From positions 4,380-68,379 of the forward strand of contig CAYQVF010000009.1 of the NCBI GenBank assembly GCA_964421045.1: a stretch of DNA of 64,000 nucleotides, written 5' to 3'. Positions 1 through 64,000 of the stretch are shown here, in pieces (positions within the stretch are counted from its first letter, which is position 1; every line of letters begins with the position of its first letter). A model generated the notes under the pieces. The model was not told where the DNA came from. It searched no databases and worked only from the letters and a program-made list of their open reading frames with translations. The translations under genes were made by a program, and so were the position numbers. The stretch is from an uncultured Chromatiaceae bacterium (GTDB taxonomy: Bacteria; Pseudomonadota; Gammaproteobacteria; JAADHS01).

Positions 1-2154
1 TTGTTCTACGGCGACGTCGGCAGCCCCCGGTACATTCCCGATGACCTTTTCCAGCTGGTGGCCCAGTGCAATAAGTTGATCAAAATCGTCGCCAAATATT
101 TTGACTGCAACTTCAGAGCGAACGCCTGAAATCAGTTCGTTAAAGCGCATTTGAATAGGCTGCAAAAACTCATAACGATTGCCCGGAATCGGTGTCACTA
201 AGGCTTCTAATTCAGCAATGAATTGAGTTTTTTCTTTGTTAGGGTCTGGCCATTCTTCCCGTGGTTTAAGAATAATAAAGTTATCCGCTACACTAGGTGG
301 CACTGCATCAGTTGCCACTTCAGCAGTACCGATTTTGGCAAACACTCTTTCGACTTCCGGTAGTTTTTTTATTTCTGATTCCAATATTTTTTGCAGATGG
401 ATGGCCTCGGTAAGAGAGGTGCCCGGAATGCGCAATGCGTGCATCGCAATATCTCCTTCATCAAGATTAGGCACGAATTCGGAGCCGAGCTTTGGAATTA
501 AAAAAGCAGAAAAAACAACCCAAGTAATCGCCAGAGCAACAACCAACCATCTCAGCTTCAGGGAGAGCAATAAAATAGGTTTGTAGAGTGAACGTGCCGC
601 CTGAACGGCTCTGTTTTTTTTCTCTTTTATGGGTTTTTTAAAGAGCAGTGCAACACCAGCCGGGATGAAGGTAATCGATAAAATCATCGCGCTGAGCAAA
701 GCAATGATCACTGTGATGGCCATGGGATGAAACATTTTCCCTTCTACGCCACTGAGCGCGAATATGGGAATATAAACCGCCGTAATAATGAACACCCCAA
801 AAAGTGCGGGACGAATCACCTCCCGAGTGGCCTCGAAGACAATGGCCAAACGTTCACTGAGTGAAAGTCCATCTTTATGATAGGCGTCACTCAACCGACG
901 CATGCAGTTTTCTACTATAATAACCGCGCCATCAATGATTAAACCAAAATCTAATGCGCCCAGGCTCATCAGATTGGCACTGGTTTTAGTTTGTACCATG
1001 CCCGTGATAGTCATTAACATGGCAATAGGAATAACCGCTGCAGTTAATATCGCGGCACGAATATTCCCTAAAAACAGAAAAAGAACAACGATGACCAACA
1101 ATGCGCCTTCCAAAAGATTCTTTTTAACCGTTGCCAGTGTTTTATCCACTAACGTGGTTCGGTTGTAAACTGCAGTGACAGTGATACCATCGGGCAAACT
1201 ACTTTTAATTTCTTCCAATTTGAGAGCAACATCATTAGCAACGGTACGGCTGTTTTCGCCAATTAACATAAAGACCGTGCTCATCACCACCTCTCGACCA
1301 TTTTGTGTGGCCGCACCCGAGCGTAATTCTTTACCCAAACTAACGCGAGCTACATCTTTGATGCGAATGGGAATGCCATGATGCTGACGAATAACAATAT
1401 TACCCAGGTCAGTGAGTGTGCTGGCTTGACCGGGGACACGCATCAACCACTGTGCACCGTTATGTTCTATGAAGCCCACGCCCCGGTTGTTGTTATTATT
1501 TTGGATGGCGTGTACCAGCTCTGAGTAGTCCATTTGGTAAGCCAGTAATTTGGCTGGCTCAGGTGCGACCAAAATTTCTTTTTTGAACCCCCCAATGGGA
1601 TTAATTTCAGCGACACCGGCAACGCGCATTAATTGTGGGCGAATAATCCAGTCATGCGCGGAGCGCAAATCCATGGGTGTAATCAAGCTACCATCACTAT
1701 TTTTGGCATTGAGTTCGGCATCGACGGTAAACATGAAAATTTCACCCAGCCCCGTTGCAATCGGACCCAGGGCAGGTTCTAACGAAAAGGGTAGATTGGC
1801 CTTGACGGTACTCAGACGTTCATGGACTAATTGTCGGGCAAAATAAATATCCGTACCTTCTTCAAATACCACCGTCACTTGCGATAAGCCATAGCGTGAA
1901 AGTGAGCGAGTATAGGATAGCTTGGGTAACCCCGCCATCGCCGTTTCTACGGGGAAACTCACCCGTTGCTCTGCTTCCAGTGGGGTATAACCGGGTGCGG
2001 CCGTATTAATGACAACCTGAACATTGGTAATATCCGGTACGGCGTCAATCGGCAATTGGGTAAATTTCCACACGCCCAAACCCATCACGATAAGGACGAG
2101 CGCCATCACTAATCCTCGGCGGGCAAGTGCAAATTTGATAATCGCTTCTAGCAT
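1..2154 (-). CDS. czcA: Heavy-metal efflux RND transporter (CzcA/CusA family), N-terminal ~718 codons. The gene continues past the window start.
   Basis: Manual minus-strand translation from the ATG at 2154 gives MLEAIIKFALARRGLVMALVLIVMGLGVWKFTQLPIDAVPDITNVQVVINTAAPGYTPLEAEQRVSFPVE...GREVVMSTVFMLIGENSRTV, a typical HME-RND N-terminus. The frame stays open to position 1, and the ORF track omits it because it lacks a stop inside the window. It lies directly downstream of the membrane-fusion-protein and outer-membrane-factor genes. Confidence 0.8.
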   Translation of the reverse strand, partial: MLEAIIKFALARRGLVMALVLIVMGLGVWKFTQLPIDAVPDITNVQVVINTAAPGYTPLEAEQRVSFPVETAMAGLPKLSYTRSLSRYGLSQVTVVFEEGTDIYFARQLVHERLSTVKANLPFSLEPALGPIATGLGEIFMFTVDAELNAKNSDGSLITPMDLRSAHDWIIRPQLMRVAGVAEINPIGGFKKEILVAPEPAKLLAYQMDYSELVHAIQNNNNNRGVGFIEHNGAQWLMRVPGQASTLTDLGNIVIRQHHGIPIRIKDVARVSLGKELRSGAATQNGREVVMSTVFMLIGENSRTVANDVALKLEEIKSSLPDGITVTAVYNRTTLVDKTLATVKKNLLEGALLVIVVLFLFLGNIRAAILTAAVIPIAMLMTITGMVQTKTSANLMSLGALDFGLIIDGAVIIVENCMRRLSDAYHKDGLSLSERLAIVFEATREVIRPALFGVFIITAVYIPIFALSGVEGKMFHPMAITVIIALLSAMILSITFIPAGVALLFKKPIKEKKNRAVQAARSLYKPILLLSLKLRWLVVALAITWVVFSAFLIPKLGSEFVPNLDEGDIAMHALRIPGTSLTEAIHLQKILESEIKKLPEVERVFAKIGTAEVATDAVPPSVADNFIILKPREEWPDPNKEKTQFIAELEALVTPIPGNRYEFLQPIQMRFNELISGVRSEVAVKIFGDDFDQLIALGHQLEKVIGNVPGAADVAVEQ

Positions 2155-2166
2155 AATGAGTGGCCT

Positions 2167-3420
2167 TTAATGATCGTGAGCGGCGCCGGATTTTTCAATG
2201 TCGGCTTTGATGACGTAGCTGTTTTCGCTGACATAACGGGTACCCGGTTCCAGGCCACCCAACACTTCAGCCCATTCACCTGTTTGCAGGCCAAGATCGA
2301 GCATACGAACCTCGTACTGCTCTCCTATTTGCGCATAAACTACCGTGAAATCCCTGAAAGCTTGTAGACCGGTTCGTTTCACCGCTAAAGCGGCGGCGTG
2401 TTCTCTCACGGTTATTGCGGCGCTAATATGACGTCCGGGGCGAAGTTGGCCTTTTTTGTTATTCAATACGACGCGCACCTTAACCGTTTGATCGGTTTCA
2501 GCCGTTATGTTGATTTGAGAGATTTTGCCGTTGGCCGATTGCTTGCTTGTTGTATCGGTAATGGTCACGGGGGCACCCATTTTTACTTGATGTAAATCAC
2601 TAGGGAAGATGAAAAGCTCCGCCCAAACAGAACGGGTATCCATAATTGTGAACAGTTGACGTCCATCCGTTTGTTCGCCGACGTTAGCATCACGTTGAAT
2701 AATGACGCCATTGATAGGCGCATTTACCGTAAACAGTTGCAAGCTTTCATTGCTTTCAACCGTCGCCAATTTTTGACCTTTGCGAACCTGTTCACCCAGT
2801 GCGGGTGAGACTGATTTAATCATGCCATCAAAGCGAGCGGTGATTTTTCGCAGACGCTCATTATTGGCTGCGATCTGACCGTATACCGTGATGGTTTCTT
2901 GCATCAGCACAGAACCTGCAACCGTGGTGCCGATTTCTAGAGCTTCGGCTACCGCAGCTTCAATTTCAGTCCTGCCCTCAAAACTATCGTATTGCCAGGT
3001 ATGTGTTAACCCATCGTGAGTTGCTTTGATCGCAACAGAGAATGAATGGGGTTCATAAATAACGGTATCACCGCGTAAAACGTCACCCTGAGGCTTGAAT
3101 TTGATGTTTTCTTGTTTACCACCCAGACGAGTCAAAGTAATATCAAGATCGATCGCTTCAGGTGCCAATGCTTTGTTATTTTTTGTTGCCCAGGCACGAA
3201 ACTCTGGCGGCACACCCGTCTCGAAAATAGCCAGTTCAAGGATGAAATCGCCATCTTTAAATAATCGCCCTCGATGCGGACCTTTTTCCGGTTCTGCCTC
3301 AATCGTTTCACCATGAGCCTCTTTTTCTGGCATTGTTTTTTCTAAATCTACGTTACCGCAAGCGGTGAGAAAAATCGCCCATAGAAATAGCAATATAGAA
3401 TTTTTCACCATTTTTTTCAT
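2167..3420 (-). CDS. czcB: Efflux RND periplasmic adaptor (membrane fusion protein, CzcB/CusB family), lipoprotein
   Basis: 417-aa protein with a signal peptide plus Cys (LTAC lipobox). The C-terminal region is typical of HlyD-like membrane fusion proteins. It overlaps the outer-membrane-factor gene by 4 nt and is 12 nt upstream of the RND pump gene. Confidence 0.75.
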   Translation of the reverse strand: MKKMVKNSILLFLWAIFLTACGNVDLEKTMPEKEAHGETIEAEPEKGPHRGRLFKDGDFILELAIFETGVPPEFRAWATKNNKALAPEAIDLDITLTRLGGKQENIKFKPQGDVLRGDTVIYEPHSFSVAIKATHDGLTHTWQYDSFEGRTEIEAAVAEALEIGTTVAGSVLMQETITVYGQIAANNERLRKITARFDGMIKSVSPALGEQVRKGQKLATVESNESLQLFTVNAPINGVIIQRDANVGEQTDGRQLFTIMDTRSVWAELFIFPSDLHQVKMGAPVTITDTTSKQSANGKISQINITAETDQTVKVRVVLNNKKGQLRPGRHISAAITVREHAAALAVKRTGLQAFRDFTVVYAQIGEQYEVRMLDLGLQTGEWAEVLGGLEPGTRYVSENSYVIKADIEKSGAAHDH

Positions 3421-4697
3421 AGCCGTTTTCCTGGTGCTGTTTGTTTTAAGTGAAGGGTTGGCTGTATCAAACGCACGCCCGTTAATCGTTCAATTTCAAT
3501 AATATTACGATGAGCATCAATACTGGCTTCAATGAGGGTATTGTGCGCATCCAGAACCTCATCCTGAACACTCCGCCACTCTAAATAACTGTAGCGTCCA
3601 AGCTGGTATGCGCGACGAGTTTGAGTGAGTGCTTGCTCAAGGGGAGGTATAATTTCGTTACGCACAGTTTCAATAACATACAAACTGCGTTGCAATTTTT
3701 CATAGATGACATAGAGCGCTGTTTCGATGCGAATCCGTGCCGCGTGCTCTTCACGGTTAGTTTGAGCCAGATTAGCACGCGCTTCCGCAATACGGCCTGG
3801 GTTAAGTGTGCGTTTGCCAAAGGGGATGCTAATGCCCGCGACAAGGGCTTGATCATGGTCTCTGTTATTATGACGAACCCCTGCATTCACACGCCAGCTT
3901 GGTTTTTTTTGAGCCAGTGCGAGCTGTAACTCGGCTTTTTTTAGAAGCTGGTCTGACAATAGTCTTTCGAATTCAGGGTTTTGTGCTAGCTGCAATTTAA
4001 GGGTTACAAAGGATGCCACCTGAATAGGACGAGTAATATCACCTTCAACTCGTGAAAAAGTAGGTATGGTCTCTCCCCATTGAGCCGCCAAACGACGATT
4101 CGCTGAAATTCTTTTATAGTCAATGTCTTTGCGTTCCAACTTTCTGCGAGTCCATTCAGCTTGAGCTCTGAGCCGTTCAGCATCCGGTGTTTTACCTGCT
4201 TTCACGCGTTTATCTACCACTTTAATGGTTTCTTTTGCGAGCTGAACGGTTTTATCCGCATTCACTTCACGAGCCTGGTAGGCCAAGCTGGCCAGATAAC
4301 GACGTGCGGTTTCAGCTGCGGCATCCAATTGCCTGATATCCGCTTCAACAGCAACCAAGGAAGAACCGGCGCGAGCTGCATCAATATGACGCTGTCGAAC
4401 TCCGCGTTCCAGCACCCAACTAATACTCAGTGTTGCTTGCGCACTGTCTACGCTTTTATTATTTCCCGTGCCTAACACATCTTCGAGTTCGAAATTTAAT
4501 TCAGGGCTGGGTGCCAACTCCGCTTGCAGCACGCGCCCTTGCTGTGCTTCAATTTGATAGTCAAAGGCTCGTAGTTCCGGGTTGTGTTCAATGGTTTTGG
4601 TCACGGCTTCATGCAAGCTCATCGTGCGTGCCTTCGCCTCTAAAGTTGGGGCTGCACTCACGGCTGAACTGAATAAAAGTAAAAAAAATAAGGCCAT
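3417..4697 (-). CDS. czcC: Outer-membrane efflux protein (TolC/CzcC family)
   Basis: The ORF extends to 4799, but the probable start is the Met at 4697 (MALFFLLLFSSAVSA signal peptide). Its length and coiled, repeat-rich sequence fit an outer membrane factor, and it is first in the C-B-A order. Confidence 0.7.
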   Translation of the reverse strand: MALFFLLLFSSAVSAAPTLEAKARTMSLHEAVTKTIEHNPELRAFDYQIEAQQGRVLQAELAPSPELNFELEDVLGTGNNKSVDSAQATLSISWVLERGVRQRHIDAARAGSSLVAVEADIRQLDAAAETARRYLASLAYQAREVNADKTVQLAKETIKVVDKRVKAGKTPDAERLRAQAEWTRRKLERKDIDYKRISANRRLAAQWGETIPTFSRVEGDITRPIQVASFVTLKLQLAQNPEFERLLSDQLLKKAELQLALAQKKPSWRVNAGVRHNNRDHDQALVAGISIPFGKRTLNPGRIAEARANLAQTNREEHAARIRIETALYVIYEKLQRSLYVIETVRNEIIPPLEQALTQTRRAYQLGRYSYLEWRSVQDEVLDAHNTLIEASIDAHRNIIEIERLTGVRLIQPTLHLKQTAPGKRL

Positions 4698-4886
4698 TCG
4701 TCTCTCCGTTTGTGCCGCTATAAAAAAACATCTCCACATTACACACTCCTTACATACGATTGCTATACCCCCCATAGTACTTATGGATTCAGGTGTCATG
4801 GGTATCGTTCAGGCACAACAAATTGATTTTAATAATTTATCCTGGAAAGCTTAGCGCTAGCTTAAGGTGAAAGTTTTCAGAAAAAT

Positions 4887-5321
4887 TTAGTGCTGAGGAG
4901 GTGCCCGTAAAGGCGGAGAAAGGACGTAATGCTCCTGAATAATCAATTTTTTCTTTCGGAAGGGTCGAACAAAATGGGCTGAAGAAACAAGCCTTGCCAA
5001 GGTGAATAAAAAAATGAACAGAGCGATCACAATAAGATTATTGGCCATTTTTTTCAATAGCCCATCTGGACTGATATCAATCTCCGATATCACCTCATCA
5101 TGATACGCTTCATGAGAGGCATCATGAGAAAAATGCGCCCTGCTTAAATAAGGGTGATCGTTTGTTTCATTAATATCAGGAGTGAGGCTATGTAGCTCTG
5201 TATGTTCGTGACCCAAATTATGGATATGTAACGTAACACCCTGCGCGCACAATAGCGATAATATCAGCAATAAGCTCCACAATAGCATTGTTCGTTTGCT
5301 CATCTGACGATAGAAATTCAT
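4887..5321 (-). CDS. His-rich membrane-anchored protein; possible periplasmic metal-binding accessory (CzcI-like role) of the efflux operon
   Basis: 144 aa with an N-terminal signal-like segment, a His-rich middle (HIHNLGHEHTELH, HFSHDASHEAYHDE) and a C-terminal TM helix. It lies immediately upstream of czcC on the same strand. Confidence 0.4.
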   Translation of the reverse strand: MNFYRQMSKRTMLLWSLLLILSLLCAQGVTLHIHNLGHEHTELHSLTPDINETNDHPYLSRAHFSHDASHEAYHDEVISEIDISPDGLLKKMANNLIVIALFIFLFTLARLVSSAHFVRPFRKKKLIIQEHYVLSPPLRAPPQH

Positions 5322-5626
5322 AGCGAGTTCAGTATATCCAGTAACATGACTCGAAACAACCCTATAGATATTAATGCAGAAAGTTTCGGTTAAACTCTTA
5401 AGTCGAAGAAAGTTATAATACAGTTTTTTCTCTGAAAACGGGCAGAAAATAGCTTTTTTATAAAACTTTATAAGCTTGATAGTGTGCGTCTTACCAGCAA
5501 ACTGTACTTGTCTTCATTTAAAGTCATTGACGAGCATCATCAAGCGACTCAAACTGTTGATACAGACTCAATTTAAAATGCGTAAATTGAAGCATTAACA
5601 CAAAGACTGAAAAGTGAGGGAAATAA

Positions 5627-6727
5627 GTGATGGAAAGTACAACGGTAACAACACTGCCAGGCACAGGCAGCACAGCCGATCTACCCAAAGAACACGATAG
5701 CAATACAATACTGGCCAATAACGAATCCAGCATTGCCTCACTCGTATCTGAAATTCAAATGCAGGATTCAGAAAGCATTCTGCATTTCGGTTCAAAAACT
5801 CAGTATAAACTCACGGAAATCTCTGAGAACATGCTGGATGGTGTAAAAAATAAAGATCTTGGCTCTGCTGGGGGTGCATTAAATGAAGTTGTTTCCGTTC
5901 TCCGAGGATTTGATATCGATTCAATCAAAAAACCCTCTTTTTTTGAAAAAATATTGGGTAAAGCCAATCCTGTCGCAAAAATTTTACAGCGCTATGAATC
6001 GGTAAGAGGGCAAATTGATGCCATTACGAATCGTTTGGAAGGTCACAAAACGCAACTTTTAACCGATATTATTTCCCTGGATAAATTATACGAAGCCAAT
6101 CTGAATTATTTCCATGACCTTGAAACTTATATCGCTGCTGGTGAAATAAAACTAAAAAACCTGGATGAAAAAGAACTCCCTGAACTGGCAAAAAAAACAG
6201 AGCAATCAGACCAGGTTTTAGATGCACAAACACTCAGTGATCTACGCGCATCAAGAGATGAGCTTGAAAGGCGTGTACATGATTTACGACTCACTCGTCA
6301 GGTTGCTTTACAAGCCTTGCCAAGTATTCGTTTGGTGCAAGAGAATGACAAAGGACTCGTTAATAAAATTAACTCGACCATCGTAAATACGGTGCCATTG
6401 TGGCAAAACCAACTGGCTCAGGCACTGACTATTTCCCGTGCATCACAAGCAGGTAAAACATTACAAGCAGCCACAGACCTAACCAATGAATTATTGGAAT
6501 CCAATGCAAAAAATTTGAATACTTCAAATGCACAGATACGCAAGCAACTGGAACGTGGAACATTTGATATTGAATCCATTAAAAAGGCCAATACACTACT
6601 GATCACCACCATTGAAGAAAGCATTCAAATCTCTGAAGCCGGAAAAAAAGCAAGAGCTGAGGCAGTAACTGAGTTAATAGATGCTGAAAACAAACTAAAA
6701 ACCGCTTTAACAAAAGCTAAAGCTTAG
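5627..6727 (+). CDS. TelA/KlaA-like toxic-anion-resistance family protein (tentative)
   Basis: 366 aa, hydrophilic and coiled-coil rich, with a low-complexity N-terminus. The length and the YIAAGEIKLKNL-type segment are reminiscent of the TelA family. It is divergent from the metal-efflux cluster. Confidence 0.4.
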   Translation: MMESTTVTTLPGTGSTADLPKEHDSNTILANNESSIASLVSEIQMQDSESILHFGSKTQYKLTEISENMLDGVKNKDLGSAGGALNEVVSVLRGFDIDSIKKPSFFEKILGKANPVAKILQRYESVRGQIDAITNRLEGHKTQLLTDIISLDKLYEANLNYFHDLETYIAAGEIKLKNLDEKELPELAKKTEQSDQVLDAQTLSDLRASRDELERRVHDLRLTRQVALQALPSIRLVQENDKGLVNKINSTIVNTVPLWQNQLAQALTISRASQAGKTLQAATDLTNELLESNAKNLNTSNAQIRKQLERGTFDIESIKKANTLLITTIEESIQISEAGKKARAEAVTELIDAENKLKTALTKAKA

Positions 6728-6822
6728 ATGTACGGATTACGCCGTGCAGTCTGGGCAAAAAAAGTCGGTTGTCGTGTAGCCAAATCGGTTTTTAACAGGA
6801 AGCTCAAAAAAGCAATACTGAG

Positions 6823-6900
6823 GTGTAGTAGCTCAAATCTAAACTAACAGACACCCTAAAAAAACGGGTAACTGTCAGATTAGGTCTGAGCTACTACATC
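6823..6900. terminator. Imperfect ~20-bp inverted repeat (GTGTAGTAGCTCAAATCTAA ... TTAGGTCTGAGCTACTACATC) between convergent genes
   Basis: Seen directly in the sequence. The arms are 6823-6842 and 6880-6900 with a ~37-nt spacer and 2-3 mismatches. It sits between the 3' ends of the TelA-like (+) gene and the LVIVD (-) gene. No U-run follows, so it may not be an intrinsic terminator. Confidence 0.3.
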
Positions 6901-7111
6901 TAATTGTTTGATTAATTCTTCAACTGTAATTTTCGACATTATATATCCTTTATTTGATGCAACGTAACAACTGCGATTAAAAACATAGTCGAGTAGAGCC
7001 AGGCGTGCGCAATCTTAGGTGAAGAGTTTTTCCGACCTGTACTTTTTGCGGTTGTGCAGCGGGTTCCTAGTTTCACCCTCATCCACTTTTCCTATGCCCT
7101 CTCTAATATAC

Positions 7112-10105
7112 TTAGTCCCTGTCGCCACACAAACTTTGGTTATCACAATGTATGCGGGCGTTAGAAAAAGACATTTTCATTTTAATGGCATTGGGGTATG
7201 GGTAGGCTATTCCCGCAGCGTTTATATTAAGATCATAACTGCCCAGAGGCATAAACCGGGGGAAAATAGCTTTAAACAGATTTTTATTCACCTGATCAGG
7301 AATGAAGTTCACTTCGGGTAATGGCTTCAATGCAGTAATCATCGTATTTCCGGCGAGATAAACTGCGTCAACTCCAGGCCAAAACCGGGTCAGTTGACCG
7401 ATTAATGGGTACTCAACCTTCAGCTTTAATTCAGGAGCAGAATATTCTAACAACGAGCCTGACGCAGCGAGAGCATATAGTTCCCCCTCAGCCAGGCTCA
7501 AATCGGTAATGGACTCATTTAACTTGATTTTATTCAGCAATGTTAAACCTGTACTCGTTAAGCGATATAATCTTAAATACTTATCGTTTTGATAGGCTAC
7601 GAGTTGATTTGAGCGAACACTAATCAAGTTTGCGGCAACAGGAAGGTCGTATTTTTTTACTAGTTTCAAATCGGAGTCAAACACCATCAATCCCGCTTCA
7701 GCCTGCTGTAAGGCAACGTATAACTTATCTGAATACCCAGCAATATCGTTAACTATGCCACCAGACCACAGGACTTGACTCATCTTTTTCCCGCTCACAT
7801 CAACACGAAGAAGCGCTTGCTCAGCTGTGATGATAAAAATGGCGTACTCACTAAGTATTATTTTTTTTGGATTAACACGCAATTCAATATGTCGCAATGC
7901 ATGAGCCTGGAAAGGATTGCTGATGTCTATTTCAGTCAATAAACCCGCATCAGAAATGACATAAGCTCGTGTCTCATTAATGGCAATCCCGACGCTGTTT
8001 CCAGGTAAATCAACACCGGTCACCCAGGTTGGGTTGAGCGGGTTTTTATTATCAAATACTTGCACCCCCCCTTCTCCATTTGCACTATAAAGATAATGAC
8101 CTTGCTCAACGACTTGCTCAACCACGCCACGCTCATGATAGCGATCTTTCAATGTCAATTTTCGGGGATTGCTAACATCAATCGTAACGACCCCACCCCA
8201 CCAGTCCATAACAAAAAGATGACCCTTATTATAAGCCAAGCCCCAGGCGGCACCGCTGGTATCATAACTGCCCAACAAACGCAGTGTGTTCACATCACTG
8301 ATATCAACAACATGAACACCGGCCAACCAATCTGCGATATAGGCATAATTCTCATGCAGATCAATGCCCCGTGCATTACCTGGCGTAGCCAGCATCGCCA
8401 AAAGTTCAGGCCTAACCGCATCTGCCACGTCAATAGCCATCAGCCCCTGGTCAAAAAAAGTAACGTAGGCAATATTATCTCTAACCCGTACATCTTCCGC
8501 TCGACCTTCAGGGTTAAACTGCCCCAGCAAACCGGGATGGCTGGGTTCGGTCACATCATAGATCAACAATCCCGCTGCATCATCCGCGATATAAGCTTTA
8601 TGATCCACGACATCGATCCCCCATGACATCCCTGGTGTATCAATATGAGCGATGATACTGGGTTGCAGTGGATTGCTGATATCGAGTATTTGGAAACCGC
8701 CCTGATGACTGGCCAGATAAAGATGATCTCCCACAATTTTGGGAATATAAGCCAAACCCGGTGTTAATATATGCGCTGCGTATTTTGGCTGCTGCACGTT
8801 GTGTACATCCACAATATGCAAGCCGTGATCATCATCGGCAATATAGGCATAACCGGCTTTGACAACCACGCCTTTTGGCGAACCCGGCGTATGATAACTG
8901 GAGATCAGTTTAATCCGTGCGGGATCACTGATGTCATAAATATGCATGCCTGAAAACCAATCCGCAACATAAGCAATATCATCTTCAATAAAAAGACGGC
9001 GCTCACCACCAAAGTTCACCCCTTGACCTGAGTCTAAACGTTGATTAGTCAACTGCGGAGGCGTAGCAGAAAAGTCTATTTTTTTTACACCACCTTGCTG
9101 AGCAATAATAATATCGTTATTATGCATGGCCAGCTCATAAATTGAACCTTTTGCATCATATACCGAGATGGTGGTTGGCATCATAGGTAAAGCAACATCA
9201 ACAACAATCACCTCCCCTTCCAGGTTGTAAAGCACCAGACGATCTTGAGCGAGATCTAATTGTAACTGGCGCACCGCTCCCAAGCGGCTATGGCTACCTA
9301 ACCAGCTCAGTTGTCCATCGGCCTGCAAACCAAGAATAAGGACACCACCCGCCCCTAAGGCAACATAGACATAAGTTCCGCCCATTTTAATATCGTAAAC
9401 AGGTAAAGAAACATGATAAGACCCCTGGTATTTTGCACCCTGCGCACTGAGCAAGTAGTACCTGATTTCTCCAGACTCAGTCACAACAAGGAGTGTATTG
9501 TCATTCACTGTAATCATATCAGCAGACTGTTCCGTCACGATGACATGGGGCTTGATCTGTTCTGTTACTGTCGTATCAAAGCGAACCACTTCTGCATGGT
9601 CCGTGGTGACATATAATTTTCCACCCTCAATAATCGCATGCTGAATCCTGGCACGACCTTGATACTGTGCCCGTAAAGCTAACTGCCCACCATCGAGTAC
9701 ATCATAGGCGGTAATATCGCCATTCGTCGTGATGACAAATAAGACATCATGACTCATCCCGACCCATTGGTATTTAGCTTGTGCTAATGTCGCTCTCTTT
9801 TTTCCTGAGTCTAAATCTCGAACCTCGAGTTCACCCTGCTCTGTAATAACAAAAACATAGTCATCAGAGACAGTCAAAAACTGCGCCTGATAAGGCAATG
9901 CAAATTTACCTACCAGCCTAGCACCACCCGGATGAAGCGTGATATTGTCCACGTTTTTTTTAACTTCTACAGCCACTGTAGTCTGTTTACCATATGAAAT
10001 AACAGCCGGATCCAGTTGCTTCAGCAACCCCGAATCAGCATTCAGGCTGCTCGCCCCTAAAAATAAACAAAGACTCCCTGAAATGATTTTAAGTTTATCT
10101 ATCAT
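7112..10105 (-). CDS. Large secreted LVIVD-repeat (beta-propeller) protein
   Basis: 997 aa with a signal peptide ([23 protein letters not shown]). It has at least 8 tandem repeats of the LVIVD type (YAYIADDDHGLHIVDVHN, AYIADDAAGLLIYDVTEP, AYIADWLAGVHVVDISDVN, LFVMDWWGGVVTIDVSNP, AYVADWFSGMHIYDISDP, LYLASHQGGFQILDISNP ...). Its start overlaps the stop of the upstream histidine kinase gene. Confidence 0.7.
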   Translation of the reverse strand: MIDKLKIISGSLCLFLGASSLNADSGLLKQLDPAVISYGKQTTVAVEVKKNVDNITLHPGGARLVGKFALPYQAQFLTVSDDYVFVITEQGELEVRDLDSGKKRATLAQAKYQWVGMSHDVLFVITTNGDITAYDVLDGGQLALRAQYQGRARIQHAIIEGGKLYVTTDHAEVVRFDTTVTEQIKPHVIVTEQSADMITVNDNTLLVVTESGEIRYYLLSAQGAKYQGSYHVSLPVYDIKMGGTYVYVALGAGGVLILGLQADGQLSWLGSHSRLGAVRQLQLDLAQDRLVLYNLEGEVIVVDVALPMMPTTISVYDAKGSIYELAMHNNDIIIAQQGGVKKIDFSATPPQLTNQRLDSGQGVNFGGERRLFIEDDIAYVADWFSGMHIYDISDPARIKLISSYHTPGSPKGVVVKAGYAYIADDDHGLHIVDVHNVQQPKYAAHILTPGLAYIPKIVGDHLYLASHQGGFQILDISNPLQPSIIAHIDTPGMSWGIDVVDHKAYIADDAAGLLIYDVTEPSHPGLLGQFNPEGRAEDVRVRDNIAYVTFFDQGLMAIDVADAVRPELLAMLATPGNARGIDLHENYAYIADWLAGVHVVDISDVNTLRLLGSYDTSGAAWGLAYNKGHLFVMDWWGGVVTIDVSNPRKLTLKDRYHERGVVEQVVEQGHYLYSANGEGGVQVFDNKNPLNPTWVTGVDLPGNSVGIAINETRAYVISDAGLLTEIDISNPFQAHALRHIELRVNPKKIILSEYAIFIITAEQALLRVDVSGKKMSQVLWSGGIVNDIAGYSDKLYVALQQAEAGLMVFDSDLKLVKKYDLPVAANLISVRSNQLVAYQNDKYLRLYRLTSTGLTLLNKIKLNESITDLSLAEGELYALAASGSLLEYSAPELKLKVEYPLIGQLTRFWPGVDAVYLAGNTMITALKPLPEVNFIPDQVNKNLFKAIFPRFMPLGSYDLNINAAGIAYPYPNAIKMKMSFSNARIHCDNQSLCGDRD

Positions 10106-12513
10106 TATATTTTTTCGGTAAGCAATAACTCTGCAGCCCCAGTCAAGCCATCCATGACGGTATAAAATTCATTATTGAAAGAGTCGAGTAACTCTGCGTA
10201 GGGAAGCCCTTCGAATAATGTTGCTTCCAGTGCTTCTATTTTTTTTGATAATTGAGTGGCACCCAAGCTAGCGGCAACACCACGCAGTGTATGCAGGAGA
10301 TGACGCACCTGTTTATCCTCTCCCAGGTTTAATGCCTTTGCCAACACGTTGGCATCATCACCATGATCCCTCACAAACTCTCTCAGCAGTTTACAAAACA
10401 ACTTGCGGTTTCCTCCGACTCGCTGCAAGCTTTCATTGATATCTATACCCGGCAGAGCGTTAAGAAAACGATCAGCTACATCAATATCTTGTTCATCATT
10501 ATTTTCCCAAGAATGCAGTTCATTGGACGATAAAGCCATCCATTTAGTCAACGTGGCATATAAAATATCAGGATCAATCGGCTTGGTAATATGATCGTCC
10601 ATTCCAGCCGCTAAAAATTTTTCTCTGTCACCGGACATGGCATGAGCGGTCATAGCAATAATAGGCAGTGTTTTACAATACACATTTTTACGGATGAGAC
10701 GGGTCGCCTGATACCCATCCATCTCCGGCATCTGTATATCCATCAGCACTAAATCAAATGTTTTTGCACGCACAGCCTGAACAGCGAACACGCCATTATT
10801 GGCAATTGTTACCCGTACACCCGTCACTTCAAGGAGCTCTTGAGCCACTTGTTGATTAATGCTGCTGTCCTCCACGACCAGTACGCGAACGCCTCTCAAG
10901 TCAGGCACTCCCCCCTTTTTCAATAATAAATCTTGTTTTTCGACGCCTTTATGAAGAGAGTGAGAACATTCAAATTCAGCATTAAAAAAGAAAGTGCTAC
11001 CCCGACCAGGCTGGCTTTTAACACCCAATGCCCCATTCATCATAATCACCAGTTGTTTGCTAATCGCCAGGCCCAAACCCGTGCCGCCATAATTTCTTGT
11101 CGTCGAACCATCGGCTTGAATAAAAGGTGCAAACAAAGCATCGGCCTTGTCAGGCTCAATGCCTATCCCGGTATCTTTTACCGAAAAATGTAACACGACC
11201 CGTTCTTCTTCTGTCTCCTGTATTTTTACAGATACATGAATATAGCCTTGTTCAGTAAACTTCAGCGCATTGCCAACAAGATTAATTAATACTTGTCCCA
11301 AGCGCAGCGAGTCTCCCACCAGGACCGCAGGAATTTTTTTGTCAATGTCATAATTCATGACTATCCCTTTTTCTGCCGCGTCTACCGACACCAAATTAGA
11401 AAGATGATCGAATACACCTTGCAAGGAAAAATCAGTTTTTTCTATTTCCAGGTGACCCGCTTCTATTTTTGAAAAATCAAGAATGTCATTAATAATACCC
11501 AGCAATGTCTTGGAGGAAGTCTGAATTTTATTTAAATAATCACTCTGCTTCGGCGTCATTTCAGTTTTAGTCGCGAGATAAGCCAAACCCATAATGGCAT
11601 TCATTGGGGTACGAATTTCATGGCTCATATTGGCGAGAAACTCACTTTTGTAACGGCTTGCCTGCTCGGCCTGTTCTTTGGCCTCCACCAGTTCCAATGT
11701 CCTTTCAGAAACCGTGTCTTCCAGTTTATCATGGGCTTGTTGAAGCGCGGTTTCAGCACTTTTTCTCGCTTCTTGCTGATGCTGGATGCGCACCAACATA
11801 TGATTAAATGCTTCGTACAAACGACCAATTTCATCTTGCGCAGGGTGGTGCACCCGCCGACTGTAATCCATATTTTGAGAGATATCATCAGCAACGCCAG
11901 CCAGCGTTAAAATCGGTTTTGAAATCACGCTCTGCAGGGCATTGGCTAACAAATAGGCCAGGGCGATTAAGAACAAAGCCGTAAACAATAGAAAAAGTCC
12001 ATATTGCCGTCGTTTATCATCGAGCTCTTTAGTGGAGAGTAATAAATAAATGCTGCCGTAGTCACGCTCCTGATAGCGAATGGGTTTAATAACATGTAAT
12101 TTGTTATCACGAAATTCGGTAAGATCATTTGTTTCAGAATGAATCATCCGGTTTGCGGCTTGTTTAACTAGTAAATCCACTGAGCTTTGGGATTTTGGAA
12201 CCGCGACATTATGCAAACGAGTGAATAATTTCCCTTTTTTGTCATACAAAAAAGCCTCTTCCACTGCCGGTGTACGCAGCAATCCAGAAAGCGTTTCCCG
12301 CGCGGCTTCTTCATCGCCAAAAAAAAGATCGGAAGCGGCATACCCCCCCACAGTATGGGCTGTAATCACCGCATTATCCAACATATTTTGCTTAAAAGCC
12401 TTCACATCCGTAAACATGACAAAACCCAAGCCCAAACTGACGACGGGAATAACCACGGCAAGAATGACAATAATGATTCTGTGGCGCAAAGACAGTTGGG
12501 CCAAAGACTTCAT
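10105..12513 (-). CDS. Hybrid sensor histidine kinase/response regulator (TM-periplasmic-TM, HAMP, HisKA, HATPase, REC, Hpt; BarA/GacS-type architecture)
   Basis: H-box [13 protein letters not shown], an HATPase region ([22 protein letters not shown]), a REC domain ([10 protein letters not shown]...[15 protein letters not shown]...TAHAMSGD) and a C-terminal Hpt ([12 protein letters not shown]). The N-terminus has two TM segments flanking a periplasmic domain of about 150 aa. Confidence 0.85.
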
Positions 12514-13046
12514 TTTTTTTCGCGACCTGTTGAAGACATCATGATCGCCAATTTAAGTAATCTTGAACTGATTTTTAAACCCACCGTTTCCGCTGCCTGC
12601 TGATTGATTTCAAAATGGAGTTTATTATTTTTACGAATAAAATTAATCATCACACCTTGATGAGCAAAGCCAGGGGTATCACTAATGGTTAATACCGGAC
12701 GATTTTGTAATGAGACAAGAATGCCCTCTAGAGCCTTGTGTTGTGTTTTTTCGATAAACAACATATCGCAATCGACAGCAGATTCAGAGCGACTCATTTG
12801 GGTAAATAATGTCGGTCTACCGTTAATGGCCAAAGATTCCAGTTTTTTCAGTTCACCTTTAAATAAATTTTTTCCAATAATGCATAATTGAAAATGCCCT
12901 TTTGAACCGCCCGGCCATTCAACAAAACGAGTGAATTTTTCCATAAACGCCGCTTTTAGTTCATACTCACTCACGCCCCCCCATGCAGGCAATGAAAAAC
13001 TTAATAGCAGCAATATCGTCAGTACACGCTTCAACAGCATTTCCAT
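12510..13046 (-). CDS. YfiR-like periplasmic protein (DUF4154)
   Basis: 178 aa with a signal peptide. The C-terminal [42 protein letters not shown] is characteristic of DUF4154/YfiR. It overlaps the kinase start by 4 nt and is 1 nt from the TBDR stop. Confidence 0.65.
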
Positions 13047-13047
13047 A

Positions 13048-15198
13048 CTAAAATTTATAATGCAATGTGAAACTCAGCAATCTTCCTGGCTGAGGTGCTT
13101 CGAGAAAAGTGACTTGAGTTGTACCTTCTGAAACATTGACATATTTTTTATCAAATAGATTGAAAATATCTGCTTTAATAGTAAAACGATCCGTGAGTTT
13201 GACCTGACTGTGTAAATCTATCCGGTAATAAGAAGGAATACGCAAACGTTTGGTGCTGTCATTGGGGGTTTTTTGTTTGTGTTGAGTCGAACCCACCCAA
13301 AATAATTTCGGTGTTAGCAAATATTTATTGTGATAGTCCAGGGTCATGCCAGCAATAAACTTGTATTTAGCAGTTAAAGGTAATTCAGAATCCCCCTCCC
13401 CCTCTTTTAACTGACCTTCAATAAAGCTGACATTCGCCCAGCTTTTCAACGTTGTTTTGTTCGCTAAAATAGATTCATTTGCAACACTCACGTCAATGCC
13501 ATAGCTTGTTGAATCTGCCATATTTTTCGATTTTTGTGTCCGCAATATCTGAGCACCCGGAATCGCTTGATCCGGTGTCTCATCCGCAGCGGTCTGTATG
13601 ATGTCAGAGACTGAAATATAATAAGAAGCCACTTTTAAATGTGTATGCTCATCAAACCAATGCTCATAATTCAATTCAAAAGTTTTTGCTTTTTCAGGCT
13701 TGAGATCCGGATTAGGTACCTGGAAGAAATCGCCTATCCACGCCCCATTACTATTTTTTTCGCCGCTAAAACCACCAAAGTGGCGAAACATTTGATCCGA
13801 TGACGGCGCGACAAAAGCATGGCCATACAATATTTTAAATACATTGCTTTCATCGTATTTATAAATGGCGCTGATACGCGGATTACGAGTTTTACCATAC
13901 AATGAATTATTATCATAACGTAGCCCGATGACCAACCGCCATTGCGAGTTAATCTCCCAATTATCTTGTAGATAAACGCCATAATTACGATAGCTTCTGG
14001 CAAAAAAAGCGATGGGGATATCGGTATTTGGATAGGTCAAAGTTTGTTCATCAGGGCTTTTTGACGTGTCGTAGCGTGCAGGTAGATCAGCGCCTACCGG
14101 TATGACGTCAAAATAATCAAAAACCAGACCTCCTGACAAATGATGATTTTGATTAAACTTGAATTCAAAATCCTGATTCAATGACACACGGTCACTGTTT
14201 CCATATTTGTAACCCGGTTTAAAGTCTGTGAATCTATTGTTGTAATAAGTATTATTTTTCAACTCATAGTTCATTGCATTAAGCAAAGTGTTTACTTTAA
14301 ACCCGGAAAACAATTCTGTTTGATAGCGCACATAAAAATTGCTCAGCCGTACTCTTTCTTGTGCATCGACATCAAACGCACTGCTTGACGGTAGCGAAGA
14401 AAAATCGTGACTATACGAGTAAGCGCTATGATTAAATCCAACTTGCCAATTTTGACCGAGACTGATGTTGCCCAGCAAACTGTAGTTTCTTGAATTAGCA
14501 AAGCGATAGCCTTTAGACGGATCGTCGTATAGCTCAGGGAAATCTTTATCAAATTCAAAATTTTGTGATTTATAAGCCTGCACACCCAGGTTAAGGTGTA
14601 CATTATCCTTTATATTATGACTGAGATGAGCGTATCCATATCGATAGTCATCTTGACCGGCGGTGACTGAAATATCAGCGACATTACGCTCGTCACTGTC
14701 CATAGTAATAATATTAATCACACCCATGAAAGCATCAGCACCATAAGAAACGGAAGCCGGCCCCATAAGTACTTCTATTTGTTTGGCGTAGTAAATAGGG
14801 AAATTTTCAAAAATAGCTAGTCTTTCACTTGCCGGTGCACTGATACGTACACCATCCTGCAAAAAAAGAAACTTGTTATTACCCACGACACCTCTTGTCG
14901 TAATCAGATTATAAGAAGCTTGCGCCGAAAAATTTTGCATTTGAACACCGGGCAAACTTTGCAGAATATCCAGCAAGCTGGTATAGCCACGCTCTCTAAT
15001 CTGCTTTTGAGTAAAAACATGAATATCTGCTGGTGTATCCCGTAGCTTTTCTTCGTATTTAGATGTCGTACTGATTTCAATATTCATCAGCTCTTGTAAC
15101 GACAGTTGACGAAGACCTTCAGAAATATCGGCTGACAGTGGGCAAGGAATAATACAGATGGCAACTACAATTAGTTTTCGTCTGAAATAGCCATCCAT
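13048..15198 (-). CDS. TonB-dependent outer-membrane receptor
   Basis: 716 aa with an N-terminal plug region (DTPADIHVF...GVQMQ, MGPASVSYGADAFMGVINIIT). The protein is beta-rich throughout and has a C-terminal aromatic (…LHYKF) typical of TBDR barrels. Confidence 0.8.
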   Translation of the reverse strand: MDGYFRRKLIVVAICIIPCPLSADISEGLRQLSLQELMNIEISTTSKYEEKLRDTPADIHVFTQKQIRERGYTSLLDILQSLPGVQMQNFSAQASYNLITTRGVVGNNKFLFLQDGVRISAPASERLAIFENFPIYYAKQIEVLMGPASVSYGADAFMGVINIITMDSDERNVADISVTAGQDDYRYGYAHLSHNIKDNVHLNLGVQAYKSQNFEFDKDFPELYDDPSKGYRFANSRNYSLLGNISLGQNWQVGFNHSAYSYSHDFSSLPSSSAFDVDAQERVRLSNFYVRYQTELFSGFKVNTLLNAMNYELKNNTYYNNRFTDFKPGYKYGNSDRVSLNQDFEFKFNQNHHLSGGLVFDYFDVIPVGADLPARYDTSKSPDEQTLTYPNTDIPIAFFARSYRNYGVYLQDNWEINSQWRLVIGLRYDNNSLYGKTRNPRISAIYKYDESNVFKILYGHAFVAPSSDQMFRHFGGFSGEKNSNGAWIGDFFQVPNPDLKPEKAKTFELNYEHWFDEHTHLKVASYYISVSDIIQTAADETPDQAIPGAQILRTQKSKNMADSTSYGIDVSVANESILANKTTLKSWANVSFIEGQLKEGEGDSELPLTAKYKFIAGMTLDYHNKYLLTPKLFWVGSTQHKQKTPNDSTKRLRIPSYYRIDLHSQVKLTDRFTIKADIFNLFDKKYVNVSEGTTQVTFLEAPQPGRLLSFTLHYKF

Positions 15199-15304
15199 AA
15201 TCTAGCATCCAGTCTTAAGTATTGGCGAGCGTCCTTTGTACTCTATGTCTCCATCTTTCGTCAATGAAAACATTATGTTTTTTACGATGTGATGTGCTAA
15301 GAAT

Positions 15305-15454
15305 CTGTAAATAAATAACTTGGCATTCTACGCTCGCTAGCACTTCGTCTCCACAGCTCACGCCCCTTAGCGACTTCCATAAAAGCAAGGTGCTTATACT
15401 CGTTACCAGAGACGGAATGATGGACAAGTAAAATATTAAGTTATTTATTTACAG
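15305..15454. repeat. Perfect 17-bp inverted repeat (CTGTAAATAAATAACTT / AAGTTATTTATTTACAG) with a 116-bp spacer in an AT-rich divergent intergenic region
   Basis: Seen directly: the arms are 15305-15321 and 15438-15454. It sits in the 600-bp region between the TBDR operon start and the gshA start. A second 8-bp inverted repeat (GTGCATAG-N21-CTATGCAC) occurs near 15545-15581. Confidence 0.5.
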
Positions 15455-15805
15455 GCTCTAACCCAAAGTGGCGTCAAAAAACCTCACTTAGTGCCACAAA
15501 AAATGCAAATCTATATAACCCTAAAAAACGCAGTTGATCCACGGTGCATAGCTCAATCTTGCAGTTAAGGAACTATGCACATTCCTAATTCAACATTAAT
15601 ATAATGACTATTTTTAAATAGAGACTAGAATACTCAGGCTTACTCATCGTACAATATACCCATGACGATTGAGATTTAGGTATAATTACACGTCCTCTTC
15701 ATTACCATCGGGGCGTTAAAATTTCTCGCAATAGTAAACTACATCTAAACCTCAAACGCCACGGGTATAGACCCTCAACATTATATATTTAGGAATTCAA
15801 AACTA

Positions 15806-17092
15806 ATGAGTATTGAACATCTTCATGCTGTACCCCATTTAACAACGGTACTCAATGGACCATTACTCAAACTTGAACGCCATTTCCTGGATCGTCAAGC
15901 ACACATTGAATCCTGGTTACGCAGTCAATGGCTACAAACACCCGCCCCTTTTTATGCTTCCGTTGATTTACGCAATGCCGGTTTTAAGCTTGCTCCAGTC
16001 GATACCAATCTCTTCCCTGCCGGGTTCAACAATTTAAACCCGGCTTTTTACCCGCTTTGCTTTCATGCAGTGCAATCGGCAATTGAGCGAATCTGTCCCG
16101 ATGCGCAACGAATTTTGCTTATCCCTGAAAATCATACTCGCAATACTTTTTATATAGAGAGCTTGAGCAGACTCACTGAAATCCTGAGTAAAGCGGGGCT
16201 AGAAGTTCGTATTGGCACACTGGCTGAATCTCCTTCTGAACTTAAACTCCCCTCCGGTCATACCCTAAAAATAGAGCCGCTCACCCGAACAGGAAATAAA
16301 GTCGGGGTTAAGGATTTCACGCCCTGCGCCGTGTTACTCAACAATGATCTTTCTTCGGGACGACCAGAGATACTTGAAAATCTCGATCAAATCGTAACCC
16401 CACCGCTCGACCTGGGCTGGGCACAACGACTGAAATCCCAACATTTTAGTTGTTATCAAGAGGTGGCTTCGGAATTTGCACATATTGCCGATATCGATCC
16501 TTGGTTCATCAACCCATTATTTCGCCATTGCGGTGAAATTGATTTTATGAAACGTAATGGCGGCGAATGCTTGCAAAGTAACGTTGGGAAATTACTTTAT
16601 GATATCCAAGGTAAATATGACGAATATGGCGTAGATAAAAAACCTTTTGTCATCATCAAAGCAGATTCTGGAACCTATGGTATGAGTGTGATGACGGTAC
16701 ATGATTCTGATGAAATCATGGCGCTTAATCGCAAGCAACGCACTCGCATGGCCGCGAGCAAAGGGGGGCAAGCTGTCTCAAAGGTTATCATGCAAGAAGG
16801 AGTTTATACCTTTGAAACCTGGGGCGATGATCAAGCCGTAGCCGAGCCGGTTGTCTATATGATGGATCATTTTGTGGTGGGTGGCTTTTATCGTGTCCAT
16901 ACCGGTAGAGACATTAATGAAAATCTAAACGCGCCGGGTATGCAGTTTGAGCCGCTGGCCTTTGCGGAATCCTGTAGTAACCCGGATAACAAAAAAGCAC
17001 CTGATGCCAACCCCAATCGCTTCTATGCCTACGGTGTTATCGCACGACTGGCCTTGCTTGCTGCCGCCAGAGAAATAAAACAAGCCGGATGA
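15806..17092 (+). CDS. gshA: Glutamate--cysteine ligase (short proteobacterial type), operonic with gshB
   Basis: 428 aa. Its stop overlaps the gshB start (ATGA at 17089). The family assignment comes from that operonic context with glutathione synthetase and general resemblance to the ~430-aa proteobacterial GshA class. I did not verify the motif by search. Confidence 0.55.
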   Translation: MSIEHLHAVPHLTTVLNGPLLKLERHFLDRQAHIESWLRSQWLQTPAPFYASVDLRNAGFKLAPVDTNLFPAGFNNLNPAFYPLCFHAVQSAIERICPDAQRILLIPENHTRNTFYIESLSRLTEILSKAGLEVRIGTLAESPSELKLPSGHTLKIEPLTRTGNKVGVKDFTPCAVLLNNDLSSGRPEILENLDQIVTPPLDLGWAQRLKSQHFSCYQEVASEFAHIADIDPWFINPLFRHCGEIDFMKRNGGECLQSNVGKLLYDIQGKYDEYGVDKKPFVIIKADSGTYGMSVMTVHDSDEIMALNRKQRTRMAASKGGQAVSKVIMQEGVYTFETWGDDQAVAEPVVYMMDHFVVGGFYRVHTGRDINENLNAPGMQFEPLAFAESCSNPDNKKAPDANPNRFYAYGVIARLALLAAAREIKQAG

Positions 17093-18036
17093 AACCTAAA
17101 CTCGGCGTCGTTATGGATTCTATTGAGTCCATTAAACCTTATAAAGACTCCACTTTTGCAATGTTGCTGGAAGCTCAAAAACGCAATTGGCAAATTTATT
17201 ACATGGAGCAAAATGATTTATTTATGCGGGATGGCCGTGCTTGTTCCACCATAAAACGCTTAGCGGTTTATGACGACAAATCAAACTGGTTTGAATACCA
17301 AAGCGCCGCACAAGCGTCCCCCCTCTCGTCTCTCGATGTGATCTTAATGCGTAAAGATCCACCATTTGATATGGAGTACATCTATTCTACTTATCTTCTT
17401 GAAAAAGCCGAAGCCGAAGGGGTATTGGTGGTTAATAAACCTCAGAGCCTGCGTGATGCTAATGAAAAGTTATACACTTCATGGTTTCCGCAATGCTGTC
17501 CGCCCAGCCTGATCAGCCGGAACAATGCCCAGCACCGTGCTTTTCTCCAAGAATACAAGGATATTATACTCAAGCCCCTGGATGGTATGGGCGGAGCATC
17601 GATCTTTAGACTCCATCAAGACGATTATAATATTAGTGTGGTGCTTGAAACATTAACGGCACACGAAACACGCTACATCATGGCGCAACGCTATATCCCT
17701 GAAATCAGCCAAGGTGACAAACGCATTCTTGTCATCAATGGAGAACCTGTGCCTTATGCACTGGCTCGCATTCCTGCTAAAGGAGAAACACGAGGAAACC
17801 TGGCGGCAGGCGGTCGCGGTGAAAGCCGGCCTCTTTCAGAGCGAGATCACTGGATTTGTGCGCAAGTCAAAGAAACATTGATTCGCAAAGGACTGCTTTT
17901 TGTGGGCCTGGATGTGATTGGTGATTATCTCACTGAAATTAATGTCACCAGCCCAACCTGTATTCGCGAACTGGACAAAAACCACTCGCTGAACATTGCC
18001 GGTTTGCTGATGGACACCATTGAAAGTCAGTTATAA
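17089..18036 (+). CDS. gshB: Glutathione synthetase
   Basis: 315 aa. It is near-collinear with E. coli GshB (MIKLGIVMDPI.. vs MKPKLGVVMDSI; DVILMRKDPPFD; ILKPLDGMGGASIFR; RGNLAAGGRGE; TEINVTSPTCIRE). Confidence 0.92.
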   Translation: MKPKLGVVMDSIESIKPYKDSTFAMLLEAQKRNWQIYYMEQNDLFMRDGRACSTIKRLAVYDDKSNWFEYQSAAQASPLSSLDVILMRKDPPFDMEYIYSTYLLEKAEAEGVLVVNKPQSLRDANEKLYTSWFPQCCPPSLISRNNAQHRAFLQEYKDIILKPLDGMGGASIFRLHQDDYNISVVLETLTAHETRYIMAQRYIPEISQGDKRILVINGEPVPYALARIPAKGETRGNLAAGGRGESRPLSERDHWICAQVKETLIRKGLLFVGLDVIGDYLTEINVTSPTCIRELDKNHSLNIAGLLMDTIESQL

Positions 18037-18088
18037 AAACCAACCTTTTCATTTAACCTAAATTCTCATCCAGCTGCATTTTTTAGGT

Positions 18089-19213
18089 TTAAGAGTCGAT
18101 GATGGCTTGCTCTATCTGTTGCCTTAAATCAGCAATCCAGATTTTTATTAAACGATTAGAAACAACACAAAAAATGGATAGGATCATCATACGATAGACC
18201 CAGGGTCGAGCCACTTTTATACGCTGAGAAGCATCCAGATAACAGCCAAAGCGTGCTAGCTTAGCCAACGTCGCTAACCCTATCAGCAAGGGCCACAAAG
18301 CCGCAAGCCGTAAACGAAAACAGTACCAGGGTATGGCTAAAACATATTGTTCAGCTTCACCATAATAAGCCAAAGCCTTTCTTAACCACTTATGAATAAT
18401 CGGTTTTACCGCGTTACTTTTTTCTGCATCAAGAAGTTGTTGTGGTGTCAATGCCGCAGCACATAACTCATCAAGTGGTAAATAACAACGTCCTTCACTC
18501 AAGTCTTCAGGTAGGTCTCGCAGAATATTGGTCAACTGTAATGCCTTGCCGTAACGGACACCTTGTTCACTCATGGCGGCAACATCCCAATGGCTTAGTG
18601 CCTTGTCATATCGACTTATAATTTCTGTCCAAAATGCGCCCACGCAACCCGCTACGCGATAAATATAATCATCCAATTCAGAGTCATTTGCCAAAGCGAT
18701 GGGTTGAGCTTTAGGAGCGTGGTGAAAACGCTGCATATCCAGTTCCATGCCACTGATTAACACATTGACGACGTTAGCAATGGCGGCTTTATCTTGAGCT
18801 CCCACAGAATAAAATTCAGACAACACAAATGGAATACTTTTCAACAAGCAACGCTCAGCAGGATCCTTGATACCCTTAATAAGCGACGGGGTAACAATAT
18901 CAGCCTGCCTCGACGGATCTTCCAGTACGCCGCGTAAAGTGATCAATACCGCCAGGCGCTGCGCAGCAGAGACTTCAGTAGAATCAGCGATCGTATCTGC
19001 GGCTCTGGCCAGCAAGTAGGCTATGGCGATAGGCAGCCTCGCACCGGCGGGCAACACTCTGAGCGTTAAATAAAAACTACGAGAAACCGATTTGAGTTGC
19101 GCTAAAAAAGCGCGTTCGGTTTTCACTAAGGGTCGTCTACCATACTTTTGTGATCTCTCAGGATGAACAACTAATGCAAATTTCTCCTGCCCAGGCGGGT
19201 GGTTTTTGTGCAT
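18089..19213 (-). CDS. Squalene/phytoene synthase family protein (squalene synthase-like) with a hydrophobic C-terminal tail
   Basis: Has the trans-isoprenyl diphosphate synthase head-to-head motifs (SRSFYLTLRVLP; YCYRVAGCVGAFWTE; GKALQLTNILRDLPEDLSEGRCYLP). The C-terminal ~60 aa are hydrophobic. The annotated start (an alternative start codon) overlaps the selO 3' end by ~56 nt, so the true start may lie further downstream. Confidence 0.6.
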   Translation of the reverse strand: MHKNHPPGQEKFALVVHPERSQKYGRRPLVKTERAFLAQLKSVSRSFYLTLRVLPAGARLPIAIAYLLARAADTIADSTEVSAAQRLAVLITLRGVLEDPSRQADIVTPSLIKGIKDPAERCLLKSIPFVLSEFYSVGAQDKAAIANVVNVLISGMELDMQRFHHAPKAQPIALANDSELDDYIYRVAGCVGAFWTEIISRYDKALSHWDVAAMSEQGVRYGKALQLTNILRDLPEDLSEGRCYLPLDELCAAALTPQQLLDAEKSNAVKPIIHKWLRKALAYYGEAEQYVLAIPWYCFRLRLAALWPLLIGLATLAKLARFGCYLDASQRIKVARPWVYRMMILSIFCVVSNRLIKIWIADLRQQIEQAIIDS

Positions 19214-20636
19214 AATGAGCGTACGATGGTTGCTCGTCGAAAGGTCGACGTAACAAGGTTAACAATCGCTCTACCTCACTAAAATCATTCTCATTTTCAG
19301 CTAATTTTATTGCTGATTCTGCCATATGATTCCGCAAAATATACTTTGCATTCACTTTTTTCATACGAACATGCCTGTCTGTGTCACGACTCTTCTCTTG
19401 AAATAAACGTACGCGATACCGGGCTAACCAATCTGACATACCCCGTGAATTTGAGAATTGTTCTGCTAAAGCATTTTGCGACGACTCTTGCTCAGCGTGC
19501 AACGCACTCAGTTGACGAAAAAACAAGGTATAGTCAACCTGCCCTTCCATTAATGCCAACAAAGATTCCATTAATTCAGAATCCCCTTTTTCTTGCTCAA
19601 ACAAGCCTAGTTTGTCTCGCGAAATATTGAGATACGCTGTTTGGTATAATGCTTGATAGTGAGAAAGTTCTGCCTTGGCAAATTCTGCTGCACGCTCAGG
19701 GTCATCATCAAACAAGGGCAACATGGCCTGTGCCAAACAACTGAGATTAAACAAACCTATTTGTGGTTGTTGTGAAAAAGCATAACGCCCAGAAGTATCA
19801 GAGTGATTGCAGATATAATTTGCTTCATAGGTATCGAGGAAAGCGAAGGGGCCATAATCCAAAGTTAAGCCAATGATCGACATATTATCCGTGTTCAACA
19901 CTCCGTGAGCAAAGCCAACGCTTTGCCACTGCGCAATCAATTTAGCCGTTTTTTTTAGCACCACGGCAAATAGCTTTTGATAAGCGTCAGCCTGCCCTTC
20001 TAAGTCGGGGTAGTGCTCACGAATAACGTAGTCTGCCAAAAGCTGTAAATAATCAAATTTTTGCGCATAATAAAAATACTCCAAACTACCAAAGCGTACA
20101 TGACTCTGTGCAACACGCAACATCATCGCTCCCGGCTCAAATGTTTCACGATAAACCATTTGTTTGCTGGAAATTAAAGCCAAAGCACGGGTCGTAGGAA
20201 TGCCCAAACCATGCATTGCTTCACTACAAAGGTATTCCCTAATACAGGAACGCAAAACAGCACGACCATCACCTTGCCGCGAGTAACGGGTGATGCCACT
20301 GCCCTTGATTTGAAGATCCCACAGTTGTTGCTGCTTATCCCTGATTTGCCCTAATAAAACCGCACGACCATCGCCCAAGCGCGGCACATAGGTACCAAAT
20401 TGATGTCCGGCATAGCACATGGCTAAGGGCTCACTGCCAGACCAGGCATCAATACCCGTGACATAGCGGATAAATTGTTGCGCATTAAACTCAGCCTGTG
20501 TGAAACTCAGCAATGACTGGACATCAGAATTCAAACTGGCAAACGCAGTCCCCTCCAGAGGCTCAGGTGAAACCTTGTGATAAAATTCTGCGGGTAAACG
20601 AGCGTATTGATTATCAAATTTTAGTTGGTTAAACAT
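19158..20636 (-). CDS. selO: Protein adenylyltransferase SelO (YdiU/UPF0061)
   Basis: 492 aa and collinear with E. coli YdiU (YAGHQFG; LGDGRAVL; KGSGITRYSRQGDGRAVLRSCIREYLCSEAMHGLGIPTTRALAL; GFAHGVLNTDNMSIIGLTLDYGPFAFLD; C-terminal ...SCSS). Confidence 0.9.
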   Translation of the reverse strand: MFNQLKFDNQYARLPAEFYHKVSPEPLEGTAFASLNSDVQSLLSFTQAEFNAQQFIRYVTGIDAWSGSEPLAMCYAGHQFGTYVPRLGDGRAVLLGQIRDKQQQLWDLQIKGSGITRYSRQGDGRAVLRSCIREYLCSEAMHGLGIPTTRALALISSKQMVYRETFEPGAMMLRVAQSHVRFGSLEYFYYAQKFDYLQLLADYVIREHYPDLEGQADAYQKLFAVVLKKTAKLIAQWQSVGFAHGVLNTDNMSIIGLTLDYGPFAFLDTYEANYICNHSDTSGRYAFSQQPQIGLFNLSCLAQAMLPLFDDDPERAAEFAKAELSHYQALYQTAYLNISRDKLGLFEQEKGDSELMESLLALMEGQVDYTLFFRQLSALHAEQESSQNALAEQFSNSRGMSDWLARYRVRLFQEKSRDTDRHVRMKKVNAKYILRNHMAESAIKLAENENDFSEVERLLTLLRRPFDEQPSYAHYAQKPPAWAGEICISCSS

Positions 20637-20685
20637 AGCAATTTAGGAACCGTCGCATTGATAAAAAGATCATATTTCAATAAAC

Positions 20686-20744
20686 AGGGGGGGAGGCGAC
20701 CCAAAAATTGCAATAACGTAAGTCTGACTTAAGTCGAGGGGGGG
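20686..20744. repeat. Two homopolymeric G tracts (G7 at ~20686-20692 and G8 at ~20737-20744) plus the palindrome GACTTAAGTC in the selO upstream region
   Basis: Seen directly: aaacaGGGGGGGagg ... GACTTAAGTCgaGGGGGGGGcttttt. They lie 50-110 bp upstream of the selO start codon and downstream of the sigma54 regulator gene. Confidence 0.6.
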
Positions 20745-20796
20745 GCTTTTTCGCGCAATTAAATCTGCTATCGAGTGGCCTCCTCCTGACTCGCCG

Positions 20797-22200
20797 CTAC
20801 CCTACAGAAGAAGATTCTACAGGACTATTTTTAGGCACCTTGAAAGCACCAGGATCAACCTCATGACGATGTAATAATTTATAGAACTCGGTACGATTTC
20901 GTTTGGCTAATCTTGCAGCCTGACTCACATTGCCCGCTGTAATTTTCAAAATTTTCAAAATATAATCTTTTTCAAAGCGAGCTTTTGCATCTTTCAAAGA
21001 AGGTAAGTCCATCGGCACCTCTCGTAGCGCACCTTTAACTAAGCTTGCAGGAATCACCTGCGTTGTACATAAAGTAAACGCTTGCTCCACGATGTTACGT
21101 AATTGCCGTACATTTCCCGGCAAGGGCGCGAGCAATAATAATTCAAGAGCAGCAGGTGAAAAATTTTTCAAAGCTTTGTCGTATTTATAAGACAACTCAC
21201 TTAAGAATTTATTCACGATTAAGGTAATATCTTCCCGTCGCTCTGATAATGGAGGAATTTCCAACGACACGACGTTTAATCGATAATACAAATCTTCTCG
21301 AAATTGCCCTAAACGTATTTCTTCATTAATATCCCGGTGTGTCGCCGAAATCAGGCGAATATCAACGGCGATGTCTTGAGTAGAGCCTAATACACGAATG
21401 ACCCGCTCCTGAATCACTCTTAATAGCTTCGCTTGTAAAGAAACAGGCATATCTCCAATTTCATCAAGAAAAAGTGTGCCTCCATTTGCTTCTTGTATTA
21501 ATCCCTTGTGGTTTCTTGTCGCTCCAGTAAAAGCACCTTTGTTATAACCAAATAACTCCGACTCTAAAAGTTGCTCTGGAATAGCAGCACAATTAATCGT
21601 GACAAAGGCCTTGTCTTTTCTGGGGCTCGCACGGTGTATTGCCTGAGCAAAAAGTTCTTTACCTGTACCGCTATCGCCTCTAATAAAAACACTGGCATCG
21701 CTTTGCGCAACTAACCAGGCCTGCTGGATTAAATCTTCCATTAACGAGCTTCGTGTAATGATCTCTTTACGCCATTCATCGTCAACATTAGTCGATGATG
21801 AGACTTCGGGCATGCTACTGCCCATCCCCACCAACCCCACTGCTTTTTCTACCTGGGATAAAAGATCTTTACTGTCAAAAGGTTTAGTTAAAAAGCCAAA
21901 AACACCTTTGTGCGTCGCATTGATCGCATCAGGTATAGAACCATGCGCCGTTAGAATAATAACGGGCAATGAAGGGTTGTCTCTTTGAATCACTTCTAAT
22001 AGCTCTATGCCATTCATTCCGCCCATTTTCAAGTCAGTAATAACTAGGTGAGGGCGTGAAATCGTTAATTGGTCTATTGCCTTTTCCGCGCTATCTACTG
22101 CAGTGACGTCATAATTTGCCGTTTTAAGCCGTAATGAAAGTAATTGCAAAAGATCTTTGTCATCATCGACAATTAATATTGTTGCTCGATTCGTTATCAT
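20797..22200 (-). CDS. Sigma54-dependent two-component response regulator (NtrC family; GlrR/QseF-like)
   Basis: 467 aa with an N-terminal REC domain (ILIVDDD...VITDLKMGGMNG) and a central sigma54-interaction AAA+ domain (GDSGTGKELFAQAIH; GAFTGA; ESELFGY). The C-terminus carries a Fis-type HTH. Confidence 0.85.
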   Translation of the reverse strand: MITNRATILIVDDDKDLLQLLSLRLKTANYDVTAVDSAEKAIDQLTISRPHLVITDLKMGGMNGIELLEVIQRDNPSLPVIILTAHGSIPDAINATHKGVFGFLTKPFDSKDLLSQVEKAVGLVGMGSSMPEVSSSTNVDDEWRKEIITRSSLMEDLIQQAWLVAQSDASVFIRGDSGTGKELFAQAIHRASPRKDKAFVTINCAAIPEQLLESELFGYNKGAFTGATRNHKGLIQEANGGTLFLDEIGDMPVSLQAKLLRVIQERVIRVLGSTQDIAVDIRLISATHRDINEEIRLGQFREDLYYRLNVVSLEIPPLSERREDITLIVNKFLSELSYKYDKALKNFSPAALELLLLAPLPGNVRQLRNIVEQAFTLCTTQVIPASLVKGALREVPMDLPSLKDAKARFEKDYILKILKITAGNVSQAARLAKRNRTEFYKLLHRHEVDPGAFKVPKNSPVESSSVG

Positions 22201-22829
22201 GGTGTAACGGTTCCTTCATTCATATCTCGTTGAATTATACTCGTTTCTATCGACTTAAGCAGTGTCAACTGGCGCTTGATTTTTTCTCTTTCCGCTTCGC
22301 TTTCAGACAGTTTATCTTTTAATTTCTGGTTTTTCTTTTCCAGTTCACTGTACTTGGAATCCAGAGAATACATCTCTTGGCTCAGTCGCATATTTTCTTG
22401 TAACCAACGACGATACTGTTTTCCCAAGAAAGCCAGAAAGTGCTCTGATTGGCTACGCTCCGACGAGTCATCTTTTAAATTTCCGTCTCTTATTAGAGAC
22501 AGAACTTGCTCTGCTGACTTTGTACTTTTATCGCTATAAGCCTGTAATAAAATCAACTTATATCGATTTAACATGCTCGGCTGATTCGTAAAATCAGCCT
22601 TTACTTCAACCAATAACTGCGCTAACTGTTTATCGCTAAGCCCTTCATATATCTTGGTAAATTGACTTATTTCTTGTAGCTCATAATAGGCAGAATATTG
22701 GGTCTGAAACAAAACCTGGCGTCCTGTGTTGCCTACTCCCGATGTTCGTTCAAACGCAATACAACCCGTTAACAAGAACATCAAACCAACCAGAACCAGC
22801 CTTGCTAAAGTATATCTAGCATAATTCAT
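22197..22829 (-). CDS. Coiled-coil lipoprotein (QseG/YfhG-like position between kinase and regulator)
   Basis: 210 aa. It has a lipobox (LTGC) after a signal peptide and a C-terminal coiled-coil (KYSELEKKNQKLKDKLSESEAEREKIKRQL). It overlaps both neighbouring genes by 4 nt. Confidence 0.5.
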   Translation of the reverse strand: MNYARYTLARLVLVGLMFLLTGCIAFERTSGVGNTGRQVLFQTQYSAYYELQEISQFTKIYEGLSDKQLAQLLVEVKADFTNQPSMLNRYKLILLQAYSDKSTKSAEQVLSLIRDGNLKDDSSERSQSEHFLAFLGKQYRRWLQENMRLSQEMYSLDSKYSELEKKNQKLKDKLSESEAEREKIKRQLTLLKSIETSIIQRDMNEGTVTP

Positions 22830-24286
22830 GCCGCCACCATATTTAAATTCATCGGTAACGTCACTCTGAAGTGCGCACCAGAGCTGGCATCTTGAACGAC
22901 CCTGATGCTACCTCGATGTATATCAACCAACTCACGGGCAATAGACAAACCTAACCCACTCCCTCTGATGTCACCATGAGGCATGACACTCCCTCGATAA
23001 AACGATTCAAAAACCCGCTCCGTGTCTTCTGGGGAAATACCCGGCCCATAGTCTTTGACATCCAGCAAAAGTTCATTTTTACGCCTTCTTAACTGAATCA
23101 GCAATGGACTCCGGTCAGGAGAATATTTAATCGCATTCGAAATTAAATTATCGATAACAATACGTAATTTTTCACCATCACCGTTCAGCTCAATAGGCAC
23201 ACAATTCAATCTAACTTGAATACCCTTAGCTAATAAGGCCAGGTTGTGGTCAGCCAAAACATTATTAACAATCTCACTCATGGAAACCAATGAGACATTC
23301 AGGCTCGCTGTACCCGTTTCTAACATATTAAAACTCAGTAAATTTTCTATCATTTTTTGTAACAACAGCGTATTTCTTTGTATCAATTGAGCGACCTCGC
23401 GCTGCTCCGTATTCAGTTTGCCTAATAAGTCTTCAGCAAGTAAGGCACTGCCTTCTTTTACGGCGGTTAATGGCGTTTTTAATTCATGCGAAACATGCCT
23501 GACAAAGCTGCCTTTTTTACGCTCTAAATCAGCTAATCTTTTCCGCAACCAATTCAACCGGGTACCAATACGTTGTAAATCTTCAGGGCCGGTCACCACG
23601 ATTTTTTGATCCAGCTCTCTTTCACCCAACTGTCGTATGGCTTTGTCAATTTGACGTACGGGTTTCGATAAGATATTGGACAACAATACTGCAAAAGCCA
23701 GCGTTCCTGGTACCAAAGCGATGGCCTGCCACAACAGGACTGTTTCTGCATTTTTTGTCATTTCCGCCAAAGCATTAACTTGATCGTTTATCCACGTCTG
23801 ACTTTCTGACAAAATAGATTCTGCTAACAGGCTCAAGCCAGTATATTCCTCCTCAGGGTTAAATGCGCGCTCTGTAGAACGACTTGCACGAAGAAGGAAT
23901 TCAAATAATATATTTTCTTTAGCAATTAATATTTCAATCTGACTCTTTAAAAATTCCGTATCAATCAATCCCGAAAGCGTCTCTGCTGTTTGATGAAACT
24001 GCTCTCGTCTACTTTTGTAGCCACTTAACAAACTCTTATCTTTCAAAATTTGATATTGTCTTGCATTTCTCTCTAACACGGTAATTTGATCTGTTAATAA
24101 GCGACTCACCGTAGCAACTTGTGCAGAACGATAGACTGTCGATTCACTTTTGACAAACATCTTGTCCAAATAAAAACCCATATGAACCAACGCCACAGCC
24201 AGTGGTAACGTAATTAATGCAAACGCCATTAACAGCAGTTTAAAAAAGGACTTTGGATGATAATCAAAACGAGGTTTTTTGAACAT
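22826..24286 (-). CDS. Sensor histidine kinase (2 TM, periplasmic domain, HAMP, HisKA, HATPase; GlrK/QseE-like)
   Basis: 486 aa with an H-box (VSHELKTPLTAV) and HATPase motifs (DNLISNAIKYSP, DYGPGISPED, GSGLGLSIAREL). Two TM segments flank a periplasmic domain of about 150 aa. Confidence 0.8.
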   Translation of the reverse strand: MFKKPRFDYHPKSFFKLLLMAFALITLPLAVALVHMGFYLDKMFVKSESTVYRSAQVATVSRLLTDQITVLERNARQYQILKDKSLLSGYKSRREQFHQTAETLSGLIDTEFLKSQIEILIAKENILFEFLLRASRSTERAFNPEEEYTGLSLLAESILSESQTWINDQVNALAEMTKNAETVLLWQAIALVPGTLAFAVLLSNILSKPVRQIDKAIRQLGERELDQKIVVTGPEDLQRIGTRLNWLRKRLADLERKKGSFVRHVSHELKTPLTAVKEGSALLAEDLLGKLNTEQREVAQLIQRNTLLLQKMIENLLSFNMLETGTASLNVSLVSMSEIVNNVLADHNLALLAKGIQVRLNCVPIELNGDGEKLRIVIDNLISNAIKYSPDRSPLLIQLRRRKNELLLDVKDYGPGISPEDTERVFESFYRGSVMPHGDIRGSGLGLSIARELVDIHRGSIRVVQDASSGAHFRVTLPMNLNMVAA

Positions 24287-24310
24287 TTTACACCTTTCCA
24301 GCTAACGACC

Positions 24311-24326
24311 GTCTCTTTTTAGAGAC
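24311..24326. promoter_or_regulatory. Short perfect hairpin/palindrome GTCTCT-TTTT-AGAGAC, 25-40 nt upstream of the kinase start codon
   Basis: Seen directly. On the minus strand it precedes GGAAAGG and the ATG at 24286. Confidence 0.3.
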
Positions 24327-24512
24327 GAATTGTCGCATACTTATTCTAACCATGAAAGAACAAAGGATCTTCCAAGCTCTTTAAATTGTATCTATTTTAC
24401 CATTTTTTACGACCTGGATTCCTTGCATTTAAAGTATTGAAACCTGAGCCATGGTCGAGCATAATTAAGACATTGCCAGAGGCTGTCTGAGAATAGGGAT
24501 CGTCGTAAGAAC

Positions 24513-24979
24513 CTCGGTATTCCCTTGTGGGGCGAAGGCCATTTTGCATCCGCAAGGAACATAAAAGTCCGGTTTTTCGATCAAATGATGAAATACATCC
24601 TTATATTTCATCCCGTTGGGGGGTGGCTTCGCGATTCCAATTCGTTCCCGACGAATGGGTAAGGCGGATAATGAGCCTATTGAACGAAAATAATCGGAAA
24701 AATAGGCCAAAATGGCTTGGTTGTAGTACGAATATAGGGATATGGAGCTGCCGAAAGTCAGTCTGTTCTCGGACTGCCGCCCAGGAGGCTATCGGCAACT
24801 AGATTAAGCGATTGCGAAAAACCCATTATGACTCACAATAAGCCTATTCGCCCCACTTATTTCCTGGAAGTGAACAGGAATGACGAAGCAACCTAATGGG
24901 GTATTGTTTATTCATAAAACTTGGCTTTTATGCTCCTTGCGGATGCAAAATGGCCTTCCCCCCACAAGGGGATACCGAG
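24513..24979. repeat. ~467-bp element bounded by 55-bp terminal inverted repeats (3 mismatches); candidate MITE or structured RNA locus
   Basis: Seen directly. Arm 1 (24513-24567) is CTCGGTATTCCCTTGTGGGGCGAAGGCCATTTTGCATCCGCAAGGAACATAAAAG. The reverse complement of arm 2 (24925-24979) is CTCGGTATCCCCTTGTGGGGGGAAGGCCATTTTGCATCCGCAAGGAGCATAAAAG. A 357-bp core lies between them. The repeat creates the spurious shared peptide PCGCKMAF in two opposite-strand ORFs. Confidence 0.6.
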
Positions 24980-25075
24980 ACTCTCGCAACGATGACTATG
25001 CTCGGGCAACCTTCTAGGTCGCGTCATCAAAAACAGCCTTCACAAATCGACAATCATTATAAACAGGAGAACAAA

Positions 25076-25867
25076 ATGGGATTTTTGCAGGATAAAAAGG
25101 CGCTCATTGTAGGACTGGCCAGTAATCGTTCCATTGCATGGGGCGTTGCAAAAGCAATGCATCGAGAAGGAGCTTCTCTGGCATTTACCTACCAAAACGA
25201 CAAACTCAAAGGGCGTGTTGAAAAATTTGCGGCTGAACTCGATTCGGATATCACCTTACCCTGCGATGTAGCCCAAGACGAACAAATTGAAGCGGTCTTT
25301 GAGCGTCTGGATGATTTTTGGGATCACATCGACATTATTATTCATTCAGTGGCATTTGCACCGAGCACAGAGTTAGAGGGTGACTATCTCGATGCCGTCA
25401 CTCGTGAAGGATTTCGTACCGCACACGAAATCAGTTCATATAGCTTTGCAGCGCTTGCCAAAGCCGGTAGAAATATGATGGAAGGACGCAATGGTGCCTT
25501 GCTAACCTTAAGCTATATCGGCGCTCAAAAATCGGTTCCTTATTACAATGTCATGGGGCTAGCCAAAGCCAGCCTGGAAGCCAACGTCCGTTATATGGCC
25601 AGCTCCTTAGGCCCAGACAATATCCGCGTCAACGCCATCTCCGCCGGCCCGATCAAAACCCTTGCCGCAGCAGGGATCAGCAATTTTCGCAAAATGTTAA
25701 AACATGTAGAAGAAAATGCGCCATTGCGCCGCAACGTGACAATAGATGATGTTGGCAACGCGGCGGCCTTCCTATGTTCTGACTTAGCCGCAGGGATAAC
25801 CGGTGAAATAACTTATGTAGATTCAGGCTATAATACGGTTGGTATGACCATGCCTGACGAAGAATAA
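25076..25867 (+). CDS. fabI: Enoyl-[acyl-carrier-protein] reductase (NADH), FabI
   Basis: The real start is the ATG at 25076 after AGGAGA; the upstream part of the listed ORF is an artefact of the inverted repeat. The 263-aa protein is an SDR with FabI motifs ([19 protein letters not shown]; SIAFAPS; [17 protein letters not shown]; [11 protein letters not shown]). Confidence 0.88.
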
Positions 25868-25930
25868 CGCACCACCCTCAGGAATAAACGCTCCTGTCTC
25901 GATTAACCCTACAACATCGGGGTTCCCGTG

Positions 25931-25947
25931 CAGGAGCGACACTCCTG
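25931..25947. terminator. Hairpin CAGGAG-CGACA-CTCCTG between convergent fabI and ppiD
   Basis: Seen directly: a 6-bp perfect stem. No strong U-run follows, so it is a weak terminator candidate. Confidence 0.25.
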
Positions 25948-25963
25948 TTACGAGTCAAATATT

Positions 25964-27877
25964 TTAAAGTCTGTCAGGATAAGTTTGTACATCCGCACTT
26001 TTTTTCCACTCATCTAACATGCTTCTGTAATCTAATACACCTCGACTTTGTACCTGACTATCAAACAACGCTTTTTTATCCTCTTCTTTCATTTTCATGA
26101 TATCTCCGTCCCGCACATCATAGACTGCATAAAGCACAGAGTCCCCACTGGAAAGCGAAGCAGTGCCGTAAACAGGCTCTCCCTCTTTGGGTTTAGCGGC
26201 CTTAAAGAAGGTATTCACTAAGTCATGATCCAGATCAGCATATTGACGTCCTACAAAACCGGGCTTATCCCAGTCAAGCTCATGCTCAGCTAACAGTTGG
26301 GTTAAATCGGCACCCGACTGAACTTGCTTCAATAACTCATCGCCAAGCGCTTGCACCGCATTTTGTGCTTTTTCATTTTCTACAATTTGCTTGATCTGGT
26401 CGCGAACCTCATCCAGTGTTTTGGTCGATTCGTTATTGTGCTCTTTTATCCTGAGGACAACGACTTTATTAACGTCCTGCTCTACAGGTTCGCTGTTATT
26501 TTTATTACCCAGGACATCTTCACTAAACGCGGCAGCGCGAATTTTAGCTTCTGTAGCAACACCCGCGCCAAGCTCTCGACTGAATAACTCTGAAGTTTTG
26601 ATCTCTAAACCTAAAATTTCAGAAGCGACAGATAACGTTTCCGGGTTTTCATAAACCAATGTTTGTAGTTGCTCAATTTGATCATAATAAAGATCTTCAG
26701 CTTTTTCATTCAAATACTCATTTTCAAGTATTGAACGTACATCGGCAAAGGGCTTGACACGACGAGGCTCTATGTCCGTCAGTTTAATAATGTGAAAACC
26801 AAACCCACTACGAACGACCTCACTTATTTGTCCTATTTCTAACTCATCGCTCGCTTTCACAAATGATTTATCCATAAACCCCGCTTCAAAAAAACCGAGA
26901 TCTCCACCCTTTTTAGCGGAAAGTGGATCATCGGATTCAGCCGTAGCAAGCTCTTCAAATGAGGCTCCCTTGTTGAGCCGAGCCAAAATATCTTCCGCTT
27001 TTTTTCTCGCCACCTCCACTTCACTGTCATCAGCATCAGAGTCAATTTCTACTAAAATATGACTCGCTTGACGACGTTCAATCACTACATAATTCTCTTC
27101 TTGAGCCTGATAACGCATGAGTAACTCTTCTTCATCAACCTCAATATTTTTTTTCAAATCATCTGCTGCAAGCTCTACATACTCAATGCTAACTTGTTCG
27201 GGATTTTTATAACGTTCTAAATGTTTCTCATAATGTGCTTTAATCTCTGATTCTTCAACGGTAATTTTATTTTTATAATTCTTTGATGAAAAGGCAACAT
27301 AACCTACTGAACGTTCCTGGTCTCTGACTCTAACCAGTTGTCCAAGCCCAATTTTGGACACCAGAACCGTACTGGCCACCCCTCTGGCAGGCTGCTCTAA
27401 TAATAGTTCTCTTCTTCTCTGATACTCCCAAACAGTCGGTGTTGAACGAATGCTGCCCAGCATTTGCTCATACCTGACACGGTCAAATTGACCTTCAACC
27501 TGAAACTCAGGAACTTGAGCAATCATATTAAAAAGTTGTTGGTCACCAACACGAAAACCATTGTCGCTTAATACCTGGATCTGAATTTCCTCGTCAACCA
27601 ATTGCTGCAACACTTGGTTTTTCAGACCCAGACTTTCCATAATTTCAGGGCTGATATTACCGCCAAACTGAGACATCACTTGTGACCGTTTTAAATCATA
27701 TTCATATTGAAAGCGGTCATATTTAATATCAACACCATTGACTGTCGCTATGGTCGCGTTTGAGTCGGGCTCAAGATATGAGTTGATGCCCCAAAAAGCA
27801 AAAACCACGATCAGTAACGTAACAATAACCCAGGAAACCCATGATTGAGCCCGGTCACGAATAGCTTGCATTAACAT
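25964..27877 (-). CDS. ppiD: Periplasmic chaperone/peptidyl-prolyl isomerase PpiD
   Basis: 637 aa with an N-terminal TM anchor (MLMQAIRDRAQSWVSWVIVTLLIVVFAFWGINS). It has a SurA-like N-domain and a parvulin-like region. Its position downstream of lon is conserved. Confidence 0.8.
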   Translation of the reverse strand: MLMQAIRDRAQSWVSWVIVTLLIVVFAFWGINSYLEPDSNATIATVNGVDIKYDRFQYEYDLKRSQVMSQFGGNISPEIMESLGLKNQVLQQLVDEEIQIQVLSDNGFRVGDQQLFNMIAQVPEFQVEGQFDRVRYEQMLGSIRSTPTVWEYQRRRELLLEQPARGVASTVLVSKIGLGQLVRVRDQERSVGYVAFSSKNYKNKITVEESEIKAHYEKHLERYKNPEQVSIEYVELAADDLKKNIEVDEEELLMRYQAQEENYVVIERRQASHILVEIDSDADDSEVEVARKKAEDILARLNKGASFEELATAESDDPLSAKKGGDLGFFEAGFMDKSFVKASDELEIGQISEVVRSGFGFHIIKLTDIEPRRVKPFADVRSILENEYLNEKAEDLYYDQIEQLQTLVYENPETLSVASEILGLEIKTSELFSRELGAGVATEAKIRAAAFSEDVLGNKNNSEPVEQDVNKVVVLRIKEHNNESTKTLDEVRDQIKQIVENEKAQNAVQALGDELLKQVQSGADLTQLLAEHELDWDKPGFVGRQYADLDHDLVNTFFKAAKPKEGEPVYGTASLSSGDSVLYAVYDVRDGDIMKMKEEDKKALFDSQVQSRGVLDYRSMLDEWKKSADVQTYPDRL

Positions 27878-27963
27878 AGGATTTGAACTCTTCCGTAATC
27901 AAATTATGAATTTAGTATTTTAACACGAGATTGATTGATCGGTACGGAGGGATATGAATTGAT

Positions 27964-28040
27964 GGCGGAGCGGACGGGACTCGAACCCGCGACCACCGGC
28001 GTGACAGGCCGGTATTCTAACCAACTGAACTACCGCTCCA
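27964..28040 (-). tRNA. tRNA-Asp (GTC)
   Basis: Reverse complement GGAGCGGTAGTTCAGTTGGTTAGAATACCGGCCTGTCACGCCGGTGGTCGCGGGTTCGAGTCCCGTCCGCTCCGCCA. This gives a cloverleaf with a GTC anticodon loop and the GGTTCGAGTCC T-arm. Confidence 0.9.
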
Positions 28041-28048
28041 ATAATTTT

Positions 28049-28123
28049 GGTGGGTGCTGAGGGGATCGAACCCCCGACCCTCGCCTTGTAAGGGCGATGC
28101 TCTACCAGCTGAGCTAAGCACCC
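28049..28123 (-). tRNA. tRNA-Val (TAC)
   Basis: Reverse complement GGGTGCTTAGCTCAGCTGGTAGAGCATCGCCCTTACAAGGCGAGGGTCGGGGGTTCGATCCCCTCAGCACCCACCA. The anticodon is TAC. Confidence 0.9.
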
Positions 28124-28254
28124 AATCGAGGAAATGAGACACAGCCAGTAACTCCGTGTGCATTCCCAAGTGGCGCTATTGTACGGCATAGGACATAACC
28201 ATGCTAGCTTTTTTTATAACAATTCCTGGAACAAAAACTAAACAGCTCTATTTT

Positions 28255-30693
28255 TTAGTGTGGCCTGATACGACCTCTTTCTTTGCTCTTTTTAACCGAC
28301 TCTTTTCCTGCTAATGCTGCAGCCTTATCCTCTTCAAGCAACGGCTCAGGCATGGATTGTAAAGCCAGCTGCAACACATCATCTATCCATTTAACAATTT
28401 GAATATTTAAATTTTGCTTGATATTGTCCGGTATATCGGCCAAATCGCGTTCGTTGTCTTCAGGAATAAGAACCGTTTTTATACCACCGCGATGCGCCGC
28501 TAATAACTTTTCTTTAAGTCCGCCTATAGGCAACACCTGACCACGAAGTGTAATTTCACCCGTCATTGCCACATCCGATTTAACGGGAATACCCGTTAAC
28601 ACAGAAACCAGAGCCGTACACATTCCAACACCCGCACTCGGGCCATCTTTTGGTATCGCACCTTCGGGAACATGAATATGGATATCATTTTCCTGATAAA
28701 ATTCCGATTGAATACCCAAAGTAGCCGCTCTACTACGAACAACAGTCATTGCGGCCTGAATAGACTCTTGCATTACATCCCCTAGCTGGCCGGTGATCGT
28801 GAGCTTACCTTTACCTGCGGTGACCGCAGCTTCAATGGTTAGGAGTTCGCCACCAACCTCGGTCCAGGCTAGCCCGGTCACTTGCCCTATTTGATCATTT
28901 TCTTCGGCACGACCAAAGCGAAATCGCTTAACCCCCAAAAAGTTTTCAATATTTTTTGAGGAAATTTTAATCGCATTTTTCTTCGCCTTGCTCAGCAAAA
29001 TACGTCTAACGACTTTGCGACATAGCTTGGATATTTCCCTGTCCAAACCACGAACCCCGGCTTCACGAGTGTAATACCGGACAATGTCGTGTATTGCACT
29101 TTCATCAATGCTCATTTCATTCTCGGCCAAACCTGCTGCCTTCAACTGTTTAGGAACAAGGTAGCGAGTCGCAATATTCACTTTTTCTTCTTCTGTATAG
29201 CCGGACAAACGAATCACTTCCATTCGATCGAGCAAAGGCCCCGGTATATTCATACTGTTTGCAGTAGCAATAAACATGACATCGGATAGATCGTAATCCA
29301 CTTCCAGGTAATGATCAGCAAAAGCATTATTTTGCTCCGGGTCAAGCACTTCCAACAAAGCTGAAGACGGATCGCCTCTGAAGTCATTAGACATTTTGTC
29401 TACTTCATCCAGTAAAAACAGGGGGTTTTTAACCCCGGCCTTACTCAAGTTTTGAATGATTTTACCCGGCATCGAGCCAATATAGGTTCGCCTATGCCCA
29501 CGAATTTCAGCTTCATCACGTACACCACCCAGCGCCATACGAACAAACTTTCTATTCGTAGCACGAGCAATGGATCGTCCCAGGGATGTTTTTCCTACCC
29601 CTGGCGGCCCCACCAAACACAATATCGGGCCATTCAACTTATCCACTCTTTGCTGTACCGCTAGATACTCTAGAATGCGTTCTTTAACTTTTTCCAAGCC
29701 ATAATGATCATCTTCTAAAACCTGCTCTGCCGCAACCAGATCACGCCTGACTTTAGAGCGCTTTTTCCAGGGCACATTGACCATCCAGTCAAGATAGTTC
29801 CGTACCACCGTCGCCTCAGCCGACATCGGCGCCATCATTTTGAGTTTATTTAACTCCGCCTTGGCTTTTGTTTTCGCTTCCTTGCCCATACCCGATTTTT
29901 CTATTTTTTGCGTCAACTCTTCAACTTCATTAGGCACATCTTCAAGCTCACCCAGTTCTTTCTGGATCGCTTTCATTTGTTCATTTAAATAGTATTCTCT
30001 CTGGCTCTTCTCCATTTGGCGTTTAACACGCCCACGAATTCGCTTTTCTACCTGTAATAAATCTATTTCCGCTGTCATCACACCCATTAGTTTTTCCAGA
30101 CGTTCGTTAACGCCGATCAACTCCAGAATTTCTTGACGTTCATCAATTTTTAACGTCATATGTGCAGCAATGGTATCTGCCAAACGACCCGGATCTGTAA
30201 TAGTTCCAAGAGAAGAAAGCAGTTCAGGTGGCACTCTGTTGTTTAATTTCACATATTGATCAAATTGAGTCATCACCGAGCGCATCAGCACTTCAGCCTC
30301 ACGTTTTTCCATAATTATTTCAGGAATAAGGTCAACACGAGCCAGAAAATAAGGGTCTACTGCCAGATAGTCCGTGATTGTTGCTCGTTCGGAACCTTCG
30401 ACAAGAACCTTGATCGTTCCATCGGGAAGTTTAAGTAACTGTAAAATTGTGGATAAAGTGCCAACCTCATAGATATCTTCTTGTTTAGGATCATCCATCA
30501 CGGCGACTTTTTGCGCGCCAAGAAAAATCTGCTTGTCACTCTCCATTGCCGCTTCGAGTGCCTTGATGGATTTTTCACGACCCACAAATAGCGGGATCAC
30601 CATATGAGGATAAACGACAACATCCCGAAGAGGCAGAATAGGGATTTCAATATTTTTCGAGTCTCGTTCAGCTCTATTTTCGCGTTGCGCCAT
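28255..30693 (-). CDS. lon: ATP-dependent Lon protease
   Basis: 812 aa with a Lon N-domain, Walker [10 protein letters not shown] and protease domain (…[22 protein letters not shown]…) with the catalytic Ser. The tig-clpP-clpX-lon synteny supports the call. Confidence 0.97.
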
Positions 30694-30757
30694 ACTAATA
30701 ATCTCCGATTACTGCATTAGAACCACCAAGAAAAACATCACACAAAATCACAACCCC

Positions 30758-32041
30758 TTATTCCGTTGATGCGACTCTTTGTTTATTATCGCCGCCTTCA
30801 TAAATCAGAATCGGAGCAGATTCTTCTTTAATGACCCCTTCATCGACAATGACTTTGCTCACATCATCCGCTGAAGGCAGCTCATACATGGTATCAAGAA
30901 GCACATGTTCAAGTATGGATCTTAAACCTCGCGCACCTGTTTTACGATCCATCGCTTTTTGTGCAACGGCCAGCAAAGCTTCTTTACGAAACTCTAACTC
31001 GGTCCCTTCCATTTCAAAGAGTTTTTTATACTGTTTAGTGATGGCATTTTTAGGCTCATTCAAAATTTGAACCAAGGCTTCCTCATCCAACTCATCCAAA
31101 ATGGCAACGACGGGCAATCGACCTACAAACTCTGGAATCAAACCATATTTGATCAGATCTTCGGGCTCTACGGTATGAAGAAACTCTTTTGTTAAATTGT
31201 CATCATTTTTATTTTTCACCAAAGCCGTAAAACCTATCCCTCCTTTTTCGGAGCGGTCGCGAATGATTTTATCCAGGCCCGCAAAAGCACCGCCACAGAT
31301 AAACAAAATATTTTCAGTGTTCACTTGTAAAAACTCTTGCTGTGGGTGTTTGCGTCCCCCTTGGGGCGGTACTGACGCAATCGTTCCTTCAATGAGCTTA
31401 AGCAAAGCTTGCTGTACACCTTCACCTGAGACATCACGGGTAATCGAGGGGTTATCCGCCTTTCTTGAAATTTTGTCTATTTCATCGATATAAACGATAC
31501 CGGTTTGTGCCTTCTCAACATCGTAGTCACATTTTTGCAATAATTTTTGAATGATGTTTTCGACATCTTCCCCAACATAGCCTGCCTCAGTCAGGGTCGT
31601 CGCATCAGCGATAGTAAATGGTACATTCAAAAGACGAGCCAAGGTTTCTGCTAACAGCGTTTTACCACACCCTGTCGGCCCAATCAGCAAAATATTACTT
31701 TTGGATAGCTCGACATCATCTTTTTTCAATCCCACATGCAAACGCTTATAGTGGTTATATACAGCAACAGATAAAACTTTTTTAGCCTTTTCCTGCCCAA
31801 CGACATATTCGTCTAAAATTTCATCTATTTCTTTTGGCGTAGCCAGCCTGGAGTCACCACTTGAAGCTGATTTTTCTTGCAACTCTTCGCGAATAATATC
31901 ATTACAAAGCTCCACACATTCGTCACAGACAAAAACAGACGGACCTGCAATTAATTTCCGAACCTCATGTTGGCTCTTTCCACAAAAGGAGCAATAAAGA
32001 AGTTTTTTACTCTCTTCACCCGAGTTTTTGTTATCACTCAT
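30758..32041 (-). CDS. clpX: ATP-dependent Clp protease ATP-binding subunit ClpX
   Basis: 427 aa with an N-terminal zinc-binding CSFCGK...CDEC motif. It also has Walker A GPTGCGKT and [10 protein letters not shown]. Confidence 0.97.
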
Positions 32042-32119
32042 AGCTATACCCCTGTCTCAAACAAGCACACATTAATCCTTTAAACTCTAAACCCAGTGCG
32101 ATGACAATCAATATTGTTT

Positions 32120-32743
32120 CTATCTACTCTCAAGCACTTTATCAATTAAACCATACTCAACTGATTGCTCACCACTCAGAAAATTATCTCTATCCGTATC
32201 ATTTTGAATTGCCTCAAGAGACTGACCCGTATGACGAGCCATAATATTATTTAGCCTGTCCCTAACCAGTAGAATTTCCTTGGCATGAATATCAATATCT
32301 GACGCCTGACCTTGAAAACCACCTAAAGGTTGATGAATCATCATTCTGGAATGCGGCAAACAATAGCGTTTACCTTTAGCTCCACCCGTCAATAATAACG
32401 CGCCCATACTCGCCGCTTGACCAATACACATCGTACTGACTTCGGGTTTGATAAACTGCATGGTATCGTAAATGGCCAATCCAGCCGTGACCGAACCTCC
32501 AGGAGAATTGATATACAAATAAATATCTTTTTCTGGATTTTCAGACTCTAAGAATAACATCTGAGCGACAATCACGTTTGCTACATAATCTTCGACAGGC
32601 CCAACCAGAAATATAATTCTTTCTTTGAGCAAGCGAGAATAAATATCGTAGGCACGCTCCCCTCGAGCAGACTGCTCAACAACGACAGGAACCAAGTTAA
32701 GCCCCGTCATGGGGTGTAATCCATTACTTATTTTGCCGGACAT
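32120..32743 (-). CDS. clpP: ATP-dependent Clp protease proteolytic subunit ClpP
   Basis: 207 aa with the catalytic triad context ([11 protein letters not shown]; MIHQPLGG; D in RDNFL). Confidence 0.97.
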
Positions 32744-32905
32744 TGATTGCTCCTGGTGATGGTTTGTAGTGTTATCGGCATAGTAGCACGTTAGATAACC
32801 CTAGATTATAAATCTATTTAATTTTTTAGCACGTTAAATAATGAGCATATCCAATCTATAGGGATAAGGTATAAACTACAATACCAAGAAGTGCAGAATT
32901 TTTGT

Positions 32906-32923
32906 TTGCAATGTACATTGCAA
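32906..32923. promoter_or_regulatory. Perfect 18-bp palindrome TTGCAATGTACATTGCAA in the tig-clpP intergenic region (~160 bp upstream of clpP)
   Basis: Seen directly; the sequence is its own reverse complement. No U-run follows on either strand, so it is more likely a dimeric regulator operator than a terminator. Confidence 0.4.
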
Positions 32924-33057
32924 CGTGGGGCGCATAGTGGACAATGTAACTCAATTTGCCGACACCAATGCAGACCAAGGCGCGCTATAGCTATAAAGGG
33001 GAGTAACTTGTAATGGAATATACGAATCAAAAGGGCATTTGAGTACATACATCACCC

Positions 33058-34362
33058 CTAAGCACCATCACCATATTTCATCAGTTCGCTTACCGCCACT
33101 TGTTGCTCTGATATTTTAGCTTTTTCAAGTATAAGTGCAATGGCCTGATCTTCTAGCAATAAGGCTTCCACATCACCCAAGCGACTACGGTCACCCAAAT
33201 ACCATTGAGTAATTTCTTCTGGATGTTCATAGTTTGCAGCAATTTTAGCAATAGCTTGATGTACCGCTTCAGGGGTAACAGCCAGTTTATTCACCCTAAC
33301 AAGATCACTAATGATTAATCCCAGCTTAACGCTACGCAATGCTGAATCAGAAAAAGTCGCATCTTCTAGGTTAATTAAATCTTTGCTGATACCACTCCCC
33401 ATCAATTGTTCTGTGGCCTTTTGCTTGCGCGCTACAATCTCATTTTCTACCATTTTTTTTGGCACATCCAGTGGGATAGACTGCAATAACATGTCCACGA
33501 CTTGTTCTTTGACCTTGTCTTTAACAGCTTGCTCCACTTCATGCCCAATATTTTCTTTGACTTGAGCACGCAACGAAACGAGATCATCAACAGCAAAACG
33601 CTTGGCAAAATCATCGTTTATTTCCGGCATCTGTGAGGCTTCAACATAATTTACCACAACATCAAACTGGCAAGTATTGCCCTTGAGTTTTTCAATACCA
33701 TAGTCTTCCGGAAAGGTGACATTAATAGTGAAACTCTCCCCTTTTGTTCGACCTATCAACTGAGTTTCAAAATCATCCACCAAAGCTTTGGAGCCAATCA
33801 CAACATTAAAGTCTTTAGCTTGCCCACCCTCAAAATTGTCACCATCAATACGCCCAACAAAATCGATATTCAGTCGATCTCCAGATGCTGACGCTCTATC
33901 CAATGCACTCCAGTCCGTTTGCTGTGTTCTCATTTTTTCCAAAACAATATCGATATCCGCATCACCAACGGTCGCAACAGGTTTATTTATAGGAAATTGC
34001 TCAGGAATCGTCAGTTTGATTTCGGGATACACTTCAAATATAGCCGTGTATTGAAAGTTTTCTCCGGGCGCACTGTCTTTGATTTCAATGCTAGGCTGTC
34101 CAGCCAAACGCAGGTTTTTTTGCACAATCGCATCACTGAAACTCGTTTGCAGTAGATCTCGACTTACTTCATCTCTGATTTCAGTACCGTATTTACGTTT
34201 TATCACACTGAAAGGTACTTTCCCCGGCCTGAATCCATCAAGGCGAATTTTTTTGCTCAGCTTCTTTAAACGTGCCTTAACCTGCTCGTCGATATCGTCA
34301 CCCGGCAAGGTGACGATCATACGGCGCTCTAGCCCTTCCGTATGTTCTATAGATACATCCAT
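33058..34362 (-). CDS. tig: Trigger factor
   Basis: 434 aa with a ribosome-binding N-domain (GFRPGKVP signature) and a PPIase middle domain. It is adjacent to clpP. Confidence 0.95.
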   Translation of the reverse strand: MDVSIEHTEGLERRMIVTLPGDDIDEQVKARLKKLSKKIRLDGFRPGKVPFSVIKRKYGTEIRDEVSRDLLQTSFSDAIVQKNLRLAGQPSIEIKDSAPGENFQYTAIFEVYPEIKLTIPEQFPINKPVATVGDADIDIVLEKMRTQQTDWSALDRASASGDRLNIDFVGRIDGDNFEGGQAKDFNVVIGSKALVDDFETQLIGRTKGESFTINVTFPEDYGIEKLKGNTCQFDVVVNYVEASQMPEINDDFAKRFAVDDLVSLRAQVKENIGHEVEQAVKDKVKEQVVDMLLQSIPLDVPKKMVENEIVARKQKATEQLMGSGISKDLINLEDATFSDSALRSVKLGLIISDLVRVNKLAVTPEAVHQAIAKIAANYEHPEEITQWYLGDRSRLGDVEALLLEDQAIALILEKAKISEQQVAVSELMKYGDGA

Positions 34363-34444
34363 CTAATTTCTCTGCCTCTTTAAGCTTATATTGAACCCAA
34401 CAAAAACAACCCAAGGAAATTTGACATAGTTTGAGGTAATGAAA

Positions 34445-34529
<85 letters not shown>

Positions 34530-34586
34530 AAATATTATTATTAGCAGCTATTTTAAGATGATTTCTGTTAATCACCTTATTCAATT

Positions 34587-34663
34587 TGGGGTGGATGATG
34601 GGGCTTGAACCCACGACCACCGGAATCACAATCCGGGGCTCTACCAACTGAGCTACACCCACC
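34587..34663 (-). tRNA. tRNA-His (GTG)
   Basis: Reverse complement GGTGGGTGTAGCTCAGTTGGTAGAGCCCCGGATTGTGATTCCGGTGGTCGTGGGTTCAAGCCCCATCATCCACCCC, with the extra 5' G characteristic of tRNA-His. The anticodon is GTG. The exact 3' end is uncertain. Confidence 0.85.
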
Positions 34664-34750
34664 ATATTTTTCGCGTAACCGTCCAGCGTCATTCCAACCG
34701 CTGAATCGTTGCTTCCTTACTACTGGCCTGACAAGCCCTTTTAATAAAAA

Positions 34751-34827
34751 TGGCGCGCCTGGCAGGATTCGAACCTGCTACCCTCGGCTTAGAAGGCCGA
34801 TGCTCTATCCTGATGAGCTACAGGCGC
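34751..34827 (-). tRNA. tRNA-Arg (TCT)
   Basis: Reverse complement GCGCCTGTAGCTCATCAGGATAGAGCATCGGCCTTCTAAGCCGAGGGTAGCAGGTTCGAATCCTGCCAGGCGCGCCA. The anticodon is TCT. Confidence 0.88.
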
Positions 34828-34912
34828 AAGTCACCCTGCGTACCTACCAAAAATAACGTGGCATAGACCTTCACAGCTTTTGGTATAAAGACTGCTCTGT
34901 CTGCCAATTTCT

Positions 34913-34989
34913 TGGTCGGGGTAGAGGGATTCGAACCCCCGACATCCTGCTCCCAAAGCAGGCGCGCTACCAGACTGCGCTATACCCCG
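34913..34989 (-). tRNA. tRNA-Pro (TGG)
   Basis: Reverse complement CGGGGTATAGCGCAGTCTGGTAGCGCGCCTGCTTTGGGAGCAGGATGTCGGGGGTTCGAATCCCTCTACCCCGACCA. The anticodon is TGG. Confidence 0.88.
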
Positions 34990-35037
34990 GTCATGCCTTA
35001 CAAGAAGGCGGAATGATACGCGCCAAGAGCAGAACCG

Positions 35038-36126
35038 TCAAGAAATAAGAGGCGTTACAGATTGAACACCTTGATTTTGAGCTCGATGGCGCAACATATG
35101 ATCCATTAAGACTAAGGCCAACATCGCTTCCGCGATAGGGGTGGCGCGAATACCGACACAAGGATCATGTCGCCCTTTGGTGACCACCTCTACCACCTCA
35201 CCTTTTTTATTAATAGAACGCCCAGGTAACAAGATACTCGATGTCGGCTTCATCGCAATGCTAGCGACGATATTTTGTCCGGTAGAAATACCACCGAGCA
35301 CCCCCCCTGCATTATTACTCAAAAACCCCTCTGGCGTTAACTCATCACGGTGCTCTGCACCCGACTGCTCTATCGAAGCAAAACCCGCTCCAATCTCTAC
35401 CCCTTTTACCGCATTGATACTCATTAAGGCATGAGCTATGTCAGCATCCAGACGATCAAAAACGGGTTCCCCCAAACCGGGAGGCATCCCCGTGGCAACC
35501 ACATTCACTCTGGCACCAATGGAGTTCCCCGCCTTGCGTATTTTTGTTATGTAGCTTTCCAAAGCCTGTATTTTTTCCGGATCCGGAAAAAAAAATGGGT
35601 TTTTCTCAATGGCGAACCAGTCTAGTTTTTCAGCTTTAATTTCACCTATTTGCTGCACATAACCCCGAATAGTAATGCCATATTCTGCGTCAAGATATTT
35701 TTTTGCGATACCCGCTGCGGCAACCCGCATCGCGGTTTCACGAGCAGAAGATCGCCCTCCTCCGCGATAATCCCGCACTCCATATTTTTGCTGATAGGTA
35801 TAATCTGCATGTCCAGGGCGAAATTGTTCTGCAATATCAGAATAGTCCTTGGACCGCTGGTCTTCATTCCGAATCAGCAAACCAATCGGCGTCCCCATGG
35901 TTTTTCCTTCAAACACACCGGACAGTATTTCAACCTGGTCGGACTCTTTACGCTGCGTGGTATAACGCGAGGCTCCAGGTTTGCGACGATCAAGATCCCG
36001 CTGTAAATCAGCGGCTGTTAATGGCAAACCGGGCGGGCAACCATCCACCACCGCCCCTAACGCTGCGCCATGGCTCTCTCCAAAGGTGCTAACTGTAAAT
36101 AATTTACCAAAAGAATTACCTGACAT
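35038..36126 (-). CDS. aroC: Chorismate synthase
   Basis: 362 aa with an N-terminus [20 protein letters not shown] and [15 protein letters not shown]. The length and motifs are typical of AroC. Confidence 0.92.
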
Positions 36127-36155
36127 ATCTATAATCTCGTTTTTTTTACTTCGCG

Positions 36156-37544
36156 CTAAATAACCTTGGAAAAACGCTGATTTTTGCGATTCCGCAAATA
36201 ACGATCAAATACCATACAAACATTTCTAATTAACAAATGCCCTCGAGGTGGAATCGTCATCACGGTCGCAGAAATTTCCACTAAACCATCGCTCATCATT
36301 ATTTGTAAATCAGTGAGTTCCTGAGCAAAATAATCATCGAATTTAATATCATATTTTTTTTCAATCAACGGAATATCCAGATGAAAATGACAGATGAGTC
36401 GGGTAATCACATCACAGCGTAACAAATCATCATCATTGAGCTCAATACCGCGAAATACGGGCAATGCAGATTGATCTATACGCTCATAATATGAGTCTAT
36501 TTCACGTACATTTTGTGCGTAAGTCTGACCCACCATGCTGATGGCTGTCGGCCCCATACCAATCAAATCACATTCGGCATGCGTAGAATAACCTTGAAAA
36601 TTACGATACAGTGTATGCTCACGCTGAGCGATGGCCAGCTCATCATCGGGTTTAGCGAAATGATCCATGCCAATATAAAGATAACCTGCAGCACTGAGAC
36701 GATCGATAGTTAACTGCAAAATTTCAAGCTTTTCAGCCGGAGAGGGCAGCTCTTCAGCCTTGATTTGCCGCTGTGTTTTAAACAAATCAGGAAGATGGGC
36801 ATAGTTGAATATCGACAATCTATCCGGATTAACGTCGATTATTTTATCCAGGGTTTCACTAAATGATGCTGTCGTTTGCAATGGCAAACCATAAATCAAG
36901 TCCAGGTTAACGGACTTAAAATTTAAACTCTTCGCTTCTTCTAAAACAGCCAGCGTTTCTTTTTCAGACTGAATCCGGTTGACCGCTTTTTGCACCGCTG
37001 GGTTAAAATCCTGCACTCCCATACTAATTCTATTGAACCCCAGGTCGCGCAATAATTTAATAGTGCCTGCACGTACTTCTCTGGGATCAAGTTCAATCGA
37101 ATATTCGCCAGTATCGTCCTCTCTCAACGTAAAATGACGTCGAGTTTCGTCCATCAAGGCGCGCATCTGGTCATTACTTAAAAAGGTTGGGGTGCCCCCG
37201 CCCCAATGTAACTGATCAACTGTCCGCGAACGATCAAATAATGCAGCTTGTTGAGCCATTTCAACAAACAAATGTTCCAAATAAGCTTCGGTACGTTGAC
37301 GATTTTTGGTAACAATCTTGTTACAACCGCAATAAAAACAAACTGTATCGCAAAAAGGAATATGAAAATATAACGATAAAGGGCGTAATTTTGCTTCTTT
37401 ATTGGTTGCCACTGCTGCCGCCGCATAAGCTTCTGAGCCAAAATCTTCCGTAAACTGTACGGCTGTTGGATAAGAAGTATAACGAGGCCCTGCCTTGTCA
37501 TAACGCTTGATTAAGTCTACGTCAAAGATTAAAGATTGATCCAT
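36156..37544 (-). CDS. hemN: Oxygen-independent coproporphyrinogen III oxidase (radical SAM, HemN)
   Basis: The likely start is the Met at 37544 ([28 protein letters not shown]). It has a CxxxCxxC motif ([11 protein letters not shown]) and HemN length (~462 aa). Confidence 0.85.
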
Positions 37545-37651
37545 AAAGTTGTCGCCCACAAATGCCGACCCGTATTATACGTCAATTCCACATTTTTTAC
37601 GCCGACAACAATAGCGCACCATTATTTTCGCCAGCACCTACATTTTTCAAG

Positions 37652-38497
37652 TTATTTGACAAATTTCAGCAACATGCGATCGCTCTCACCAATGGTGAGA
37701 TATTTTTTCTGATTTTTTTCGCCGAGACGCAAAGTCGGTGGCAGCGTCCAGACGCCTTTGGAATGGTTTTTACTGTCCTCAGGGTTGGCCAGTAACTCTG
37801 ACTTTTCCACCAGTTTAAAGCCTGCTTTTTCTACCAGTGCGATGGTATAGGCTTCATTCACATACCCTGATTTTGCTTCGGTGTCTTGTTCAATGTCAGG
37901 GTTGCCACGATGCTCAACTAAACCCAGTGTGCCGCCAGGCTTGAGTGCGGTATACATCGCCCCAAGTACTGCATCGCTGTTATTTGCCGACATCCAATTA
38001 TGGACGTTGCGAAAGGTGAGCACCAAATCAACCGAGCCAGGGGGCGCAATTGTGATTTTTGTTGGCGGTGCCAGCTCAGTGACAATGACTTTATTATAGA
38101 CAGCTGGATTCGCAGCAAGCTTTTCATTGAATGCTTTAGCGTTACGCCGAAAATATTCTATTTCTGAGCCGGCATCAAAACCCGCCGCATAGAAAGTACC
38201 TTTTTCTCTCAGATAGGGCGCCAGAATTTCGCTATACCAACCCCCACCGGGCGTAATTTCAACCACCGTCATATCCTCTTTTAATCCCAGCCAGGTCAGT
38301 GTTTCTAACGGCTTACGATAGGGATCGCGTGCGCTATTTTTTGCACTGCGGTGATCGCCATTGATGGCCTGCAACAACTTGGTATCGCCACCCGGGTTCA
38401 AATCATCCGCTACAGCCAATATAGAAAAAGATGCCAGCAATGCAAAATAAAGTGTAGTCAAAAGACAAGCTCGATAACGTAATGGAAAAAAATGCAT
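37652..38497 (-). CDS. Secreted SAM-dependent methyltransferase (class I MTase fold)
   Basis: 281 aa with a signal peptide and a motif I-like segment (VVEITPGGGWYSEIL). The acidic/aromatic patterning is typical of small periplasmic predicted methyltransferases. Confidence 0.55.
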   Translation of the reverse strand: MHFFPLRYRACLLTTLYFALLASFSILAVADDLNPGGDTKLLQAINGDHRSAKNSARDPYRKPLETLTWLGLKEDMTVVEITPGGGWYSEILAPYLREKGTFYAAGFDAGSEIEYFRRNAKAFNEKLAANPAVYNKVIVTELAPPTKITIAPPGSVDLVLTFRNVHNWMSANNSDAVLGAMYTALKPGGTLGLVEHRGNPDIEQDTEAKSGYVNEAYTIALVEKAGFKLVEKSELLANPEDSKNHSKGVWTLPPTLRLGEKNQKKYLTIGESDRMLLKFVK

Positions 38498-39019
38498 AGC
38501 TATTCCTTTTATAACTGTAATTTGAATGACAATGGTAGGCTATTTCTATCAAAGAATATACCCTAGAAAACTTCCAGCAGTGCCCACCCCCAACCTACGT
38601 CCAGGTCTAATTGAACAAAAAAATACAGGTAACGTGCTTTTTGAGAAGCTAATCTACAGAGTCATCACGAAAAGGTATAAGGTCTCTACCAACCAAACGG
38701 CTAGGTATAATGACACAAGTTCAGGCGTGCTCAACCTAGAAAACGCAGTTGGACGCAAATCTGTACCCCAAAGGCACTTCTTTCAGAGCGTATAGCGCAA
38801 AATATTGATTCGAATAACGTAGCGGGAAAAGTCATGCTCACCTTAACGATAATGAAACTTTTCCCCGAATAGGGTAGGCAGATCAAGAACTTGTGCTATA
38901 CATCGTGGATCAACAGCGTTTTTTAGGTTCAATAACTCTCGACGCAATAACACAAAAAAGGGCCATTAAGAACGACCCCTTGATTTACAACCTCCAGCCT
39001 AAGCAAAAATGCTCTAATC

Positions 39020-39424
39020 TTAATCCAACTGAACCATCAGTATTTTGAAGTTGTTATCCTGCGTCCCAGAAATCTGACGATACAAGGTCACCGGCAAACG
39101 GTTTACATAAGCTACGCGTAAAGTATTGGCTATTTCCTGATTAGCAATACTTTCGCTCTTTTTATCTTTGCCCAAAGCCAAGGTATAAACTATGCCCGGC
39201 TTAGAATCGAGAGAAACCATCACCTCGGCATGTGTTTTATTTTTACCCTTGCCAAAATTCATCCCTTCCACCTGCACACGATACAGGTTGATCTTACCCG
39301 ACACTTCAACCGAATGGCGATCTGGAGAACTGATGTCTGCCGGGCTATCAGCCTGAGCAAAGCCACTAGCGAACAGACCTAAAACAACCATTGAAACCAA
39401 CATAGTATGCGAATAAATTTTCAT
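39020..39424 (-). CDS. Small secreted protein of unknown function
   Basis: The ORF extends to 39526, but the likely start is the Met at 39424 (MKIYSHTMLVSMVVLGLFASGFAQA signal peptide). The mature protein is about 110 aa and beta-rich, and I recognise no motif. Confidence 0.5.
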   Translation of the reverse strand: MKIYSHTMLVSMVVLGLFASGFAQADSPADISSPDRHSVEVSGKINLYRVQVEGMNFGKGKNKTHAEVMVSLDSKPGIVYTLALGKDKKSESIANQEIANTLRVAYVNRLPVTLYRQISGTQDNNFKILMVQLD

Positions 39425-39862
39425 GATAAATCCTTCCATAGAGTCAATAAAATTAAAGTTTAAAACATTATTAATGCAAGCCTTTAAACGACATTTTTGA
39501 ATCAACGTCAAACACCTTGACGACAAAACAAATTCGAACTAATAACCGTTTGTGCTTTGCATGTAGAAGATCATAATGATTCATCCTTAAATCAAACTGA
39601 AAAAATAAACCTGAAAGAAAATAAACCTTAGCGTTTTAAAAAAACATGTGATGTGAAGTGATCTAATATACCCATGGTATTAGCGTGTGCAAACATGCAA
39701 ATAGAAACTAAATTTGTGCACCACTTGCATAAGTTATTTAATTTTGATTCCCTATATTCGGTTTTTACGATTAAAAAAATGCAGGCCTGGCTGGTTAAGC
39801 CGAGACTATTTCAGATAAAAGCAGTGAAGTGGTTCTGGATCACAATTTATGTAGTTATAGGG

Positions 39863-40813
39863 TTAACTACCACAACTATCACTAGAACCCGAAACTTTCC
39901 CATCTTGCTGTTCAATCCAGACCACCATATCCTTCCATACTTCATAGGCCTGTAAATCCCTGAGAAGCAAATGGTAGCCCTGCGGATAAAAATGAACCTC
40001 AAGCGATTTATGAAGACGAGCAATTAAACGACAAACCGAATGTAGTGGAATCACTTCATCTTTTTGTCCGTATAATATTAAAACTCGACGTGATAACTGA
40101 GGTGCCACGGTAAAAGCTTCGTCCATGAGCTGCACTAAACCATACAAAGAATCAAATCTGCTCTCACGAATAAGCTGTTCATCTTTACTCATTTTTCTCA
40201 ATAAGGAAATATTGTCACTGACTTGAATACCTAAACTCTCGCCCGTTACCGTATACCAAGGAACAGTATGTGATGCCAACCAAAGAATAAGCCGGTAAGC
40301 CCGGTTCATCGTCTCGCCCCCCCAAATGGCTGGAGCATTTAAAATACTGCCTGCAACGTTTAAGTCTGGAAACCGAACCAGAGTTGAAACAACCACGGCA
40401 GCACCCATGCTGTCTCCTAATAAATAGATTGGTGTATTAGGATGTTGCTTTTCAATGATAGAGATGAAGTGATACAAATCCATTTGCAAGCGATTCTTGC
40501 CAGGCCAAAGCCCTCGATGCAGCGTTGCCCCAAACCCTCTTTGGTCGTAACTATAAAAAGCAAACCCCTGTTTAGCCAAAAAAGAACCCGGCAGAACAAA
40601 TGCGTTACGATAATCGTTAAAACCATGAACACCAATAATCACGGCACGGATGTGTTGTTGGGGTAACCACACCGCAACTGGCATCGTTATGCCATCTTGA
40701 GCAATAAACAACTCTCCTATCAAAACAGGAGATTGATTAACCGGCAAGGAAGGATGAATAACAGGAGCACAGCTAGATAGAATAAAAACAAAACCGACAA
40801 GCCATCTATACAT
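39863..40813 (-). CDS. Alpha/beta-hydrolase lipoprotein (lysophospholipase/monoacylglycerol-lipase-like, Hydrolase_4 type)
   Basis: 316 aa with a lipobox (FILSSC) and HG oxyanion motif (GVHGFNDY). The nucleophile elbow is GDSMGA, and a His lies near the C-terminus (GYHLL). Confidence 0.65.
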   Translation of the reverse strand: MYRWLVGFVFILSSCAPVIHPSLPVNQSPVLIGELFIAQDGITMPVAVWLPQQHIRAVIIGVHGFNDYRNAFVLPGSFLAKQGFAFYSYDQRGFGATLHRGLWPGKNRLQMDLYHFISIIEKQHPNTPIYLLGDSMGAAVVVSTLVRFPDLNVAGSILNAPAIWGGETMNRAYRLILWLASHTVPWYTVTGESLGIQVSDNISLLRKMSKDEQLIRESRFDSLYGLVQLMDEAFTVAPQLSRRVLILYGQKDEVIPLHSVCRLIARLHKSLEVHFYPQGYHLLLRDLQAYEVWKDMVVWIEQQDGKVSGSSDSCGS

Positions 40814-40833
40814 TAGGCCGTCCCTTACATCTT

Positions 40834-41412
40834 TTATCCAGGCAATAAATTTTCTTCTAGCTGACGGGACATCTCTCCGGTGATACTCGCATTATCACTG
40901 GCAATTTCAGCATAAAGTCGATGTACCAGCGTTGAATAGTCCTGTGGATCTATCTCTCCACCTTGACCTTTTTTCGAAAGTGAAACCAGATAAGGAATAT
41001 CCAGACCTTTAATAGCCAACGTTTCTAACACCGGCCCATATCGCCACAATTTGCCTTCTCCCGCTTCAAGATCGGCAACATATTTCGCCATTGTCATTCT
41101 AACAGGATATTCAAACCGGGAATCTGCAACTAACCAAACGACAGAACCAATAACACTGGCTGGAATCATCAAAATCCAAACTGTTTTAGCAAAAGTGCTA
41201 TCGGGTACAACACCATTAGACCAACCAAAAAAAGCAACGCCAAAACCCAGCATATAAACAGCACTGGCAGCAATCAAACCAAACAGTTTGGATTTTCCCT
41301 TACCAGGCCGAATTAAACTTTTATATTCTAATCGTGAGAAATCAAAATCAGTCTCTAACTGTTTAACGATGACTTTTTTTATATGCCGACGACTCTTTGC
41401 TTTGCCAGCCAT
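40834..41412 (-). CDS. Two-TM inner-membrane protein of unknown function
   Basis: 192 aa with a basic N-terminus. It has two hydrophobic helices (LFGLIAASAVYMLGFGVAFFGW; TVWILMIPASVIGSVVWLVA) and a soluble C-terminal domain. Confidence 0.5.
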   Translation of the reverse strand: MAGKAKSRRHIKKVIVKQLETDFDFSRLEYKSLIRPGKGKSKLFGLIAASAVYMLGFGVAFFGWSNGVVPDSTFAKTVWILMIPASVIGSVVWLVADSRFEYPVRMTMAKYVADLEAGEGKLWRYGPVLETLAIKGLDIPYLVSLSKKGQGGEIDPQDYSTLVHRLYAEIASDNASITGEMSRQLEENLLPG

Positions 41413-41442
41413 TCAGTGACTCCATTTCATACTTTTGTAAGC

Positions 41443-41898
41443 TTAACCACAACGCATCGGTTTTTGCCGTTCAATGAGATTAGCTGCTGCTTTCACTTCC
41501 CGGGAAGATAACTCTTTTAATAAGGCATTACGTTCAGCGGCTGCCAAGGGTACGGATTGATCCGCAGCCAAACGATACCATGCATAGGCTAGAATCAGAT
41601 CTTGCCTGTGGCTTTCACCGTAGTGTGTCGCCATGCGTAAACCATAAAAACGACCCACTTCATATTGGGCGGGACCATAGCCCTGCTCCGCAGACTTGCA
41701 AAACCACTGCAATGCAATAGGGGTATCATGCCCGGCACCAAAACCACAACAATATTCCAAACCTAATTGATATTGCGCCTTTGGGTCACCTTGTTCTGCA
41801 CGCACAATGAGCTGGTCAACCTTATCACGGGTTGGTGACTTGAAACTGCAACTGCTTACTACCAAGCTCATCAACCCAAATAAAACCAGCCACCTCAT
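41443..41898 (-). CDS. Sel1-repeat (TPR-like) lipoprotein
   Basis: 151 aa with a lipobox (VVSSC). It has Sel1-type repeats (AEQGDPKAQYQLGLEYCCGFG...ALQWFCKSAEQGYGPAQYEVGRFY). Confidence 0.65.
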   Translation of the reverse strand: MRWLVLFGLMSLVVSSCSFKSPTRDKVDQLIVRAEQGDPKAQYQLGLEYCCGFGAGHDTPIALQWFCKSAEQGYGPAQYEVGRFYGLRMATHYGESHRQDLILAYAWYRLAADQSVPLAAAERNALLKELSSREVKAAANLIERQKPMRCG

Positions 41899-42305
41899 AG
41901 ACTCTCGCCCACGCTATATGGAAATTCAAATATTTTTTCACCTCGCCTGCATTTCACTTTAAACTCCAACACCCAAGCCCCCACCCCATCAAATACTGCG
42001 GTTCTTCCGTGGTATACACCAGCAGGACTACGCTCTTCCATTCTTCGCCATTCTGCTAAAGTATCTCTGGGACTATTTTTATTATATTGTTGAAATTTAA
42101 TATCACACGCAGAAATTCCTCTCCGTTCTTTTCTCAGTGTCGCATATATTTTTGCTGTTTCCCCGACAACAAGAGGGTGTGGATCATTCGTAATAGAAAT
42201 AAAATACTCGGGGGTTTCTTGAGTTTGAGTAAACTGGCCTAAATCACAAGCAAACAAACTCATGGTCAGCAGCAATATTATTATTTTTCTCATCACTTGC
42301 CTCAT
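41895..42305 (-). CDS. Lipoprotein of unknown function
   Basis: 136 aa with a lipobox (SLFAC). It overlaps the Sel1 gene start by 4 nt. Confidence 0.5.
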   Translation of the reverse strand: MRQVMRKIIILLLTMSLFACDLGQFTQTQETPEYFISITNDPHPLVVGETAKIYATLRKERRGISACDIKFQQYNKNSPRDTLAEWRRMEERSPAGVYHGRTAVFDGVGAWVLEFKVKCRRGEKIFEFPYSVGESL

Positions 42306-42341
42306 AGCTAAGAATTTTATTGATTCAACTCAGTATGCCTC

Positions 42342-43580
42342 TTATTCTACTTTAATCAGGGGAAATTTTGCGACAATGGTCATTTTATCATCTCCCCGCA
42401 AAACAACAATAGGTAACCAGGTACCCGCTTGCATTTTTCTTACGATATCAATCACTTCGATCACTCGTTTAATTTTAATTCCGGCCATCTCAACAAAGAT
42501 ATCTCCCGCCACTAACCCCGCTGCTTGCGCCAAACTTTCATCAATAACCCGACTTATTTTTACTCCTTTTTTCGCTGATTCAATATGTACACCCAGCTTC
42601 TGCTTGCCCGAAAACCCATTTTTCGGCAGTGCAGGCATACCATAAACAGCGCTGGCAAAATCGGATGTTAACATTTCACACTCATATTCTTGTTCCCATG
42701 GAATGAGAGTCGCAACATTTTTAACACCTAAATCCGCTAATTGATGAGGCACACCAAAACCATTCATAATATGTCCGCTGCCCATAATGGCGACAACTTG
42801 ACGTTTGGGCATCGCCTTGACCAAGGTCTCAATACCGTGAGCCATAGCACGATCCCACAACTGCTGCCCTTGGACAAATCGTTGAAAACCACTGTCCTTT
42901 TTCAATTTATCCAGATCTAATTTTTTTGATTTTTTTCCATCTGTTGATGCACCATGATGACCATGTAACGAATAAGTAGACGCGAGCATCTCTAAATAAG
43001 CATCGCCAGGACTGGCCGGATCACGAATCCCATCTCTTTCGGATTTAGGAATATTAAACCAACCTCTCTCTTTTACTTTTTTCTTTAAGGTTTGTTCCAC
43101 ATTAATACCATATAGGGGTATATTATTCATGCGTGCGAATCGCAAGATAGGAAGATAAAGTTCGGCATCAAATTTCCAATATTCATACCACTTTGACTCT
43201 TTAAGAAAAGTTTCTTCGTTCGTCTCTCCCCTTACCCATCGATCTAATGCGGGCTGCGCACTCCGAGGTAACATTTCAAGACCTATCGCCAGGGCTGAAC
43301 TCTGACCATACAAAGCGGCTATTGTTGCCAGTTCCCAATCATGATGGAGTACGCTGTCATGAAATTCACCTAACAACACAACCTGGTTCGTGGCCAGATT
43401 TTTTATGATCTCCGGTGTAGAGCGCTGCTGATTTTTTTTTGCGGTTTGCCAAATATAAGGTGGCACACAAATTTCTTGTTCACTCGTATCCGATATAGCC
43501 ACGGTGGGCATCATAACCATCATCAACATACACAAAAGTACACCGCCTGTGCCAAACCCTGGTTCAAATGTCCTTAGCAT
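42342..43580 (-). CDS. ChaN/Tiki/TraB-superfamily (haem-binding-uptake-like) protein with C-terminal PDZ domain
   Basis: 412 aa with an N-terminal hydrophobic segment. It has a GEFHD motif (VVLLGEFHDSVLHH) and a later GSGHI motif, as in the Tiki/ChaN/PrgY fold. The C-terminal ~90 aa are PDZ-like (GVKISRVIDESLAQAAGLVAGDIFVEMAGIKI...). Confidence 0.55.
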   Translation of the reverse strand: MLRTFEPGFGTGGVLLCMLMMVMMPTVAISDTSEQEICVPPYIWQTAKKNQQRSTPEIIKNLATNQVVLLGEFHDSVLHHDWELATIAALYGQSSALAIGLEMLPRSAQPALDRWVRGETNEETFLKESKWYEYWKFDAELYLPILRFARMNNIPLYGINVEQTLKKKVKERGWFNIPKSERDGIRDPASPGDAYLEMLASTYSLHGHHGASTDGKKSKKLDLDKLKKDSGFQRFVQGQQLWDRAMAHGIETLVKAMPKRQVVAIMGSGHIMNGFGVPHQLADLGVKNVATLIPWEQEYECEMLTSDFASAVYGMPALPKNGFSGKQKLGVHIESAKKGVKISRVIDESLAQAAGLVAGDIFVEMAGIKIKRVIEVIDIVRKMQAGTWLPIVVLRGDDKMTIVAKFPLIKVE

Positions 43581-43648
43581 CCTATGTCTTCCCTTAATTT
43601 AAGTGGCAATCTGCTGGCTCATTTTGATGCTCATTAAGCCTTTCCCCC

Positions 43649-43685
43649 CTGGGACACCGTCAAGGCTATTTTGACGGTGTCCCAG
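43649..43685. promoter_or_regulatory. Perfect 15-bp inverted repeat CTGGGACACCGTCAA-N7-TTGACGGTGTCCCAG upstream of the envelope operon and downstream of cysG
   Basis: Seen directly; it is preceded by a C7 tract. No adjacent U-run occurs on either strand, so it is a candidate operator or RNA stem-loop rather than an intrinsic terminator. Confidence 0.45.
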
Positions 43686-43818
43686 TGTAATCTCCTTGAC
43701 TAGTTTACCTTAAACAGCCAAACTCAGGAGGCGACAAAACCAAATAAGGAGAAAACTTAATAAATTGAAGTTGAATAGGTCAACACCTCATGTCTAGGCG
43801 TATTGCAAGAACGGCTTT

Positions 43819-45213
43819 CTAACCGCGATGTTTCAGATTAAACCAGGCCAGTTGATGATGTAGCTTAACCACATCACCGACAATAATGAGCGTGGGTGCA
43901 TGAACTTTTGCCTGAGCAACGATCTCGGCCAGACTGGCCAGTGTACCGCTGAAAACACGTTGCTTACTGGTGGTGCCTTGCTCAATCAAAGCGGCAGGAC
44001 GGGTAGCGGGCGCACCATGGGCTTGTAAGGCGGCACAAATGATATCTACGCCCTTTAAGCCCATATAAATAACGACGGTTTGCTGAGGTTGTGCGAGCAT
44101 AGACCAATTGAGATTAATGCTACCATCCTTAAGTTGCCCGGTGACGAAGCTAACGGATTGAGCATAATCTCTATGGGTCAGCGGTATGCCGGCATAGGTG
44201 GCGCACCCTGAGGCCGCCGTGACACCCGGGACAACTTGAAATGTAATATTATTTTCGGCTAACAGGGCAATTTCTTCTCCCCCTCGACCAAAAATAAACG
44301 GGTCACCGCCTTTCAGACGTAATACCCGCTTCCCTTCTCTAGCCAGATCAACCAGAGTTTGATTGATTTCTCCTTGCTGCATAGCATGATTTGCCCGATG
44401 TTTACCGACATAAACCCGCTCTGCATCGCGGCGTACCAAATCCAATATTTCGCTTGAAACCAACCGATCATAGAGCACAATGTCAGCCTGTTGCATTAGC
44501 CTCAGGGCTCGAAAAGTCACCAAATCCGGGTCTCCAGGGCCGGCACCCACTAAATAGACTTCACCTGTCGTTGACGCCAAGGTAATGTCATTATTCAGCT
44601 CAGCATGCAACGCCTGGCGCGCCTGTTCTTCTCTACCTGAAAAAACCAGCTCAGCAACCGATCCACTTAATACTCGTTCCCAAAAACGTCGGCGTTCAAC
44701 AGTTTCACTAAAACGTAATTTAACGTGCTCTCTGAACGTACCCAACAGACCGGCCAATTTTCCATAGGCCGTCGGAATCATCGTTTCCAGACGGGCACGT
44801 AACAAACGCGCTAAAACCGGTGAAGTGCCTCCGGTTGAAACAGCAATTAATACCGGGTCGCGCCTGACAATAGAAGGCACCGTAAAAGTACACAAATCAG
44901 GACAATCAACCACGTTAACTGGAATATAACGAGCGGTAGCAGTACGAGCGACGAGTTGATTAACCTGTTGGTCATCCGTTGCGGCAATAACCAGAACGAT
45001 GCTATTGATGTCTTCTGGAGAAAATTTTCGCGCATGGTGTTTGATCTGCTGCTGATTCAATGCCATTTGCAAGCGACGACAAAGTGCAGGAGCAACAACC
45101 GTAACTTGTGCCTGGGACTGCAATAACAAGTTAATTTTTCGTGCTGCAACTTCACCGCCGCCAATAATCAAGCAGGGTTGATCCTTGACTTTGAGTGTAA
45201 TGGGGAAATGCAT
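43819..45213 (-). CDS. cysG: Siroheme synthase (uroporphyrinogen-III C-methyltransferase / precorrin-2 dehydrogenase / ferrochelatase)
   Basis: 464 aa with an N-terminal NAD-binding dehydrogenase part (LIIGGGEVAARK). The C-terminal methyltransferase part has VYLVGAGPGDPDLVT and a conserved tail. Confidence 0.88.
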   Translation of the reverse strand: MHFPITLKVKDQPCLIIGGGEVAARKINLLLQSQAQVTVVAPALCRRLQMALNQQQIKHHARKFSPEDINSIVLVIAATDDQQVNQLVARTATARYIPVNVVDCPDLCTFTVPSIVRRDPVLIAVSTGGTSPVLARLLRARLETMIPTAYGKLAGLLGTFREHVKLRFSETVERRRFWERVLSGSVAELVFSGREEQARQALHAELNNDITLASTTGEVYLVGAGPGDPDLVTFRALRLMQQADIVLYDRLVSSEILDLVRRDAERVYVGKHRANHAMQQGEINQTLVDLAREGKRVLRLKGGDPFIFGRGGEEIALLAENNITFQVVPGVTAASGCATYAGIPLTHRDYAQSVSFVTGQLKDGSINLNWSMLAQPQQTVVIYMGLKGVDIICAALQAHGAPATRPAALIEQGTTSKQRVFSGTLASLAEIVAQAKVHAPTLIIVGDVVKLHHQLAWFNLKHRG

Positions 45214-45221
45214 AGCGATCT

Positions 45222-46499
<1,278 letters not shown>

Positions 46500-46566
46500 T
46501 TACCTCTTTTTAGCATATGATATTAAAAAATGAGCACGGAATAACTTCCCATTTTAGCGCCCACTC

Positions 46567-46875
46567 CTAACTCATGTTTACATTAGCATCCCACCAGATC
46601 ATATGTCGGGGCTTAATCTTTTCTGCGATGTGTCCTACTATTTTTTTTACTTTATCGGGTTCGTCAAAAAATTCAACGACGATAGGCAAGTCAAAAGATA
46701 AGCTAACCAAGTGACTGTCATGCACGATACCGGATTCACCAAAACCAGATATACCCCGAAAAACGGTGACGCCCTTAACTTTTTCTCTATCATGCAATCG
46801 TTTGAGTAAAGATTCAATATTTTTGTCTTTTTCAGAAAAATAAACGCGTACTATGCTTATTTGTGTCATCTTCAT
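46567..46875 (-). CDS. DUF190 (PII-like) protein, usual partner of CrcB
   Basis: The likely start is MKMTQISIVRVYFSEKDK; the protein is about 100 aa. The ISGFGESGIVH-type segment and its position immediately downstream of crcB match the known DUF190-crcB pairing. Confidence 0.6.
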   Translation of the reverse strand: MKMTQISIVRVYFSEKDKNIESLLKRLHDREKVKGVTVFRGISGFGESGIVHDSHLVSLSFDLPIVVEFFDEPDKVKKIVGHIAEKIKPRHMIWWDANVNMS

Positions 46876-47246
46876 AATCGCCTCGCCAGCGCCACGCCCA
46901 GGGCGGCAAACAAAATACACACCACCACGCTGAGTACAATATTCAGTGCGGCTTTAGTATAAGCCTCCTGATTTATGAGCGTAAGAGTTTCCATTGAAAA
47001 AGTAGAAAAAGTAGTAAAACTACCTAAAAAACCAACAATAATCGCTGCGCGTATTTCTGGCCCCACATTAATGCGTTCTAATAATAAAACAAACAAAAAC
47101 CCCATAAAGAAAGAACCAATCAGGTTTACAGCTAAAGTGCCATAAGGGAAACCCCGTCCGAGTATCGTATAAATACTATTGGCGAGAGCATATCGTGCGA
47201 CGGCACCCAGCGCACCGCCCCCGGCAATCGCTATCCAAGTCAGCAT
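46872..47246 (-). CDS. crcB: Fluoride ion channel CrcB (Fluc)
   Basis: The likely start is the Met at 47246 (MLTWIAIAGGGALGAVARY). The protein is about 125 aa with 4 TM helices and the typical GFLGSFTTFSTFS motif. Confidence 0.85.
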   Translation of the reverse strand: MLTWIAIAGGGALGAVARYALANSIYTILGRGFPYGTLAVNLIGSFFMGFLFVLLLERINVGPEIRAAIIVGFLGSFTTFSTFSMETLTLINQEAYTKAALNIVLSVVVCILFAALGVALARRL

Positions 47247-47256
47247 AATTTGCTCG

Positions 47257-48603
47257 TCATGAGGAATAGCGTTTATTCTGAGATTGTTGATCGAGTGCTT
47301 GCAAACGTGTGAGTTTGTCACCAATTTTAATTTCCAGACCTCTCGCTACGGGTTGGTAATATTGTCTGCAAGACAAGGCTTCAGGAAAATAATTTTCACC
47401 GGCCGCATAAGCATCCGGCTCATCATGCGCATAACGATAGTCTTTACCCTGACCCAACTCTTTCATTAAACGAGTTGGTGCGTTACACAAATGAGGGGGA
47501 ACAGGATAAGAATGATGCGCTTTGACATCAGCAAGCGCTTGTTTATAAGCCATATAGACCGCATTGCTTTTAGGTGCGCTGGCCAGATAAATGACGGCCT
47601 GAGCAAGTGCAAGCTCCCCTTCCGGGCTACCGAGTCGCTGCTGTACTTGCCAGGCATCCAGAGACAGAGCCAAAGCACGCGGATCTGCATTACCAATATC
47701 TTCACTGGCCATACGTACTATACGTCGAGCTAAATAAAGCGGATCGCAACCCCCATCCAGCATACGACATAACCAATACAAAGCGGCATCGGGTGCCGAA
47801 CCGCGTACTGCTTTATGCATAGCTGAAATCTGATCATAGAAGGCATCGCCTCCTTTATCAAAACGGCGCTCACCGCCACTTAACAAGTCGTCGAGTAAAG
47901 CATCACTAACCGTCTGCACTTCTGTGGCAGGTTCCAACAAATCAGAAAGTATTTCCAATAGATTTAAAGCCCGTCTTGCATCGCCATCGGCGCGCAAAAT
48001 GAAACGTTCCATCTGTTCATCAGACAAAGTAAGACGGTGTTGCCCCAGCCCTCGTTTTTCATCGCTTAATGCGCGCAAAATAATCTTGCGTAACTCGGCT
48101 GGCTGAAACGCTTTTAATACATAGACGCGAGCGCGTGATAATAAAGCATTATTCAACTCGAAAGAAGGATTTTCTGTGGTCGCACCGACAAAAACTAAAG
48201 TGCCATTTTCCACATAGGGCAAAAAGGCATCTTGCTGAGACTTGTTAAAACGATGCACTTCATCGACAAATAAAACCGTCCCTCGGTTTTCATCTTGACG
48301 TAAGCGTTTTGCTTTTTCCACCGCAGAACGAATGTCTTTCACGCCAGCCAATACCGCAGACAACGTTAAAAAAGCGGCATCAGTTTGCTGTGCAATCAAG
48401 CGAGCCAGAGTTGTTTTGCCTGTTCCTGGCGGCCCCCAAAAAATCATTGAATGAATGCGTTCTGTCGTCAAAGCCTGACGCAAAGGTTTGCCCTGGCCAA
48501 GTAGGTGTGACTGTCCACAAAATTCGTTTAAATTTTGCGGCCGCATGCGATCTGCGAGGGGACGCCCTATATTATCCAAGTCGTTGTTTTGACCGGATGT
48601 CAT
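47257..48603 (-). CDS. rarA: Replication-associated recombination protein A (MgsA/RarA)
   Basis: 448 aa with Walker [10 protein letters not shown] and Walker [12 protein letters not shown]. It lies in the ftsK-lolA-rarA-serS block. Confidence 0.92.
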
Positions 48604-49226
48604 GGCCCAAATACATCAACATCATCTGGCGGAGTAAAAACAAAAATGTTCTTCTCCAGCTCAGGATTACTCTGCACCTGTGTAAATATCAGCTCAGTCT
48701 GATTCCCTAAACTGTCTCCGAGCAACATCTTGCTGAGTACCCCGTTCTGAAAAGCCAGCTTAATCAACAAAAATGTGGCCTCTTTTTGCTTGGGAATCAA
48801 TTCTACCCAGGCTTCTTCCCCTTTCATCCCTAAATCATTAATCAGGAAATTTTTATCTATTGGCACATCAGAAGCCAACATCTGTGCGGGCGTATTATCG
48901 ATTGCTGCACCCTGGTGTTTTACCGTAACTTGATCCAGGTCGGGTTCATAAATCCATATTTTTGTACCATCACCAACAATAACTTGCTCATACGGTTTTT
49001 GATAGTTCCAACGAAATTGATCAGGTCGTGCTAAATAAACTATACCTGAAGAGCTTTGAATTTTATTCGCACTGTCATCAACGACTACCTGGCTGAATTG
49101 GGCTTTGAATGTCTTGACCTTGGAAAAAAACTCAGCAAGCCACGCCGCTCCCTGGCCGGCTTGCGCGGTCGTCGTAATGACTATAAATAAAACAAAAATA
49201 GCAAAAATAGCTCTACAAAATTTCAT
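48600..49226 (-). CDS. lolA: Outer-membrane lipoprotein carrier protein LolA
   Basis: 208 aa with a signal peptide. Its position between ftsK and rarA is conserved, and its beta-rich sequence fits LolA. Confidence 0.8.
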   Translation of the reverse strand: MKFCRAIFAIFVLFIVITTTAQAGQGAAWLAEFFSKVKTFKAQFSQVVVDDSANKIQSSSGIVYLARPDQFRWNYQKPYEQVIVGDGTKIWIYEPDLDQVTVKHQGAAIDNTPAQMLASDVPIDKNFLINDLGMKGEEAWVELIPKQKEATFLLIKLAFQNGVLSKMLLGDSLGNQTELIFTQVQSNPELEKNIFVFTPPDDVDVFGP

Positions 49227-49259
49227 TATGAATGACTTGATCCGTTGTTTTTTGACGAT

Positions 49260-51551
49260 CTATTTTTCAGGAGGTGGTGGCGCTAATACTTCGCGCGAGC
49301 CATTCGACTGTACCGTACCAACAACGCCTGATCGTTCCATTTCTTCTACCATTCGCGCTGAGCGATTATAGCCAATTTTAAGACGGCGCTGAATACCAGA
49401 AATGGAGGCTCGGCGACTTTCTGTGACAATCCGTACCGCCTGATCATAAAGCTCATCAACCTCTTCGCCCCCATTCAGCATGACATCTCCAGAAGCGGCG
49501 TCGAAACTGCCGTCCATGAGCCCTTCTATATAATTAGGTTCACTCGATTTTCTTAACTCATTCACAACATTATGTACTTCATGATCATCAACAAAAGCAC
49601 CATGGACGCGAGTCGGCACTGCAGTACCCGGCGGCAGGTACAACATATCACCATGCCCTAAAAGCTGTTCGGCACCCATTTGGTCTAATACAGTTCGAGA
49701 ATCGATGCGCGATGAAACCTGGAAAGCAATACGAGTAGGAATATTGGCCTTAATTAAACCCGTTAAGACATCAACCGAAGGACGTTGCGTAGCAAGGATA
49801 AGATGAATACCGGCCGCACGTGCTTTTTGCGCTAGTCTGGCGATTAACTCCTCTACTTTTTTACCTACGACCATCATCATATCAGCCAATTCATCGACAA
49901 TGACAACGATATAAGGTAGTGGATCCAGATAAATTGTCTCACCATTTTCATTATCAGTCGGCGTAACCGGATTAACAATAGGCTCGCCCGACTTAATGGC
50001 ATCATTTACTTTGCGATTATAACCAGCGATACTTCTTGTTCCCATGGCGGCTAATAAACGATAACGATTATCCATTTCGGCAACACACCAACGTAACGCA
50101 TGCGCTGCCTCTTTCATATCGGTCACCACCGGAGTCAATAAATGCGGAATACCTTCATAGATAGAGAGCTCCAACATTTTAGGGTCAATCATAATCGTGC
50201 GCACTTGATCCGGCCTAGCATTATATAACAAGCTCAATACCATCGAGTTCAGGGCAACCGACTTACCCGAACCGGTCGTACCTGCAACCAGCAAATGTGG
50301 CATTTTCATCAAATCCACCGCAACAGGATGTCCACTAATATCTTTCCCTAAGGCCAAAGTTAAAGGCGAGTCCACTTTGGAAAAAACACGACTGGAGATA
50401 ATTTCACTTAAGCGAACGATTTCTCTGTGTTCGTTTGGTATTTCCAAGCCAATATAAGATTTACCAGGAATCACTTCCACCACACGAACGCTGATTACCG
50501 CCAAAGCACGCGCGAGATCTTTTGCCAGGTTAGTGATCTGACTGACTTTAACACCGGCTGCCGGTTGCAATTCAAAGCGTGTAATCACCGGCCCTGGATG
50601 CACCGCTATGACCGCCACCTCAATATTAAAATCGAGCAATTTAAGTTCAACAAGCCGCGAAATAGCTTGCAATTCATCCTGGCTTTGCCCTTTTTTATGC
50701 TCAGAAGGTTTATCTAACAACGATAGAGAAGGTAGCGTATCATCACGAAAATCAGAAAATAGGTCTTGTTGTTTATCCTGTTCAGCTCGTCGGCTTAATT
50801 TTATTTTTTTCAGAATAGGTTGAGTTTTTCGTTCCGGCTGATCTCTCTTTTGAGTGATGACTTGGGTCGCTTTTTCTTGCTCAGCAATAACCTTTCTATC
50901 TGCAAGATAATCTCGTAACCTGTCTTTGCCATCTAAAATTTGTTCATAGGTTTTTAAAACCCACTCACCAATGGCCTCCATGAGCCAAAACCACGACAAG
51001 CCTGTAAAGAGGGTAATGCCTGCTAAAAAAAGGGCAAAGAGCAGAACCGTTGCACCCACGATACTAAACGGTTTAATTAATACCGCCGCGAGCCATTCAC
51101 CCAGCATGCCCCCAATACCCACAGGAAGTTCTGCCGCAATGTGAGAAAAATGCATGCCTGCCAATGCGGTACCCGCAAAAATGAGCAAAAGAAAACCACT
51201 GGCTCGAAAAACAAGCGTTAAATCCGCCACTGGTTTTGCATCGCCTCTATTTTTATAGAAGTATCCGCCGCCATATAACAAAGTAAGAGGAAACAAATAA
51301 GCAAAGCCACCAAAAAAATAATACGATACATCGGCAAACCAGGCACCCACCCATCCTGCTGCATTTGCCACTTCGTCATTCAAGCCACTATGTGACCATG
51401 CCGGGTCTTCAGGTTGATAACTGATCAAGGCAATAAAAATGAAAGTGACCACCGCCAGAACAACGAGTAAGACGCCCTCACGAACCCCCCGTACGAGTTG
51501 TGCAGAAACCACCGGTTTCGCTTTATTTCGAGTTGCTTGTGCCAAGCGCAT
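49260..51551 (-). CDS. ftsK: DNA translocase FtsK
   Basis: 763 aa with N-terminal TM helices and a linker. The motor domain has Walker [11 protein letters not shown] and Walker B-like [11 protein letters not shown]; the motifs fit FtsK/SpoIIIE. Confidence 0.92.
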
Positions 51552-51576
51552 GCCTCTATATTTTATACCTATAGCG

Positions 51577-51640
51577 TTATGTTGTAGGTGTTTTCACGCA
51601 CCTCTGCACGCGCTAACACTCACAACATAACCTTAATGGG
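51577..51640. terminator. Nested inverted repeats (GTTATGTTGT ... ACAACATAAC; AGGTG...CACCT) between ald 3' end and ftsK 5' end
   Basis: Seen directly: a 10-bp perfect inverted repeat with a ~36-nt spacer. It is a candidate ald terminator or ftsK regulatory region. Confidence 0.3.
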
Positions 51641-51661
51641 TATATAAAATTAAAAATTTAA

Positions 51662-52744
51662 TCATTTTTGAGGTGCAAACCCCAAGCTCTTAATTAATCC
51701 CGGATGCCGCAACGCCCCCCCTTGAATATTAATTCCAGCAGTCAGCTCTGCATTATCGATCCAATCGGCCTGAGCTAAGGCGCTGACATAAGGAATTAAT
51801 GATGCAGACAAGGCCTGCGATGCCGTTTTAGGAACCGCACCTGGCATATTCGTTACGCAAAAATGAACGACGCCATCCATTTCGTAGGTTGGATTCTGAT
51901 ACGTCGTTGGCCGGGTTGTAGCGACACACCCGCCCTGGTCTACCGAAATATCAACAATCACACTGCCCGGTTCCATGCTGGCGACCGTTTCTTTGTCGAC
52001 CACATGAGGCGCTCGCTCACCGGTCACCAACACCGCACCAATAAGCAAATCCGCAGAGTTAACTTCAGCCTTAATCTGGTCGGCATAAGGATAAAGACCG
52101 GTGACATTATCTCCCAAGGCTCTTGCTGCAGCCAGTTTGTCTCGATTATAATCGAAAACCACAACGGTTGCGCCTAATGATGCCACTACCGTAGCCGCAT
52201 TATAACCGGCAACTCCAGCACCGACTATCACTACTTTACCACGCTCAGCCGCAGGCAAACCACCCAGCAGCAAACCTTTTCCACCCAAAGACTGGTGTAA
52301 ATAATGACAACCCGCTTGAGCGGCGATACGCCCGGCAATATCACTCATAGGCGCTAATAAGGGTAAGCGACCCAGAGGATCTTCAACGGTTTCAAATGCC
52401 AGCGCCGTCACACCACACTTCATTAGCGCTTGCGCTAAGCCAGGTTCTGCCGCCAGATGCAAGTAAGAAAAAAGGATTTGATCCGGTCGCAACATCGCCA
52501 CTTCAGCGGGCTGCGGTTCTTTCACTTTCACAACGATTTCCGATTCACCATACAAAGCCTTGGCACTGGGCATAATACGAGCCCCCAGCGCCTGATATTG
52601 ACGATCAGCATAGCCACTCATCAAACCGGCATTTTGCTGCACCAATACCTCATGCCCTTGCCCCACCAACTCTGCAACCGCAGCAGGGATAAGTGCCACA
52701 CGACCTTCCATGGTTTTAATTTCTTTTACAATTCCAATGCGCAT
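51662..52744 (-). CDS. ald: Alanine dehydrogenase
   Basis: The real start is probably the Met at 52744 (MRIGIVKEIKTMEGRVALIP), giving about 360 aa. It has the NAD-binding VVIVGAGVAGYNAA motif. Confidence 0.85.
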   Translation of the reverse strand: MRIGIVKEIKTMEGRVALIPAAVAELVGQGHEVLVQQNAGLMSGYADRQYQALGARIMPSAKALYGESEIVVKVKEPQPAEVAMLRPDQILFSYLHLAAEPGLAQALMKCGVTALAFETVEDPLGRLPLLAPMSDIAGRIAAQAGCHYLHQSLGGKGLLLGGLPAAERGKVVIVGAGVAGYNAATVVASLGATVVVFDYNRDKLAAARALGDNVTGLYPYADQIKAEVNSADLLIGAVLVTGERAPHVVDKETVASMEPGSVIVDISVDQGGCVATTRPTTYQNPTYEMDGVVHFCVTNMPGAVPKTASQALSASLIPYVSALAQADWIDNAELTAGINIQGGALRHPGLIKSLGFAPQK

Positions 52745-52771
52745 TGTTGTCCTTTTCCTTATTACAATTAG

Positions 52772-54186
<1,415 letters not shown>

Positions 54187-54199
54187 ACCTACCTGATTA

Positions 54200-55333
54200 A
54201 TGAATTGCCAAATTATTTCATCTCTTGCTGAAGTCCATGCCCAACAGTGGGATGCTTTAAACACTGCGCGTTATCCTTTTATAAACTATGCCTTTTTACG
54301 TACACTTGAAACTGAAGGTTGCGTGGGTTCGCATAGCGGCTGGTATCCACAATATATTGTTGCGTATAGAGAAGGACTGTTAGTAGGCGCACTGCCTATG
54401 TACTTAAAAACACACTCATGGGGAGAGTTTGTTTTTGATTTTGCCTGGGCAGAGGCATACCACCGATCAGGCTTAAGCTACTACCCTAAACTGGTTATCG
54501 CAGTTCCTTTTTCACCGGTTACCGGGTCAAAATTACTGGTACAACCCAGTGCCAGCCGCGCCCAAATCACATCCATCATGATCGACACCGCCATCAAACA
54601 TGCTAAAAAATACCATATATCGTCTATTCATGGCCTCTTTCTCAACCAGGAAGACTGTAATACATTTTTGTCAGCGGGCTTCATCAAACGTTTGGGATAT
54701 CAATTCCATTGGAGCAATCAAAACCAGACATGCTCATCCTTTGACGATTACTTAAACCGCTTCAACGCCAAACAAAGAAAAAATATAAAAAGAGAACGGC
54801 GACGTATTCAGGAGATGGGCGTTTCTTTAAAAATGATTGAAGGTCAACAAATGAATGAGGCTCTATGGTTACAATTTTATCACTTGTATAGCAGTACATG
54901 CCGTAGAAAAGAAGGCATGCCCTACCTCAACTTAAACTTTTTTAAAGAACTCAATACACGAATGAGTTCTGCTATTGTTTTAGCAGTTGCTATGTTAAAA
55001 GATGAAATTATTGCGATGTCTTTTTTTATAAAAACACATCATACTTTATATGGCCGTTATTGGGGGTGTTCAGAACAATATGATAGCTTGCATTTCGAAA
55101 CCTGTTATTACACACCAATAGAATATTGTATTCGCAACAACCTTCTTCATTTTGATGCTGGCGCTCAAGGAGAACATAAAATAAGCCGAGGGTTTATGCC
55201 CGTACCCACACTTTCTGCACACTGGATTAATCACATAAAACTGCGTCCTGCTATTGAGAGTTTTTTAGATGAAGAAGCCTGCTATATTATAGAGCGCTTA
55301 AATAAACTCAAACAATGTGCGCCGTTTAACTAA
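54200..55333 (+). CDS. GNAT-fold N-acyltransferase (COG3146 / FemAB-like PF04339 family), uncharacterised
   Basis: 377 aa. Its size and pattern resemble the proteobacterial BioF2-like/FemAB-like acyltransferase family, and it lies immediately upstream of aat. Confidence 0.45.
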   Translation: MNCQIISSLAEVHAQQWDALNTARYPFINYAFLRTLETEGCVGSHSGWYPQYIVAYREGLLVGALPMYLKTHSWGEFVFDFAWAEAYHRSGLSYYPKLVIAVPFSPVTGSKLLVQPSASRAQITSIMIDTAIKHAKKYHISSIHGLFLNQEDCNTFLSAGFIKRLGYQFHWSNQNQTCSSFDDYLNRFNAKQRKNIKRERRRIQEMGVSLKMIEGQQMNEALWLQFYHLYSSTCRRKEGMPYLNLNFFKELNTRMSSAIVLAVAMLKDEIIAMSFFIKTHHTLYGRYWGCSEQYDSLHFETCYYTPIEYCIRNNLLHFDAGAQGEHKISRGFMPVPTLSAHWINHIKLRPAIESFLDEEACYIIERLNKLKQCAPFN

Positions 55334-55344
55334 AATTTAATTTT

Positions 55345-56055
55345 ATGCCTATTTACTGGTTACCTGAAGCCGATAATCCTGAGTTTTTTCCTGATCCTGA
55401 AAAAGCCGAAATAGATCCAAATGGCCTGCTTGCTATGGGGGGCGCGCTATCAGAACAACGTTTAATCGCCGCTTATAAACAAGGTATTTTCCCTTGGTAC
55501 AGTGCAGGACAACCTATTTTATGGTGGTCACCCAACCCCCGTGCCGTATTGTTCCCTGATCAAATAAAAATTTCCCGGAGTCTAAAAAAAACCATAAAAA
55601 AAGGACATTTTCATATCCGTTTTGATACCGAATTCAAAAAAGTGATACAACACTGTGCAGCACCTCGTGCAGAAAGTCCGGGCACCTGGATTATGCCGGA
55701 AATGGCATCTGCATATTGTCACTTACATGAAAAAGGAATAGCTCACTGCGTAGAAACCTGGTTAGATGGACGCCTGGTGGGAGGGTTATACGGTATCGCT
55801 ATCGGCCAGGTCTTTTATGGGGAATCCATGTTTAGCCTCGCAACAGATGCCTCCAAGGTCGCGTTGGTTCAGCTTGCAAAACAGCTTCAGAAATGGCAAT
55901 TTCAACTGATTGATTGTCAAGTCAGCTCTGCCCATCTCACCCGTTTGGGTGCCATTGATATACCCCGCCTTGAATTCACCCAGCTTTTAAAAAAACTTTG
56001 CTCCCAATCTTCTACCGCCCCTCTAAACTGGACAGTTAAATCGAATCCTTGTTAA
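55345..56055 (+). CDS. aat: Leucyl/phenylalanyl-tRNA--protein transferase
   Basis: 236 aa with MPIYWLPEADNPEFFPDP...GIFPWYSAGQPILWWSPNPRAVLFPD; ...GESMFS. The motifs are typical of Aat. Confidence 0.88.
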   Translation: MPIYWLPEADNPEFFPDPEKAEIDPNGLLAMGGALSEQRLIAAYKQGIFPWYSAGQPILWWSPNPRAVLFPDQIKISRSLKKTIKKGHFHIRFDTEFKKVIQHCAAPRAESPGTWIMPEMASAYCHLHEKGIAHCVETWLDGRLVGGLYGIAIGQVFYGESMFSLATDASKVALVQLAKQLQKWQFQLIDCQVSSAHLTRLGAIDIPRLEFTQLLKKLCSQSSTAPLNWTVKSNPC

Positions 56056-57070
56056 AAGCCTTCATACGAGCATCTTGTTTCGTAATTTTACCGAGCTTCA
56101 CCAGCTCTTTAAGGTTTTGATCTAGAGTTTGCATACCAATCGACTGACCCGTCTGGATCGCTGAATACATTTGTGGAATTTTGTTTTCTCGAATCAGGTT
56201 ACGTATTGCAGGTGTACCCATCATAATTTCGTGCGCCGCAATTCGCCCACCCCCTACCTTTTTAATTAAAGTTTGAGAAATAACAGCCTGCAGTGACTCT
56301 GATAACATCGAGCGCACCATTTCTTTTTCAGCGGCAGGAAACACGTCAATGATACGATCCACTGTTTTTGCTGCTGAGTTGGTATGGAGTGTTCCAAATA
56401 CAACATGGCCGGTTTCAGCTGCAGTGAGTGCCAAGCCAATGGTCTCTGGATCCCGCATTTCGCCAACAAGAATAATATCTGGATCTTCACGCAAGGCAGA
56501 TCGCAGTGCGTTGGTAAAACCGTGGGTATCCCGATGCACTTCCCGTTGGTTAATCAGGCATTTTTTACTTTGATGGACAAATTCAATCGGGTCTTCTACC
56601 GTTAAAATATGACCAAATTCATTTTCATTTTTGTAATCAAGCATCGCCGCCAAGGTCGTAGATTTACCTGAACCCGTGGGTCCGGTAACCAAAATCAAAC
56701 CGCGTGGTTTATCGGTAATCTCCTTAAAAATATCAGGTGCACCTAGGTCTTCCAACGTCAAAATAGTCGAAGGAATGGTTCGAAAAACACCACCAACCCC
56801 CCGATTTTGATTGAACACATTGACACGAAACCGTGCCAAGCCTTGTATTTCAAAAGAAAAATCGGTTTCAAACTGCTCTTCAAACTCTTTCCGCTGTTTA
56901 TCGCTCATGATGTCATACAACATGCCGTGTACCGCTTTATTGTCCAGCGCAGGCACATTGACTCGCCTGATGTCCCCATCAACGCGAATCATCGGCGGCA
57001 AACCCGCTGACAAATGTAAATCTGAAGCTGCATTTTTTACGCTAAAAGCCAATAAATCAGCTACATCCAT
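56036..57070 (-). CDS. pilT: Type IV pilus twitching-motility ATPase PilT
   Basis: 344 aa with Walker A GPTGSGKST and the Asp box. It has the His box (HLVFGTLHTNSAAKTVDRIID) and the typical PilT N-terminus MDVADLLAFSVKN. Confidence 0.8.
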   Translation of the reverse strand: MDVADLLAFSVKNAASDLHLSAGLPPMIRVDGDIRRVNVPALDNKAVHGMLYDIMSDKQRKEFEEQFETDFSFEIQGLARFRVNVFNQNRGVGGVFRTIPSTILTLEDLGAPDIFKEITDKPRGLILVTGPTGSGKSTTLAAMLDYKNENEFGHILTVEDPIEFVHQSKKCLINQREVHRDTHGFTNALRSALREDPDIILVGEMRDPETIGLALTAAETGHVVFGTLHTNSAAKTVDRIIDVFPAAEKEMVRSMLSESLQAVISQTLIKKVGGGRIAAHEIMMGTPAIRNLIRENKIPQMYSAIQTGQSIGMQTLDQNLKELVKLGKITKQDARMKAFNKDSI

Positions 57071-57277
57071 TTTCGATCTCCTACCTAAAAGCTCTACTCT
57101 GCTCTCTCCACCGCCAAGGCGCGAGGATATATTTAATGTTTCCTAGCCCTAATAACGGCAACATTGAAGCAGACTTAAGGAATGGAGACGGAATTAACTT
57201 GATCATCCTGGAACATTCAGCTGGGCACAGAGTACAAGAGCACCGTGAATCAACTTAGCGCTCAAACAAGCTCCTTG

Positions 57278-57913
57278 TTATCCAACTATGTCCAATTCAC
57301 GGCGTCTAAAGTTCACACCCAGCTTATTAGCCATATTTTCACAGGCTTGGATATCGACTCCTTGCAAACCATTGATGGCGGTAACACTTACATCGGGCAC
57401 ATATTGTTTTGCTAACCTGACGAACTCCAGCATGGCTTGATAGGAACCATCAAGCTTGGGTCGGCAATGTTGATTGTAAAGGGTTTCATTATGCGCATTC
57501 ATTGAGACTGATAGACTGTCGATTAAGCCGTGCATTTCTGATGTCACGTCACGGGCGTGTACCAAATTCGCCAAACCATCCGAATTCAAACGTATTTTTG
57601 CGCCTTTTAGCTTGAGTGCTGTCGCTATTTCAATCATCGTATCCCAGCGTAGTGTGGTTTCTCCTAAGCCACAAAATACGATTTCGTTGTAACGACCCGG
57701 ATCGCCTGTTGCGGTGAGAATTTCTTCAGCGCTGGGCTCACGGCGAAGACGAAGATCAAGACCTTGCACCTCCCAGGTGCCATTAAATTTAGGACAAAAT
57801 GCGCAACGTAATGTGCATTGATAAGTGATGTTTAAATATCGATTGCCGTGCAAAGTATAAGCTAAGGTTTCTTGCTGACTTGATATCGCTTTTTCAGTAT
57901 TTTTTTTATTCAT
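57278..57913 (-). CDS. Small radical-SAM protein (CxxxCxxC), function unknown
   Basis: 211 aa with the motif QCTLRCAFCPK (C-x3-C-x2-C). It has a glycine-rich segment (IVFCGLGETTL) consistent with SAM binding. It overlaps the upstream 258-aa gene by 4 nt. Confidence 0.6.
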   Translation of the reverse strand: MNKKNTEKAISSQQETLAYTLHGNRYLNITYQCTLRCAFCPKFNGTWEVQGLDLRLRREPSAEEILTATGDPGRYNEIVFCGLGETTLRWDTMIEIATALKLKGAKIRLNSDGLANLVHARDVTSEMHGLIDSLSVSMNAHNETLYNQHCRPKLDGSYQAMLEFVRLAKQYVPDVSVTAINGLQGVDIQACENMANKLGVNFRRRELDIVG

Positions 57914-58686
57914 TTTTGTCGTAATCGCAACTGCACTAATTTGGTTTGATACCGCGAAATATCTTTAGCTGCACGTTTATAAACTGATCGCAAATGCGAT
58001 TTTAAGTGTGGTGTAACTTGCTTTGTTGGTAGTGCTTTCAACGCCGCAAACAACGCCAAGGCATAAATCGCTTCATCTTGAGATAAATATATTTCTCGCT
58101 CCACTTTTGGCCCTGAACATTTACCGCAGCCCCCCCTAAAATGATACGCGGTATTAGCAAATAACACACCAAACCCCAATCTAATCGCAAGCACCTCCAT
58201 CGCATAACCATATGCAGCCTGACCACCAGGGGGTTCAGTTTTGGCCATTCCACCTAAGTAAAATGCTAAGACACTGGCATAGTGCGCGATAAGCGTATCT
58301 GGTGTGCCGACTTGCCCGGTATGGTAGGGAATCACTGGCAGCGTTATTTTTTCATTCGATTGTGGCGTTGTTGATAGCTCGGAACTCAGAATTGAAGCAA
58401 CACTGGCCGTATGATTCAAGCCATCCTGAAAACCGTGTTGATCTACTAATTGACAAGGCCAATGACTAAGCCCCGCATATTTTTGTACTTGTCGAAAAAT
58501 CAGCTCCGCCATGGCTGCAGCACTGTCGGCATTGCCGGGGAAAAATTCGTTACTCGGCACCACCAACACCGACTCCTGATTGATAACATTGGCATCAAAC
58601 TCGGCTAAAGACCAGTCAAAAACATCGAAAACCCAAACAGCAGTGTCCTCATCGACAACAGGCCTGCTTTGTAAAAATTCCAGCAT
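57910..58686 (-). CDS. Hypothetical protein (258 aa), translationally coupled to the radical-SAM gene
   Basis: A long ORF with no family I recognise. It contains HFRGGCGKCSGP near residue 180. Confidence 0.45.
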   Translation of the reverse strand: MLEFLQSRPVVDEDTAVWVFDVFDWSLAEFDANVINQESVLVVPSNEFFPGNADSAAAMAELIFRQVQKYAGLSHWPCQLVDQHGFQDGLNHTASVASILSSELSTTPQSNEKITLPVIPYHTGQVGTPDTLIAHYASVLAFYLGGMAKTEPPGGQAAYGYAMEVLAIRLGFGVLFANTAYHFRGGCGKCSGPKVEREIYLSQDEAIYALALFAALKALPTKQVTPHLKSHLRSVYKRAAKDISRYQTKLVQLRLRQK

Positions 58687-58900
58687 ATTGTGTTCTTTTT
58701 TTCTGTATAATAAGTCAGATTTCGGAATTCAAATCTACGTGTGTTGAATAAACGGCAAAATGAAATAATATATCGTACTCATATTACGTACTTATGTCCG
58801 TTTTTTCATGTCGAACGGTAAAAAACCATGCAAATACAATCATGACTTAACTCTATCTTAAAATCTATTTATCAGAAAGCACTTAAATCTAATCCAGAAT

Positions 58901-59269
58901 ATGGCAAAACAATTATTTAAGCTACGAAACGTTCCTGATGATGAAGCCCATGAAGTTCGCACGCTATTGGCAGAACATGATATCGATACATACGAAACCA
59001 CATCGGGATTTTGGGGAACCGCAGTCCCTGCCATCTGGCTTAGAGACGAAGCTCAACTTGAAGCAGCAAAACAATTAATCGAGACTTACCAACAAAAGCG
59101 ATCCACTACAGCGCGTTTGCACTATGAACAACAGTGTAAAGAGGGAACAGCAAGATCAACCCTGGATATTATAAAAGAAAACCCCAGTAAATACGGACTT
59201 TATATTTTAGGAGTTCTTGCCGTTCTTTATTTTAGTTTCGTCCCCTTATTTAACTTACTATACAAGTAA
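58901..59269 (+). CDS. Hypothetical protein with C-terminal TM helix
   Basis: 122 aa with a soluble N-terminal domain and a hydrophobic C-terminus (LYILGVLAVLYFSFVPLF). Confidence 0.4.
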   Translation: MAKQLFKLRNVPDDEAHEVRTLLAEHDIDTYETTSGFWGTAVPAIWLRDEAQLEAAKQLIETYQQKRSTTARLHYEQQCKEGTARSTLDIIKENPSKYGLYILGVLAVLYFSFVPLFNLLYK

Positions 59270-59288
59270 AAACCACAAGAAGAAAAAC

Positions 59289-59708
59289 GTGCTGACATTA
59301 TTCCTTATTATTCACTTCATCGGGCTATGTATTGGTGTGGGTGCATCCCTCTGCAATGCCCTTTTAAATCTATACCTGACACAGCAAAACAAGGGAGATA
59401 TTCCACAAGAAACCAGAAGCATTATAACATCATATTTGTTTCATCTTGGTATCATAGGGCTGGCTCTGCTCGTCATATCCGGAATAGTACTTATGGTCTT
59501 TTACCACCCTTTCGTCACTCTGTCTTTTTTATTTTGGCTAAAACTATTTGTAGTTAGCATTTTAATTGCCTTGATTTACCAGGCAAAACAACTCTTTAAA
59601 GAACCCAACCCAAGCCATCGTACAGTGACACAACTGACACGTATCCGTCTATTTAACCCCGCCCTGTCTCTCTCTATTGTTATTTTGGCTGTATTAGCTT
59701 TTCAATAA
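59289..59708 (+). CDS. Hypothetical integral membrane protein (about 4 TM)
   Basis: Probable GTG start at 59289 after AAGAAG. It is about 139 aa and hydrophobic throughout. Confidence 0.4.
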   Translation: MLTLFLIIHFIGLCIGVGASLCNALLNLYLTQQNKGDIPQETRSIITSYLFHLGIIGLALLVISGIVLMVFYHPFVTLSFLFWLKLFVVSILIALIYQAKQLFKEPNPSHRTVTQLTRIRLFNPALSLSIVILAVLAFQ

Positions 59709-59776
59709 CTTCTCGTTTTGAAATTTCACCTTCTTAAATCCGAGCGCCAAAAAGGAAGTTATTACGTGCTCATTCC

Positions 59777-59971
59777 TTAATTCTGTTCGTCTATCCATGC
59801 CGCTTGGATGGCTTCTAATAATTTCTCTCCAGAACGCTGGGGATCACCCCGAAAATCTTCCAGTTTACAGACCCATTGATGCAAGTCGGTAAAACGCACA
59901 TAACGAGCATCGACATCAGGATATTGGTCGGTGAGTGCGATTGCAATGTCATGTAGGTCATTCCACTGCAT
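59777..59971 (-). CDS. iscX: Fe-S cluster assembly protein IscX (YfhJ)
   Basis: 64 aa and collinear with E. coli IscX (..[24 protein letters not shown].. vs DARYVRFTDLHQWVCKLEDFRGDP). Confidence 0.85.
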   Translation of the reverse strand: MQWNDLHDIAIALTDQYPDVDARYVRFTDLHQWVCKLEDFRGDPQRSGEKLLEAIQAAWIDEQN

Positions 59972-59973
59972 GA

Positions 59974-60312
59974 TTATTTCCCTTCAGAGACCATATTAAT
60001 TGTATATTTTGGAATTTCGACAACCAGATCTTTATTGCTGACAACGGCTTGACAACTCAATCGTGAATCCGGCTCCAGACCCCATGCTTTATCCAATAAA
60101 TCATCTTCAAGTTCGGTTGCTTCCGCAAGAGAGCCCCCCCCCTCACGAATAATCACATGACAGGTTGTACACGCACATGATTTTTCACAAGCATGTTCTA
60201 TTGATAAGCCATTCTGCAATGCCGCATCACATATCGTTACACCCGGCTCAGCTTCAATCACGGCACCTTCCGGGCAAATTTCTTCATGAGGTAAAAAAAT
60301 AATCTGTGTCAT
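59974..60312 (-). CDS. fdx: [2Fe-2S] ferredoxin of the ISC system
   Basis: 112 aa with the Cys pattern [11 protein letters not shown]...C of adrenodoxin-type Fdx. It lies between hscA and iscX. Confidence 0.88.
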
Positions 60313-62186
60313 AGGTCTATCTCTTCAACCCGATGCCCCTTGAGCGCAGCCTGCATACTAGAATCCATTCGCCTTGCTGCAAAAGTCATACTGACCTCAT
60401 TCAAGGTGGCGATTAATTCTTTTATATGCAGATGATCATCCCCCATCATGTTATCAGATAAATTCTGCATAGCCTGCAAAATAAGCTCTTTTTCTTGGCT
60501 TTCTAACAAACGTTCACCATCCATAGTAAGGGCAGCTTGTACTGACTCGAGCAAACGTTCGGCATCTAATTGCTGCTCTTTTAAGAGCCGACTCGCTACA
60601 TCGTCAGAGGCATGCGCTAAAGAATCATGTAGCATCGCGGCGATGTCTTCGTCCGTTAAACCATAAGACGGTTTCACTTGAACACGACTTTGTACACCAC
60701 TGGTTAATTCTTCAGCACTCACACTCAACAAGCCGTCCGCATCCACTTGAAAGCTGACTTTGATTTTAGCAGCACCAGCAACCATTGGGGGAATACCATG
60801 TAAAACAAATTGTGCAAGTGAACGGCAATCATCAACCAATTCTCTTTCACCTTGTACGGCATGTAATTGTATGGCCGTTTGGCCATCTTTGAAGGTCGTA
60901 AATTCTTGTGCTCTGGCAACAGGAATAGGCGTGTTACGAGGAATAATTTTTTCTACCAAACCACCCATAGTCGCGATGCCCAAAGACAAAGGCGTGACAT
61001 CCAGTAACAATAAACCCGCCGCGTTATTGTTGCCAACCAACTGATCTGCTTGACGCGCGGCACCCAAAGCAACCACTTTATCTGGATCAAGATCGACCAG
61101 GGGTTGGCATTCAAAAAAAGTGCCCACTGCGTTGCGAACCAGCGGCACACGGGTGGCCCCCCCCACCATCACCACCGCCTTAATCTCATCCAGTGTGATT
61201 GAGGCATCTTTGAGCGCCCGTCGACAGGGTAGCAAGGTACGCTGAACTAAGGTCATAACCAAGCCTTCAAAAACCTCGCGAGTCAATACACCATGCCATG
61301 AAATTTTCTCTTCATATTCAATGTTGATATCCACTTCACTACGCAGCGTTAATAACTCTTTCGCAGAGCGAGCCTGTTCTGTAAGTGTACGCAATAATTT
61401 GTGTTCCAGCTTATTCGCCAAACCCGCTTGCTCTATCAGCCATTCGGCAATAAGCTGATCCATGTCATCACCACCTAATGCAGAGTCACCCGCCGTCGCC
61501 AGCACTTCAAAAACCCCTTTATTCAGCTGAAGAATAGACACGTCAAAAGTTCCGCCGCCTAAATCATAAATAACATGGATACCCTCATTTCCCTTTTCCA
61601 GGCCATAGGCGACGGCAGCGGCAGTCGGCTCATTTAACAAGCGTAAAACATGAAGTCCAGCAAGCCGTGCGGCATCACGAGTTGCTTGACGCTGAGCATC
61701 ATCAAAATAAGCAGGAACAGTAATCACCACGCCTGACAATTCGCCACCCAGCGCTTCTTGTGCTCTGTCGCGCAGCACCTTGAGTATTTCAGCAGAGACT
61801 TCAACAGGACTCACCTCGCCTAGCTCAGTATTAATACGCGGCATGCCGGCATCGGCATCAACAAACTGGTAAGGCAAGTGGTTGGCGGTATGACTCACGT
61901 CCGCCAAGCCGCGTCCCATTAACCGCTTAACGGAAGCAATAGTATTCAGCGGATCAACCACTGCTTTGGCTCTGGCAATACCGCCCACTTCAATACCCGC
62001 CTCTTTACTGTAGCGAACAACCGACGATAACAAGCTTTGCCCATCACTATCAGGTAATATATCAGGGATACCACTGCGTACCGTGGCCACCAAAGAGTGA
62101 GTTGTTCCGAGATCAATCCCCGCTGATAAACGGTGTTGATGGGGGGCTGTGGATTGCCCAGGCTCAGTAATTTGTAATAACGCCAT
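60309..62186 (-). CDS. hscA: Fe-S cluster biogenesis Hsp70 chaperone HscA
   Basis: 625 aa with Hsp70 motifs ([12 protein letters not shown]; [12 protein letters not shown]; [10 protein letters not shown]). It overlaps fdx by 4 nt. Confidence 0.95.
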
Positions 62187-62195
62187 AATACCCTT

Positions 62196-62729
62196 TTAGG
62201 TTAACTCCAATACTTCGTCATGCAACTTCGAAAAAAATTGATATTTATCTAACAGGCTACTTGCTTTTTTGGCATTTTTTGTCTCATTCACATGCTGAAA
62301 ACAGGCACTCAAATCTGTCAAAATAGTCTGTTGCTGTGCTTCAATTTTGTCTATAAATGTTATTAACCTGGCCATCTCTATGGGGCTTGTTTTTTTAATT
62401 TCGTCAAACTCTTCCCGTAATGACATTTGTTCCAATAATAAGGCGGTGTCTTGTACCGTATGAGTAGGTTCGCCGACATCATCTATTAACAAGCTTAACA
62501 AGTAACGCCCCCGTTGCAACGGGTCTTTCAGGGTCAAATAAGCTTGATTAATCAATGCCGAAAATTGCACCGCTAAACGCCGTTCCTGCGCTGTACCTCC
62601 GGCATACTGATCAGGATGCGCTGAGGCTTGCAGATGCCGGTAACGAACGCTTAAAGTCGGGAAAGAGAGGTCAAACTGAAGCGGAAGATCAAACAATTCG
62701 AAATAGTTTTTTTGCAAAAAATCAGTCAT
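62196..62729 (-). CDS. hscB: Fe-S cluster co-chaperone HscB
   Basis: The start is probably the Met at 62729 (MTDFLQKNYFELFDLP). It has a J-domain with HPD (AHPDQY) and a C-terminal helical domain. Confidence 0.85.
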   Translation of the reverse strand: MTDFLQKNYFELFDLPLQFDLSFPTLSVRYRHLQASAHPDQYAGGTAQERRLAVQFSALINQAYLTLKDPLQRGRYLLSLLIDDVGEPTHTVQDTALLLEQMSLREEFDEIKKTSPIEMARLITFIDKIEAQQQTILTDLSACFQHVNETKNAKKASSLLDKYQFFSKLHDEVLELT

Positions 62730-62736
62730 ATCTTTA

Positions 62737-63060
62737 TTAGATACTGAAACTTTCACCGCACCCACATGTATCTTTCACATTAGGGTTGTTAAATTTAAAG
62801 CCTTCATTCAAACCTTCACGACCGTAATCAAGCTCGGTACCGTCAAGATAGAGCAAGCTTTTTGCATCCACAATTACTTTAACGCCCTGATCTTCAAAAA
62901 CGGAATCGTCTGTTTCAATTTCATTGACAAACTCCAACACATAGGCCATACCCGAACAACCCGTTGTTTTAACGGCCAAGCGCACACCCACACCATGACC
63001 TCTGGCCTCCAGGAAGGACTTGACTCGATCTGCCGCCGCCACACTCATAGTTATCGCCAT
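62737..63060 (-). CDS. iscA: Iron-binding A-type carrier IscA
   Basis: About 107 aa and collinear with E. coli IscA ([12 protein letters not shown]...[14 protein letters not shown]). Its start lies 2 nt after the iscS stop. Confidence 0.88.
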
Positions 63061-63062
63061 GC

Positions 63063-64000
63063 TTAGTGCGCTGCCCATTTAACTTTTGAGAGGTCTACGC
63101 CGTCTTTATACATATCCCATAACGGTGACAATTCACGTAATTTTGCAACCCGTTCGCGAATTAAATTGATGATGTAATCCACTTCTTCAGTTGTTGTAAA
63201 ACGACCTAGGGTAAAACGCAATGAGCTATGCGCAAGTTCATCACTACGGCCAATAGCACGCAGTACATAAGAGGGCTCCAGACTGGCAGAAGTACAAGCT
63301 GAACCCGACGACAGCGCAATATCCTTTAATGCCATAATTAATGACTCACCTTCAACATAGTTGAAGCTGATATTCAGATTGCCGGCGACTCGCTGCTCTA
63401 AATCACCATTGACATAAATTTCTTCCATATCGCTTAAACCATTATAGAGCCTATCCCTGAGAGATTTTAGACGAATATTTTCCGTTGCCATTTCTTCTTT
63501 TGCAATGCGAAAAGCTTCGCCCATACCCACAATTTGATGGGTCGCCAAAGTCCCTGAACGCATTCCTCGTTCATGTCCACCACCATGTGTTTGTGCTTCA
63601 ATCCGTACGCGCGGTTTGCGTCGAACATAAAGTGCACCGATACCCTTAGGTCCGTAGATTTTATGTGCAGAAAAAGACATTAAATCAACTTTCATCTGCT
63701 GCAAGTTGATGTCTACTTTTCCTGCGCTTTGTGCGGCATCAACATGAAACAAGATACCCCGTTCCCTGGCCATTTCGCCTATTTTAGTAATGTCCTGGAT
63801 CACACCAATTTCATTATTAACATGCATAATAGAGATCAATATTGTATCGTCCCTGATCGCCGCAACCAGTTTTTCAAGATCTAGCAGACCATTAGTTTCA
63901 GGATCAAGATAACTCACATCGTAGCCTTCTCGCTCCAACTGACGATAGCAATCGAGCACCGCTTTATGCTCAGTTTTTAAAGTGATGAGGTGCCGTCCTT
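63063..64000 (-). CDS. iscS: Cysteine desulfurase IscS (C-terminal ~310 codons; the gene continues past the window end)
   Basis: It has a PLP site ([17 protein letters not shown]), the active-site loop ([21 protein letters not shown]) and a C-terminal ...VKWAAH. Confidence 0.92.

Follow-up and report, generated by a model that had tools for sequence, protein, structure and literature searches.

Four closely packed genes on the minus strand of a 64,000-nucleotide stretch of DNA from an uncultured Chromatiaceae bacterium (here called the window) raise the question of whether they form one envelope-signalling pathway or a known type of signalling cassette with a fortuitous neighbor. They encode, in order, a TonB-dependent receptor (TBDR; 13048..15198, 716 amino acids), a YfiR-like protein with a DUF4154 domain (12510..13046, 178 amino acids as the longest ORF), a hybrid histidine kinase (10105..12513, 802 amino acids), and an LVIVD-repeat protein (7112..10105, 997 amino acids). 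Direct reading of the sequence revealed a 1-nt gap between the TBDR and YfiR-like genes (TAG-T-ATG), a 4-nt overlap between the YfiR-like and kinase genes (ATGA), and a 1-nt overlap between the kinase and LVIVD genes (TAATG), such that the LVIVD start lies on the kinase stop codon. In public gene calls the YfiR-like gene starts two codons later, at 13040, giving a protein of 176 amino acids and a 7-nt gap to the TBDR gene. The tight packing described in an earlier note on this DNA was confirmed when the ORFs and junctions were re-read, and a Pfam profile search agreed with the domain identities it had assigned to all four proteins, including DUF4154 and LVIVD. Because the profile matches are strong and were obtained with full-length ORFs, they are not chance matches. 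An antisense ORF within the LVIVD gene (8060..8626, plus strand) was treated as spurious because the opposite strand carries the strongly supported LVIVD gene. On the plus strand, the operon is flanked by telA (5627..6727) and by gshA-gshB (15806..18036), which is divergent from the operon.

The first protein has a signal peptide, a 22-strand-type barrel, and a C-terminus ending in ...HYKF, the termini having been read from the sequence. Its only Pfam matches at E <= 0.01 are the Plug domain (residues 52-160; 74 bits, 1.6e-20) and the TonB_dep_Rec barrel (residues 230-681; 143 bits, 2.6e-41). No STN domain was found among them, and only ~28 residues of the mature N-terminus precede the plug. 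Searches against NCBIfam gave sub-threshold matches only, with the TOL_0244 family (NF053590) at 108.3 bits relative to a cutoff of 645. An N-terminal motif, L-S-x-E-E-L-M-N-I-E-V-T-S-x-S-K, is common to the TBDRs of related cassettes. A FecA-type transducer was rejected for lack of STN. Like the FecA-FecR-FecI system, the operon links the gene of an outer-membrane TBDR to that of a signalling protein in the inner membrane; however, it has neither the receptor STN domain nor an anti-sigma factor or ECF sigma factor, and any signal would have to reach the histidine kinase by way of the YfiR-like protein, which is soluble.

The YfiR-like protein matches DUF4154 (PF13689) with 146.1 bits (1e-42; gathering cutoff 24.9), and the profile of its family matches the YfiR structures 4xjy, 4yn7, and 4zhu (E 6.5e-12 to 1e-11). 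Its best NCBIfam match, NF053591 (TOL_0243 family), reached 115.2 bits, below the cutoff of 125. Given the hydrophobic N-terminal segment, read as a signal peptide ending in ...LPAWG, the protein is predicted to be exported to the periplasm. A C-terminal hydrophobic patch (HFEIN...), with which YfiR binds both YfiN and YfiB, is conserved in the family alignment, in which F145 hardly varies and I147, N148, L163, and L164 do not vary at all. In YfiR, the patch residues are matched by the segments ...ITFEAN... and ...VLKLA, making F145 and L163/L164 the counterparts of Phe162 and Leu183, two residues of Pseudomonas aeruginosa YfiR reported to be important for YfiN binding (PMC3375315). The first cysteine pair (C55, C93) is retained as the counterpart of P. 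aeruginosa C71-C110; the region aligned with the second pair (C145-C152), which is essential for folding of P. aeruginosa YfiR (PMC4655355), is without cysteine.

For the kinase, Pfam domains above their cutoffs are CHASE8 (1.2e-10), HAMP (1.8e-09), HisKA, HATPase_c, Response_reg, and Hpt. Hydrophobic segments and Pfam boundaries place TM1 at residues ~12-34, the periplasmic CHASE8 domain at 41-157, and TM2 at ~172-193, followed by HAMP, and motif positions identify the phosphorylatable residues as His298 (HisKA), Asp592 (REC), and His741 (Hpt). This domain order supports the previously proposed BarA-like architecture ending in Hpt, and no response regulator is present in the operon, as had also been stated. 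The kinase N-terminus matches NF053592 (sensor histidine kinase, YfiR-like protein-associated) with 143.9 bits relative to a cutoff of 194. In the alignment, residues S61-D-L-F-F65 stand opposite AAVVF of E. coli DgcN/YfiN, with Phe kept and both Ala replaced. At this position, AAxxF is found in most of the other cassette sensors; Ser-Asp in place of Ala-Ala is a feature of the window's subclade.

One alternative is that the kinase is simply the cell's BarA/GacS orthologue and the adjoining genes are incidental. The BarA equivalog NF008318 is its top NCBIfam match (487.9 bits, E 6e-146), spanning the N-terminal sensor to the catalytic core, and the window kinase shares with BarA/GacS unorthodox (tripartite) kinases the full series of TM, periplasmic domain, TM, HAMP, HisKA, HATPase, REC, and Hpt, together with a regulator located elsewhere. 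However, 488 bits falls under the equivalog cutoff of 890, and BarA orthology was rejected on this basis. Furthermore, the kinase belongs by its sensor domain with the YfiR-associated CHASE8 sensors, its gene shares an overlap with the YfiR-like gene, it has a YfiR-like protein and a TBDR as partners, and sister cassette kinases differ in their outputs. We regard an orthologue with incidental neighbors as highly improbable.

The first three genes belong together at many other loci, in agreement with the earlier claim that the trio recurs. Synteny across related loci places a TBDR gene upstream of the YfiR-like gene in 38/42 cases with enough flank and a CHASE8-like sensor gene downstream of it in 46/51, and the window has the same order of TBDR, YfiR-like, and CHASE8 sensor genes on one strand. 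CHASE8 is the sensor domain in all 8 cassette or sister-cassette sensors whose Pfam domains were read. At the 29 loci with enough flank to assess the output, it was a kinase in 22 and a GGDEF protein in 4, with no sensor match in the remaining 3; outputs among the cassettes also include GGDEF-EAL proteins. Because the outputs vary, the trio behaves as a shared input module. In some cassettes there are 2-3 TBDR genes in tandem, or the TBDR-YfiR pair occurs twice. At one locus (L133), a CHASE8...REC-Hpt kinase is the final cassette gene, and since that cassette ends with the same kinase type as in the window, no fourth gene is needed to complete the trio.

The NCBIfam trio NF053590/NF053591/NF053592 has the same gene order and is made up of the same kinds of protein, although all three window proteins fall below the curated cutoffs. 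The YfiR-like proteins of L133 (150 bits) and L165 (163 bits) exceed the NF053591 cutoff, and that of L168 scores 115.5 bits; the window and its sisters represent a divergent branch. We classify the window trio as a sub-threshold member of the catalogued TBDR / YfiR-like / CHASE8 sensor cassette. The names of the three NCBIfam families carry no tested function. Malone et al. (2012; PMC3375315) described in silico YfiB-less YfiR/YfiN[PAS-HAMP] modules whose output is a kinase, Hpt, or GGDEF-EAL. These resemble the window in having a modular YfiR and sensor core on varied outputs, hybrid kinases included, but that survey did not note a TBDR as a conserved upstream partner, and TonB goes unmentioned in it. 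Our literature search found nothing joining DUF4154 or 'YfiR-like' with TonB and no experimental study in which the TBDR is linked to the rest of the cassette; judging by their titles and abstracts, publications containing both 'YfiR' and 'TonB-dependent' concern unrelated topics. The ligand-to-output logic had been called undescribed, which goes too far in view of the NCBIfam models for the exact trio and the modules of 2012; what stands is that we found no experiments on the TBDR link.

We then considered the fourth gene. Its product matches PF08309 with 186.8 bits (3e-56; 7 repeats) and belongs to a family of ~1000-amino-acid homologues. An AlphaFold model (pLDDT 88, pTM 0.85) is all-beta with ~20-21 four-stranded blades, modelled as about three propellers followed by a beta sandwich at the C-terminus. 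The protein probably carries a Sec signal peptide, and the earlier description of it as 'giant secreted' holds only this far: 'giant' overstates 997 amino acids, and 'secreted' extends no further than the probable signal peptide. In a fold search, the best matches of the model were the three-propeller proteins DDB1 and LRP2 (TM 0.2-0.29), which are generic and offer no functional lead; a profile search of PDB sequences returned weak propeller matches (designed 'Cake' proteins, BamB, LST8). Other PF08309 propeller proteins likewise have LVIVD repeats, are exported, and have no known function, whereas placement of the LVIVD gene behind a YfiR-type cassette occurs only in the window's lineage. 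Members of the window's LVIVD family occur in Tenderia MAGs (L034, L045). In a study of Tenderiales, the LVIVD protein of orthogroup ALP54212.1 was proposed to aid attachment; the window's family is compared with that orthogroup here by description.

The LVIVD gene had been presented as a fourth component of the cassette, a claim that comparison of loci did not support. An LVIVD gene is missing from all 83 cassette loci, including the 24 with at least 3.5 kb downstream, and only one of the 80 species-level LVIVD-family loci has the cassette. This locus (L001), from a relative in the same lineage with 89% identity, has the same 1-nt overlap. The cassette is absent beside LVIVD orthologues of 68-69% identity. 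Usually, the LVIVD gene follows thiD-thiE-hemL in a thiD-thiE-hemL-aldo/keto reductase context, and neither these genes (hemL, thiD, thiE, aldo/keto reductase) nor the HDOD, DUF484-GGDEF, and ABC_sub_bind genes seen at other LVIVD loci were found in the window. Thus, of the four-gene order whose conservation the earlier note wished to see checked, the trio (38/42 and 46/51) is conserved and the LVIVD gene is not, making it, in that note's own terms, fortuitously adjacent. As judged from these loci, the order that includes LVIVD is limited to one bacterial lineage. Because the LVIVD gene landed directly behind the kinase gene, it is predicted to be co-transcribed with it and is probably translationally coupled.

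Could the four genes nevertheless work together as one functional unit in this lineage, the LVIVD protein serving the cassette as a co-sensor or effector in the periplasm or at the surface? The TAATG overlap would force co-transcription and is retained in the relative with 89% identity; its conservation in one close relative leaves room for a real lineage-specific LVIVD role. As an example of such a role, the LVIVD protein could bind a ligand or partner in cooperation with the TBDR or with the YfiR-like protein. In addition, the family adjoins signalling genes in three different arrangements: HDOD and DUF484-GGDEF downstream, ABC_sub_bind-HK-REC-GGDEF-EAL downstream, and the TBDR/YfiR-like/kinase cassette upstream. 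Signalling genes lie 0-2 kb downstream of the LVIVD gene at 18/66 loci, compared to 1/42 to 3/46 at 6-10 kb and <=2/59 in any upstream bin, counts that are not phylogenetically independent and represent only two main arrangements. Given this enrichment directly downstream, adjacency to the cassette may not be pure accident, and the attachment role proposed in the Tenderiales study would also be compatible with a functional unit. However, most gaps between LVIVD and signalling genes are roughly 55-310 bp, suggesting that the downstream signalling genes are separate transcription units. Together with the cassette missing at 79/80 LVIVD loci, its absence beside the 68-69% orthologues, the lack of an LVIVD gene at all 83 cassette loci, and a fold search that gave no functional lead, this makes a four-gene functional unit unlikely. 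We are still more skeptical of the broader idea that envelope signalling modules have an overlooked partner, in the periplasm or at the surface, in the ~1000-amino-acid LVIVD family, which in this lineage would be the fourth working part of a TBDR/YfiR-like/kinase pathway, itself a TonB-dependent route of signalling across the envelope distinct from FecA/FecR/sigma. In about a third of the sampled species, the LVIVD gene is directly 5' of c-di-GMP or two-component genes.

The promoter of the operon presumably sits in the 607 bp between the TBDR gene and the divergent gshA (15199..15805). The number of sigma-70 promoter-like sites does not exceed chance (22 observed vs 23.8 expected). Compared to L001, the closest relative, this region contains an extra ~287 bp (roughly 15299-15585), within which lies an inverted repeat (15300-15331 / 15428-15459) whose hairpin has a folding energy of -56 kcal/mol (z -3.6). 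A search of 6600-15900 for Rfam families gave no match. A Fur box upstream of the operon was rejected, given that its best match is 13/19 and matches of at least 13/19 occur at 25 sites in the window. At the other end, ~200 nt past the LVIVD stop, a long inverted repeat with 43-nt arms and a 9-nt loop (6814..6908), read on the minus strand, is followed by GCTTTTTTG and is a possible candidate for the operon terminator. A simple terminator scan singled out no operon end, and this hairpin was not among its sites.

How might the trio work? The closest model is YfiBNR (TpbB) of P. aeruginosa and E. coli, in which YfiR represses YfiN via its periplasmic domain and YfiB sequesters YfiR (PMC3375315, PMC4655355, PMC4887326). 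As in the window, the yfiR gene lies just upstream of, and overlaps, the gene for a CHASE8 and HAMP sensor, and both systems have the hydrophobic patch at the C-terminus of YfiR, a central Phe in the AAVVF-type motif, and the first Cys pair (C55, C93 here). There are also differences. YfiBNR includes the Pal/OmpA-like lipoprotein YfiB, whereas the window operon and the sister cassettes with listed genes are without it; the outer-membrane gene is downstream in YfiBNR but upstream, as a TBDR gene, in the window; the output is GGDEF rather than a HisKA-HATPase-REC-Hpt phosphorelay; and AAVVF is replaced here by SDLFF and the second, folding-critical Cys pair of YfiR is missing. By analogy, we consider it likely that genes 1-3 form one YfiR-family signalling unit working as a YfiBNR analogue, of which the LVIVD protein is not a general component.

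In such a unit, the exported YfiR-like protein would bind the periplasmic CHASE8 domain of the kinase, its C-terminal hydrophobic patch contacting S61-D-L-F-F65, the counterpart of YfiN AAVVF, and would thereby hold the kinase in one signalling state. The TBDR would stand in for the missing YfiB as the outer-membrane input: either the ligand-loaded receptor might capture the YfiR-like protein, or the receptor might import a ligand that the YfiR-like protein binds. Once released, the kinase would autophosphorylate on His298 and pass the phosphate to Asp592, His741, and a response regulator encoded elsewhere. The LVIVD protein would be an exported binding or scaffold protein with a separate evolutionary history. 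Because Ser-Asp replaces Ala-Ala in this subclade and the second Cys pair is absent, the details of binding may differ. The NCBIfam scores of all three cassette proteins, which lie under the cutoffs, count against this reading.

A different explanation is that the genes form a nutrient-uptake operon with its own regulator, in which the TBDR imports a substrate and the YfiR-like protein, as a small ligand binder in the periplasm, reports it to the kinase, with no contact between receptor and YfiR and with uptake genes as the main target of regulation. In its fold, YfiR is similar to the N-terminal domain of ABC substrate-binding proteins, and the YfiR pocket takes vitamin B6 and L-Trp as well as YfiB Phe57 (PMC4655355, PMC4887326). 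Tandem TBDR paralogues in some cassettes would fit ligand-specific importers, and a substrate-binding protein and kinase, with a TBDR nearby, adjoin LVIVD genes in Chromatiaceae and Tenderia loci. On the other hand, reported affinities of YfiR for small molecules are in the tens of millimolar, an inner-membrane transporter gene is present in none of the cassettes whose gene content was read, the GGDEF-EAL outputs are regulators of lifestyle rather than uptake, and neither a Fur box nor a riboswitch was found upstream. Uptake as the main function is therefore possible, though we think it doubtful.

The trio occurs widely among environmental Proteobacteria and also in other phyla. The window is a clean example of the trio with a full His-Asp-His relay, but not an ideal system for testing the YfiBNR-like reading because the organism is uncultured. 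If the receptor really replaces YfiB, the cassette would constitute a second route, besides FecA-type transducers, by which TBDRs signal across the envelope, one that would feed kinases and c-di-GMP enzymes alike.

Four genes on the minus strand, encoding a TonB-dependent receptor (TBDR; 13048..15198, 716 aa), a YfiR-like protein (12510..13046, 178 aa), a hybrid kinase (10105..12513, 802 aa) and an LVIVD-repeat protein (7112..10105, 997 aa), correspond exactly to ORFs at the positions proposed in an earlier note. The tight coupling that the note described is seen directly in the DNA: the TBDR stop codon (TAG) is followed by one T and then the ATG of the YfiR-like gene, the YfiR-like stop and the kinase start share ATGA, and the kinase stop and the LVIVD start share TAATG. 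In public gene calls for an identical contig (GCA_006243245.1, VAPM010379724.1), the YfiR-like gene starts two codons later (176 aa), so that the TBDR/YfiR-like junction becomes a 7-nt gap. A Pfam search of the four ORFs agreed with every domain call in the note. The TBDR has a Plug domain and a TonB-dependent barrel, with no FecA-type signalling domain detected by Pfam; the second protein is DUF4154 'YfiR/HmsC-like' (146 bits); the kinase reads CHASE8-HAMP-HisKA-HATPase-REC-Hpt, with two hydrophobic segments, one on either side of CHASE8, and all three phospho-sites (His298, Asp592 and His741); and the fourth protein contains seven LVIVD repeats (187 bits). As had been claimed, no response-regulator gene lies within the cluster.

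The cluster is flanked by telA and a divergent gshA-gshB pair, and tig-clpP-clpX-lon-ppiD is also present in its chromosomal surroundings. A search upstream of the TBDR gene gave neither a riboswitch nor a convincing Fur box. The gshA-TBDR intergenic region carries about 287 bp (15299-15585) that the closest relative, a hydrothermal MAG (locus L001), lacks. This stretch contains an inverted repeat (32-nt arms at 15300-15331 and 15428-15459, with a perfect 17-bp core, CTGTAAATAAATAACTT), and is predicted to fold into a long hairpin (-56 kcal/mol, z -3.6); no further copy of the core turned up in the rest of the window or among unrelated loci. The stretch may have arisen as a MITE-like insertion, or it may form a leader structure. 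In the same intergenic region, window positions ~15654-15735 align over 83 nt (81% identity) with positions 36-117 of L002, a locus from an unrelated Chromatiaceae MAG, where the segment adjoins the LVIVD gene on its upstream side; it may represent a small element that is either mobile or conserved and non-coding. Elsewhere on the minus strand, genes for SelO protein adenylyltransferase and a squalene/phytoene synthase-family protein (18089-20636) overlap by ~56 nt, provided that their longest ORFs are correct, and a separate two-component operon (20797-24286) encodes a histidine kinase (486 aa), a 210-aa protein with no Pfam match and a sigma-54-dependent response regulator (467 aa), with a 4-nt overlap at each gene junction.

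The note had considered the first three genes a recurring trio, and our survey of metagenome contigs, scanned with an alignment of YfiR-like homologues, is in agreement. Counting only loci with sufficient flank, a TBDR gene lies immediately upstream of the YfiR-like gene in 38/42 and a sensor, defined by homology to residues 1-250 of the window kinase, directly downstream in 46/51. Where there was room to see the output (29 loci), this was a kinase core in 22 and GGDEF(-EAL) in 4, with no sensor match in 3. The same CHASE8...REC-Hpt kinase as in the window is also found in other cassettes. In one surveyed locus (L133) it is the last cassette gene and is followed by murB on the opposite strand, indicating that the trio is complete without a fourth gene and that the regulator-less operon is a recurrent state. 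Some cassettes have several receptor genes: L085 contains two TBDR-YfiR pairs, and others (L120, L157) have 2-3 tandem TBDR genes preceding a single YfiR-like gene. In these, one sensor stands behind several receptor genes, which suggests that input from multiple receptors converges on it.

Three consecutive curated NCBIfam models already cover this arrangement: NF053590 ('TOL_0244 family TonB-dependent receptor'), NF053591 ('TOL_0243 family YfiR-like periplasmic protein') and NF053592 ('sensor histidine kinase, YfiR-like protein-associated'). The synteny of the window trio matches that of the TOL_0243-type cassette, but its proteins score below the respective cutoffs (108 bits against 645 for the TBDR, 115.2 against 125 for the YfiR-like protein and 143.9 against 194 for the kinase). 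YfiR-like proteins from two surveyed loci reach the NF053591 cutoff, with 150 and 163 bits, and the closest sister of the window protein scores 115.5 bits, essentially the same as the window. This places the window in a slightly divergent branch of the catalogued family. In this branch (YfiR-like identity 51-58%), the layout is TBDR, YfiR-like protein, CHASE8-HAMP-PAS-kinase, single REC and REC-kinase.

The trio has links to the YfiBNR system. There, a hydrophobic patch near the C terminus of YfiR, with Phe162 and Leu183 among its residues, binds an AAVVF motif in the periplasmic domain of YfiN; this represses YfiN, and YfiB relieves the repression (Malone et al. 2012, PMC3375315). Crystal structures of YfiR are matched by the YfiR-like family profile (E about 1e-11), and in the alignment the residues equivalent to the patch are nearly invariant (F145) or invariant (I147, N148, L163 and L164). 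The window protein retains C55 and C93, the first of the two YfiR cysteine pairs, and lacks the second, on which folding depends in P. aeruginosa (PMC4655355). On the sensor side, the 8 cassette and sister-cassette sensors whose Pfam domains were read all have CHASE8, which belongs to the Cache-like sensor clan (PMC8846402), as their sensor domain, and the periplasmic region of E. coli DgcN/YfiN can be aligned with this domain. When 46 cassette sensors were aligned with DgcN from NC_000913, the AAVVF of DgcN coincided with a conserved AAxxF; at this position the window kinase and its sisters have (A/I/V)-S-D-L-(F/V)-F, keeping the Phe and replacing the alanines. Neither the window cassette nor any of the three sister cassettes for which gene content was listed contains a YfiB-like gene, and the conserved outer-membrane partner in cassettes is the TBDR.

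By analogy, the trio would work much as YfiBNR does, with the TBDR replacing YfiB and a BarA-like phosphorelay replacing GGDEF. The YfiR-like protein would gate the kinase via CHASE8, and the TBDR would serve as the outer-membrane input. It might sequester the YfiR-like protein in the manner of YfiB, or bring in a ligand for the YfiR-like protein to bind; YfiR itself binds small molecules, weakly, in the same pocket that accepts Phe57 of YfiB (PMC4887326). The phosphorelay would then run through His298, Asp592 and His741 in turn and end at a regulator whose gene lies outside the operon.

Strict membership in the named systems fails. Relative to YfiBNR, the window lacks YfiB and GGDEF and has a single cysteine pair; BarA membership of the kinase is excluded by its score (488 bits against a cutoff of 890), and FecA-type membership of the TBDR by the absence of an STN domain. 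The kind is known and catalogued. The earlier note had called the signalling logic undescribed. For the arrangement this goes too far, considering the NCBIfam models and previous work on divergent YfiB-less YfiR/YfiN pairs with GGDEF-EAL, Hpt or kinase outputs (PMC3375315).

The fourth gene is a different matter. Its product belongs to a coherent family of ~1000-aa proteins (32-42% identity) found in uncultured Gammaproteobacteria (Chromatiaceae, Tenderia, Ectothiorhodospiraceae and others), Gallionella and Nitrosomonadales. We scanned LVIVD loci using one genome per species, keeping 80 of the 142 returned. The cassette lies upstream of the LVIVD gene in only one of the 80, L001, where the LVIVD proteins are 89% identical and the kinase/LVIVD junction has the identical 1-nt overlap. 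The next closest orthologues (68-69% identity) have no cassette upstream: in one, the preceding gene is unrelated and encodes 137 aa, and in the other, the 273 bp upstream do not encode an Hpt domain. Conversely, no LVIVD match was found in any of 83 cassette loci, 24 of which extended 3.5 kb or more past the YfiR-like gene on its downstream side. Most often, LVIVD genes sit in a housekeeping neighbourhood, behind thiD-thiE-hemL-aldo/keto reductase. Thus, by the refutation criterion of the note, conservation of this gene together with the cassette is not borne out; it is a lineage-specific extra.

A confident AlphaFold model of the LVIVD protein, built from a 20-sequence alignment (pLDDT 88, pTM 0.85), is all-beta. 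An N-terminal helix compatible with a signal peptide is predicted, then about 20-21 blades of four strands each, and a beta sandwich at the C terminus. The best matches among solved structures, three-propeller DDB1 and the LRP2 ectodomain, had low TM-scores, so the model indicates a multi-propeller scaffold and nothing more specific. The LVIVD propeller in the middle of the protein (about residues 354-700) holds the family's most conserved positions. An antisense ORF within the gene (8060-8626, plus strand; 188 aa, TTG start) is most likely spurious. About 200 nt past the LVIVD stop, a hairpin with 43-nt arms (6814-6908) leads into a minus-strand T-run and may be a terminator. Immediately before the hairpin lies a 19-codon ORF preceded by a Shine-Dalgarno-like sequence (MSKITVEELIKQLDVVAQT; about 6881-6940, minus strand); the 3' end of this ORF makes up one hairpin arm.

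Across the 80 loci, same-strand signalling genes cluster just downstream of the LVIVD gene. In counts per 2-kb bin, which are not phylogenetically independent, they occur in 18/66 loci at 0-2 kb, 19/58 at 2-4 kb, 10/49 at 4-6 kb, 3/46 at 6-8 kb and 1/42 at 8-10 kb, compared with at most 2/59 in any upstream bin. About a third of the species (loci L003-L080) have c-di-GMP or two-component genes on the same strand 0-6 kb downstream. Two arrangements explain the enrichment: tRNA_edit-HDOD and then DUF484/GAF-GGDEF, with the GGDEF gene alone in some loci; and, in Chromatiaceae and Tenderia, ABC_sub_bind, a HAMP kinase and REC-REC-PAS-GGDEF-EAL. The gaps between the LVIVD and signalling genes are mostly roughly 55-310 bp. 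Despite these gaps and the phylogenetic dependence of the counts, the propeller family may have a functional connection to lifestyle signalling. In a preprint on Tenderiales, an attachment role for an LVIVD protein was put forward as speculation.

The note's observation thus holds, and its interpretation is supported in part. We conclude that the window trio is a new, slightly divergent member of a known, catalogued kind, accompanied here by a lineage-specific extra gene. The LVIVD feature that seemed to set this locus apart does not generalise; it is the cassette that merits experimental attention.

Follow-up and report, generated by a model that had tools for sequence, protein, structure and literature searches.

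The DNA analysed here, referred to as the window, is a 64,000-nucleotide stretch from an uncultured Chromatiaceae bacterium. Its minus strand carries an uninterrupted 997-aa open reading frame with an ATG start (Table 1), at exactly the positions given in an earlier, sequence-only reading of this DNA. That reading also assigned the product to the LVIVD-repeat proteins, and the corresponding Pfam model (PF08309) agrees, matching seven stretches with a score of 186.8 bits, where the cutoff is 20.2 (E 3.2e-56). The encoded product is an LVIVD-repeat β-propeller protein, another member of the existing LVIVD superfamily. Among public contigs, 4-5 carry a called protein of identical sequence (P0001).

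Three genes precede this one on the same strand, encoding a TonB-dependent receptor, a YfiR-like periplasmic protein and a CHASE8-type hybrid sensor kinase. Adjacent genes in this apparent unit overlap by 1-4 bases or are separated by a 1-base gap, and at the last junction the TAA stop codon of the kinase and the ATG of the LVIVD gene share one base (TAATG). The kinase scores 144 bits against the NCBIfam model ‘HK near YfiR-like’ (cutoff 194) and the YfiR-like protein scores 115 bits against NF053591 (cutoff 125). The three-gene order of receptor, DUF4154 protein and CHASE8 kinase recurs in unrelated contigs, and the four-gene order is identical in an 89%-identical relative (L005). A scan of positions 6600-15900 returned 22 promoter-like sites (23.8±4.8 in shuffled sequence) and 12 terminator-like sites (7.4±2.8 in shuffled sequence), with no convincing site of either kind.

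Table 1. Features of the LVIVD gene, its product and the genes upstream (residue numbers refer to the LVIVD protein)
Feature	Position in window	Strand	Basis and remarks
LVIVD-repeat gene, 997 aa	7112..10105	-	ATG 10105-10103, stop codon 7114-7112; ORF list and translation
Predicted Sec signal peptide, residues 1-23	10037..10105	-	Read from sequence
Four short β-strands before first propeller, residues 28-59	9929..10024	-	DSSP of AF2 model, pLDDT ~93
N-terminal degenerate propeller, 7 four-stranded units, residues 63-344	9074..9919	-	28 strands in AF2 model
Gly-rich loop, residues 347-369	8999..9067	-	Near-invariant, family-specific; consensus N-E-x-L-D-x-G-Q-G-V-N-F-G-G-E-R-R
Central 7-bladed LVIVD propeller, conserved core, residues 370-663	8117..8998	-	Repeat HMM
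C-terminal propeller, 6 four-stranded units, residues 664-903	7397..8116	-	24 strands in AF2 model
Small C-terminal all-β module, 6 strands, residues 904-981	7163..7396	-	DSSP, pLDDT ~89-94
Clade-specific tail ARIHCDNQSLCGDRD, residues 982-997	7115..7162	-	C-terminal block of family alignment; pLDDT <50
Hybrid sensor kinase, CHASE8-HAMP-HisKA-HATPase-REC-Hpt	10105..12513	-	Pfam; upstream of LVIVD gene
YfiR-like periplasmic protein (DUF4154)	12510..13046	-	PF13689 E 1e-42; overlaps kinase start by 4 bases
TonB-dependent receptor, first of apparent four-gene unit	13048..15198	-	Plug and TonB_dep_Rec_b-barrel domains

A purpose-built repeat HMM resolved seven in-register 42-aa units between residues 370 and 663, each with an E-value of 1e-22 to 1e-25, followed by weaker units at 664-705 (E 2e-4) and 706-741 (E 5e-6). 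The sequence-only reading had described at least eight clean repeats in the C-terminal two-thirds of the protein; the seven clean and two weak units instead all fall within the middle third, with the last quarter of the protein degenerate to the same extent as the first third. These are true repeats rather than an artefact of low sequence complexity, and the AF2 model of the protein is confident (pLDDT 89.5). It contains four-stranded antiparallel blades arranged in closed rings and superposes on solved seven-bladed propellers at ~2 Å. The expectation of more than one propeller was therefore sound, but in place of two propellers, or one propeller and a novel domain, three are predicted, with ~20 blades most likely arranged as 7+7+6.

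The degenerate flanks are also LVIVD-derived, as judged by core LVIVD profile matches. In the N-terminal propeller these matches are weak (i-E 2.8e-7 and 4.9e-13) and are accompanied by matches to PQQ_2/BamB-type models that lie below cutoffs. Relatives of ~915 aa lack two or three N-terminal blades through deletions in the range of residues ~100-196. In the C-terminal propeller a core-profile match covers residues 700-836 (i-E 8.7e-8); its first two units are recognisably LVIVD, the unit at 664-705 is well conserved, and the remainder is degenerate. Unit 664-705 probably belongs to this propeller rather than to the central one.

The protein was proposed earlier to be secreted, and both its N-terminus and those of its relatives are consistent with this. 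Residues 1-23 have the layout of a Sec signal peptide, with a basic n-region, a hydrophobic core and an L-N-A|D cleavage site that would leave a mature start of DSG; the AF2 model places a helix at residues 6-17 of this region with a pLDDT of <50. A hydrophobic N-terminal stretch is present in 100 of 114 relatives. Inspection of the sequence and Pfam searches detected no lipobox, sorting signal, outer-membrane domain or known anchor domain in the LVIVD protein. The short strands at residues 28-59, for which Pfam gives no match, could on the model form a small β module or a closing blade. The all-β module at residues 904-981 had no Pfam match even at an E-value of 10, and the two pieces, searched singly or joined at the same threshold, gave no match that would make them a split Ig-like (IPT/TIG-type) domain.

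Beyond this module, most of the family shares a conserved tail, MPxFSKPKITxEEFxxLL. This tail is absent from the window protein and from two other proteins (P0002 and P0003), which end in ARIHCDNQSLCGD(RD); its loss is, as far as the aligned sequences go, a clade-specific departure. Comparison of the 3′ ends shows that only the coding part is common to the window, L005 and a further relative (L085). Insertion of a mobile element at the 3′ end of the gene was considered and rejected: the 306-nt stretch in question is repeated neither in the window nor at the other loci. A 19-codon mini-ORF (MSKITVEELIKQLDVVAQT) at 6938-6880 on the minus strand, ~170 nt downstream, was also considered as the lost family tail (FSKPKITxEEFxxLL) and was rejected as a chance likeness; it falls outside the top 10 matches of a tail HMM to the six-frame translation of the window.

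The species-level genomes with full-length relatives of ~900-1100 aa number at least 144, and every one is a metagenome-assembled genome (MAG) of an uncultured organism. The 120 relatives listed all match with E <1e-160 over 93-100% of the query and are 850-1130 aa long. The window protein belongs to this unnamed family of ~1000-aa triple-propeller LVIVD proteins, with full-length collinear similarity that includes the termini without LVIVD likeness, and in the representative library family members are each matched once, over their full length. The description of the protein as unusually large does not hold up, since ~95 of the best 150 representative matches are family members, themselves full-length proteins of ~1000 aa. 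A further ~50 of these 150 are LVIVD proteins of 1,300-7,218 aa with 3-13 propeller-sized matches. At 997 aa the protein has the usual length for its family and is short compared with other LVIVD proteins. Carriers include Chromatiaceae, Gallionella, Nitrosomonadales and others, which are uncultured and mostly sulfur- or iron-oxidising Gamma- and Betaproteobacteria. The proteins are annotated as hypothetical in every source, and we know of no demonstrated function for any LVIVD repeat protein or for any member of the ~1000-aa family.

Conservation within the family is focused on the centre of the protein. The majority-residue frequency is 0.61-0.79 in residues 347-703, compared with 0.32-0.52 in the flanks. 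Counting a position as invariant only if it is at least 95% conserved among the 120 relatives and the window residue is the majority residue, we found 84 such positions. Of these, 39 are generic to LVIVD proteins. Another 36 are family-specific: in a set of 67 LVIVD propellers taken from unrelated giant proteins, fewer than 20% retain them. The family-specific residues are rich in W, F, H, D, R, K and E and lie mostly in loops. In the Gly-rich loop, conservation reaches at least 95% among the 120 relatives at eight positions, which fewer than 20% of the giant-protein LVIVD propellers retain. Invariant residues specific to individual blades of the central propeller are W383, F384, H388, Y390, K411, D425, D426, H467, W495, E537, F551, R579, W593, W621, W635 and W636. 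The window protein carries the family-specific residues of both the loop and the propeller, and the four other family members compared retain 82-84 of the 84 positions. At other strongly conserved positions the window protein departs from the family by S353T, E355Q and R468Q. Gln in place of the near-invariant Arg468 is found in this protein alone, and its pocket may therefore differ slightly.

The focus of conservation on the central propeller suggests a single specific binding or catalytic pocket. We tentatively favour the explanation, to which we give a little less than an even chance as a whole, that the gene encodes an exported triple-propeller protein with a specific central pocket, made together with the kinase module. 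The protein would be exported by the Sec route and remain soluble, either in the periplasm or released to the cell surface. Its three tandem LVIVD-type propellers, most likely 7+7+6, would stand between two small β segments, and the central seven-bladed propeller would be the working part. The aromatic and charged residues, invariant in the family, are proposed to differ from one central blade to the next and to come from the strand-B/C and strand-D/A loops, which by the usual geometry of propellers should lie on one face. On this standard blade geometry, the invariant residues would cluster with the preceding Gly-rich loop in one specific pocket, which might bind a defined small ligand or glycan and might also act on it chemically. 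The degenerate, fast-evolving flanking propellers may serve as spacers or secondary contact surfaces. The LVIVD gene would be the last cistron, translationally coupled, behind the receptor/YfiR-like/CHASE8 hybrid kinase module, so that the protein is probably made together with that module. Our best guess is thus that the protein resides in the periplasm or at the surface and binds a ligand in a pocket that is possibly catalytic. In keeping with the earlier statement that no catalytic motif is evident, no known catalytic family matches the protein, and enzyme-like matches lie far below curated cutoffs. We regard it as distinctly unlikely that the invariant ring of Trp, Phe, His, Asp, Arg and Lys residues and the Gly-rich loop serve an undescribed periplasmic enzyme or receptor as its active or recognition site. 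If they do, the role of the protein might, for example, concern an extracellular or envelope substrate on which the lifestyle of its carriers depends, the family being confined on this reading to uncultured sulfur- and iron-oxidising lithoautotrophs that include the electrode-oxidising Candidatus Tenderia, and the triple LVIVD propeller would represent a new functional class and not one more repeat protein.

A different role is that of a protein-protein scaffold or adhesin, with broad propeller surfaces that would retain proteins of the periplasm or the extracellular space or anchor the cell on a solid substrate. The sequence-only reading suggested a surface adhesin or ligand trap, and a scaffold or adhesin role has been proposed for the LVIVD orthogroup of Candidatus Tenderia (bioRxiv 10.1101/2022.05.06.490989). 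The latter proposal is based on domains only, and we judge the role rather unlikely for the window protein. Rapid evolution and a variable number of repeats are usual in adhesins, whereas the 84 central positions are at least 95% conserved in a family that spans Beta- and Gammaproteobacteria, and other LVIVD propellers lack 36 of them. The invariant residues of the loop and the proposed pocket in the central propeller, together with the poorly conserved flanks, argue for a specific ligand or partner, or for catalysis, more than for generic adhesion. None of the anchors sought was detected, and the adjacency to c-di-GMP genes may be due to chance because such genes are very common. The reading of the frame as a decaying, non-functional gene or a low-complexity repeat artefact is effectively refuted. 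The C-terminal tail does depart from the family consensus, and several repeat prolines as well as Arg468 are substituted in the window clade or protein. However, the frame is intact over 997 codons, mismatches to the majority residue are few at positions that are at least 90% conserved, and several assemblies carry identical copies; all 84 invariant core positions are kept, by construction of the count. The repeats, moreover, are complex 42-aa units in a confidently modelled structure.

The protein could also be a dedicated periplasmic component of the adjacent kinase system, for example a ligand-capturing co-sensor or a regulated output. The overlap of its start codon with the kinase stop codon, the tight same-strand spacing of the four genes and the order retained in L005 all favour this, as does the analogy to YfiBNR, in which CHASE8-type sensors are controlled by periplasmic proteins (PMC4655355, PMC4887326). 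Nevertheless, among ~93 loci of the LVIVD family this context is seen only in the window's own copies and in L005; it is absent from the relatives with 68-69% identity (L085 and L093). Conversely, behind the three closest YfiR-like cassettes (52-56% identity) stand response regulators and never an LVIVD gene, and the conserved components of the YfiBNR-like or TOL_0243-0244 cassette do not include the LVIVD protein. With the context confined to the window lineage and cassettes elsewhere lacking an LVIVD gene, the partnership is recent and defines neither system, and we consider a dedicated role very improbable. A literature search for DUF4154 together with TonB-dependent receptors found nothing. 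The wider family offers no functionally telling gene neighbour. The commonest is a Tas-like aldo-keto reductase, which at 30 of 66 loci lies no more than two genes upstream. It is cytoplasmic and part of a thiD-thiE-hemL block, and we therefore read its adjacency as synteny; a 200-aa lipoprotein without a family match stands immediately upstream in 17 of the 66. Both are absent from the window.

The family merits attention as a sharply conserved exported three-propeller family, with many carriers from sulfur-, iron- or electrode-oxidising lineages. Its 36 family-specific invariant residues provide a concrete testable site, for example in Candidatus Tenderia biocathode communities, and the local link to a YfiR/CHASE8 kinase operon marks one lineage in which LVIVD regulation could be studied.

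Among known structures, the best whole-chain Foldseek matches are DDB1 and Trm734 (PDB 3e0c and 6jp6), each with three propellers in ~1000-1100 residues. This is a likeness of architecture only (TM-scores 0.2-0.28, identity ~10%, no evidence of homology): both are eukaryotic cytosolic or nuclear WD40-like proteins, and the propeller topology of DDB1 differs from that of the window protein. Seven-bladed Lp49 (3bws), the M. mazei S-layer YVTN propeller (1l0q), YncE (3vgz), the lactonase PpgL (6igb) and hydrazine synthase β (5c2v) share 10-16% identity with it and, judged by sequence searches, lack the family-specific residues. Since such bacterial and archaeal surface or periplasmic propellers have diverse functions, the fold alone assigns none. 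A search of PDB sequences with the family profile gave only weak generic propeller matches (Cake designs, BamB, and Sb-PTE over 72 residues). The protein also scores below the cutoffs for choice-of-anchor B (TIGR04312; 33.1 bits, cutoff 100), BamB/YfgL (TIGR03300; 22.2 bits, cutoff 285.2), PQQ_2 (PF13360; 27.2 bits, cutoff 27.6, N-terminal region only) and the contractile-injection-system protein CIS12 (NF053768; 35 bits, cutoff 860).

The neighbouring receptor, DUF4154 protein and CHASE8 kinase resemble YfiBNR-type sensing systems (YfiR with a CHASE8 sensor; TOL_0243/TOL_0244), but all three score below the TOL-family NCBIfam cutoffs, and the LVIVD protein is no recognised part of such a cassette. 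LVIVD repeat proteins were described as exported or surface proteins with a tandem 42-aa repeat predicted to form propeller blades (Adindla et al. 2004, PMC2447325). The window protein has the same repeat, far above the Pfam cutoff, but the fixed ~1000-aa three-propeller layout and the invariant loop and pocket set are features of its own family, and other LVIVD propellers lack that residue set. In the Tenderiales, a conserved LVIVD protein adjoins a conserved secreted protein of unknown function (bioRxiv 10.1101/2022.05.06.490989), and this orthogroup (ALP54212.1, Candidatus Tenderia electrophaga) is probably the same family as the window protein. A cluster look-up for a link between ALP54212.1 and the Tenderia family proteins returned no accession. 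Two Tenderia MAGs (L038 and L049) encode family proteins of ~913 aa with 37-38% identity to the window protein, and proteins of this type lack two of its N-terminal blades. Whereas the same preprint restricts the orthogroup to the Tenderiales, the family of the window protein extends to Chromatiaceae, Gallionella, Nitrosomonadales and others.

The LVIVD gene is a single unbroken open reading frame (ORF list and translation) at exactly the position that the sequence-only reading had assigned to it; it lies on the minus strand, and the plus-strand frame across the same interval contains many stops. Two short antisense ORFs on the plus strand are taken to be spurious (see the table). The protein begins with MIDKLK, a hydrophobic core and LNA/DSG, a predicted Sec signal peptide of typical form that lacks a lipobox. 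This feature is consistent with the secretion proposed earlier, and an N-terminal hydrophobic stretch is also present in 100 of 114 relatives.

Features of the LVIVD gene, its protein and the surrounding window
Feature	Window position	Strand	Residues or size
LVIVD gene	7112-10105	minus	997 codons
Antisense ORFs	7019-7321; 8060-8626	plus	
Hybrid kinase, CHASE8-HAMP-HisKA-HATPase-REC-Hpt	10105-12513	minus	
YfiR-like DUF4154 protein	12510-13046	minus	
TonB-dependent receptor	13048-15198	minus	
C-terminal tail of the LVIVD protein	7115-7162	minus	
Mini-ORF	6880-6938	minus	19 codons
Codon of residue 468	8702-8704	minus	
OEP outer-membrane factor, HlyD/CusB-type adaptor, TelA-family protein	2167-4799; 5627-6727	minus; plus	
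ORF between histidine kinase and sigma-54 response regulator	22197-22829	minus	210 aa
ORF	37652-38497	minus	281 aa
Family-specific, loop before central propeller			N354, G360, G362, V363, N364, G366, G367, R369, R370
Family-specific, directly after strand B of successive blades			W383, F384, H388, Y390, D425, D426, H467, F551, W593, W635, W636, G637
Family-specific, in or near inter-blade loops			K411, L451, P455, L462, W495, E537, N577, R579, A619, W621
Family-specific, unit 664-705			N688, L690, P692, W694, T696

Pfam LVIVD (PF08309) matches the protein in seven stretches (E 3.2e-56). A small HMM made from the protein's own repeats places seven in-register 42-aa units at residues 370-663 (E 1e-22 to 1e-25 each) and weaker units at 664-705 and 706-741, with only faint echoes elsewhere. 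Because of this Pfam match and the register of the HMM units, the repeats are judged genuine and complex rather than artefacts of low-complexity sequence. Clean repeats had been correctly recognized, but they number seven instead of at least eight, and they occupy the middle third of the protein rather than its C-terminal two-thirds.

AlphaFold2, run on a 32-sequence alignment, returned a confident all-beta model (mean pLDDT 89.5, pTM 0.87) that bears out the beta-propeller fold. Approximately 80 strands over residues 63-900 form 20 four-stranded units, preceded by four short strands (28-59) and followed by a six-stranded module (904-981). The top Foldseek matches in the PDB are the triple-propeller proteins DDB1 and Trm734, whose low TM-scores (0.2-0.28) mark them as analogues that share only the three-propeller architecture. 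Moreover, the conserved-core profile also matches both degenerate flanks (59-179, i-E 2.8e-7; 187-346, i-E 4.9e-13; 700-836, i-E 8.7e-8), and in one relative, P0043, the flank matches are as strong as 3.9e-37 and 2.2e-22. Together, the 20-unit model, the Foldseek matches and the flank matches argue for a predicted series of three tandem LVIVD-derived propellers, in place of the two propellers, or one plus a novel domain, suggested previously. The most likely layout in the model is seven blades (63-344), seven (370-663) and six (664-903). We infer from the model both the placement of unit 664-705 in the C-terminal propeller and the roles of the terminal pieces 28-59 and 904-981, neither of which matches a Pfam family.

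Although described earlier as unusually large, the protein is of normal size for its family and small compared with LVIVD proteins overall. A search of 5.8 billion clustered proteins listed at least 120 relatives of 850-1130 aa, each with E below 1e-160 and almost all unnamed or ‘hypothetical’; apart from the window's own copies, the nearest is NOY73012.1 (89% identity), from a Gammaproteobacteria MAG. Searched exhaustively with a profile, 1.84 billion representatives gave 59,233 matches at E <=1e-3, of which 18,967 have E <=1e-30. Of the 150 top-ranking among the 59,233, about 95 are single full-length matches of about 1000 aa, whereas about 50 are longer proteins (1,300-7,218 aa) that LVIVD matches in 3-13 propeller-sized stretches. 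The largest proteins (4,285-7,218 aa; P0241, P0242, P0255, P0275, P0335 and others), each with 8-12 separate propeller-sized core-profile matches, form a class of very large multi-propeller proteins that awaits exploration. In short family members (about 915 aa, minimum 852), the N-terminal propeller is missing two to three and a half blades. A one-genome-per-species scan found relatives in at least 144 genomes, from which 80 loci, all metagenome-assembled, were retained; most are labelled Gammaproteobacteria only, and the rest belong to Chromatiaceae, Ectothiorhodospiraceae, Thiohalomonadales, Gallionella, Nitrosomonadales, Candidatus Tenderia and a few others.

Conservation is concentrated in the central propeller. 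Over residues 347-703, the majority residue has a frequency of 0.61-0.79 among 120 members; values are lower in the N-terminal blades (0.32-0.52) and in the last five blades (0.34-0.49). Residues 347-705 include 84 positions conserved in at least 95% of members, which we compared with 67 LVIVD propellers of unrelated giant proteins. Thirty-nine positions are generic (kept by at least half of these propellers) and correspond to the repeat scaffold (Y-V-A-D, G-L, D-I-S, P, T-P-G), whereas 36 are family-specific (kept by fewer than 20%) and fall into four groups (see the table). In propellers, the B-C and D-A loops share one face. This geometry, coupled with the residue pattern, suggests that the family-specific residues form one specific predicted pocket lined with a ring of aromatic and charged side chains. 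The four other family members compared retain 82-84 of the 84 positions. Residue 468, which in the B-C loop of blade 3 comes directly after the invariant His467, is Gln in the window protein, the only Gln among 120 members (Arg in 113, His in six), and several repeat prolines have been lost in the protein's clade.

Almost every family member carries a conserved, charged C-terminal tail, MPxFSKPKITxEEFxxLLxxQ (family alignment A1). In the window protein this is replaced by ARIHCDNQSLCGD; the tail ARIHCDNQSLCGD(RD), with its two cysteines, is common to the protein and its relatives at 69-89% identity. The mini-ORF between the LVIVD gene and telA encodes MSKITVEELIKQLDVVAQT and is preceded, 8 nt upstream, by an AAGGA motif; its likeness to the family tail failed an HMM test. 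Downstream of the LVIVD gene, the window differs from L005, the locus of the 89%-identical relative. There, an ORF beginning MRDYKSLSHTRWDCK (~13165-13213) starts just past the LVIVD stop, at the contig end, and resembles the start of an IS200/IS605-type transposase.

The LVIVD gene closes a run of four genes on one strand whose ends overlap or abut, and its ATG has one A in common with the TAA stop of the kinase gene. The receptor, YfiR-like and CHASE8 kinase genes constitute a tight recurrent sensing cassette that is modelled in NCBIfam. In composition it resembles the TOL_0244/TOL_0243/‘HK near YfiR-like’ set, but all three scores are below cutoff (108 versus 645, 115 versus 125 and 144 versus 194 bits). 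By analogy with YfiBNR, it may be a divergent subtype with a TonB receptor in the place of YfiB. The closest YfiR-like relatives have the same gene order followed by response regulators, with no LVIVD gene. Among about 93 family loci, the cassette context occurs only in the window's own copies and in L005, and is absent from relatives at 68-69% identity. The link is thus a recent, lineage-specific event, and it probably gives co-expression. In a scan of 6600-15900, promoter-like (22 versus 23.8±4.8) and terminator-like (12 versus 7.4±2.8) sites were about as frequent as in shuffled sequence, and none was convincing.

The remaining window is ordinary chromosomal content by Pfam and NCBIfam. The telA gene is convergent with, and just downstream of, the LVIVD gene, and the OEP factor and adaptor resemble the IhpA/IhpB divalent-metal exporter at sub-cutoff NCBIfam scores (159 versus 650 and 200 versus 450 bits). 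Also present are gshA-gshB, a SelO-family gene, an HK/sigma-54 regulator pair, Pfam-inferred equivalents of ppiD, lon, clpX, clpP and tig, and aroC, cysG, serS and ftsK. The 210-aa and 281-aa ORFs have no Pfam match at E 1e-5.

Elsewhere, the LVIVD gene usually lies behind thiD-thiE-hemL and a gene for a Tas-like aldo-keto reductase (491 bits on PRK10625). In 30 of 66 loci, this reductase gene is no further than two genes upstream; we read the adjacency as synteny. Two-component or c-di-GMP signalling genes are located no more than four genes downstream in 22 of 58 loci (an ABC-type binding protein, kinase and RR-GGDEF-EAL, or HDOD plus GGDEF), which gives at most a weak hint at function. Directly upstream, in the same orientation, 17 of 66 loci encode a lipoprotein of about 200 aa without a Pfam or NCBIfam match (lipoprotein loci: L030, L048, L051, L055, L062, L064-L067, L069-L072, L074, L075, L078, L079, L081, L083), often with an HDOD protein and a DUF484/GAF-GGDEF cyclase downstream. 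This lipoprotein, which the window lacks, may be a partner of the family. The gene that follows the LVIVD gene at six loci (L004, L011, L016, L018, L036, L049) encodes a helix-rich secreted protein (about 290 aa) without a family match; next come genes for an ABC-type periplasmic binding protein, a histidine kinase and an RR-PAS-GGDEF-EAL protein. The 290-aa protein may correspond to ALP54213.1, described as a secreted neighbour of the LVIVD gene in Tenderiales (bioRxiv 10.1101/2022.05.06.490989).

What this protein does is best approached from its architecture. The signal peptide, the three propellers, the fast-evolving flanks and the almost frozen family-specific central loops point, tentatively and with somewhat less than an even chance, to a periplasmic or surface protein that would recognize one defined ligand in the predicted central pocket, and perhaps also act on it. 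No catalytic motif was evident in the sequence-only reading; in Pfam, NCBIfam and a PDB sequence search, no enzyme family matches above its own cutoff. The main rival is a scaffold or adhesin, a role raised in that reading and also proposed for the Tenderiales LVIVD orthogroup (bioRxiv 10.1101/2022.05.06.490989); given the family-specific loops of the central propeller, we regard it as rather unlikely. A dedicated role in the neighbouring receptor, YfiR-like and CHASE8 kinase module is improbable as a general function, since the LVIVD gene accompanies that cassette only in the window's lineage. A dead gene or repeat artefact is effectively excluded by the intact frame and the in-register units.

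Public annotation describes members of this family as hypothetical or as ‘LVIVD repeat-containing protein’, and the Tenderiales orthogroup noted in 2022 (bioRxiv 10.1101/2022.05.06.490989) probably falls within it. The predicted three-propeller layout and family-specific pocket are useful descriptive additions rather than a new category, and the window protein is a bona fide member of the LVIVD-repeat beta-propeller proteins (Adindla et al., 2004; PMC2447325).

Follow-up and report, generated by a model that had tools for sequence, protein, structure and literature searches.

Organization of the locus

Three minus-strand open reading frames fill positions 20797-24286 of the window (the whole 64,000-nucleotide stretch of DNA analysed here). 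They encode a sensor kinase, a lipoprotein, and a sigma-54 dependent regulator, in the order given by the first-pass annotation, and the operon has fabI and selO as its neighbours. The genes and the non-coding features within and upstream of them are as follows.

22826-24286, minus strand: QseE/GlrK-type sensor histidine kinase, 486 aa, with TM1, periplasmic sensor, TM2, HAMP, HisKA, and HATPase_c
22197-22829, minus strand: diverged QseG-type accessory lipoprotein, 210 aa, with lipobox LTGC, Cys23, Ile at +2, a helical body, and a long C-terminal helix
20797-22200, minus strand: QseF/GlrR-type sigma-54 dependent response regulator, 467 aa, with Response_reg, Sigma54_activat, AAA_lid_14, and HTH_8 (Pfam)
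22484-22501: box 2, a near-copy of box 1 inside the lipoprotein gene, minus-strand reading TGTCTCTAATAAGAGACG, 328 nt after the lipoprotein ATG
24310-24327: box 1, candidate GlrR-type site in the leader of the operon, a palindrome (CGTCTCTTTTTAGAGACG) that stops 23 nt short of the kinase ATG
24394-24402, minus strand: TGGTAAAAT, probable extended -10 of the operon's sigma-70 type promoter, as read from the sequence
24437-24465, plus strand: sigma-70 type promoter TTGAAA-N17-CATAAT toward fabI, the best promoter-like site of the region (10/12)
24479-25020: diverged inverted duplication affecting the fabI-proximal leader and forming an imperfect palindrome some 540 bp long; does not belong to the signalling module

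The coordinates give 4-nt overlaps between kinase and lipoprotein genes (22826-22829) and between lipoprotein and regulator genes (22197-22200), and both junctions read ATGA (..GGCATGAAT.. and ..CCATGAT..), which is kept in five lineages. The first-pass annotation had described both overlaps correctly, but not the coupling itself, which it had called exactly that of the enterobacterial operon, because in E. coli glrK and qseG are separated by a 164-nt gap and qseG and glrR overlap by 11 nt. The same operon occurs in two related loci, L004 and L005, whose kinases are 98% and 79% identical, respectively, to that of the window. Across all three, the extended -10 and the fabI-directed promoter are invariant, and we infer that the spacer between fabI and the kinase gene carries back-to-back sigma-70 type promoters, with predicted starts near 24388 (minus strand) and 24472 (plus strand).

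A GlrR-type regulator and a GlrK-type kinase

The genes had been read at first pass as a QseE-QseG-QseF (GlrK-YfhG-GlrR)-like module to be aligned with its enterobacterial namesakes, and the regulator and kinase bear this out. The regulator combines a REC domain containing D56, an AAA+ domain with GAFTGA, and a C-terminal Fis-type HTH (HTH_8), and shares 54% of its residues with E. coli GlrR in a full-length alignment of 449 aa, the recognition helix (RNRTEFYKLL) being identical. Its best NCBIfam model is GlrR (NF011695) at 576.7 bits, compared with 396.3 for NtrC, 390.7 for AtoC, 383.9 for ZraR, and likewise no more than 396 for LuxO; the score lies under the equivalog cut-off of 763 of a model trained on Enterobacterales. 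The kinase has hydropathy-predicted transmembrane segments at approximately residues 13-37 and 182-207, and therefore a periplasmic domain of about 140 aa. It aligns with E. coli GlrK at 29% identity over residues 58-482 (E 2e-59), sensor included, while out-group kinases from paralogous loci align over only about 220-310 aa. In the alignment, S61 of the kinase matches QseE S58, and R73 and R76 of its ERNARQY motif correspond to QseE R70 and R73 (ERSYRQY in E. coli). Both of these arginines are QseG-contact residues of QseE (PMC12691602), and S58 is also among the contact residues (PMC6075780).

Gene content follows the same division. Where relatives of the regulator share 46-62% identity with it, kinase, lipoprotein, and regulator occur together in 16/17 scorable loci, and the fetched loci carry this architecture into Desulfobacterota and Nitrospira MAGs. 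Among paralogous loci, defined by regulator relatives at 45% identity or less, none of 61 has a lipoprotein gene between kinase and regulator, the kinase either abutting the regulator or being absent. These observations bear on whether the locus could instead be a different NtrC-family pair (NtrBC, AtoSC, ZraSR, or PilSR) into which an unrelated gene has been inserted, a reading to which the REC-AAA+-HTH architecture common to all these families and the sub-threshold GlrR score lend some plausibility. Against it stand the 180-bit lead of the GlrR model over the next best, the alignment of the kinase sensor with GlrK with its QseG-contact residues kept, and a middle lipoprotein gene that belongs to the GlrR-like clade and is missing from the paralogous loci. 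We consider such a pair exceedingly improbable and, as far as sequence can decide the matter, already refuted.

A highly diverged, probably QseG-type lipoprotein

The middle gene is strongly diverged from its enterobacterial counterpart. Its product has the lipobox LLTGC, and the residue at +2 is Ile, so that it lacks the inner-membrane retention signal of the +2 rule of E. coli Lol sorting. An AlphaFold2 model is all-helical, with a single long C-terminal helix spanning residues 127-204. The Pfam family of the YfhG lipoprotein (PF13942, Lipoprotein_20), which scores E. coli QseG at 269.7 bits, does not match the window protein even at E<=10; the protein therefore falls outside the Pfam family as delimited and can be called QseG solely in the wider sense of PMC12691602. 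The link to QseG is transitive: hhalign connects the window lipoprotein with the middle lipoproteins of non-enteric orthologous operons (96.7%, E 4.6e-10), and these in turn with enterobacterial QseG (94.7%, E 6e-8). In the profile alignments, the C-terminal motif L191-x2-I-E195-x5-R201, whose L191, E195, and R201 are invariant within the clade, is in register with E. coli QseG L198/E202/R208, the C-terminal interface residues that correspond to L209, E213, and R219 in Salmonella. The top PDB match in Foldseek is likewise QseG (7x6f), at a level that is not significant.

On the transitive profile match and the C-terminal L-x2-IE-x5-R motif, we take the middle lipoprotein to be, probably, a very diverged QseG. 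The lipoprotein of this lineage is also rare, with only five proteins found among 5.8 billion at E<=1e-3 and nothing beyond the already known L008 contig in a second metagenome scan with the lipoprotein alignment.

The inverted-repeat element upstream of the operon

Upstream of the kinase, the first-pass annotation had marked a 467-bp non-coding element flanked by inverted repeats. The inverted repeat is real, though its extent differs: the ungapped arms (24480-24585 and 24907-25012) are 106 nt long, 80% complementary, and 321 nt apart, and when gaps are allowed nearly all of 24479-25020 becomes one imperfect palindrome with a minimum free energy of -257.7 kcal/mol, compared with -171 kcal/mol for shuffles (z = -11.2). 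Single arms do not fold into structure beyond that of shuffles. A MITE or REP was considered and rejected: an inverted duplication accounts better for a similarity that does not stop at the "spacer" but runs through it, and for the presence of only one copy in L004; the duplicated stretch of fabI leader is about 240 nt. L005 has no copy, and there is none elsewhere in the window. A search of metagenome contigs with a 24-nt core pattern also returned no copies; that scan missed even the copy of L004, and the collection therefore does not cover the sample from which L004 derives. Its position, downstream of the conserved fabI promoter, places the element in the fabI leader, and it is a strain- or lineage-specific inverted duplication of that leader, unrelated to the signalling system and, for the purpose of understanding it, a red herring.

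The search for a sigma-54 target

In Enterobacterales, glmY sits immediately upstream of glrK, and the first-pass annotation had accordingly suggested the upstream element as the regulated target, to be sought through sigma-54 promoters preceded by TGTC-N10-GACA sites. Such a scan yields two palindromes (boxes 1 and 2, below) and no -24/-12 promoter. Neither strand of 24287-25075 has a -24/-12 promoter or any GG-N10-GC motif scoring above 14.5, and no credible intergenic site came out of sigma-54 scans, strict or weighted, across the whole window. The candidates rejected along the way were a TGGATTCCTTGCAT look-alike at about 24415, with a spacing 3 nt too short; a motif resembling TGGCATGAATTATGCT where the kinase and lipoprotein genes meet (22818-22833), which straddles the start codon and has lost its GG in L007; and CGGTTCCTAAATTGCT at 20637-20652, which abuts the selO ATG and was rejected because no room is left for a leader. 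Rfam searches of the upstream spacer at E<=10 returned only noise, with no GlmY/GlmZ or other family, and neither the window nor L004 or L005 has a match to GlmY (RF00128 or a related clan family). Among the relatives' loci scanned, GlmY was detected only in Xenorhabdus, which served as the positive control for the model at 142.7 bits.

The idea that the inverted-repeat element or the upstream spacer encodes a GlmY-like sRNA, whose sigma-54 promoter the regulator would activate, draws on the enterobacterial gene order, on the presence of a GlrR-type box in the same spacer, and on the very stable fold that the element would adopt if transcribed. However, there is no Rfam family and no promoter motif to go with it, the TGGATTCCTTGCAT look-alike is missing in L005 as well as being misspaced, the arms alone are unstructured, L004 has half of the element and L005 none of it although the operon is the same in both, and the place of the element downstream of the fabI promoter makes it fabI leader. 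The proposal is thus largely refuted, and we regard it as very improbable.

At E. coli glmY, the same scan for sites and promoters picks up the sigma-54 promoter and all three known GlrR sites. It also finds GlrR sites together with a sigma-54 promoter beside the operon in at least 10 non-enteric relatives, where the promoters drive genes for EF-hand, BON, MdoG, SH3, or bactofilin proteins. These patterns suggest that in beta-, gamma-, and deltaproteobacterial relatives the envelope or periplasmic proteins encoded beside the operon are likely direct targets of the system. The true sigma-54 target of the system in the window is probably elsewhere in the genome and, by analogy with these relatives, probably a periplasmic or envelope protein. 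Outside Enterobacterales, GlmY is then not to be expected next to qseEGF, and the envelope targets would offer a testable view of the role of the system before the GlmY cascade arose; we found no treatment of them in the qseEGF literature cited here.

Two conserved palindromes within the operon

The hairpin that had been noted upstream of the kinase exists, and it also fits the GlrR-site consensus: it is box 1, CGTCTCTTTTTAGAGACG, with a 7-bp stem and an AAAA loop, lying just upstream of the ribosome-binding site. L004 and L005 have box 1 at the corresponding position, L004 in the form of the exact TGTCTCTAAAAAGAGACA. It matches the E. coli glmY site TGTCTCTTTTTAGCGACA at 15/18 positions in the window and 17/18 in the L004 version, and the change from T..A to C..G between the L004 and window versions preserves its symmetry. 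In each of the clade's five lineages box 2 is found at the codons for LSLIRD, with half-sites kept and a variable spacer, a conservation not clearly beyond coding constraint. The pattern YGTCTC-N6-GAGACR that describes both boxes has no other match in 64 kb, where 0.00 matches were expected (100 shuffles), and in about 1.1 Mb of fetched sequence (90 loci) it is confined to these two positions in this clade and to the glmY upstream sites of Xenorhabdus and Arsenophonus. Apart from boxes 1 and 2, the 64 kb has no good regulator-type site; the regulator gene does contain an exact match to TGTC-N10-GACA, at 21177-21194, but this is not conserved in L004 or L005 and is therefore probably a chance occurrence.

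We put at roughly even odds the reading in which both boxes are binding sites of the regulator and provide sigma-54 independent feedback on the operon. A serious competitor, to which we give about a one-in-three chance, is that neither is a regulator site, box 1 acting as an mRNA leader hairpin that affects stability or translation and box 2 being a by-product of the peptide LSLIRD. The stem and loop placed 23 nt before the kinase ATG and next to the ribosome-binding site would suit such a hairpin, between L004 and the window the change from U-A to C-G compensates in RNA as well as preserving DNA symmetry, no sigma-54 promoter is close by, and the variation in box 2 is limited to synonymous positions and the spacer, its rate not clearly unlike that of the rest of the gene. 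Yet a plain hairpin has no need of a GlrR-site sequence, nor of a second, nearly identical copy elsewhere in the operon, and the confinement of the pattern in the 90 loci, these boxes apart, to real GlrR upstream sites points back to binding by the regulator.

The regulator could also use box 1 to activate or repress the divergent fabI from upstream, linking envelope sensing to fatty-acid synthesis. About 110 bp separate box 1 from the conserved fabI promoter downstream of it, and in the Propionivibrio-like loci L023 and L024 the boxes are in the divergent spacer with a sigma-54 promoter facing a divergent bactofilin gene. Control of fabI is nevertheless unlikely, as its promoter is a near-consensus sigma-70 promoter without any -24/-12 element and bEBPs normally do not activate sigma-70 promoters. 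We are only slightly less doubtful of a broader proposal in which the regulator binds the two conserved TGTCTC-N6-GAGACR palindromes and either holds back its own operon independently of sigma-54, as a repressor or roadblock, or modulates fabI; if true, an outer-membrane lipoprotein sensor would be coupled to fatty-acid synthesis, replacing the enterobacterial GlmY-GlmS route.

A QseE-QseG-QseF type system and its relation to known systems

With good confidence, we interpret the locus, which comes from an uncultured marine gammaproteobacterium, as a three-component envelope-signalling system of the QseE-QseG-QseF type that has no adjacent glmY, carries operon-internal candidate sites, and probably has its target elsewhere. 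By analogy with E. coli and Salmonella, the outer-membrane lipoprotein would span the periplasm through its C-terminal helix, its conserved L/E/R motif would bind the periplasmic sensor of the inner-membrane kinase via the arginines of ER-x2-RQY, and binding would switch on kinase autophosphorylation. Homology suggests that the kinase would then phosphorylate D56 of the regulator, which in its phosphorylated form would activate sigma-54 promoters from sites of the TGTC-N10-GACA type. Boxes 1 and 2 inside the operon may allow the regulator to exert sigma-54 independent feedback on it, and a sigma-54 driven target would lie elsewhere in the genome.

The likeness to the E. coli and Salmonella QseE-QseG-QseF system with glmY (PMC3045617, PMC6075780, PMC12691602) extends to gene order, with the lipoprotein gene in the middle, to the equivalents of S58/R70/R73 in the kinase sensor and the C-terminal L..IE.....R of the lipoprotein, to a 54% identical regulator that shares D56, GAFTGA, and the recognition helix, and to the presence of TGTC-N10-GACA type palindromes. 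Unlike its enterobacterial counterparts, the window lacks glmY, a sigma-54 promoter, and the triple array of upstream sites before the operon; relative to E. coli, its lipoprotein is too diverged for PF13942, its candidate sites are inside the operon, and ATGA coupling replaces the gap and longer overlap. The wide distribution of qseEGF across Pseudomonadota and its activation mechanism were reported in 2025, including 135 non-enterobacterial systems in Gamma- and Betaproteobacteria and Acidithiobacillia (PMC12691602), and a KEGG-based distribution is given in PMC8895600. The locus therefore adds to a known system, as one more diverged member that matters little by itself. Like the non-enterobacterial systems (PMC12691602), it has qseG between qseE and qseF, strong divergence, and conserved interface residues; unlike them at large, it belongs to a lineage whose lipoprotein is rare.

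The regulator shares its architecture (REC, sigma-54 AAA+, Fis-type HTH) with those of NtrB-NtrC, AtoS-AtoC, and ZraS-ZraR, from which it differs in that their models reach only 384-396 bits against 577 and their kinases are cytoplasmic or otherwise different. Outer-membrane lipoproteins also report the state of the envelope to an inner-membrane signalling protein in NlpE-CpxA and RcsF-IgaA-RcsCD. The reporting from lipoprotein to inner membrane is alike, but those proteins are not related to the ones here, their output does not depend on sigma-54, and, in contrast to the window, their lipoprotein genes stand apart from the two-component operon. The genomic setting differs from that of E. coli too, with fabI and selO as neighbours in place of purL and glnB.

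A QseE-QseG-QseF-type operon

Among the three minus-strand genes, the kinase/lipoprotein and lipoprotein/regulator junctions are each a 4-nt overlap (ATGA), an arrangement kept in five related lineages, and the module described in the first-pass annotation is borne out by these sequences and by the ORF coordinates:

22826-24286, minus strand: kinase, 486 aa; Pfam HAMP, HisKA, HATPase_c
22197-22829, minus strand: lipoprotein, 210 aa; lipobox LLTGC, Cys23; no domain assigned in a Pfam search
20797-22200, minus strand: regulator, 467 aa; Pfam Response_reg, Sigma54_activat, AAA_lid_14, HTH_8

The QseE-QseG-QseF (GlrK-YfhG-GlrR) identity proposed for the module also stands, on the regulator's best NCBIfam model, a GlrK match that extends through the sensor, and a transitive link between the lipoprotein and QseG. 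The regulator aligns with Escherichia coli GlrR at 54% identity (449 residues), carries D56 and GAFTGA, and has an identical recognition helix (RNRTEFYKLL). Its 576.7 bits against the GlrR model, short of the 763 set there as equivalog cut-off, is by far the best in NCBIfam, with NtrC, AtoC, ZraR, and LuxO at 396 or less, which argues against a different NtrC-family pair. The kinase aligns with GlrK at 29% identity from residue 58 to the C-terminus, sensor included; hydrophobic segments at about 13-37 and 182-207 flank a periplasmic domain some 140 aa long, in which S61 and the ERNARQY motif are the counterparts of QseE S58 and R70/R73, residues required experimentally for QseG binding (PMC6075780 for S58; PMC12691602 for R70/R73).

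The lipoprotein shows no similarity to E. coli QseG in direct comparison and no match to Pfam PF13942, and only five relatives were found at E<=1e-3 among 5.8 billion proteins. Profile alignments nevertheless connect its clade to the lipoproteins encoded at the middle position of orthologous operons from non-enteric bacteria (hhalign 96.7%, E 4.6e-10), and these to enterobacterial QseG (94.7%, E 6e-8). Through these alignments L191, E195, and R201, invariant in the clade, fall in register with QseG L198, E202, and R208, which correspond to Salmonella L209, E213, and R219, of which L209 and R219 are essential (PMC12691602). The AlphaFold2 model is helical, with a single long C-terminal helix at 127-204 (mean pLDDT 71).

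With the regulator as query and one genome per species, relatives form a distinct group at 46-62% identity, beyond which identity falls to at most 45%. Represented in the group are Sulfuriferula, Herbaspirillum, Kushneria, Neptunomonas, Pseudoalteromonas, Xenorhabdus, Arsenophonus, Propionivibrio, Desulfocapsa, and Desulfuromonadales and Nitrospira MAGs. A kinase gene could be called directly upstream of the regulator in 17 of its 19 loci, and 16 of these 17 have a lipobox-bearing ORF of 166-290 aa between the two. Across the 61 loci below that group, the kinase directly adjoins the regulator or is missing, and kinase similarity is limited to the catalytic core. This agrees with the reported occurrence of qseEGF clusters, with qseG always central, across Gamma- and Betaproteobacteria and Acidithiobacillia (2025, PMC12691602) and with a KEGG-based survey (PMC8895600), so the operon is one more module of an already described type. 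If the module works like its enterobacterial homologue, which has been studied by experiment, the lipoprotein would activate the kinase, which would phosphorylate the regulator, which would activate sigma-54 promoters.

The fabI-kinase spacer

The spacer is 789 bp long in the window and shorter in L004 (470 bp) and L005 (256 bp), two close relatives with the same operon (kinase 98% and 79% identical to the window, lipoprotein 90% and 53%, respectively). A block common to all three holds both promoter motifs, and the remainder is lineage-specific:

24437-24465, towards fabI: near-consensus sigma-70 promoter, TTGAAA-N17-CATAAT
24402-24394, towards kinase: extended -10, TGGTAAAAT
24480-24585 and 24907-25012: ungapped arms of an inverted repeat

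The hairpin (24310-24327) and inverted repeat reported upstream of the kinase are both present, and the region they occupy had been proposed as a GlmY-like, sigma-54-regulated target. The results argue against this: the -24/-12 scan of the spacer found no motif, Rfam searches of spacer and window gave no match, and a GlmY search that detects the Xenorhabdus gene was negative in the window's clade and other non-enteric relatives. The sigma-54 target in this organism probably lies outside the 64 kb examined. The element at 24479-25020 consists of some 240 nt of the fabI leader duplicated in inverted orientation, with divergence between the copies: its left half, reverse-complemented, aligns with both its right half and the sole copy in L004. 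The repeat unit is absent from L005. Two more results weigh against its being the regulated target: the window has no further copy of the element, and the arms are not structured when folded singly. Together, 24472-25080 folds as a single giant hairpin (-257.7 kcal/mol versus -171 for shuffles, z = -11.2).

Transcription from 24437-24465 would give fabI a 5' leader of about 600 nt folded into a single hairpin with roughly 270 imperfect base pairs, which might open the mRNA to double-strand specific processing in the window's strain only. The listed 323-aa fabI ORF has a spurious N-terminal extension through a repeat arm (24896-25075); translation truly begins at the ATG at 25076 (MGFLQDKK...), in agreement with the 263-aa gene calls of L004 and L005.

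Candidate regulator sites and sigma-54 promoters

Two similar boxes lie within the operon:

24310-24327: box 1, the hairpin in the operon leader, CGTCTCTTTTTAGAGACG
22484-22501: box 2, near-copy in the lipoprotein gene, minus-strand reading TGTCTCTAATAAGAGACG

Box 1 in L004 (TGTCTCTTTTTAGAGACA) matches the E. coli glmY site (TGTCTCTTTTTAGCGACA) at 17/18 positions, and box 2 is found at identical codon positions in each of the five lineages. The window has two occurrences of YGTCTC-N6-GAGACR, against 0.00 in 100 shuffles, and the looser YGTCTC-N6-GAGAYR, across 90 fetched loci, recovers only glmY upstream sites besides the two boxes. These patterns would fit regulator binding sites giving operon feedback, a reading to which we assign an even chance because box 2 conservation does not clearly exceed the constraint from the conserved peptide LSLIRD and box 1 might just as well function as a hairpin in RNA.

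Two other motifs were rejected. An exact TGTC-N10-GACA inside the regulator gene (21177-21194, TGTCGTATTTATAAGACA) is probably due to chance, since L004 has only a degraded version and L005 none; a sigma-54-like motif across the kinase stop and lipoprotein start (22818-22833, minus strand, CGGCATGAATTATGCT; TGGCATGAATTATGCT in L004) is probably a coding by-product, since the related locus L007 lacks the GG.

A scan combining TGTC-N10-GACA with a weighted sigma-54 matrix picks up all three GlrR sites of E. coli together with its glmY promoter. In Xenorhabdus, Arsenophonus, Kushneria, and one uncultured gammaproteobacterium it finds equivalent arrays preceding the kinase. Beta- and deltaproteobacterial relatives instead have sites and promoter on the downstream side of the regulator, and Propionivibrio-like loci have them within the divergent spacer.

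Loci of non-enteric relatives in which strong sigma-54 promoters follow GlrR-type boxes beside the qseEGF-like operon
Downstream of regulator: L009, L011, L012, L015, L017, L019
Upstream of kinase: L013, L014
Divergent: L023, L024

The genes faced by these promoters encode secreted EF-hand proteins, BON-domain proteins, MdoG/OpgG, an SH3 protein, and a bactofilin, and are candidates for what the system controls directly in bacteria other than Enterobacterales. In the Kushneria locus (L014, 4166-4880), three GlrR-type boxes and two sigma-54-like promoters (4300, 4380) are followed by about 500 nt without a convincing ORF before the kinase gene. An Rfam GlmY search of this interval gave no match, and it may hold an unrelated sRNA or long leader in Halomonadaceae.

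Other features of the window

The tig-clpP-clpX-lon-ppiD neighborhood is typical apart from its tRNA genes, two between lon and ppiD (27966-28123) and four just past trigger factor on the side opposite clpP (34448-34989), and the lack of a hupB-sized ORF between lon and ppiD. The squalene/phytoene synthase-like ORF (18089-19213), which overlaps the end of selO (19158-20636) by 56 nt as listed, is probably over-extended, since the L004 call (345 aa) starts further downstream. A second sensory cluster on the minus strand (7112-15198) encodes a TonB-dependent receptor, a YfiR/HmsC-like protein, a hybrid histidine kinase (CHASE8, HAMP, REC, Hpt), and a 997-aa LVIVD-repeat beta-propeller protein.

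Follow-up and report, generated by a model that had tools for sequence, protein, structure and literature searches.

A long inverted repeat upstream of fabI in an uncultured gammaproteobacterium is probably formed by two adjacent IS1182-related MITEs

The window, i.e. the whole stretch of 64,000 nucleotides analyzed here, contains a 537-bp block of apparently inserted DNA (24478-25014) between fabI and a divergently oriented glrK-type gene. This block very probably consists of two MITEs of the same IS1182-related family, which lie side by side in opposite orientation, and not of one element with 55-bp termini. The two units, L and R, are small non-coding transposon relics, an ordinary kind of mobile DNA. 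The long inverted repeat within the block is the homologous sub-terminal region of these oppositely oriented units; since L and R are homologous and inverted, their arms form an inverted repeat of 106 nt. The features of the locus are:

22826-24286, minus strand: glrK-type sensor kinase gene, named GlrK by several sources, an undisrupted neighbour and first gene of the divergent operon
24437-24465, plus strand: sigma-70-type promoter TTGAAA-17-CATAAT directed towards fabI, 10/12 matches
24476-24479, no strand: CCAG, left flank of L and candidate copy 1 of the 4-bp target duplication, which requires the loss of one G from the left tip of L
24478-24781, plus strand: L unit, read as a 304-bp MITE and expanded family member by its IS-type ends, its profile matches and its absence from the relative L004
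24478-24496, plus strand: left inverted repeat of L, 17/19 versus the L015 IS repeat
24513-24567, plus strand: left 55-nt core copy, internal to L, 52/55 versus 24925-24979
24763-24781, minus strand: right inverted repeat of L, 16/19 versus the L015 IS repeat
24781-24784, no strand: CCAG junction, right flank of L and left flank of R, in the same abutted layout as IRR-CTAG-IRL in L015 and L016
24784-25014, minus strand: R unit, read as a 231-bp MITE of the same sub-family in opposite internal orientation by its IS-type ends and homology to L
24784-24802, plus strand: left inverted repeat of R, 14/19 versus the L015 IS repeat
24925-24979, minus strand: right 55-nt core copy, internal to R, 52/55 versus 24513-24567
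24996-25014, minus strand: right inverted repeat of R, 15/19 versus the L015 IS repeat
25014-25017, no strand: CTAG, right flank of R, whose flanks CCAG/CTAG match at 3/4 positions
25076-25867, plus strand: fabI (enoyl-ACP reductase; Pfam adh_short_C2, 300 bits), its ATG preceded by AGGAG

The inverted repeat and its absence from relatives

The segments 24513-24567 and 24925-24979 had originally been described as reverse complements with three mismatches, and a direct count bore this out (52 of 55 positions matched). A perfect duplex of 25 bp is contained in this stretch. The weaker pairing predicted for about 15 bp further out does exist, but it reaches about 33 nt outward and a further 18 nt inward. 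A repeat search delimited the full inverted pair as 24480-24585 and 24907-25012, with 106-nt arms that are 80% complementary and lie 321 nt apart; the numbers of matching positions are 22/33 for the outer segment, 52/55 for the core and 11/18 for the inner one. Within the window a 35-nt piece of the arm occurs at these two sites only, and it had no match in 100 shuffles. The peptide PCGCKMAF was present, as had been noted, in two ORFs on opposite strands. One of them, with 323 aa (24896-25867, plus strand), is fabI with a spurious N-terminal extension; for the other, with 81 aa (24465-24710, minus strand), a homologue search found none. Two further short ORFs, of 91 and 65 aa, are contained in the interior. 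Because the region is 100% identical in three independent assemblies (L001 from NCBI, L002 and L003 from Logan), it is not an assembly artefact. The source assemblies read through the block unbroken, which would speak against many near-identical copies there.

Corresponding loci of relatives were retrieved through their GlrK homologues, and five spacers were aligned. The spacer between fabI and glrK measures 790 bp in the window versus 238-256 bp in three lineages with 77-79% identical GlrK (L010/L011, L012/L013 and L014), in which the same divergent arrangement is present. These outgroups match the window up to about position 24478 and then again just past 25014. Because the alignment breaks and resumes at these points and the spacers of the relatives are short, the block is interpreted as extra DNA that was inserted. 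Removal of the block together with one duplication copy leaves a spacer of the outgroup length class. A closer relative, the MAG contig JAADHS010000186 (L004), with 98% GlrK identity and about 92% genome-wide identity, has a spacer of 470 bp. Exactly 306 bp, made up of L and 2 nt, are missing there, and the breakpoints coincide with the boundaries of the inverted repeats; R is retained in a diverged 218-bp version that includes the right arm. An otherwise conserved site is thus polymorphic for the presence of the units, both of which are missing in the 77-79% relatives (L010, L012, L014). The original prediction had considered that the 55-nt arms might turn out to belong to a conserved fabI leader. 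This is contradicted by the same relatives, which lack the whole block. In L004 the stretch orthologous to the right core has a 12-nt deletion and about seven substitutions, and the outer right arm differs by one mismatch in about 50 nt. Constraint on this outer arm was considered and dropped, as the stretch is too short given the genome-wide identity of about 92% to L004.

The divergent operon comprises the GlrK-type kinase gene, a gene for a 210-aa protein (22197-22829, minus strand) and a gene for a sigma-54-type response regulator. The 210-aa gene has no Pfam match; in position it corresponds to the E. coli gene for a small protein that separates glrK from glrR. The start of glrK and the promoter of fabI flank a perfect short palindrome, GTCTCTTTTTAGAGAC (24311-24326). 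Versions of it with minor changes recur in each of the five aligned spacers, those of the 77-79% relatives among them, and it could serve as an operator for the divergent promoters.

Several further sites were observed in the window. A 37-nt intergenic motif, CCTAAAAAACGCAGTTGATCCACGGTGCATAGCTCAA, occurs at 15520-15556 and 38891-38927, in two inverted copies that are 23 kb apart and 89% identical. The distance to the gene downstream is about 250 nt for the copy before gshA (Pfam GshA) and about 400 nt for the copy before a methyltransferase-like gene on the opposite strand. As both copies are oriented alike relative to the downstream gene, the motif may be a shared regulatory site. Also intergenic and upstream of gshA is a 32-nt inverted repeat (15300-15459; 81% complementary, 96-nt spacer). 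A 43-nt inverted repeat between two convergent long ORFs (6814-6908; 77% complementary, 9-nt loop) may act as a terminator in both directions or be one more small repeat element. Two tRNA clusters are encoded on the minus strand, at 27966-28123 (two genes) and 34448-34989 (four genes). By the first of them an alignment gap of about 170 bp separates the window (27933 to 27950) from L004 (10782 to 10969), which may be another indel polymorphism.

Termini, family members and the partner insertion sequence

The window was scanned with the 19-nt repeat of an insertion sequence (IS) from contig L015, a motif taken independently of the window, at a cut-off of at least 14/19 matches. Shuffled windows give about one such match per 64 kb. 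Four matches (14-17/19) were located at the unit boundaries. The sole match outside the block (44084-44102, 15/19) was rejected; it falls within an ORF of 464 aa, and one match of this kind is expected by chance. The consensus of the 19-nt terminal repeat is GGAGGCTGTCCGAGAAYAG. As the four repeats stand in the order + - + -, they delimit two complete units, which are separated by 2 nt. The size of the units (304 and 231 bp, with 159-234 bp in the metagenome copies described below) and their lack of coding capacity, the 81-aa ORF having no homologue, agree with MITEs, and no transposase was found in the 64-kb window, in L001 or in L004. The original prediction of a MITE-like mobile element was therefore right as to the kind of DNA, but its extent was not, since the block spans 24478-25014 and holds two units, each with its own 19-nt repeats. 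The 55-bp arms had been taken for terminal inverted repeats. They are an internal, sub-terminal segment common to both units, as an alignment of eight family members (A1) makes clear.

The homology of L and R in inverted orientation runs across the 106-nt arms. Between their inner halves, also inverted, only a weak local alignment was obtained, with a score of 33 versus a null of 18 +/- 3 that was reached by 2 of 300 shuffles. The outermost 33 nt of the units are 67% alike versus 95% in the internal core, and in terms of pairing the core reaches 95% and neighbouring parts of the same units 61-67%. An outer part that is less alike than the core is the reverse of the pattern of recently active MITEs and is a point against the two-MITE reading.

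The partner IS was reached via a piece of the block interior that matched L012 beside a truncated transposase ORF, the relatives of which lie on short contigs. On three of these (L015, L016 and L017), which stem from related hydrothermal-vent metagenomes in other samples than the source, fragments of the IS were found with unit-type terminal repeats around transposase pieces. On the NCBIfam model for IS1182 (NF033551; 488 positions) these pieces cover positions 3-184, 260-412 and 323-486, with E values of 1e-35 to 1e-44; being fragments, they each score below the full-length cut-off. The ends of the IS are GGAGGCTGTCCGAGAATAG in L015 and GGAGCCTGTCCGAGAACAG in L016, and L017 holds a bounded 1031-bp derivative. 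The repeats of the window units match those of all three contigs, and their termini are thus of the IS1182 type. An IS1182-type transposase supplied from elsewhere in the genome would recognize the 19-nt ends and move the units. In L015 (1193-1232) and L016 (1-29) IS ends are abutted and form a perfect palindrome, IRR-CTAG-IRL, which could stem from copies in tandem, from the junction of a circle or from misassembly at a palindromic repeat.

Further copies of the family were searched with a gapped pattern made from two blocks common to the L unit and the L012 copy, which was run on metagenome contigs. Four new contigs were recovered. Each carries one complete non-coding element of 159-234 bp with the same 19-nt ends, at a different intergenic locus with different flanks and neighbouring ORFs, and all four are flanked by CTAG/CTAG. 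The canonical metagenome members measure 159-161 bp. An nhmmer profile built only from these four copies matched the L unit in two collinear segments (profile 2-69 to 24479-24588, E 7e-4; profile 67-160 to 24660-24780, E 5e-17) and gave a weak match, in reverse orientation, to the outer end of the R unit (E 0.05); there was no further match in the rest of the window. As its own match is weak, the family membership of R rests on its termini and its homology to L. The copy beside fabI in L012 was matched from profile position 18 on; its left end is missing, and it abuts an IS1182 remnant. The family therefore comprises four complete copies at independent metagenome loci, the truncated one in L012 and the two window units. 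The original prediction had proposed a search for additional copies of the 55-bp terminus; other copies of the family do exist. They define a previously unlabelled IS1182-type MITE family of uncultured vent Gammaproteobacteria, with 19-nt ends and a CTAG target.

Shared blocks occur throughout alignment A1, together with segments that are restricted to the window L and R units and the L004 R unit. Among these is a 23-nt insert within the 55-nt arm, present only in the window L and R and, in part, in the L004 R unit. Because of these restricted segments, L and R are regarded as oppositely oriented members of a single expanded sub-family. The genome, viral, metagenome, plasmid and phage collections searched yielded no second copy of this sub-family, which is marked by the 55-nt core: the arm 22-mer GGCCATTTTGCATCCGCAAGGA had no exact match in the genome and viral contig collections, a degenerate arm 24-mer had none in metagenome contigs, and blastn with the whole block gave no match in plasmid and phage collections. 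One of the metagenome members (L018, 3287-3520) measures 234 bp owing to a 73-nt insert where the window L and R carry a sub-family-specific insert, which suggests that this internal site is a variable or insertion-prone spot in the family.

The locus in L012, a 79% relative, is also rearranged downstream of fabI (2700-3930), where ppiD is not found. This segment holds the IS1182 transposase remnant, the truncated MITE copy and two overlapping minus-strand ORFs (75 and 57 aa), which by eye resemble a toxin-antitoxin pair. A second IRR-like motif, TTCTCGGGCAGACTT, is located at 2719-2733.

Order of insertion and alternative explanations

The layout of the window is CCAG-[L]-CCAG-[R]-CTAG. The target-site duplications that had been proposed for examination are perfect in the metagenome copies (CTAG/CTAG) but imperfect in the window, where R has a 3/4 match and the flanks of L read GCCA/CCAG in strict register; for CCAG/CCAG (4/4) one G would have to be missing from the left tip of L. 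A 4-bp direct repeat is tabulated for ISPse1 of the IS1182 family (PMC3281130) and for MITEs of about 160 bp that are partnered with the IS1182-family element ISMac2 (PMC3852290). The family would insert at CTAG and duplicate it, and every insertion would regenerate the target on each side. Because a CTAG-like target is regenerated on each side, the second unit could have been placed exactly at the flank of the first. The locus may thus serve as a clean example of stacked insertions at a target regenerated by each insertion. R would have been inserted first, because it also occurs in L004, has more strongly decayed ends and gives a weak match to the profile. For L, insertion after the lineage split is slightly favoured over loss from L004, which might have occurred by slippage between direct repeats of about 12 nt that flank the unit. 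The 95% identity of the 55-nt core is probably due either to gene conversion acting between the two inverted units or to a selective advantage of pairing; the former is the simplest reading and the latter the more interesting one. The decay of the core in L004, where the partner is absent, fits both.

Slippage is also part of another explanation, in which a MITE dimer, a composite foldback element that makes up the whole 537-bp block, was transposed in one piece via its outer ends at 24478 and 25014, the sister MAG L004 having later lost the left half between the short direct repeats CCAGAGGCTGTC and CCAGGAGGCTATC. For this pair of ends, too, the flanks (CCAG and CTAG) match at 3/4 positions, the direct repeats around L would favour a slippage deletion stimulated by the long inverted repeat, and the inner part of the L004 R unit complements the window L better than the window R does, which fits an older, longer palindrome. 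The internal junction, however, has two complete inward-facing IS-type repeats that are spaced exactly as at IS-IS junctions, and the halves differ in age, as the profile match of L is far better than that of R (E 5e-17 versus 0.05). In addition, the internal CCAG equals the left flank, so that sequential insertion needs one fewer mutation, and no second copy of the block is known. A composite element is thus unlikely. The profile matches also bear on a further possibility without any transposition, in which a template switch during replication would have duplicated spacer DNA locally in inverted orientation. A single spacer indeed contains both arms at a short distance from each other, and the 55-nt core was not encountered in any distant copy; but L matches the external family profile much better than R and is not a copy of it, no part of the block is present in the outgroup spacers that could have served as a local template, and the four IS-type inverted repeats are located at the unit boundaries. 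We regard such a duplication as scarcely credible.

The original prediction offered a long-stemmed structured RNA as its own alternative, and both a gene for a structured non-coding RNA and a fabI leader dedicated to cis-regulation and kept by selection were considered here. Both strands of the block fold as one long rod, far better than shuffles (z -12.7 and -13.9), the 55-nt core is better paired than its surroundings, and the block is positioned between the promoter and fabI. The adjoining operon is also GlrK/GlrR-like, and the glmY sRNA gene precedes glrK in E. coli, so that the block might be a positional glmY counterpart. The extreme fold score is nevertheless automatic for any long inverted repeat and for this reason uninformative on function. 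At gathering score no Rfam family matched the block, GlmY/GlmZ-like RNAs were detected nowhere in the window, and a search of 24250-25150 at E<=10 returned two chance-level hits (E about 2), neither of them GlmY or GlmZ. Nor is the block conserved, since the relatives with 77-79% identical GlrK lack it and the 98% relative lacks half of it, and a consensus scan of 24200-25150 found no terminator-like site before fabI. The transposon termini and the family copies at unrelated loci account fully for its origin. An RNA gene or dedicated leader is therefore highly improbable, and the RNA alternative of the original prediction is abandoned, although the hairpin would probably still be transcribed passively as part of the leader of fabI. 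The more specific candidate, a glmY counterpart, was dropped in view of the missing GlmY/GlmZ match, the lack of conservation and the absence, by eye, of a promoter with sigma-54 spacing.

Implications for fabI and relation to known systems

Two separate insertions of IS1182-related MITEs remain the preferred reading. The promoter at 24437-24465 is the sole promoter-like site in 24200-25150 according to the consensus scan, and both of its hexamers are invariant in five of five aligned spacers, the 77-79% relatives included. The block starts about 14 nt past its -10 box. The scan found no outward promoter in the R unit, where only a weak TTGGCT-17-CAAAAT (8/12) was seen by eye. Because the promoter is upstream of the block and neither another promoter-like nor a terminator-like site follows before fabI, the fabI mRNA probably starts upstream and, judged from the sequence, would carry a hairpin of about 535 nt within a 5' leader of about 600 nt. 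Should this leader influence the expression of fabI, mobile DNA would here have naturally rewired an essential gene of lipid synthesis. That the MITE pair has been co-opted as a regulatory leader of the essential fabI, as a substrate of a double-strand RNase or as a switch of translation or stability, is a speculative idea to which we give little credence. Were it true, selection for pairing, and not gene conversion, would explain why the core stayed 95% matched while the rest drifted to 61-67%.

For annotation, the stacked units have direct consequences. In L001 (4420-5337) the gene caller lengthened fabI by 42 residues into the R unit, giving 305 aa versus the true 263. Stacked MITEs can thus mislead gene callers, here by a false fabI N-terminus, as well as repeat-based element finders. 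On the reading preferred here, the annotation of the 106-nt inverted repeat beside an essential gene is corrected to two ordinary MITEs, and not to a new RNA or an element with long terminal inverted repeats.

For IS30, IS21 and IS911, junctions at which IRR and IRL abut have been described in IS circles or in tandem copies of the IS. The ends found here likewise face each other across few bases, as IRR-CTAG-IRL in L015 and L016 and as IRR-CCAG-IRL in the window. The window ends, however, belong to two diverged units, for which a regenerated CTAG-like target suffices as an explanation, and the junctions of L015 and L016 are on short metagenome contigs and could be assembly artefacts.

With respect to function, the closest analogy to a MITE hairpin in the fabI leader may be seen in Neisseria, in the Correia repeat-enclosed elements, which resemble MITEs, are small and palindromic and are found near genes, inserted at targets that contain TA. 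Through co-transcription they become part of mRNA leaders, and there their hairpin is a substrate of RNase III and can alter expression. They are not known to have a partner IS. There is no sequence relationship between them and the window units, and the long stem is formed here by two separate elements instead of one.

The origin of the window units is best compared with the IS1182 family itself. ISPse1, a member with 1653 bp, has inverted repeats of 16/16 and a 4-bp direct repeat (PMC3281130). The length of this repeat agrees with the 4-bp duplication of the family, which is perfect in the metagenome copies, and the unit ends match an IS with transposase pieces that fit the IS1182 model, whereas the window units encode no transposase and the IS was seen only as fragments in other samples. 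In Methanosarcina acetivorans, MITEs related to ISMac2 measure 160-169 bp (PMC3852290), close to the 159-161 bp of the canonical metagenome members. Both groups are small and non-coding, share their termini with an IS1182-family IS, have a 4-bp direct repeat (imperfect in the window units) and occur in several copies. This likeness is one of organization; the sequences are presumably unrelated, and the hosts differ, those of the present family being uncultured vent Gammaproteobacteria. The window copies are moreover expanded (304 and 231 bp), contain sub-family-specific inserts and are abutted head to head. MITEs partnered with IS1182-family elements are thus already documented, and the pair in the window adds a member to them.

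Follow-up and report, generated by a model that had tools for sequence, protein, structure and literature searches.

A ChaN-PDZ protein and its envelope-targeted neighbours: a lineage-specific gene set with a possible periplasmic hydrolase in uncultured Gammaproteobacteria

Whether genes that stand back to back in an uncultured bacterium work together, and in what process, is the question raised by a locus of a Chromatiaceae bacterium, found in the 64,000-nucleotide stretch of DNA which was analysed here and is called the window. Five minus-strand open reading frames (39863-43580) are tightly packed in it, with spacers of +36, -4, +30 and +20 nt, and they are present exactly where an earlier note, made from the sequence alone, had placed an envelope operon. 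The features needed below are as follows.

39784-39801, minus strand: terminator-like stem-loop with a T run, found by a sequence scan 62 nt past the hydrolase stop
39863-40813, minus strand: hydrolase lipoprotein gene, 316 aa, Hydrolase_4, lipobox LSSC
40834-41412, minus strand: two-TM protein gene, 192 aa, inner-membrane orphan family
41443-41898, minus strand: Sel1 lipoprotein gene, 151 aa, lipobox VSSC
41895-42305, minus strand: lipoprotein gene, 136 aa, beta-sandwich, lipobox LFAC
42342-43580, minus strand: ChaN-PDZ gene, 412 aa, ChaN/Tiki fold with C-terminal PDZ, signal peptide
43649-43685, no strand assigned: perfect inverted repeat, 15-nt arms, 100% complementary, 7-nt spacer
43754-43783, minus strand: weak sigma-70-like promoter candidate TTGACC-N18-TAAGTT, read from the sequence, upstream of the inverted repeat

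The cluster lies between hemN and cysG-serS as the earlier note had named them, except that hemN does not adjoin the hydrolase gene, since a 168-aa secreted reading frame and a 281-aa methyltransferase-like one intervene. The accessory-like character claimed for this location disagrees with the base composition, the GC content being 0.38-0.44 in the cluster and 0.41-0.49 in the flanks. Transcription of the cluster probably ends at the stem-loop 39784-39801. What the earlier note said of the domains and topology of the five products was right (Pfam, lipoboxes, signal peptide, hydrophobic helices): there are three lipoboxes, one signal peptide of non-lipobox type, on ChaN-PDZ, and a 192-aa protein with two hydrophobic helices. 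When a lipobox is defined as [LVI][ASTVI][GAS]C closing a signal peptide, those of the Sel1 protein and the hydrolase fit and LFAC of the 136-aa protein fits loosely; the lipobox Cys is kept in all full-length ortholog calls (the hydrolase call in genome L086 is N-terminally truncated), and Cys pairs as well as lipoboxes are conserved among the orthologs.

The ChaN-PDZ protein matches Pfam PF04187 (Cofac_haem_bdg) over profile positions 2-213 of 213, with 192.2 bits for the whole protein against a gathering threshold of 27.7 (E=1.5e-56), and is composed of a ChaN/Tiki-fold domain (residues ~59-281) followed by an HtrA-type PDZ domain (~325-405). The latter scores just under the gathering cut-offs of PDZ_2 (26.7 bits vs 27) and PDZ_6 (25.6 vs 27), matches PDZ domains of the DegS/DegP/HhoA type, with DegS/DegQ PDZ chains found at E ~1e-3, and is reported as a PDZ family in the precomputed domain lists of nearly all homologs. 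A survey of PDZ proteins in 2019 already listed the PDZ-ChaN fusion as an uncharacterised family named 'ChaN' (PMC6411480). The Tiki signature consists of GExH, another Glu some 30 residues further along, GxxH and a basic residue conserved close to the active site, and this 2His/2Glu set with the basic residue is essential by mutagenesis in a Tiki-family endopeptidase (PMC6254334). The set is complete in ChaN-PDZ: among 29 diverse homologs E72, H74, E102 and H270 never vary, and R244 is nearly invariant. The His and Glu residues that the earlier note, taking them for metal-binding, had made a condition of its reading are thereby present. The whole set has its counterparts at matching positions of 2g5g, the sequence of the ChaN crystal structure, in an alignment of low identity covering only residues 52-150 and 232-287 (E=7.6e-5).

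Because the full Tiki catalytic set is kept, a hydrolase role for ChaN-PDZ is plausible from its sequence. Conservation of the motif is no proof of catalysis, since the Campylobacter ChaN of 2g5g keeps the same motif and is reportedly a haem-binding lipoprotein, not an enzyme; its dimer reportedly binds cofacial haem through a Tyr ligand with His/Lys contacts, and to our knowledge it is the only experimentally studied member of the family. The conserved Cys38/Cys301 pair and the signal peptide fit a periplasmic location of ChaN-PDZ; a lipobox is absent from the window protein and present in some homologs. More than 2,000 homologs were detected, widespread in Proteobacteria and carried by most sampled Nitrosomonas and Nitrosospira genomes. 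In about 65 of 88 clustered loci (80 of them from named genomes) the immediate neighbour of the gene is M1-peptidase-like, which is a proteolysis-related context for the family.

The 136-aa lipoprotein, which starts at the next ATG in public assemblies (132 aa), matches no Pfam family, and the acidic +2 residue behind its lipobox is invariant. It is modelled with moderate confidence (pLDDT 71.5, built from 4 sequences) as a beta-sandwich of CrdA/P19/YtkA-like type, closest to periplasmic Cu/Fe-binding proteins. It is 9-12% identical to its structural matches, and Ig-like sandwiches of this kind are common; compared with YtkA/CtaK of B. subtilis, CrdA of H. pylori and P19/FtrA, there is no fully conserved His/Met ligand set. 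Among the candidate-ligand positions of the family only the Cys67/Cys119 pair, probably a disulfide, is invariant. For CtaK, conserved His and Met residues have been put forward as copper ligands (PMC9145763); His43 and Met89, possible counterparts of these, occur in seven of eight orthologs and are lost in genome L087. A YtkA-like assignment by PF13115 was rejected, as the window protein gave no match at E up to 1, and only one of four members of the 136-aa family passes the 25.9-bit threshold, at 26.1 bits.

The Sel1 protein has four conserved Cys and matches Sel1 structures at up to 1.7e-38. It exceeds the gathering threshold of PF08238 in two stretches (51.1 bits vs 30.7, E=1.5e-13), a score above the threshold with at least two repeats being our definition of a Sel1-repeat protein. 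Identification as MerG, the phenylmercury resistance protein (NF033786), was discarded at 59.7 bits against an equivalog score of at least 350, only the Sel1 repeats being in common. The hydrolase was called by a Pfam score over threshold together with a GxSxG nucleophile, Asp and His: it reaches 171.2 bits with Hydrolase_4 (threshold 27, E=3e-50), and its triad S135 (in GDSMG), D252 and H281 is conserved in orthologs. M. tuberculosis Rv0183 (PDB 6eic) aligns over the full length (E=8.5e-16) with the Ser-Asp-His triad in common; what sets the window protein apart from the monoacylglycerol lipases Rv0183 and human MGLL is its signal peptide and lipoprotein nature. The 192-aa protein, for which neither a Pfam family nor a fold match was found, is a member of a rare orphan family, with a basic N-terminus, TM helices at ~42-65 and ~74-98 and a helical C-terminal domain. 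The basic N-terminus, the two helices and the model point to an N-in/C-in topology with ~95 C-terminal and ~40 N-terminal residues in the cytoplasm and only ~10 in the periplasm, so that most of it would face the cytoplasm, which corrects the earlier note. Distant homologs have an ABC-2 transporter and PilZ as neighbours, or close a Bat/MoxR-VWA operon.

How far this gene set is conserved was examined in relatives. The ChaN-PDZ, 136-aa, Sel1 and 192-aa genes co-occur in the window and in L083, L084, L086, L089, L091 and L094, seven related uncultured Gammaproteobacteria from marine and vent sites, in at least four distinct upstream settings; they are hence not the unrelated singletons that the earlier note had considered as the contrary outcome. 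As all these genomes belong to one clade, the synteny is owed in part to shared ancestry. In none of them are the 136-aa and Sel1 genes separated, and the Sel1 start overlaps the preceding 136-aa gene by 4 nt in the window and in the near-identical L094. The five-gene operon of the earlier note holds only in part: the compact five-gene form is confined to the window's own sub-clade (the window, L083 and L091), and the linkage of the hydrolase gene to the rest is inconsistent, its ortholog being absent from L084 and L089 and missing from L094, where the proteins are 94-96% identical and the contig, with four genes, starts inside ChaN-PDZ. L084, L086, L087 and L089 carry the cluster broken up or incomplete. 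An opposite-strand PilZ gene parts ChaN-PDZ from the other genes in L084, L086 and L089, which means that co-transcription, which may be supposed for the window, is not conserved; an extra gene of 329-351 aa separates the Sel1 and 192-aa genes in L084 and L086 and precedes the 192-aa gene on the short contig L093; in L087, ChaN-PDZ adjoins an M1-like gene and is separated by 3 kb, tex included, from the 136-aa/Sel1 pair. None of the cluster partners turned up in 80 distant ChaN-PDZ loci (~40% identity), although profile HMMs were used to look for them, which means that they do not serve the ChaN-PDZ enzyme as general cofactors.

The hairpin ahead of the cluster raises a question of its own. 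Its perfect 15-bp arms and 7-nt loop were confirmed, 133 nt past the cysG stop and 68 nt ahead of the ChaN-PDZ start; it folds at -29 kcal/mol (z ~ -6). It had been called the strongest palindrome of the window, and it is the longest perfect one, with a more stable inverted repeat (-43.8 kcal/mol) at 6810-6912; the C7 tract described beside it is a C6 tract (43644-43649), whose last C is the first base of an arm. An intrinsic (Rho-independent) terminator, defined as a GC-rich stem-loop with a U run directly after, was rejected: the stem is there, but what follows it reads GGGGGAAAGG on the minus strand and GTGTAATC on the plus strand, a U/T run being absent from both sides, and the terminator scan did not report it. 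The hairpin occurs once in the window, has no exact match in metagenome contigs, and gave no credible match in Rfam (one at E=0.54, far under the gathering score). It is very unlikely to be a protein-binding operator controlling the cluster, as the earlier note proposed, even though chance would hardly produce its dyad symmetry (0.004 perfect repeats of this kind are expected, approximately, in 64 kb), it lies close upstream of the first start codon, and one arm holds TTGACG, a -35-like hexamer. No acceptable -10 follows this hexamer, no transcription-factor gene adjoins the cluster among the reading frames of the window, and arms of this length in so stable a stem are seen more typically in structural elements of RNA or DNA than in operators. 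The orthologous clusters of L083, L084, L086, L087, L089 and L091 have no similar palindrome upstream, and hence nothing supports the hairpin as the operator of these genes. The likeliest reading is that of a local RNA stem-loop separating the serS-cysG unit from the cluster, at a transcript end or in a leader, rather than a conserved operator; if the candidate at 43754-43783, which the promoter scan did not report, were used, the cluster transcript would carry the hairpin in its 5' leader.

Taken as a whole, the cluster is in our reading a lineage-specific envelope set in which a PDZ-guided periplasmic hydrolase of Tiki/ChaN fold acts with lipoprotein accessory factors, to which we give a probability of roughly 0.4. 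The HtrA-type PDZ domain would take hold of envelope proteins by their C-termini or by exposed peptides, and a peptide (or ester) bond would be cleaved at the His/Glu active site. The 136-aa and Sel1 lipoproteins, always together, would most likely be the accessory factors and may interact physically with the hydrolase; by the E. coli sorting rules the former would stay in the inner membrane and the latter go to the outer membrane, and they could position or regulate the enzyme or present substrate to it. The two-TM protein and the lipase-like lipoprotein would be looser and probably separable associates. The earlier interpretation is borne out in part, and nothing points specifically to the lipid remodelling or signalling that it suggested.

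This reading has to be weighed against the view, rather unlikely in our estimate, that there is no functional unit at all, unrelated envelope genes having become neighbours through narrow-clade ancestry and genome compaction in the window's lineage. The absence of the partners from the distant loci, the loss or replacement of the hydrolase even in L094 with its 94-96% identical proteins, the interrupting PilZ and extra genes, the split in L087 and the quite different contexts of distant 192-aa homologs all speak for it. However, the order of the four core genes holds at ~50% protein identity, a divergence at which neutral synteny is usually eroded, even though the surroundings on both sides differ in at least four ways; the 4-nt overlap, the very short spacers in the window and the matching envelope-targeting signals on all secreted members also argue against mere adjacency. 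We consider it unlikely, and more so, that the cluster is a periplasmic haem or metal (Cu/Fe) module, in which ChaN-PDZ would bind haem like the Campylobacter ChaN, the 136-aa protein would be a metal chaperone of CrdA/P19/YtkA type, and both, together with the Sel1 scaffold, would hand a cofactor on to envelope enzymes or sequester it. The loss of His43 and Met89 in L087, the lack of a YtkA model match and the low identity of the structural matches to a common fold weaken the chaperone; flanking haem and copper genes vary between genomes, no TonB receptor or ABC importer adjoins the cluster, and the PDZ domain and invariant catalytic set would be left unexplained.

The ChaN-PDZ family is of interest as a widespread one with a complete Tiki-type active site and a function still unassigned, for which the cluster offers the Sel1 and beta-sandwich lipoproteins as candidate partners. 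The direct value of the cluster is limited, since only a few Gammaproteobacteria, all uncultured and from marine or vent sites, carry it, and the M1-peptidase pairing in cultured nitrifying Betaproteobacteria is a more tractable lead.

Among known systems, Campylobacter jejuni ChaN (Cj0177, PDB 2g5g) is an envelope protein of the same PF04187 family with aligned GExHD, E and GxxH positions, from which the window protein differs by its C-terminal PDZ domain, its non-lipobox signal peptide and the lack of an adjacent TonB-dependent receptor. The Tiki superfamily (Tiki1/2, the MARTX RRSP endopeptidase, the erythromycin esterases EreB/Bcr135, TraB/PrgY) has the same 2His/2Glu and basic residue, and the 30 residues from E72 to E102 match E3900 to E3930 of RRSP (PMC6254334); no sequence-level match of ChaN-PDZ was found outside the ChaN branch of the superfamily. 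As an analogy only, the locus would share with Prc-NlpI and CtpA-LbcA the logic of a periplasmic PDZ hydrolase that is encoded together, or acts, with a repeat-protein lipoprotein. Tail-specific PDZ proteases work there with TPR lipoprotein adaptors (Prc-NlpI in E. coli, CtpA-LbcA in P. aeruginosa), and the differences are that the enzyme is an S41 serine protease rather than a Tiki/ChaN fold, and that the repeat protein of the window is a 151-aa Sel1 protein and neither NlpI nor LbcA. A bolder extension, which we regard as quite improbable, would make the cluster an envelope-spanning processing system not described before, in which a Tiki-fold hydrolase replaces the serine protease of such a pair, tethered by the inner-membrane beta-sandwich and outer-membrane Sel1 lipoproteins and coupled to the cytoplasm by the two-TM orphan, with the ChaN-PDZ family as a new class of periplasmic peptidases. 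If ChaN-PDZ proteins are peptidases, they would add a new catalytic fold to periplasmic PDZ-guided proteolysis.

The five genes of the envelope cluster were confirmed by ORF calling as minus-strand open reading frames, and the feature is real. Spacing between them is +36, -4, +30 and +20 nt in the order of transcription, and the cluster is bounded as follows:

43783-43754, upstream of the hairpin: weak candidate promoter, TTGACC-N18-TAAGTT (read from the sequence)
42342-43580, minus strand: ChaN-PDZ, 412 aa, a ChaN/Tiki-fold protein with a C-terminal PDZ domain (ORF call)
41895-42305, minus strand: 136-aa lipoprotein (ORF call)
41443-41898, minus strand: Sel1 lipoprotein, 151 aa (ORF call)
40834-41412, minus strand: 192-aa protein (ORF call)
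39863-40813, minus strand: hydrolase, 316 aa (ORF call)
39801-39784, 3' of the cluster: terminator-like stem with T run (terminator scan)

Regarding the surroundings, a placement between hemN and cysG-serS had been proposed, which holds on the side of cysG (43819-45213) and serS upstream, but not on the hemN side, where a 168-aa secreted ORF and a 281-aa methyltransferase-like ORF intervene. The latter (37652-38497, minus strand) has an N-terminal signal-peptide-like hydrophobic segment, and its matches to class I SAM-methyltransferase domains are weak (E=1.8e-4 at best, all below gathering score); export of a methyltransferase-like protein would be unusual. That the cluster was acquired horizontally, as an accessory island, was rejected, since the GC content is unremarkable and no mobility genes or tRNA genes were found beside it; about 5 kb separate it from the closest tRNA cluster. 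The window has two tRNA clusters, at 27963-28123 (Asp-Val) and 34445-34989 (minus strand; Leu-His-Arg-Pro), neither adjoining the gene cluster. This sequence is also recorded as contig VAPK010032721.1 of the metagenome-derived assembly GCA_006243085.1.

ChaN-PDZ matches the Pfam family Cofac_haem_bdg/ChaN (E=1.5e-56), PDZ models score slightly below the Pfam threshold, and direct matches are found to the ChaN crystal-structure sequence 2g5g and to the PDZ domains of DegS/DegQ. Among 29 aligned homologs of 40-75% identity, E72, H74, D75, H79, H80, E102, H206, H270, C38 and C301 never vary and R244 hardly does. The active catalytic set of the Tiki superfamily was described in the study of RRSP as two His, two Glu and a basic residue, laid out as GExH, a Glu 30 residues later and GxxH, with every residue essential by mutagenesis (PMC6254334). 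The window's ChaN-PDZ carries exactly this set with matching spacing, thus the His/Glu motif ascribed to it is retained, and no loss of these residues is observed in the alignment. The fusion was already listed as an uncharacterised PDZ family in a 2019 survey (PMC6411480). Its homologs number more than 2,000. Assignments of cluster proteins to MerG, AlgK, MamE or DegP-type equivalogs were rejected, because their scores, far below the cut-offs, reflect merely the common Sel1 or PDZ domains.

Whether the five genes are conserved together was put up for checking in the earlier note, and they are so only at short evolutionary distance. Most close relatives share four or five of the genes, but all four partners are absent within 7 kb from 80 of 80 distant ChaN-PDZ loci, searched by tblastn and ortholog-built profile HMMs. 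These loci come from named genomes, mostly Nitrosomonas, Nitrosospira and Burkholderiales with some Alphaproteobacteria, and their ChaN-PDZ proteins stand at about 40% identity; a general co-conservation is ruled out by them.

Arrangement of the cluster genes in relatives (identity of ChaN-PDZ to that of the window).
L083 and L091, 75%: all five genes, compact; HU flank, with purEK also in L091
L094, 96%: four genes, no hydrolase; contig begins within ChaN-PDZ; CreA and SCO1 after
L086, 53%: orthologs of all five genes; PilZ on the opposite strand following ChaN-PDZ; Sel1 and 192-aa genes separated by a 351-aa gene; YkuD, Lpp-like and YkuD genes upstream
L084, 52%: four genes; PilZ on the opposite strand; 329-aa gene homologous to the 351-aa one of L086; non-orthologous Hydrolase_4 further downstream; upstream genes differ
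L089, 51%: four genes; PilZ on the opposite strand, but nothing else inserted; non-orthologous Hydrolase_4 further downstream; YkuD, Lpp-like and YkuD genes upstream
L087, 50%: M1-like gene, ChaN-PDZ and tex in this order; 136-aa/Sel1 pair 3 kb beyond; 192-aa gene not found in range

The 136-aa and Sel1 genes adjoin in every one of these genomes. From these arrangements, the 136-aa/Sel1 pair is therefore the tightest unit, followed by ChaN-PDZ, the 192-aa gene and, most loosely, the hydrolase; only the window's sub-clade has the five genes in compact form. In L094 (2678-4284), a relative at 94-96% identity, an opposite-strand CreA gene, an ORF of 120 aa and the copper-chaperone gene SCO1/SenC occupy the place of the hydrolase, therefore the downstream boundary of the cluster was rearranged recently.

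Other neighbours vary as well. Just upstream of ChaN-PDZ in L086 (4301-7108) and L089 (3277-5712), an Lpp-like 'Alanine_zipper' gene lies between two YkuD (L,D-transpeptidase) genes, and a single YkuD gene lies upstream in L087 and L088 (L087:515-1069), a possible sign of a context related to the cell wall or Lpp. The 329-351-aa family, absent from the window, has no Pfam match and 30-36% identity among its members; its genes lie between the Sel1 and 192-aa genes (L084:10946-11935; L086:11854-12909) or, on a short contig, just upstream of the 192-aa gene (L093:206-1261).

In the wider ChaN-PDZ family, an M1-peptidase-like gene (~681 aa) lies directly downstream of ChaN-PDZ in about 65 of 88 clustered loci, often overlapping it, and purL is directly upstream in 45 loci. 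These are again mostly Nitrosomonas, Nitrosospira and Burkholderiales (L003-L082; e.g. L054:7270-9315; also L087:2687-4864), and cultured isolates of Nitrosomonas, Nitrosovibrio and Azospirillum are among them. No M1-like gene occurs within the window. The M1-like gene seems to be the ancestral partner of ChaN-PDZ, and the more general one.

As for the partner proteins, the Sel1 lipoprotein has two Sel1 repeats, with the lipobox and four cysteines conserved among orthologs. The hydrolase aligns over its full length to monoacylglycerol lipases (6eic, E=8.5e-16), with S135, D252 and H281 present and the lipobox conserved; lipid remodelling, suggested previously, finds nothing beyond this lipoprotein, whose linkage to the cluster is inconsistent. 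The 136-aa protein of the window has no Pfam match, and one ortholog narrowly passes the YtkA model. Its AlphaFold model, built from 4 sequences, predicts a beta-sandwich (pLDDT 71.5). Three features do not vary across eight orthologs: the Cys that is lipid-modified, the acidic character of residue +2 and the pair Cys67/Cys119; an acidic residue at +2 is the inner-membrane retention signal in E. coli. A metal site is possible and no firmer, since one ortholog is without His43 and Met89. A metagenome scan for further loci of this gene found no additional contig. In the 192-aa protein a basic N-terminus is followed by two TM helices and then a C-terminal domain that is helical (model pLDDT 82), on account of which its bulk is predicted to be in the cytoplasm. 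When profiles of the families of the 136-aa and 192-aa proteins were searched against PDB sequences, no meaningful match came up.

The 192-aa family is represented by just 11 clusters in an index of 5.8 billion proteins and 45 representative clusters among 1.84 billion. In L095 (2226-4500) its member stands after DUF349 and before an ABC-2 transporter; in L100 (609-3428) and L101 (3146-5965) it follows the orthologous ABC-2 transporter and then directly a PilZ gene. The transporter pair is 45% and 37% identical between L095 and L100, and the PilZ inside the cluster in L084, L086 and L089 belongs to a different family. The 192-aa family may thus be linked to c-di-GMP signalling or an exporter. 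Another member ends a MoxR/DUF58/DUF4381/VWA/VWA-TPR/BatD operon (L096:965-11170), with a TraB/PrgY/GumN gene, of the Tiki superfamily like ChaN, 1.7 kb downstream, a second and loose co-location of the orphan family with a Tiki-superfamily gene.

The hairpin between cysG and ChaN-PDZ (43649-43685) consists of two perfectly complementary 15-nt arms around a 7-nt spacer, and folds at -29 kcal/mol (z ~ -6); chance alone would produce about 0.004 such perfect repeats in 64 kb. It was taken for the strongest palindrome of the window beside a C7 tract, but the tract reads C6, and an imperfect inverted repeat at 6810-6912 (43-nt arms, 77% complementary, z ~ -8.5 on either strand) is the most stable hairpin found within the window, at -43.8 kcal/mol. 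By the terminator scan the hairpin at 43649-43685 is not a canonical intrinsic terminator, and it has no U/T tail on either strand; canonical ones are found elsewhere in this genome, e.g. at 39801-39784 and 38981-38957. The palindrome AAAGCCTGTATTTTTTCCGGA/TCCGGAAAAAAAAATGGGTTT at 35561-35602, between the tRNA cluster and the hemN 3' end, is bordered on either side by T/A runs and resembles an intrinsic terminator that works in both directions. The 43649-43685 hairpin is single-copy in the window, metagenome contigs scanned for its exact pattern gave no match, and an Rfam scan of its intergenic region gave a single one (E=0.54, far below gathering score); neither a repetitive element of REP type nor a known family of RNAs is thus supported. 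It would lie in the 5' leader if the candidate promoter at 43783-43754 is used, and we read it as a local structure of the RNA where the serS-cysG unit borders the cluster. That it serves as an operator is improbable: no counterpart was found upstream of the orthologous clusters, so that its proposed role as control site of the gene set gains no support as a conserved operator. Concerning the hairpin alone, this idea is compatible with any of the three readings of the proteins.

Among these three, we tentatively favour, at a probability of about 0.38, that ChaN-PDZ is a periplasmic Tiki-fold hydrolase engaging peptide termini through its PDZ domain, with the two adjoining lipoproteins as clade-specific accessory factors. 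Four observations support it: the catalytic set is invariant, the PDZ domain is of HtrA type, the gene neighbours an M1-peptidase-like one in the wider family, and the cluster genes occur together within the clade. That the cluster is mere inherited synteny and no functional unit is somewhat doubtful; in its favour, the partners are missing beyond the clade, and some genomes of the clade have the cluster interrupted. A haem or metal handling module is rather unlikely; the haem precedent of ChaN and the structural neighbours of the 136-aa protein speak for it, but the ligands are not invariant and the flanking genes are variable.

The domains, residues and targeting signals are observed in the proteins themselves, and their co-occurrence in one clade is observed too; the cluster, confined to a few uncultured genomes, holds two nearly orphan proteins and one widespread uncharacterised enzyme family. 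From these we infer an enzymatic activity of ChaN-PDZ, its substrates and interactions among the products. As a periplasmic Tiki-fold hydrolase, ChaN-PDZ would engage peptide termini with its PDZ domain, and the adjoining lipoproteins, the putative beta-sandwich one and the Sel1 one, may serve as clade-specific accessory factors, by analogy with the TPR-lipoprotein adaptors that act with PDZ proteases.
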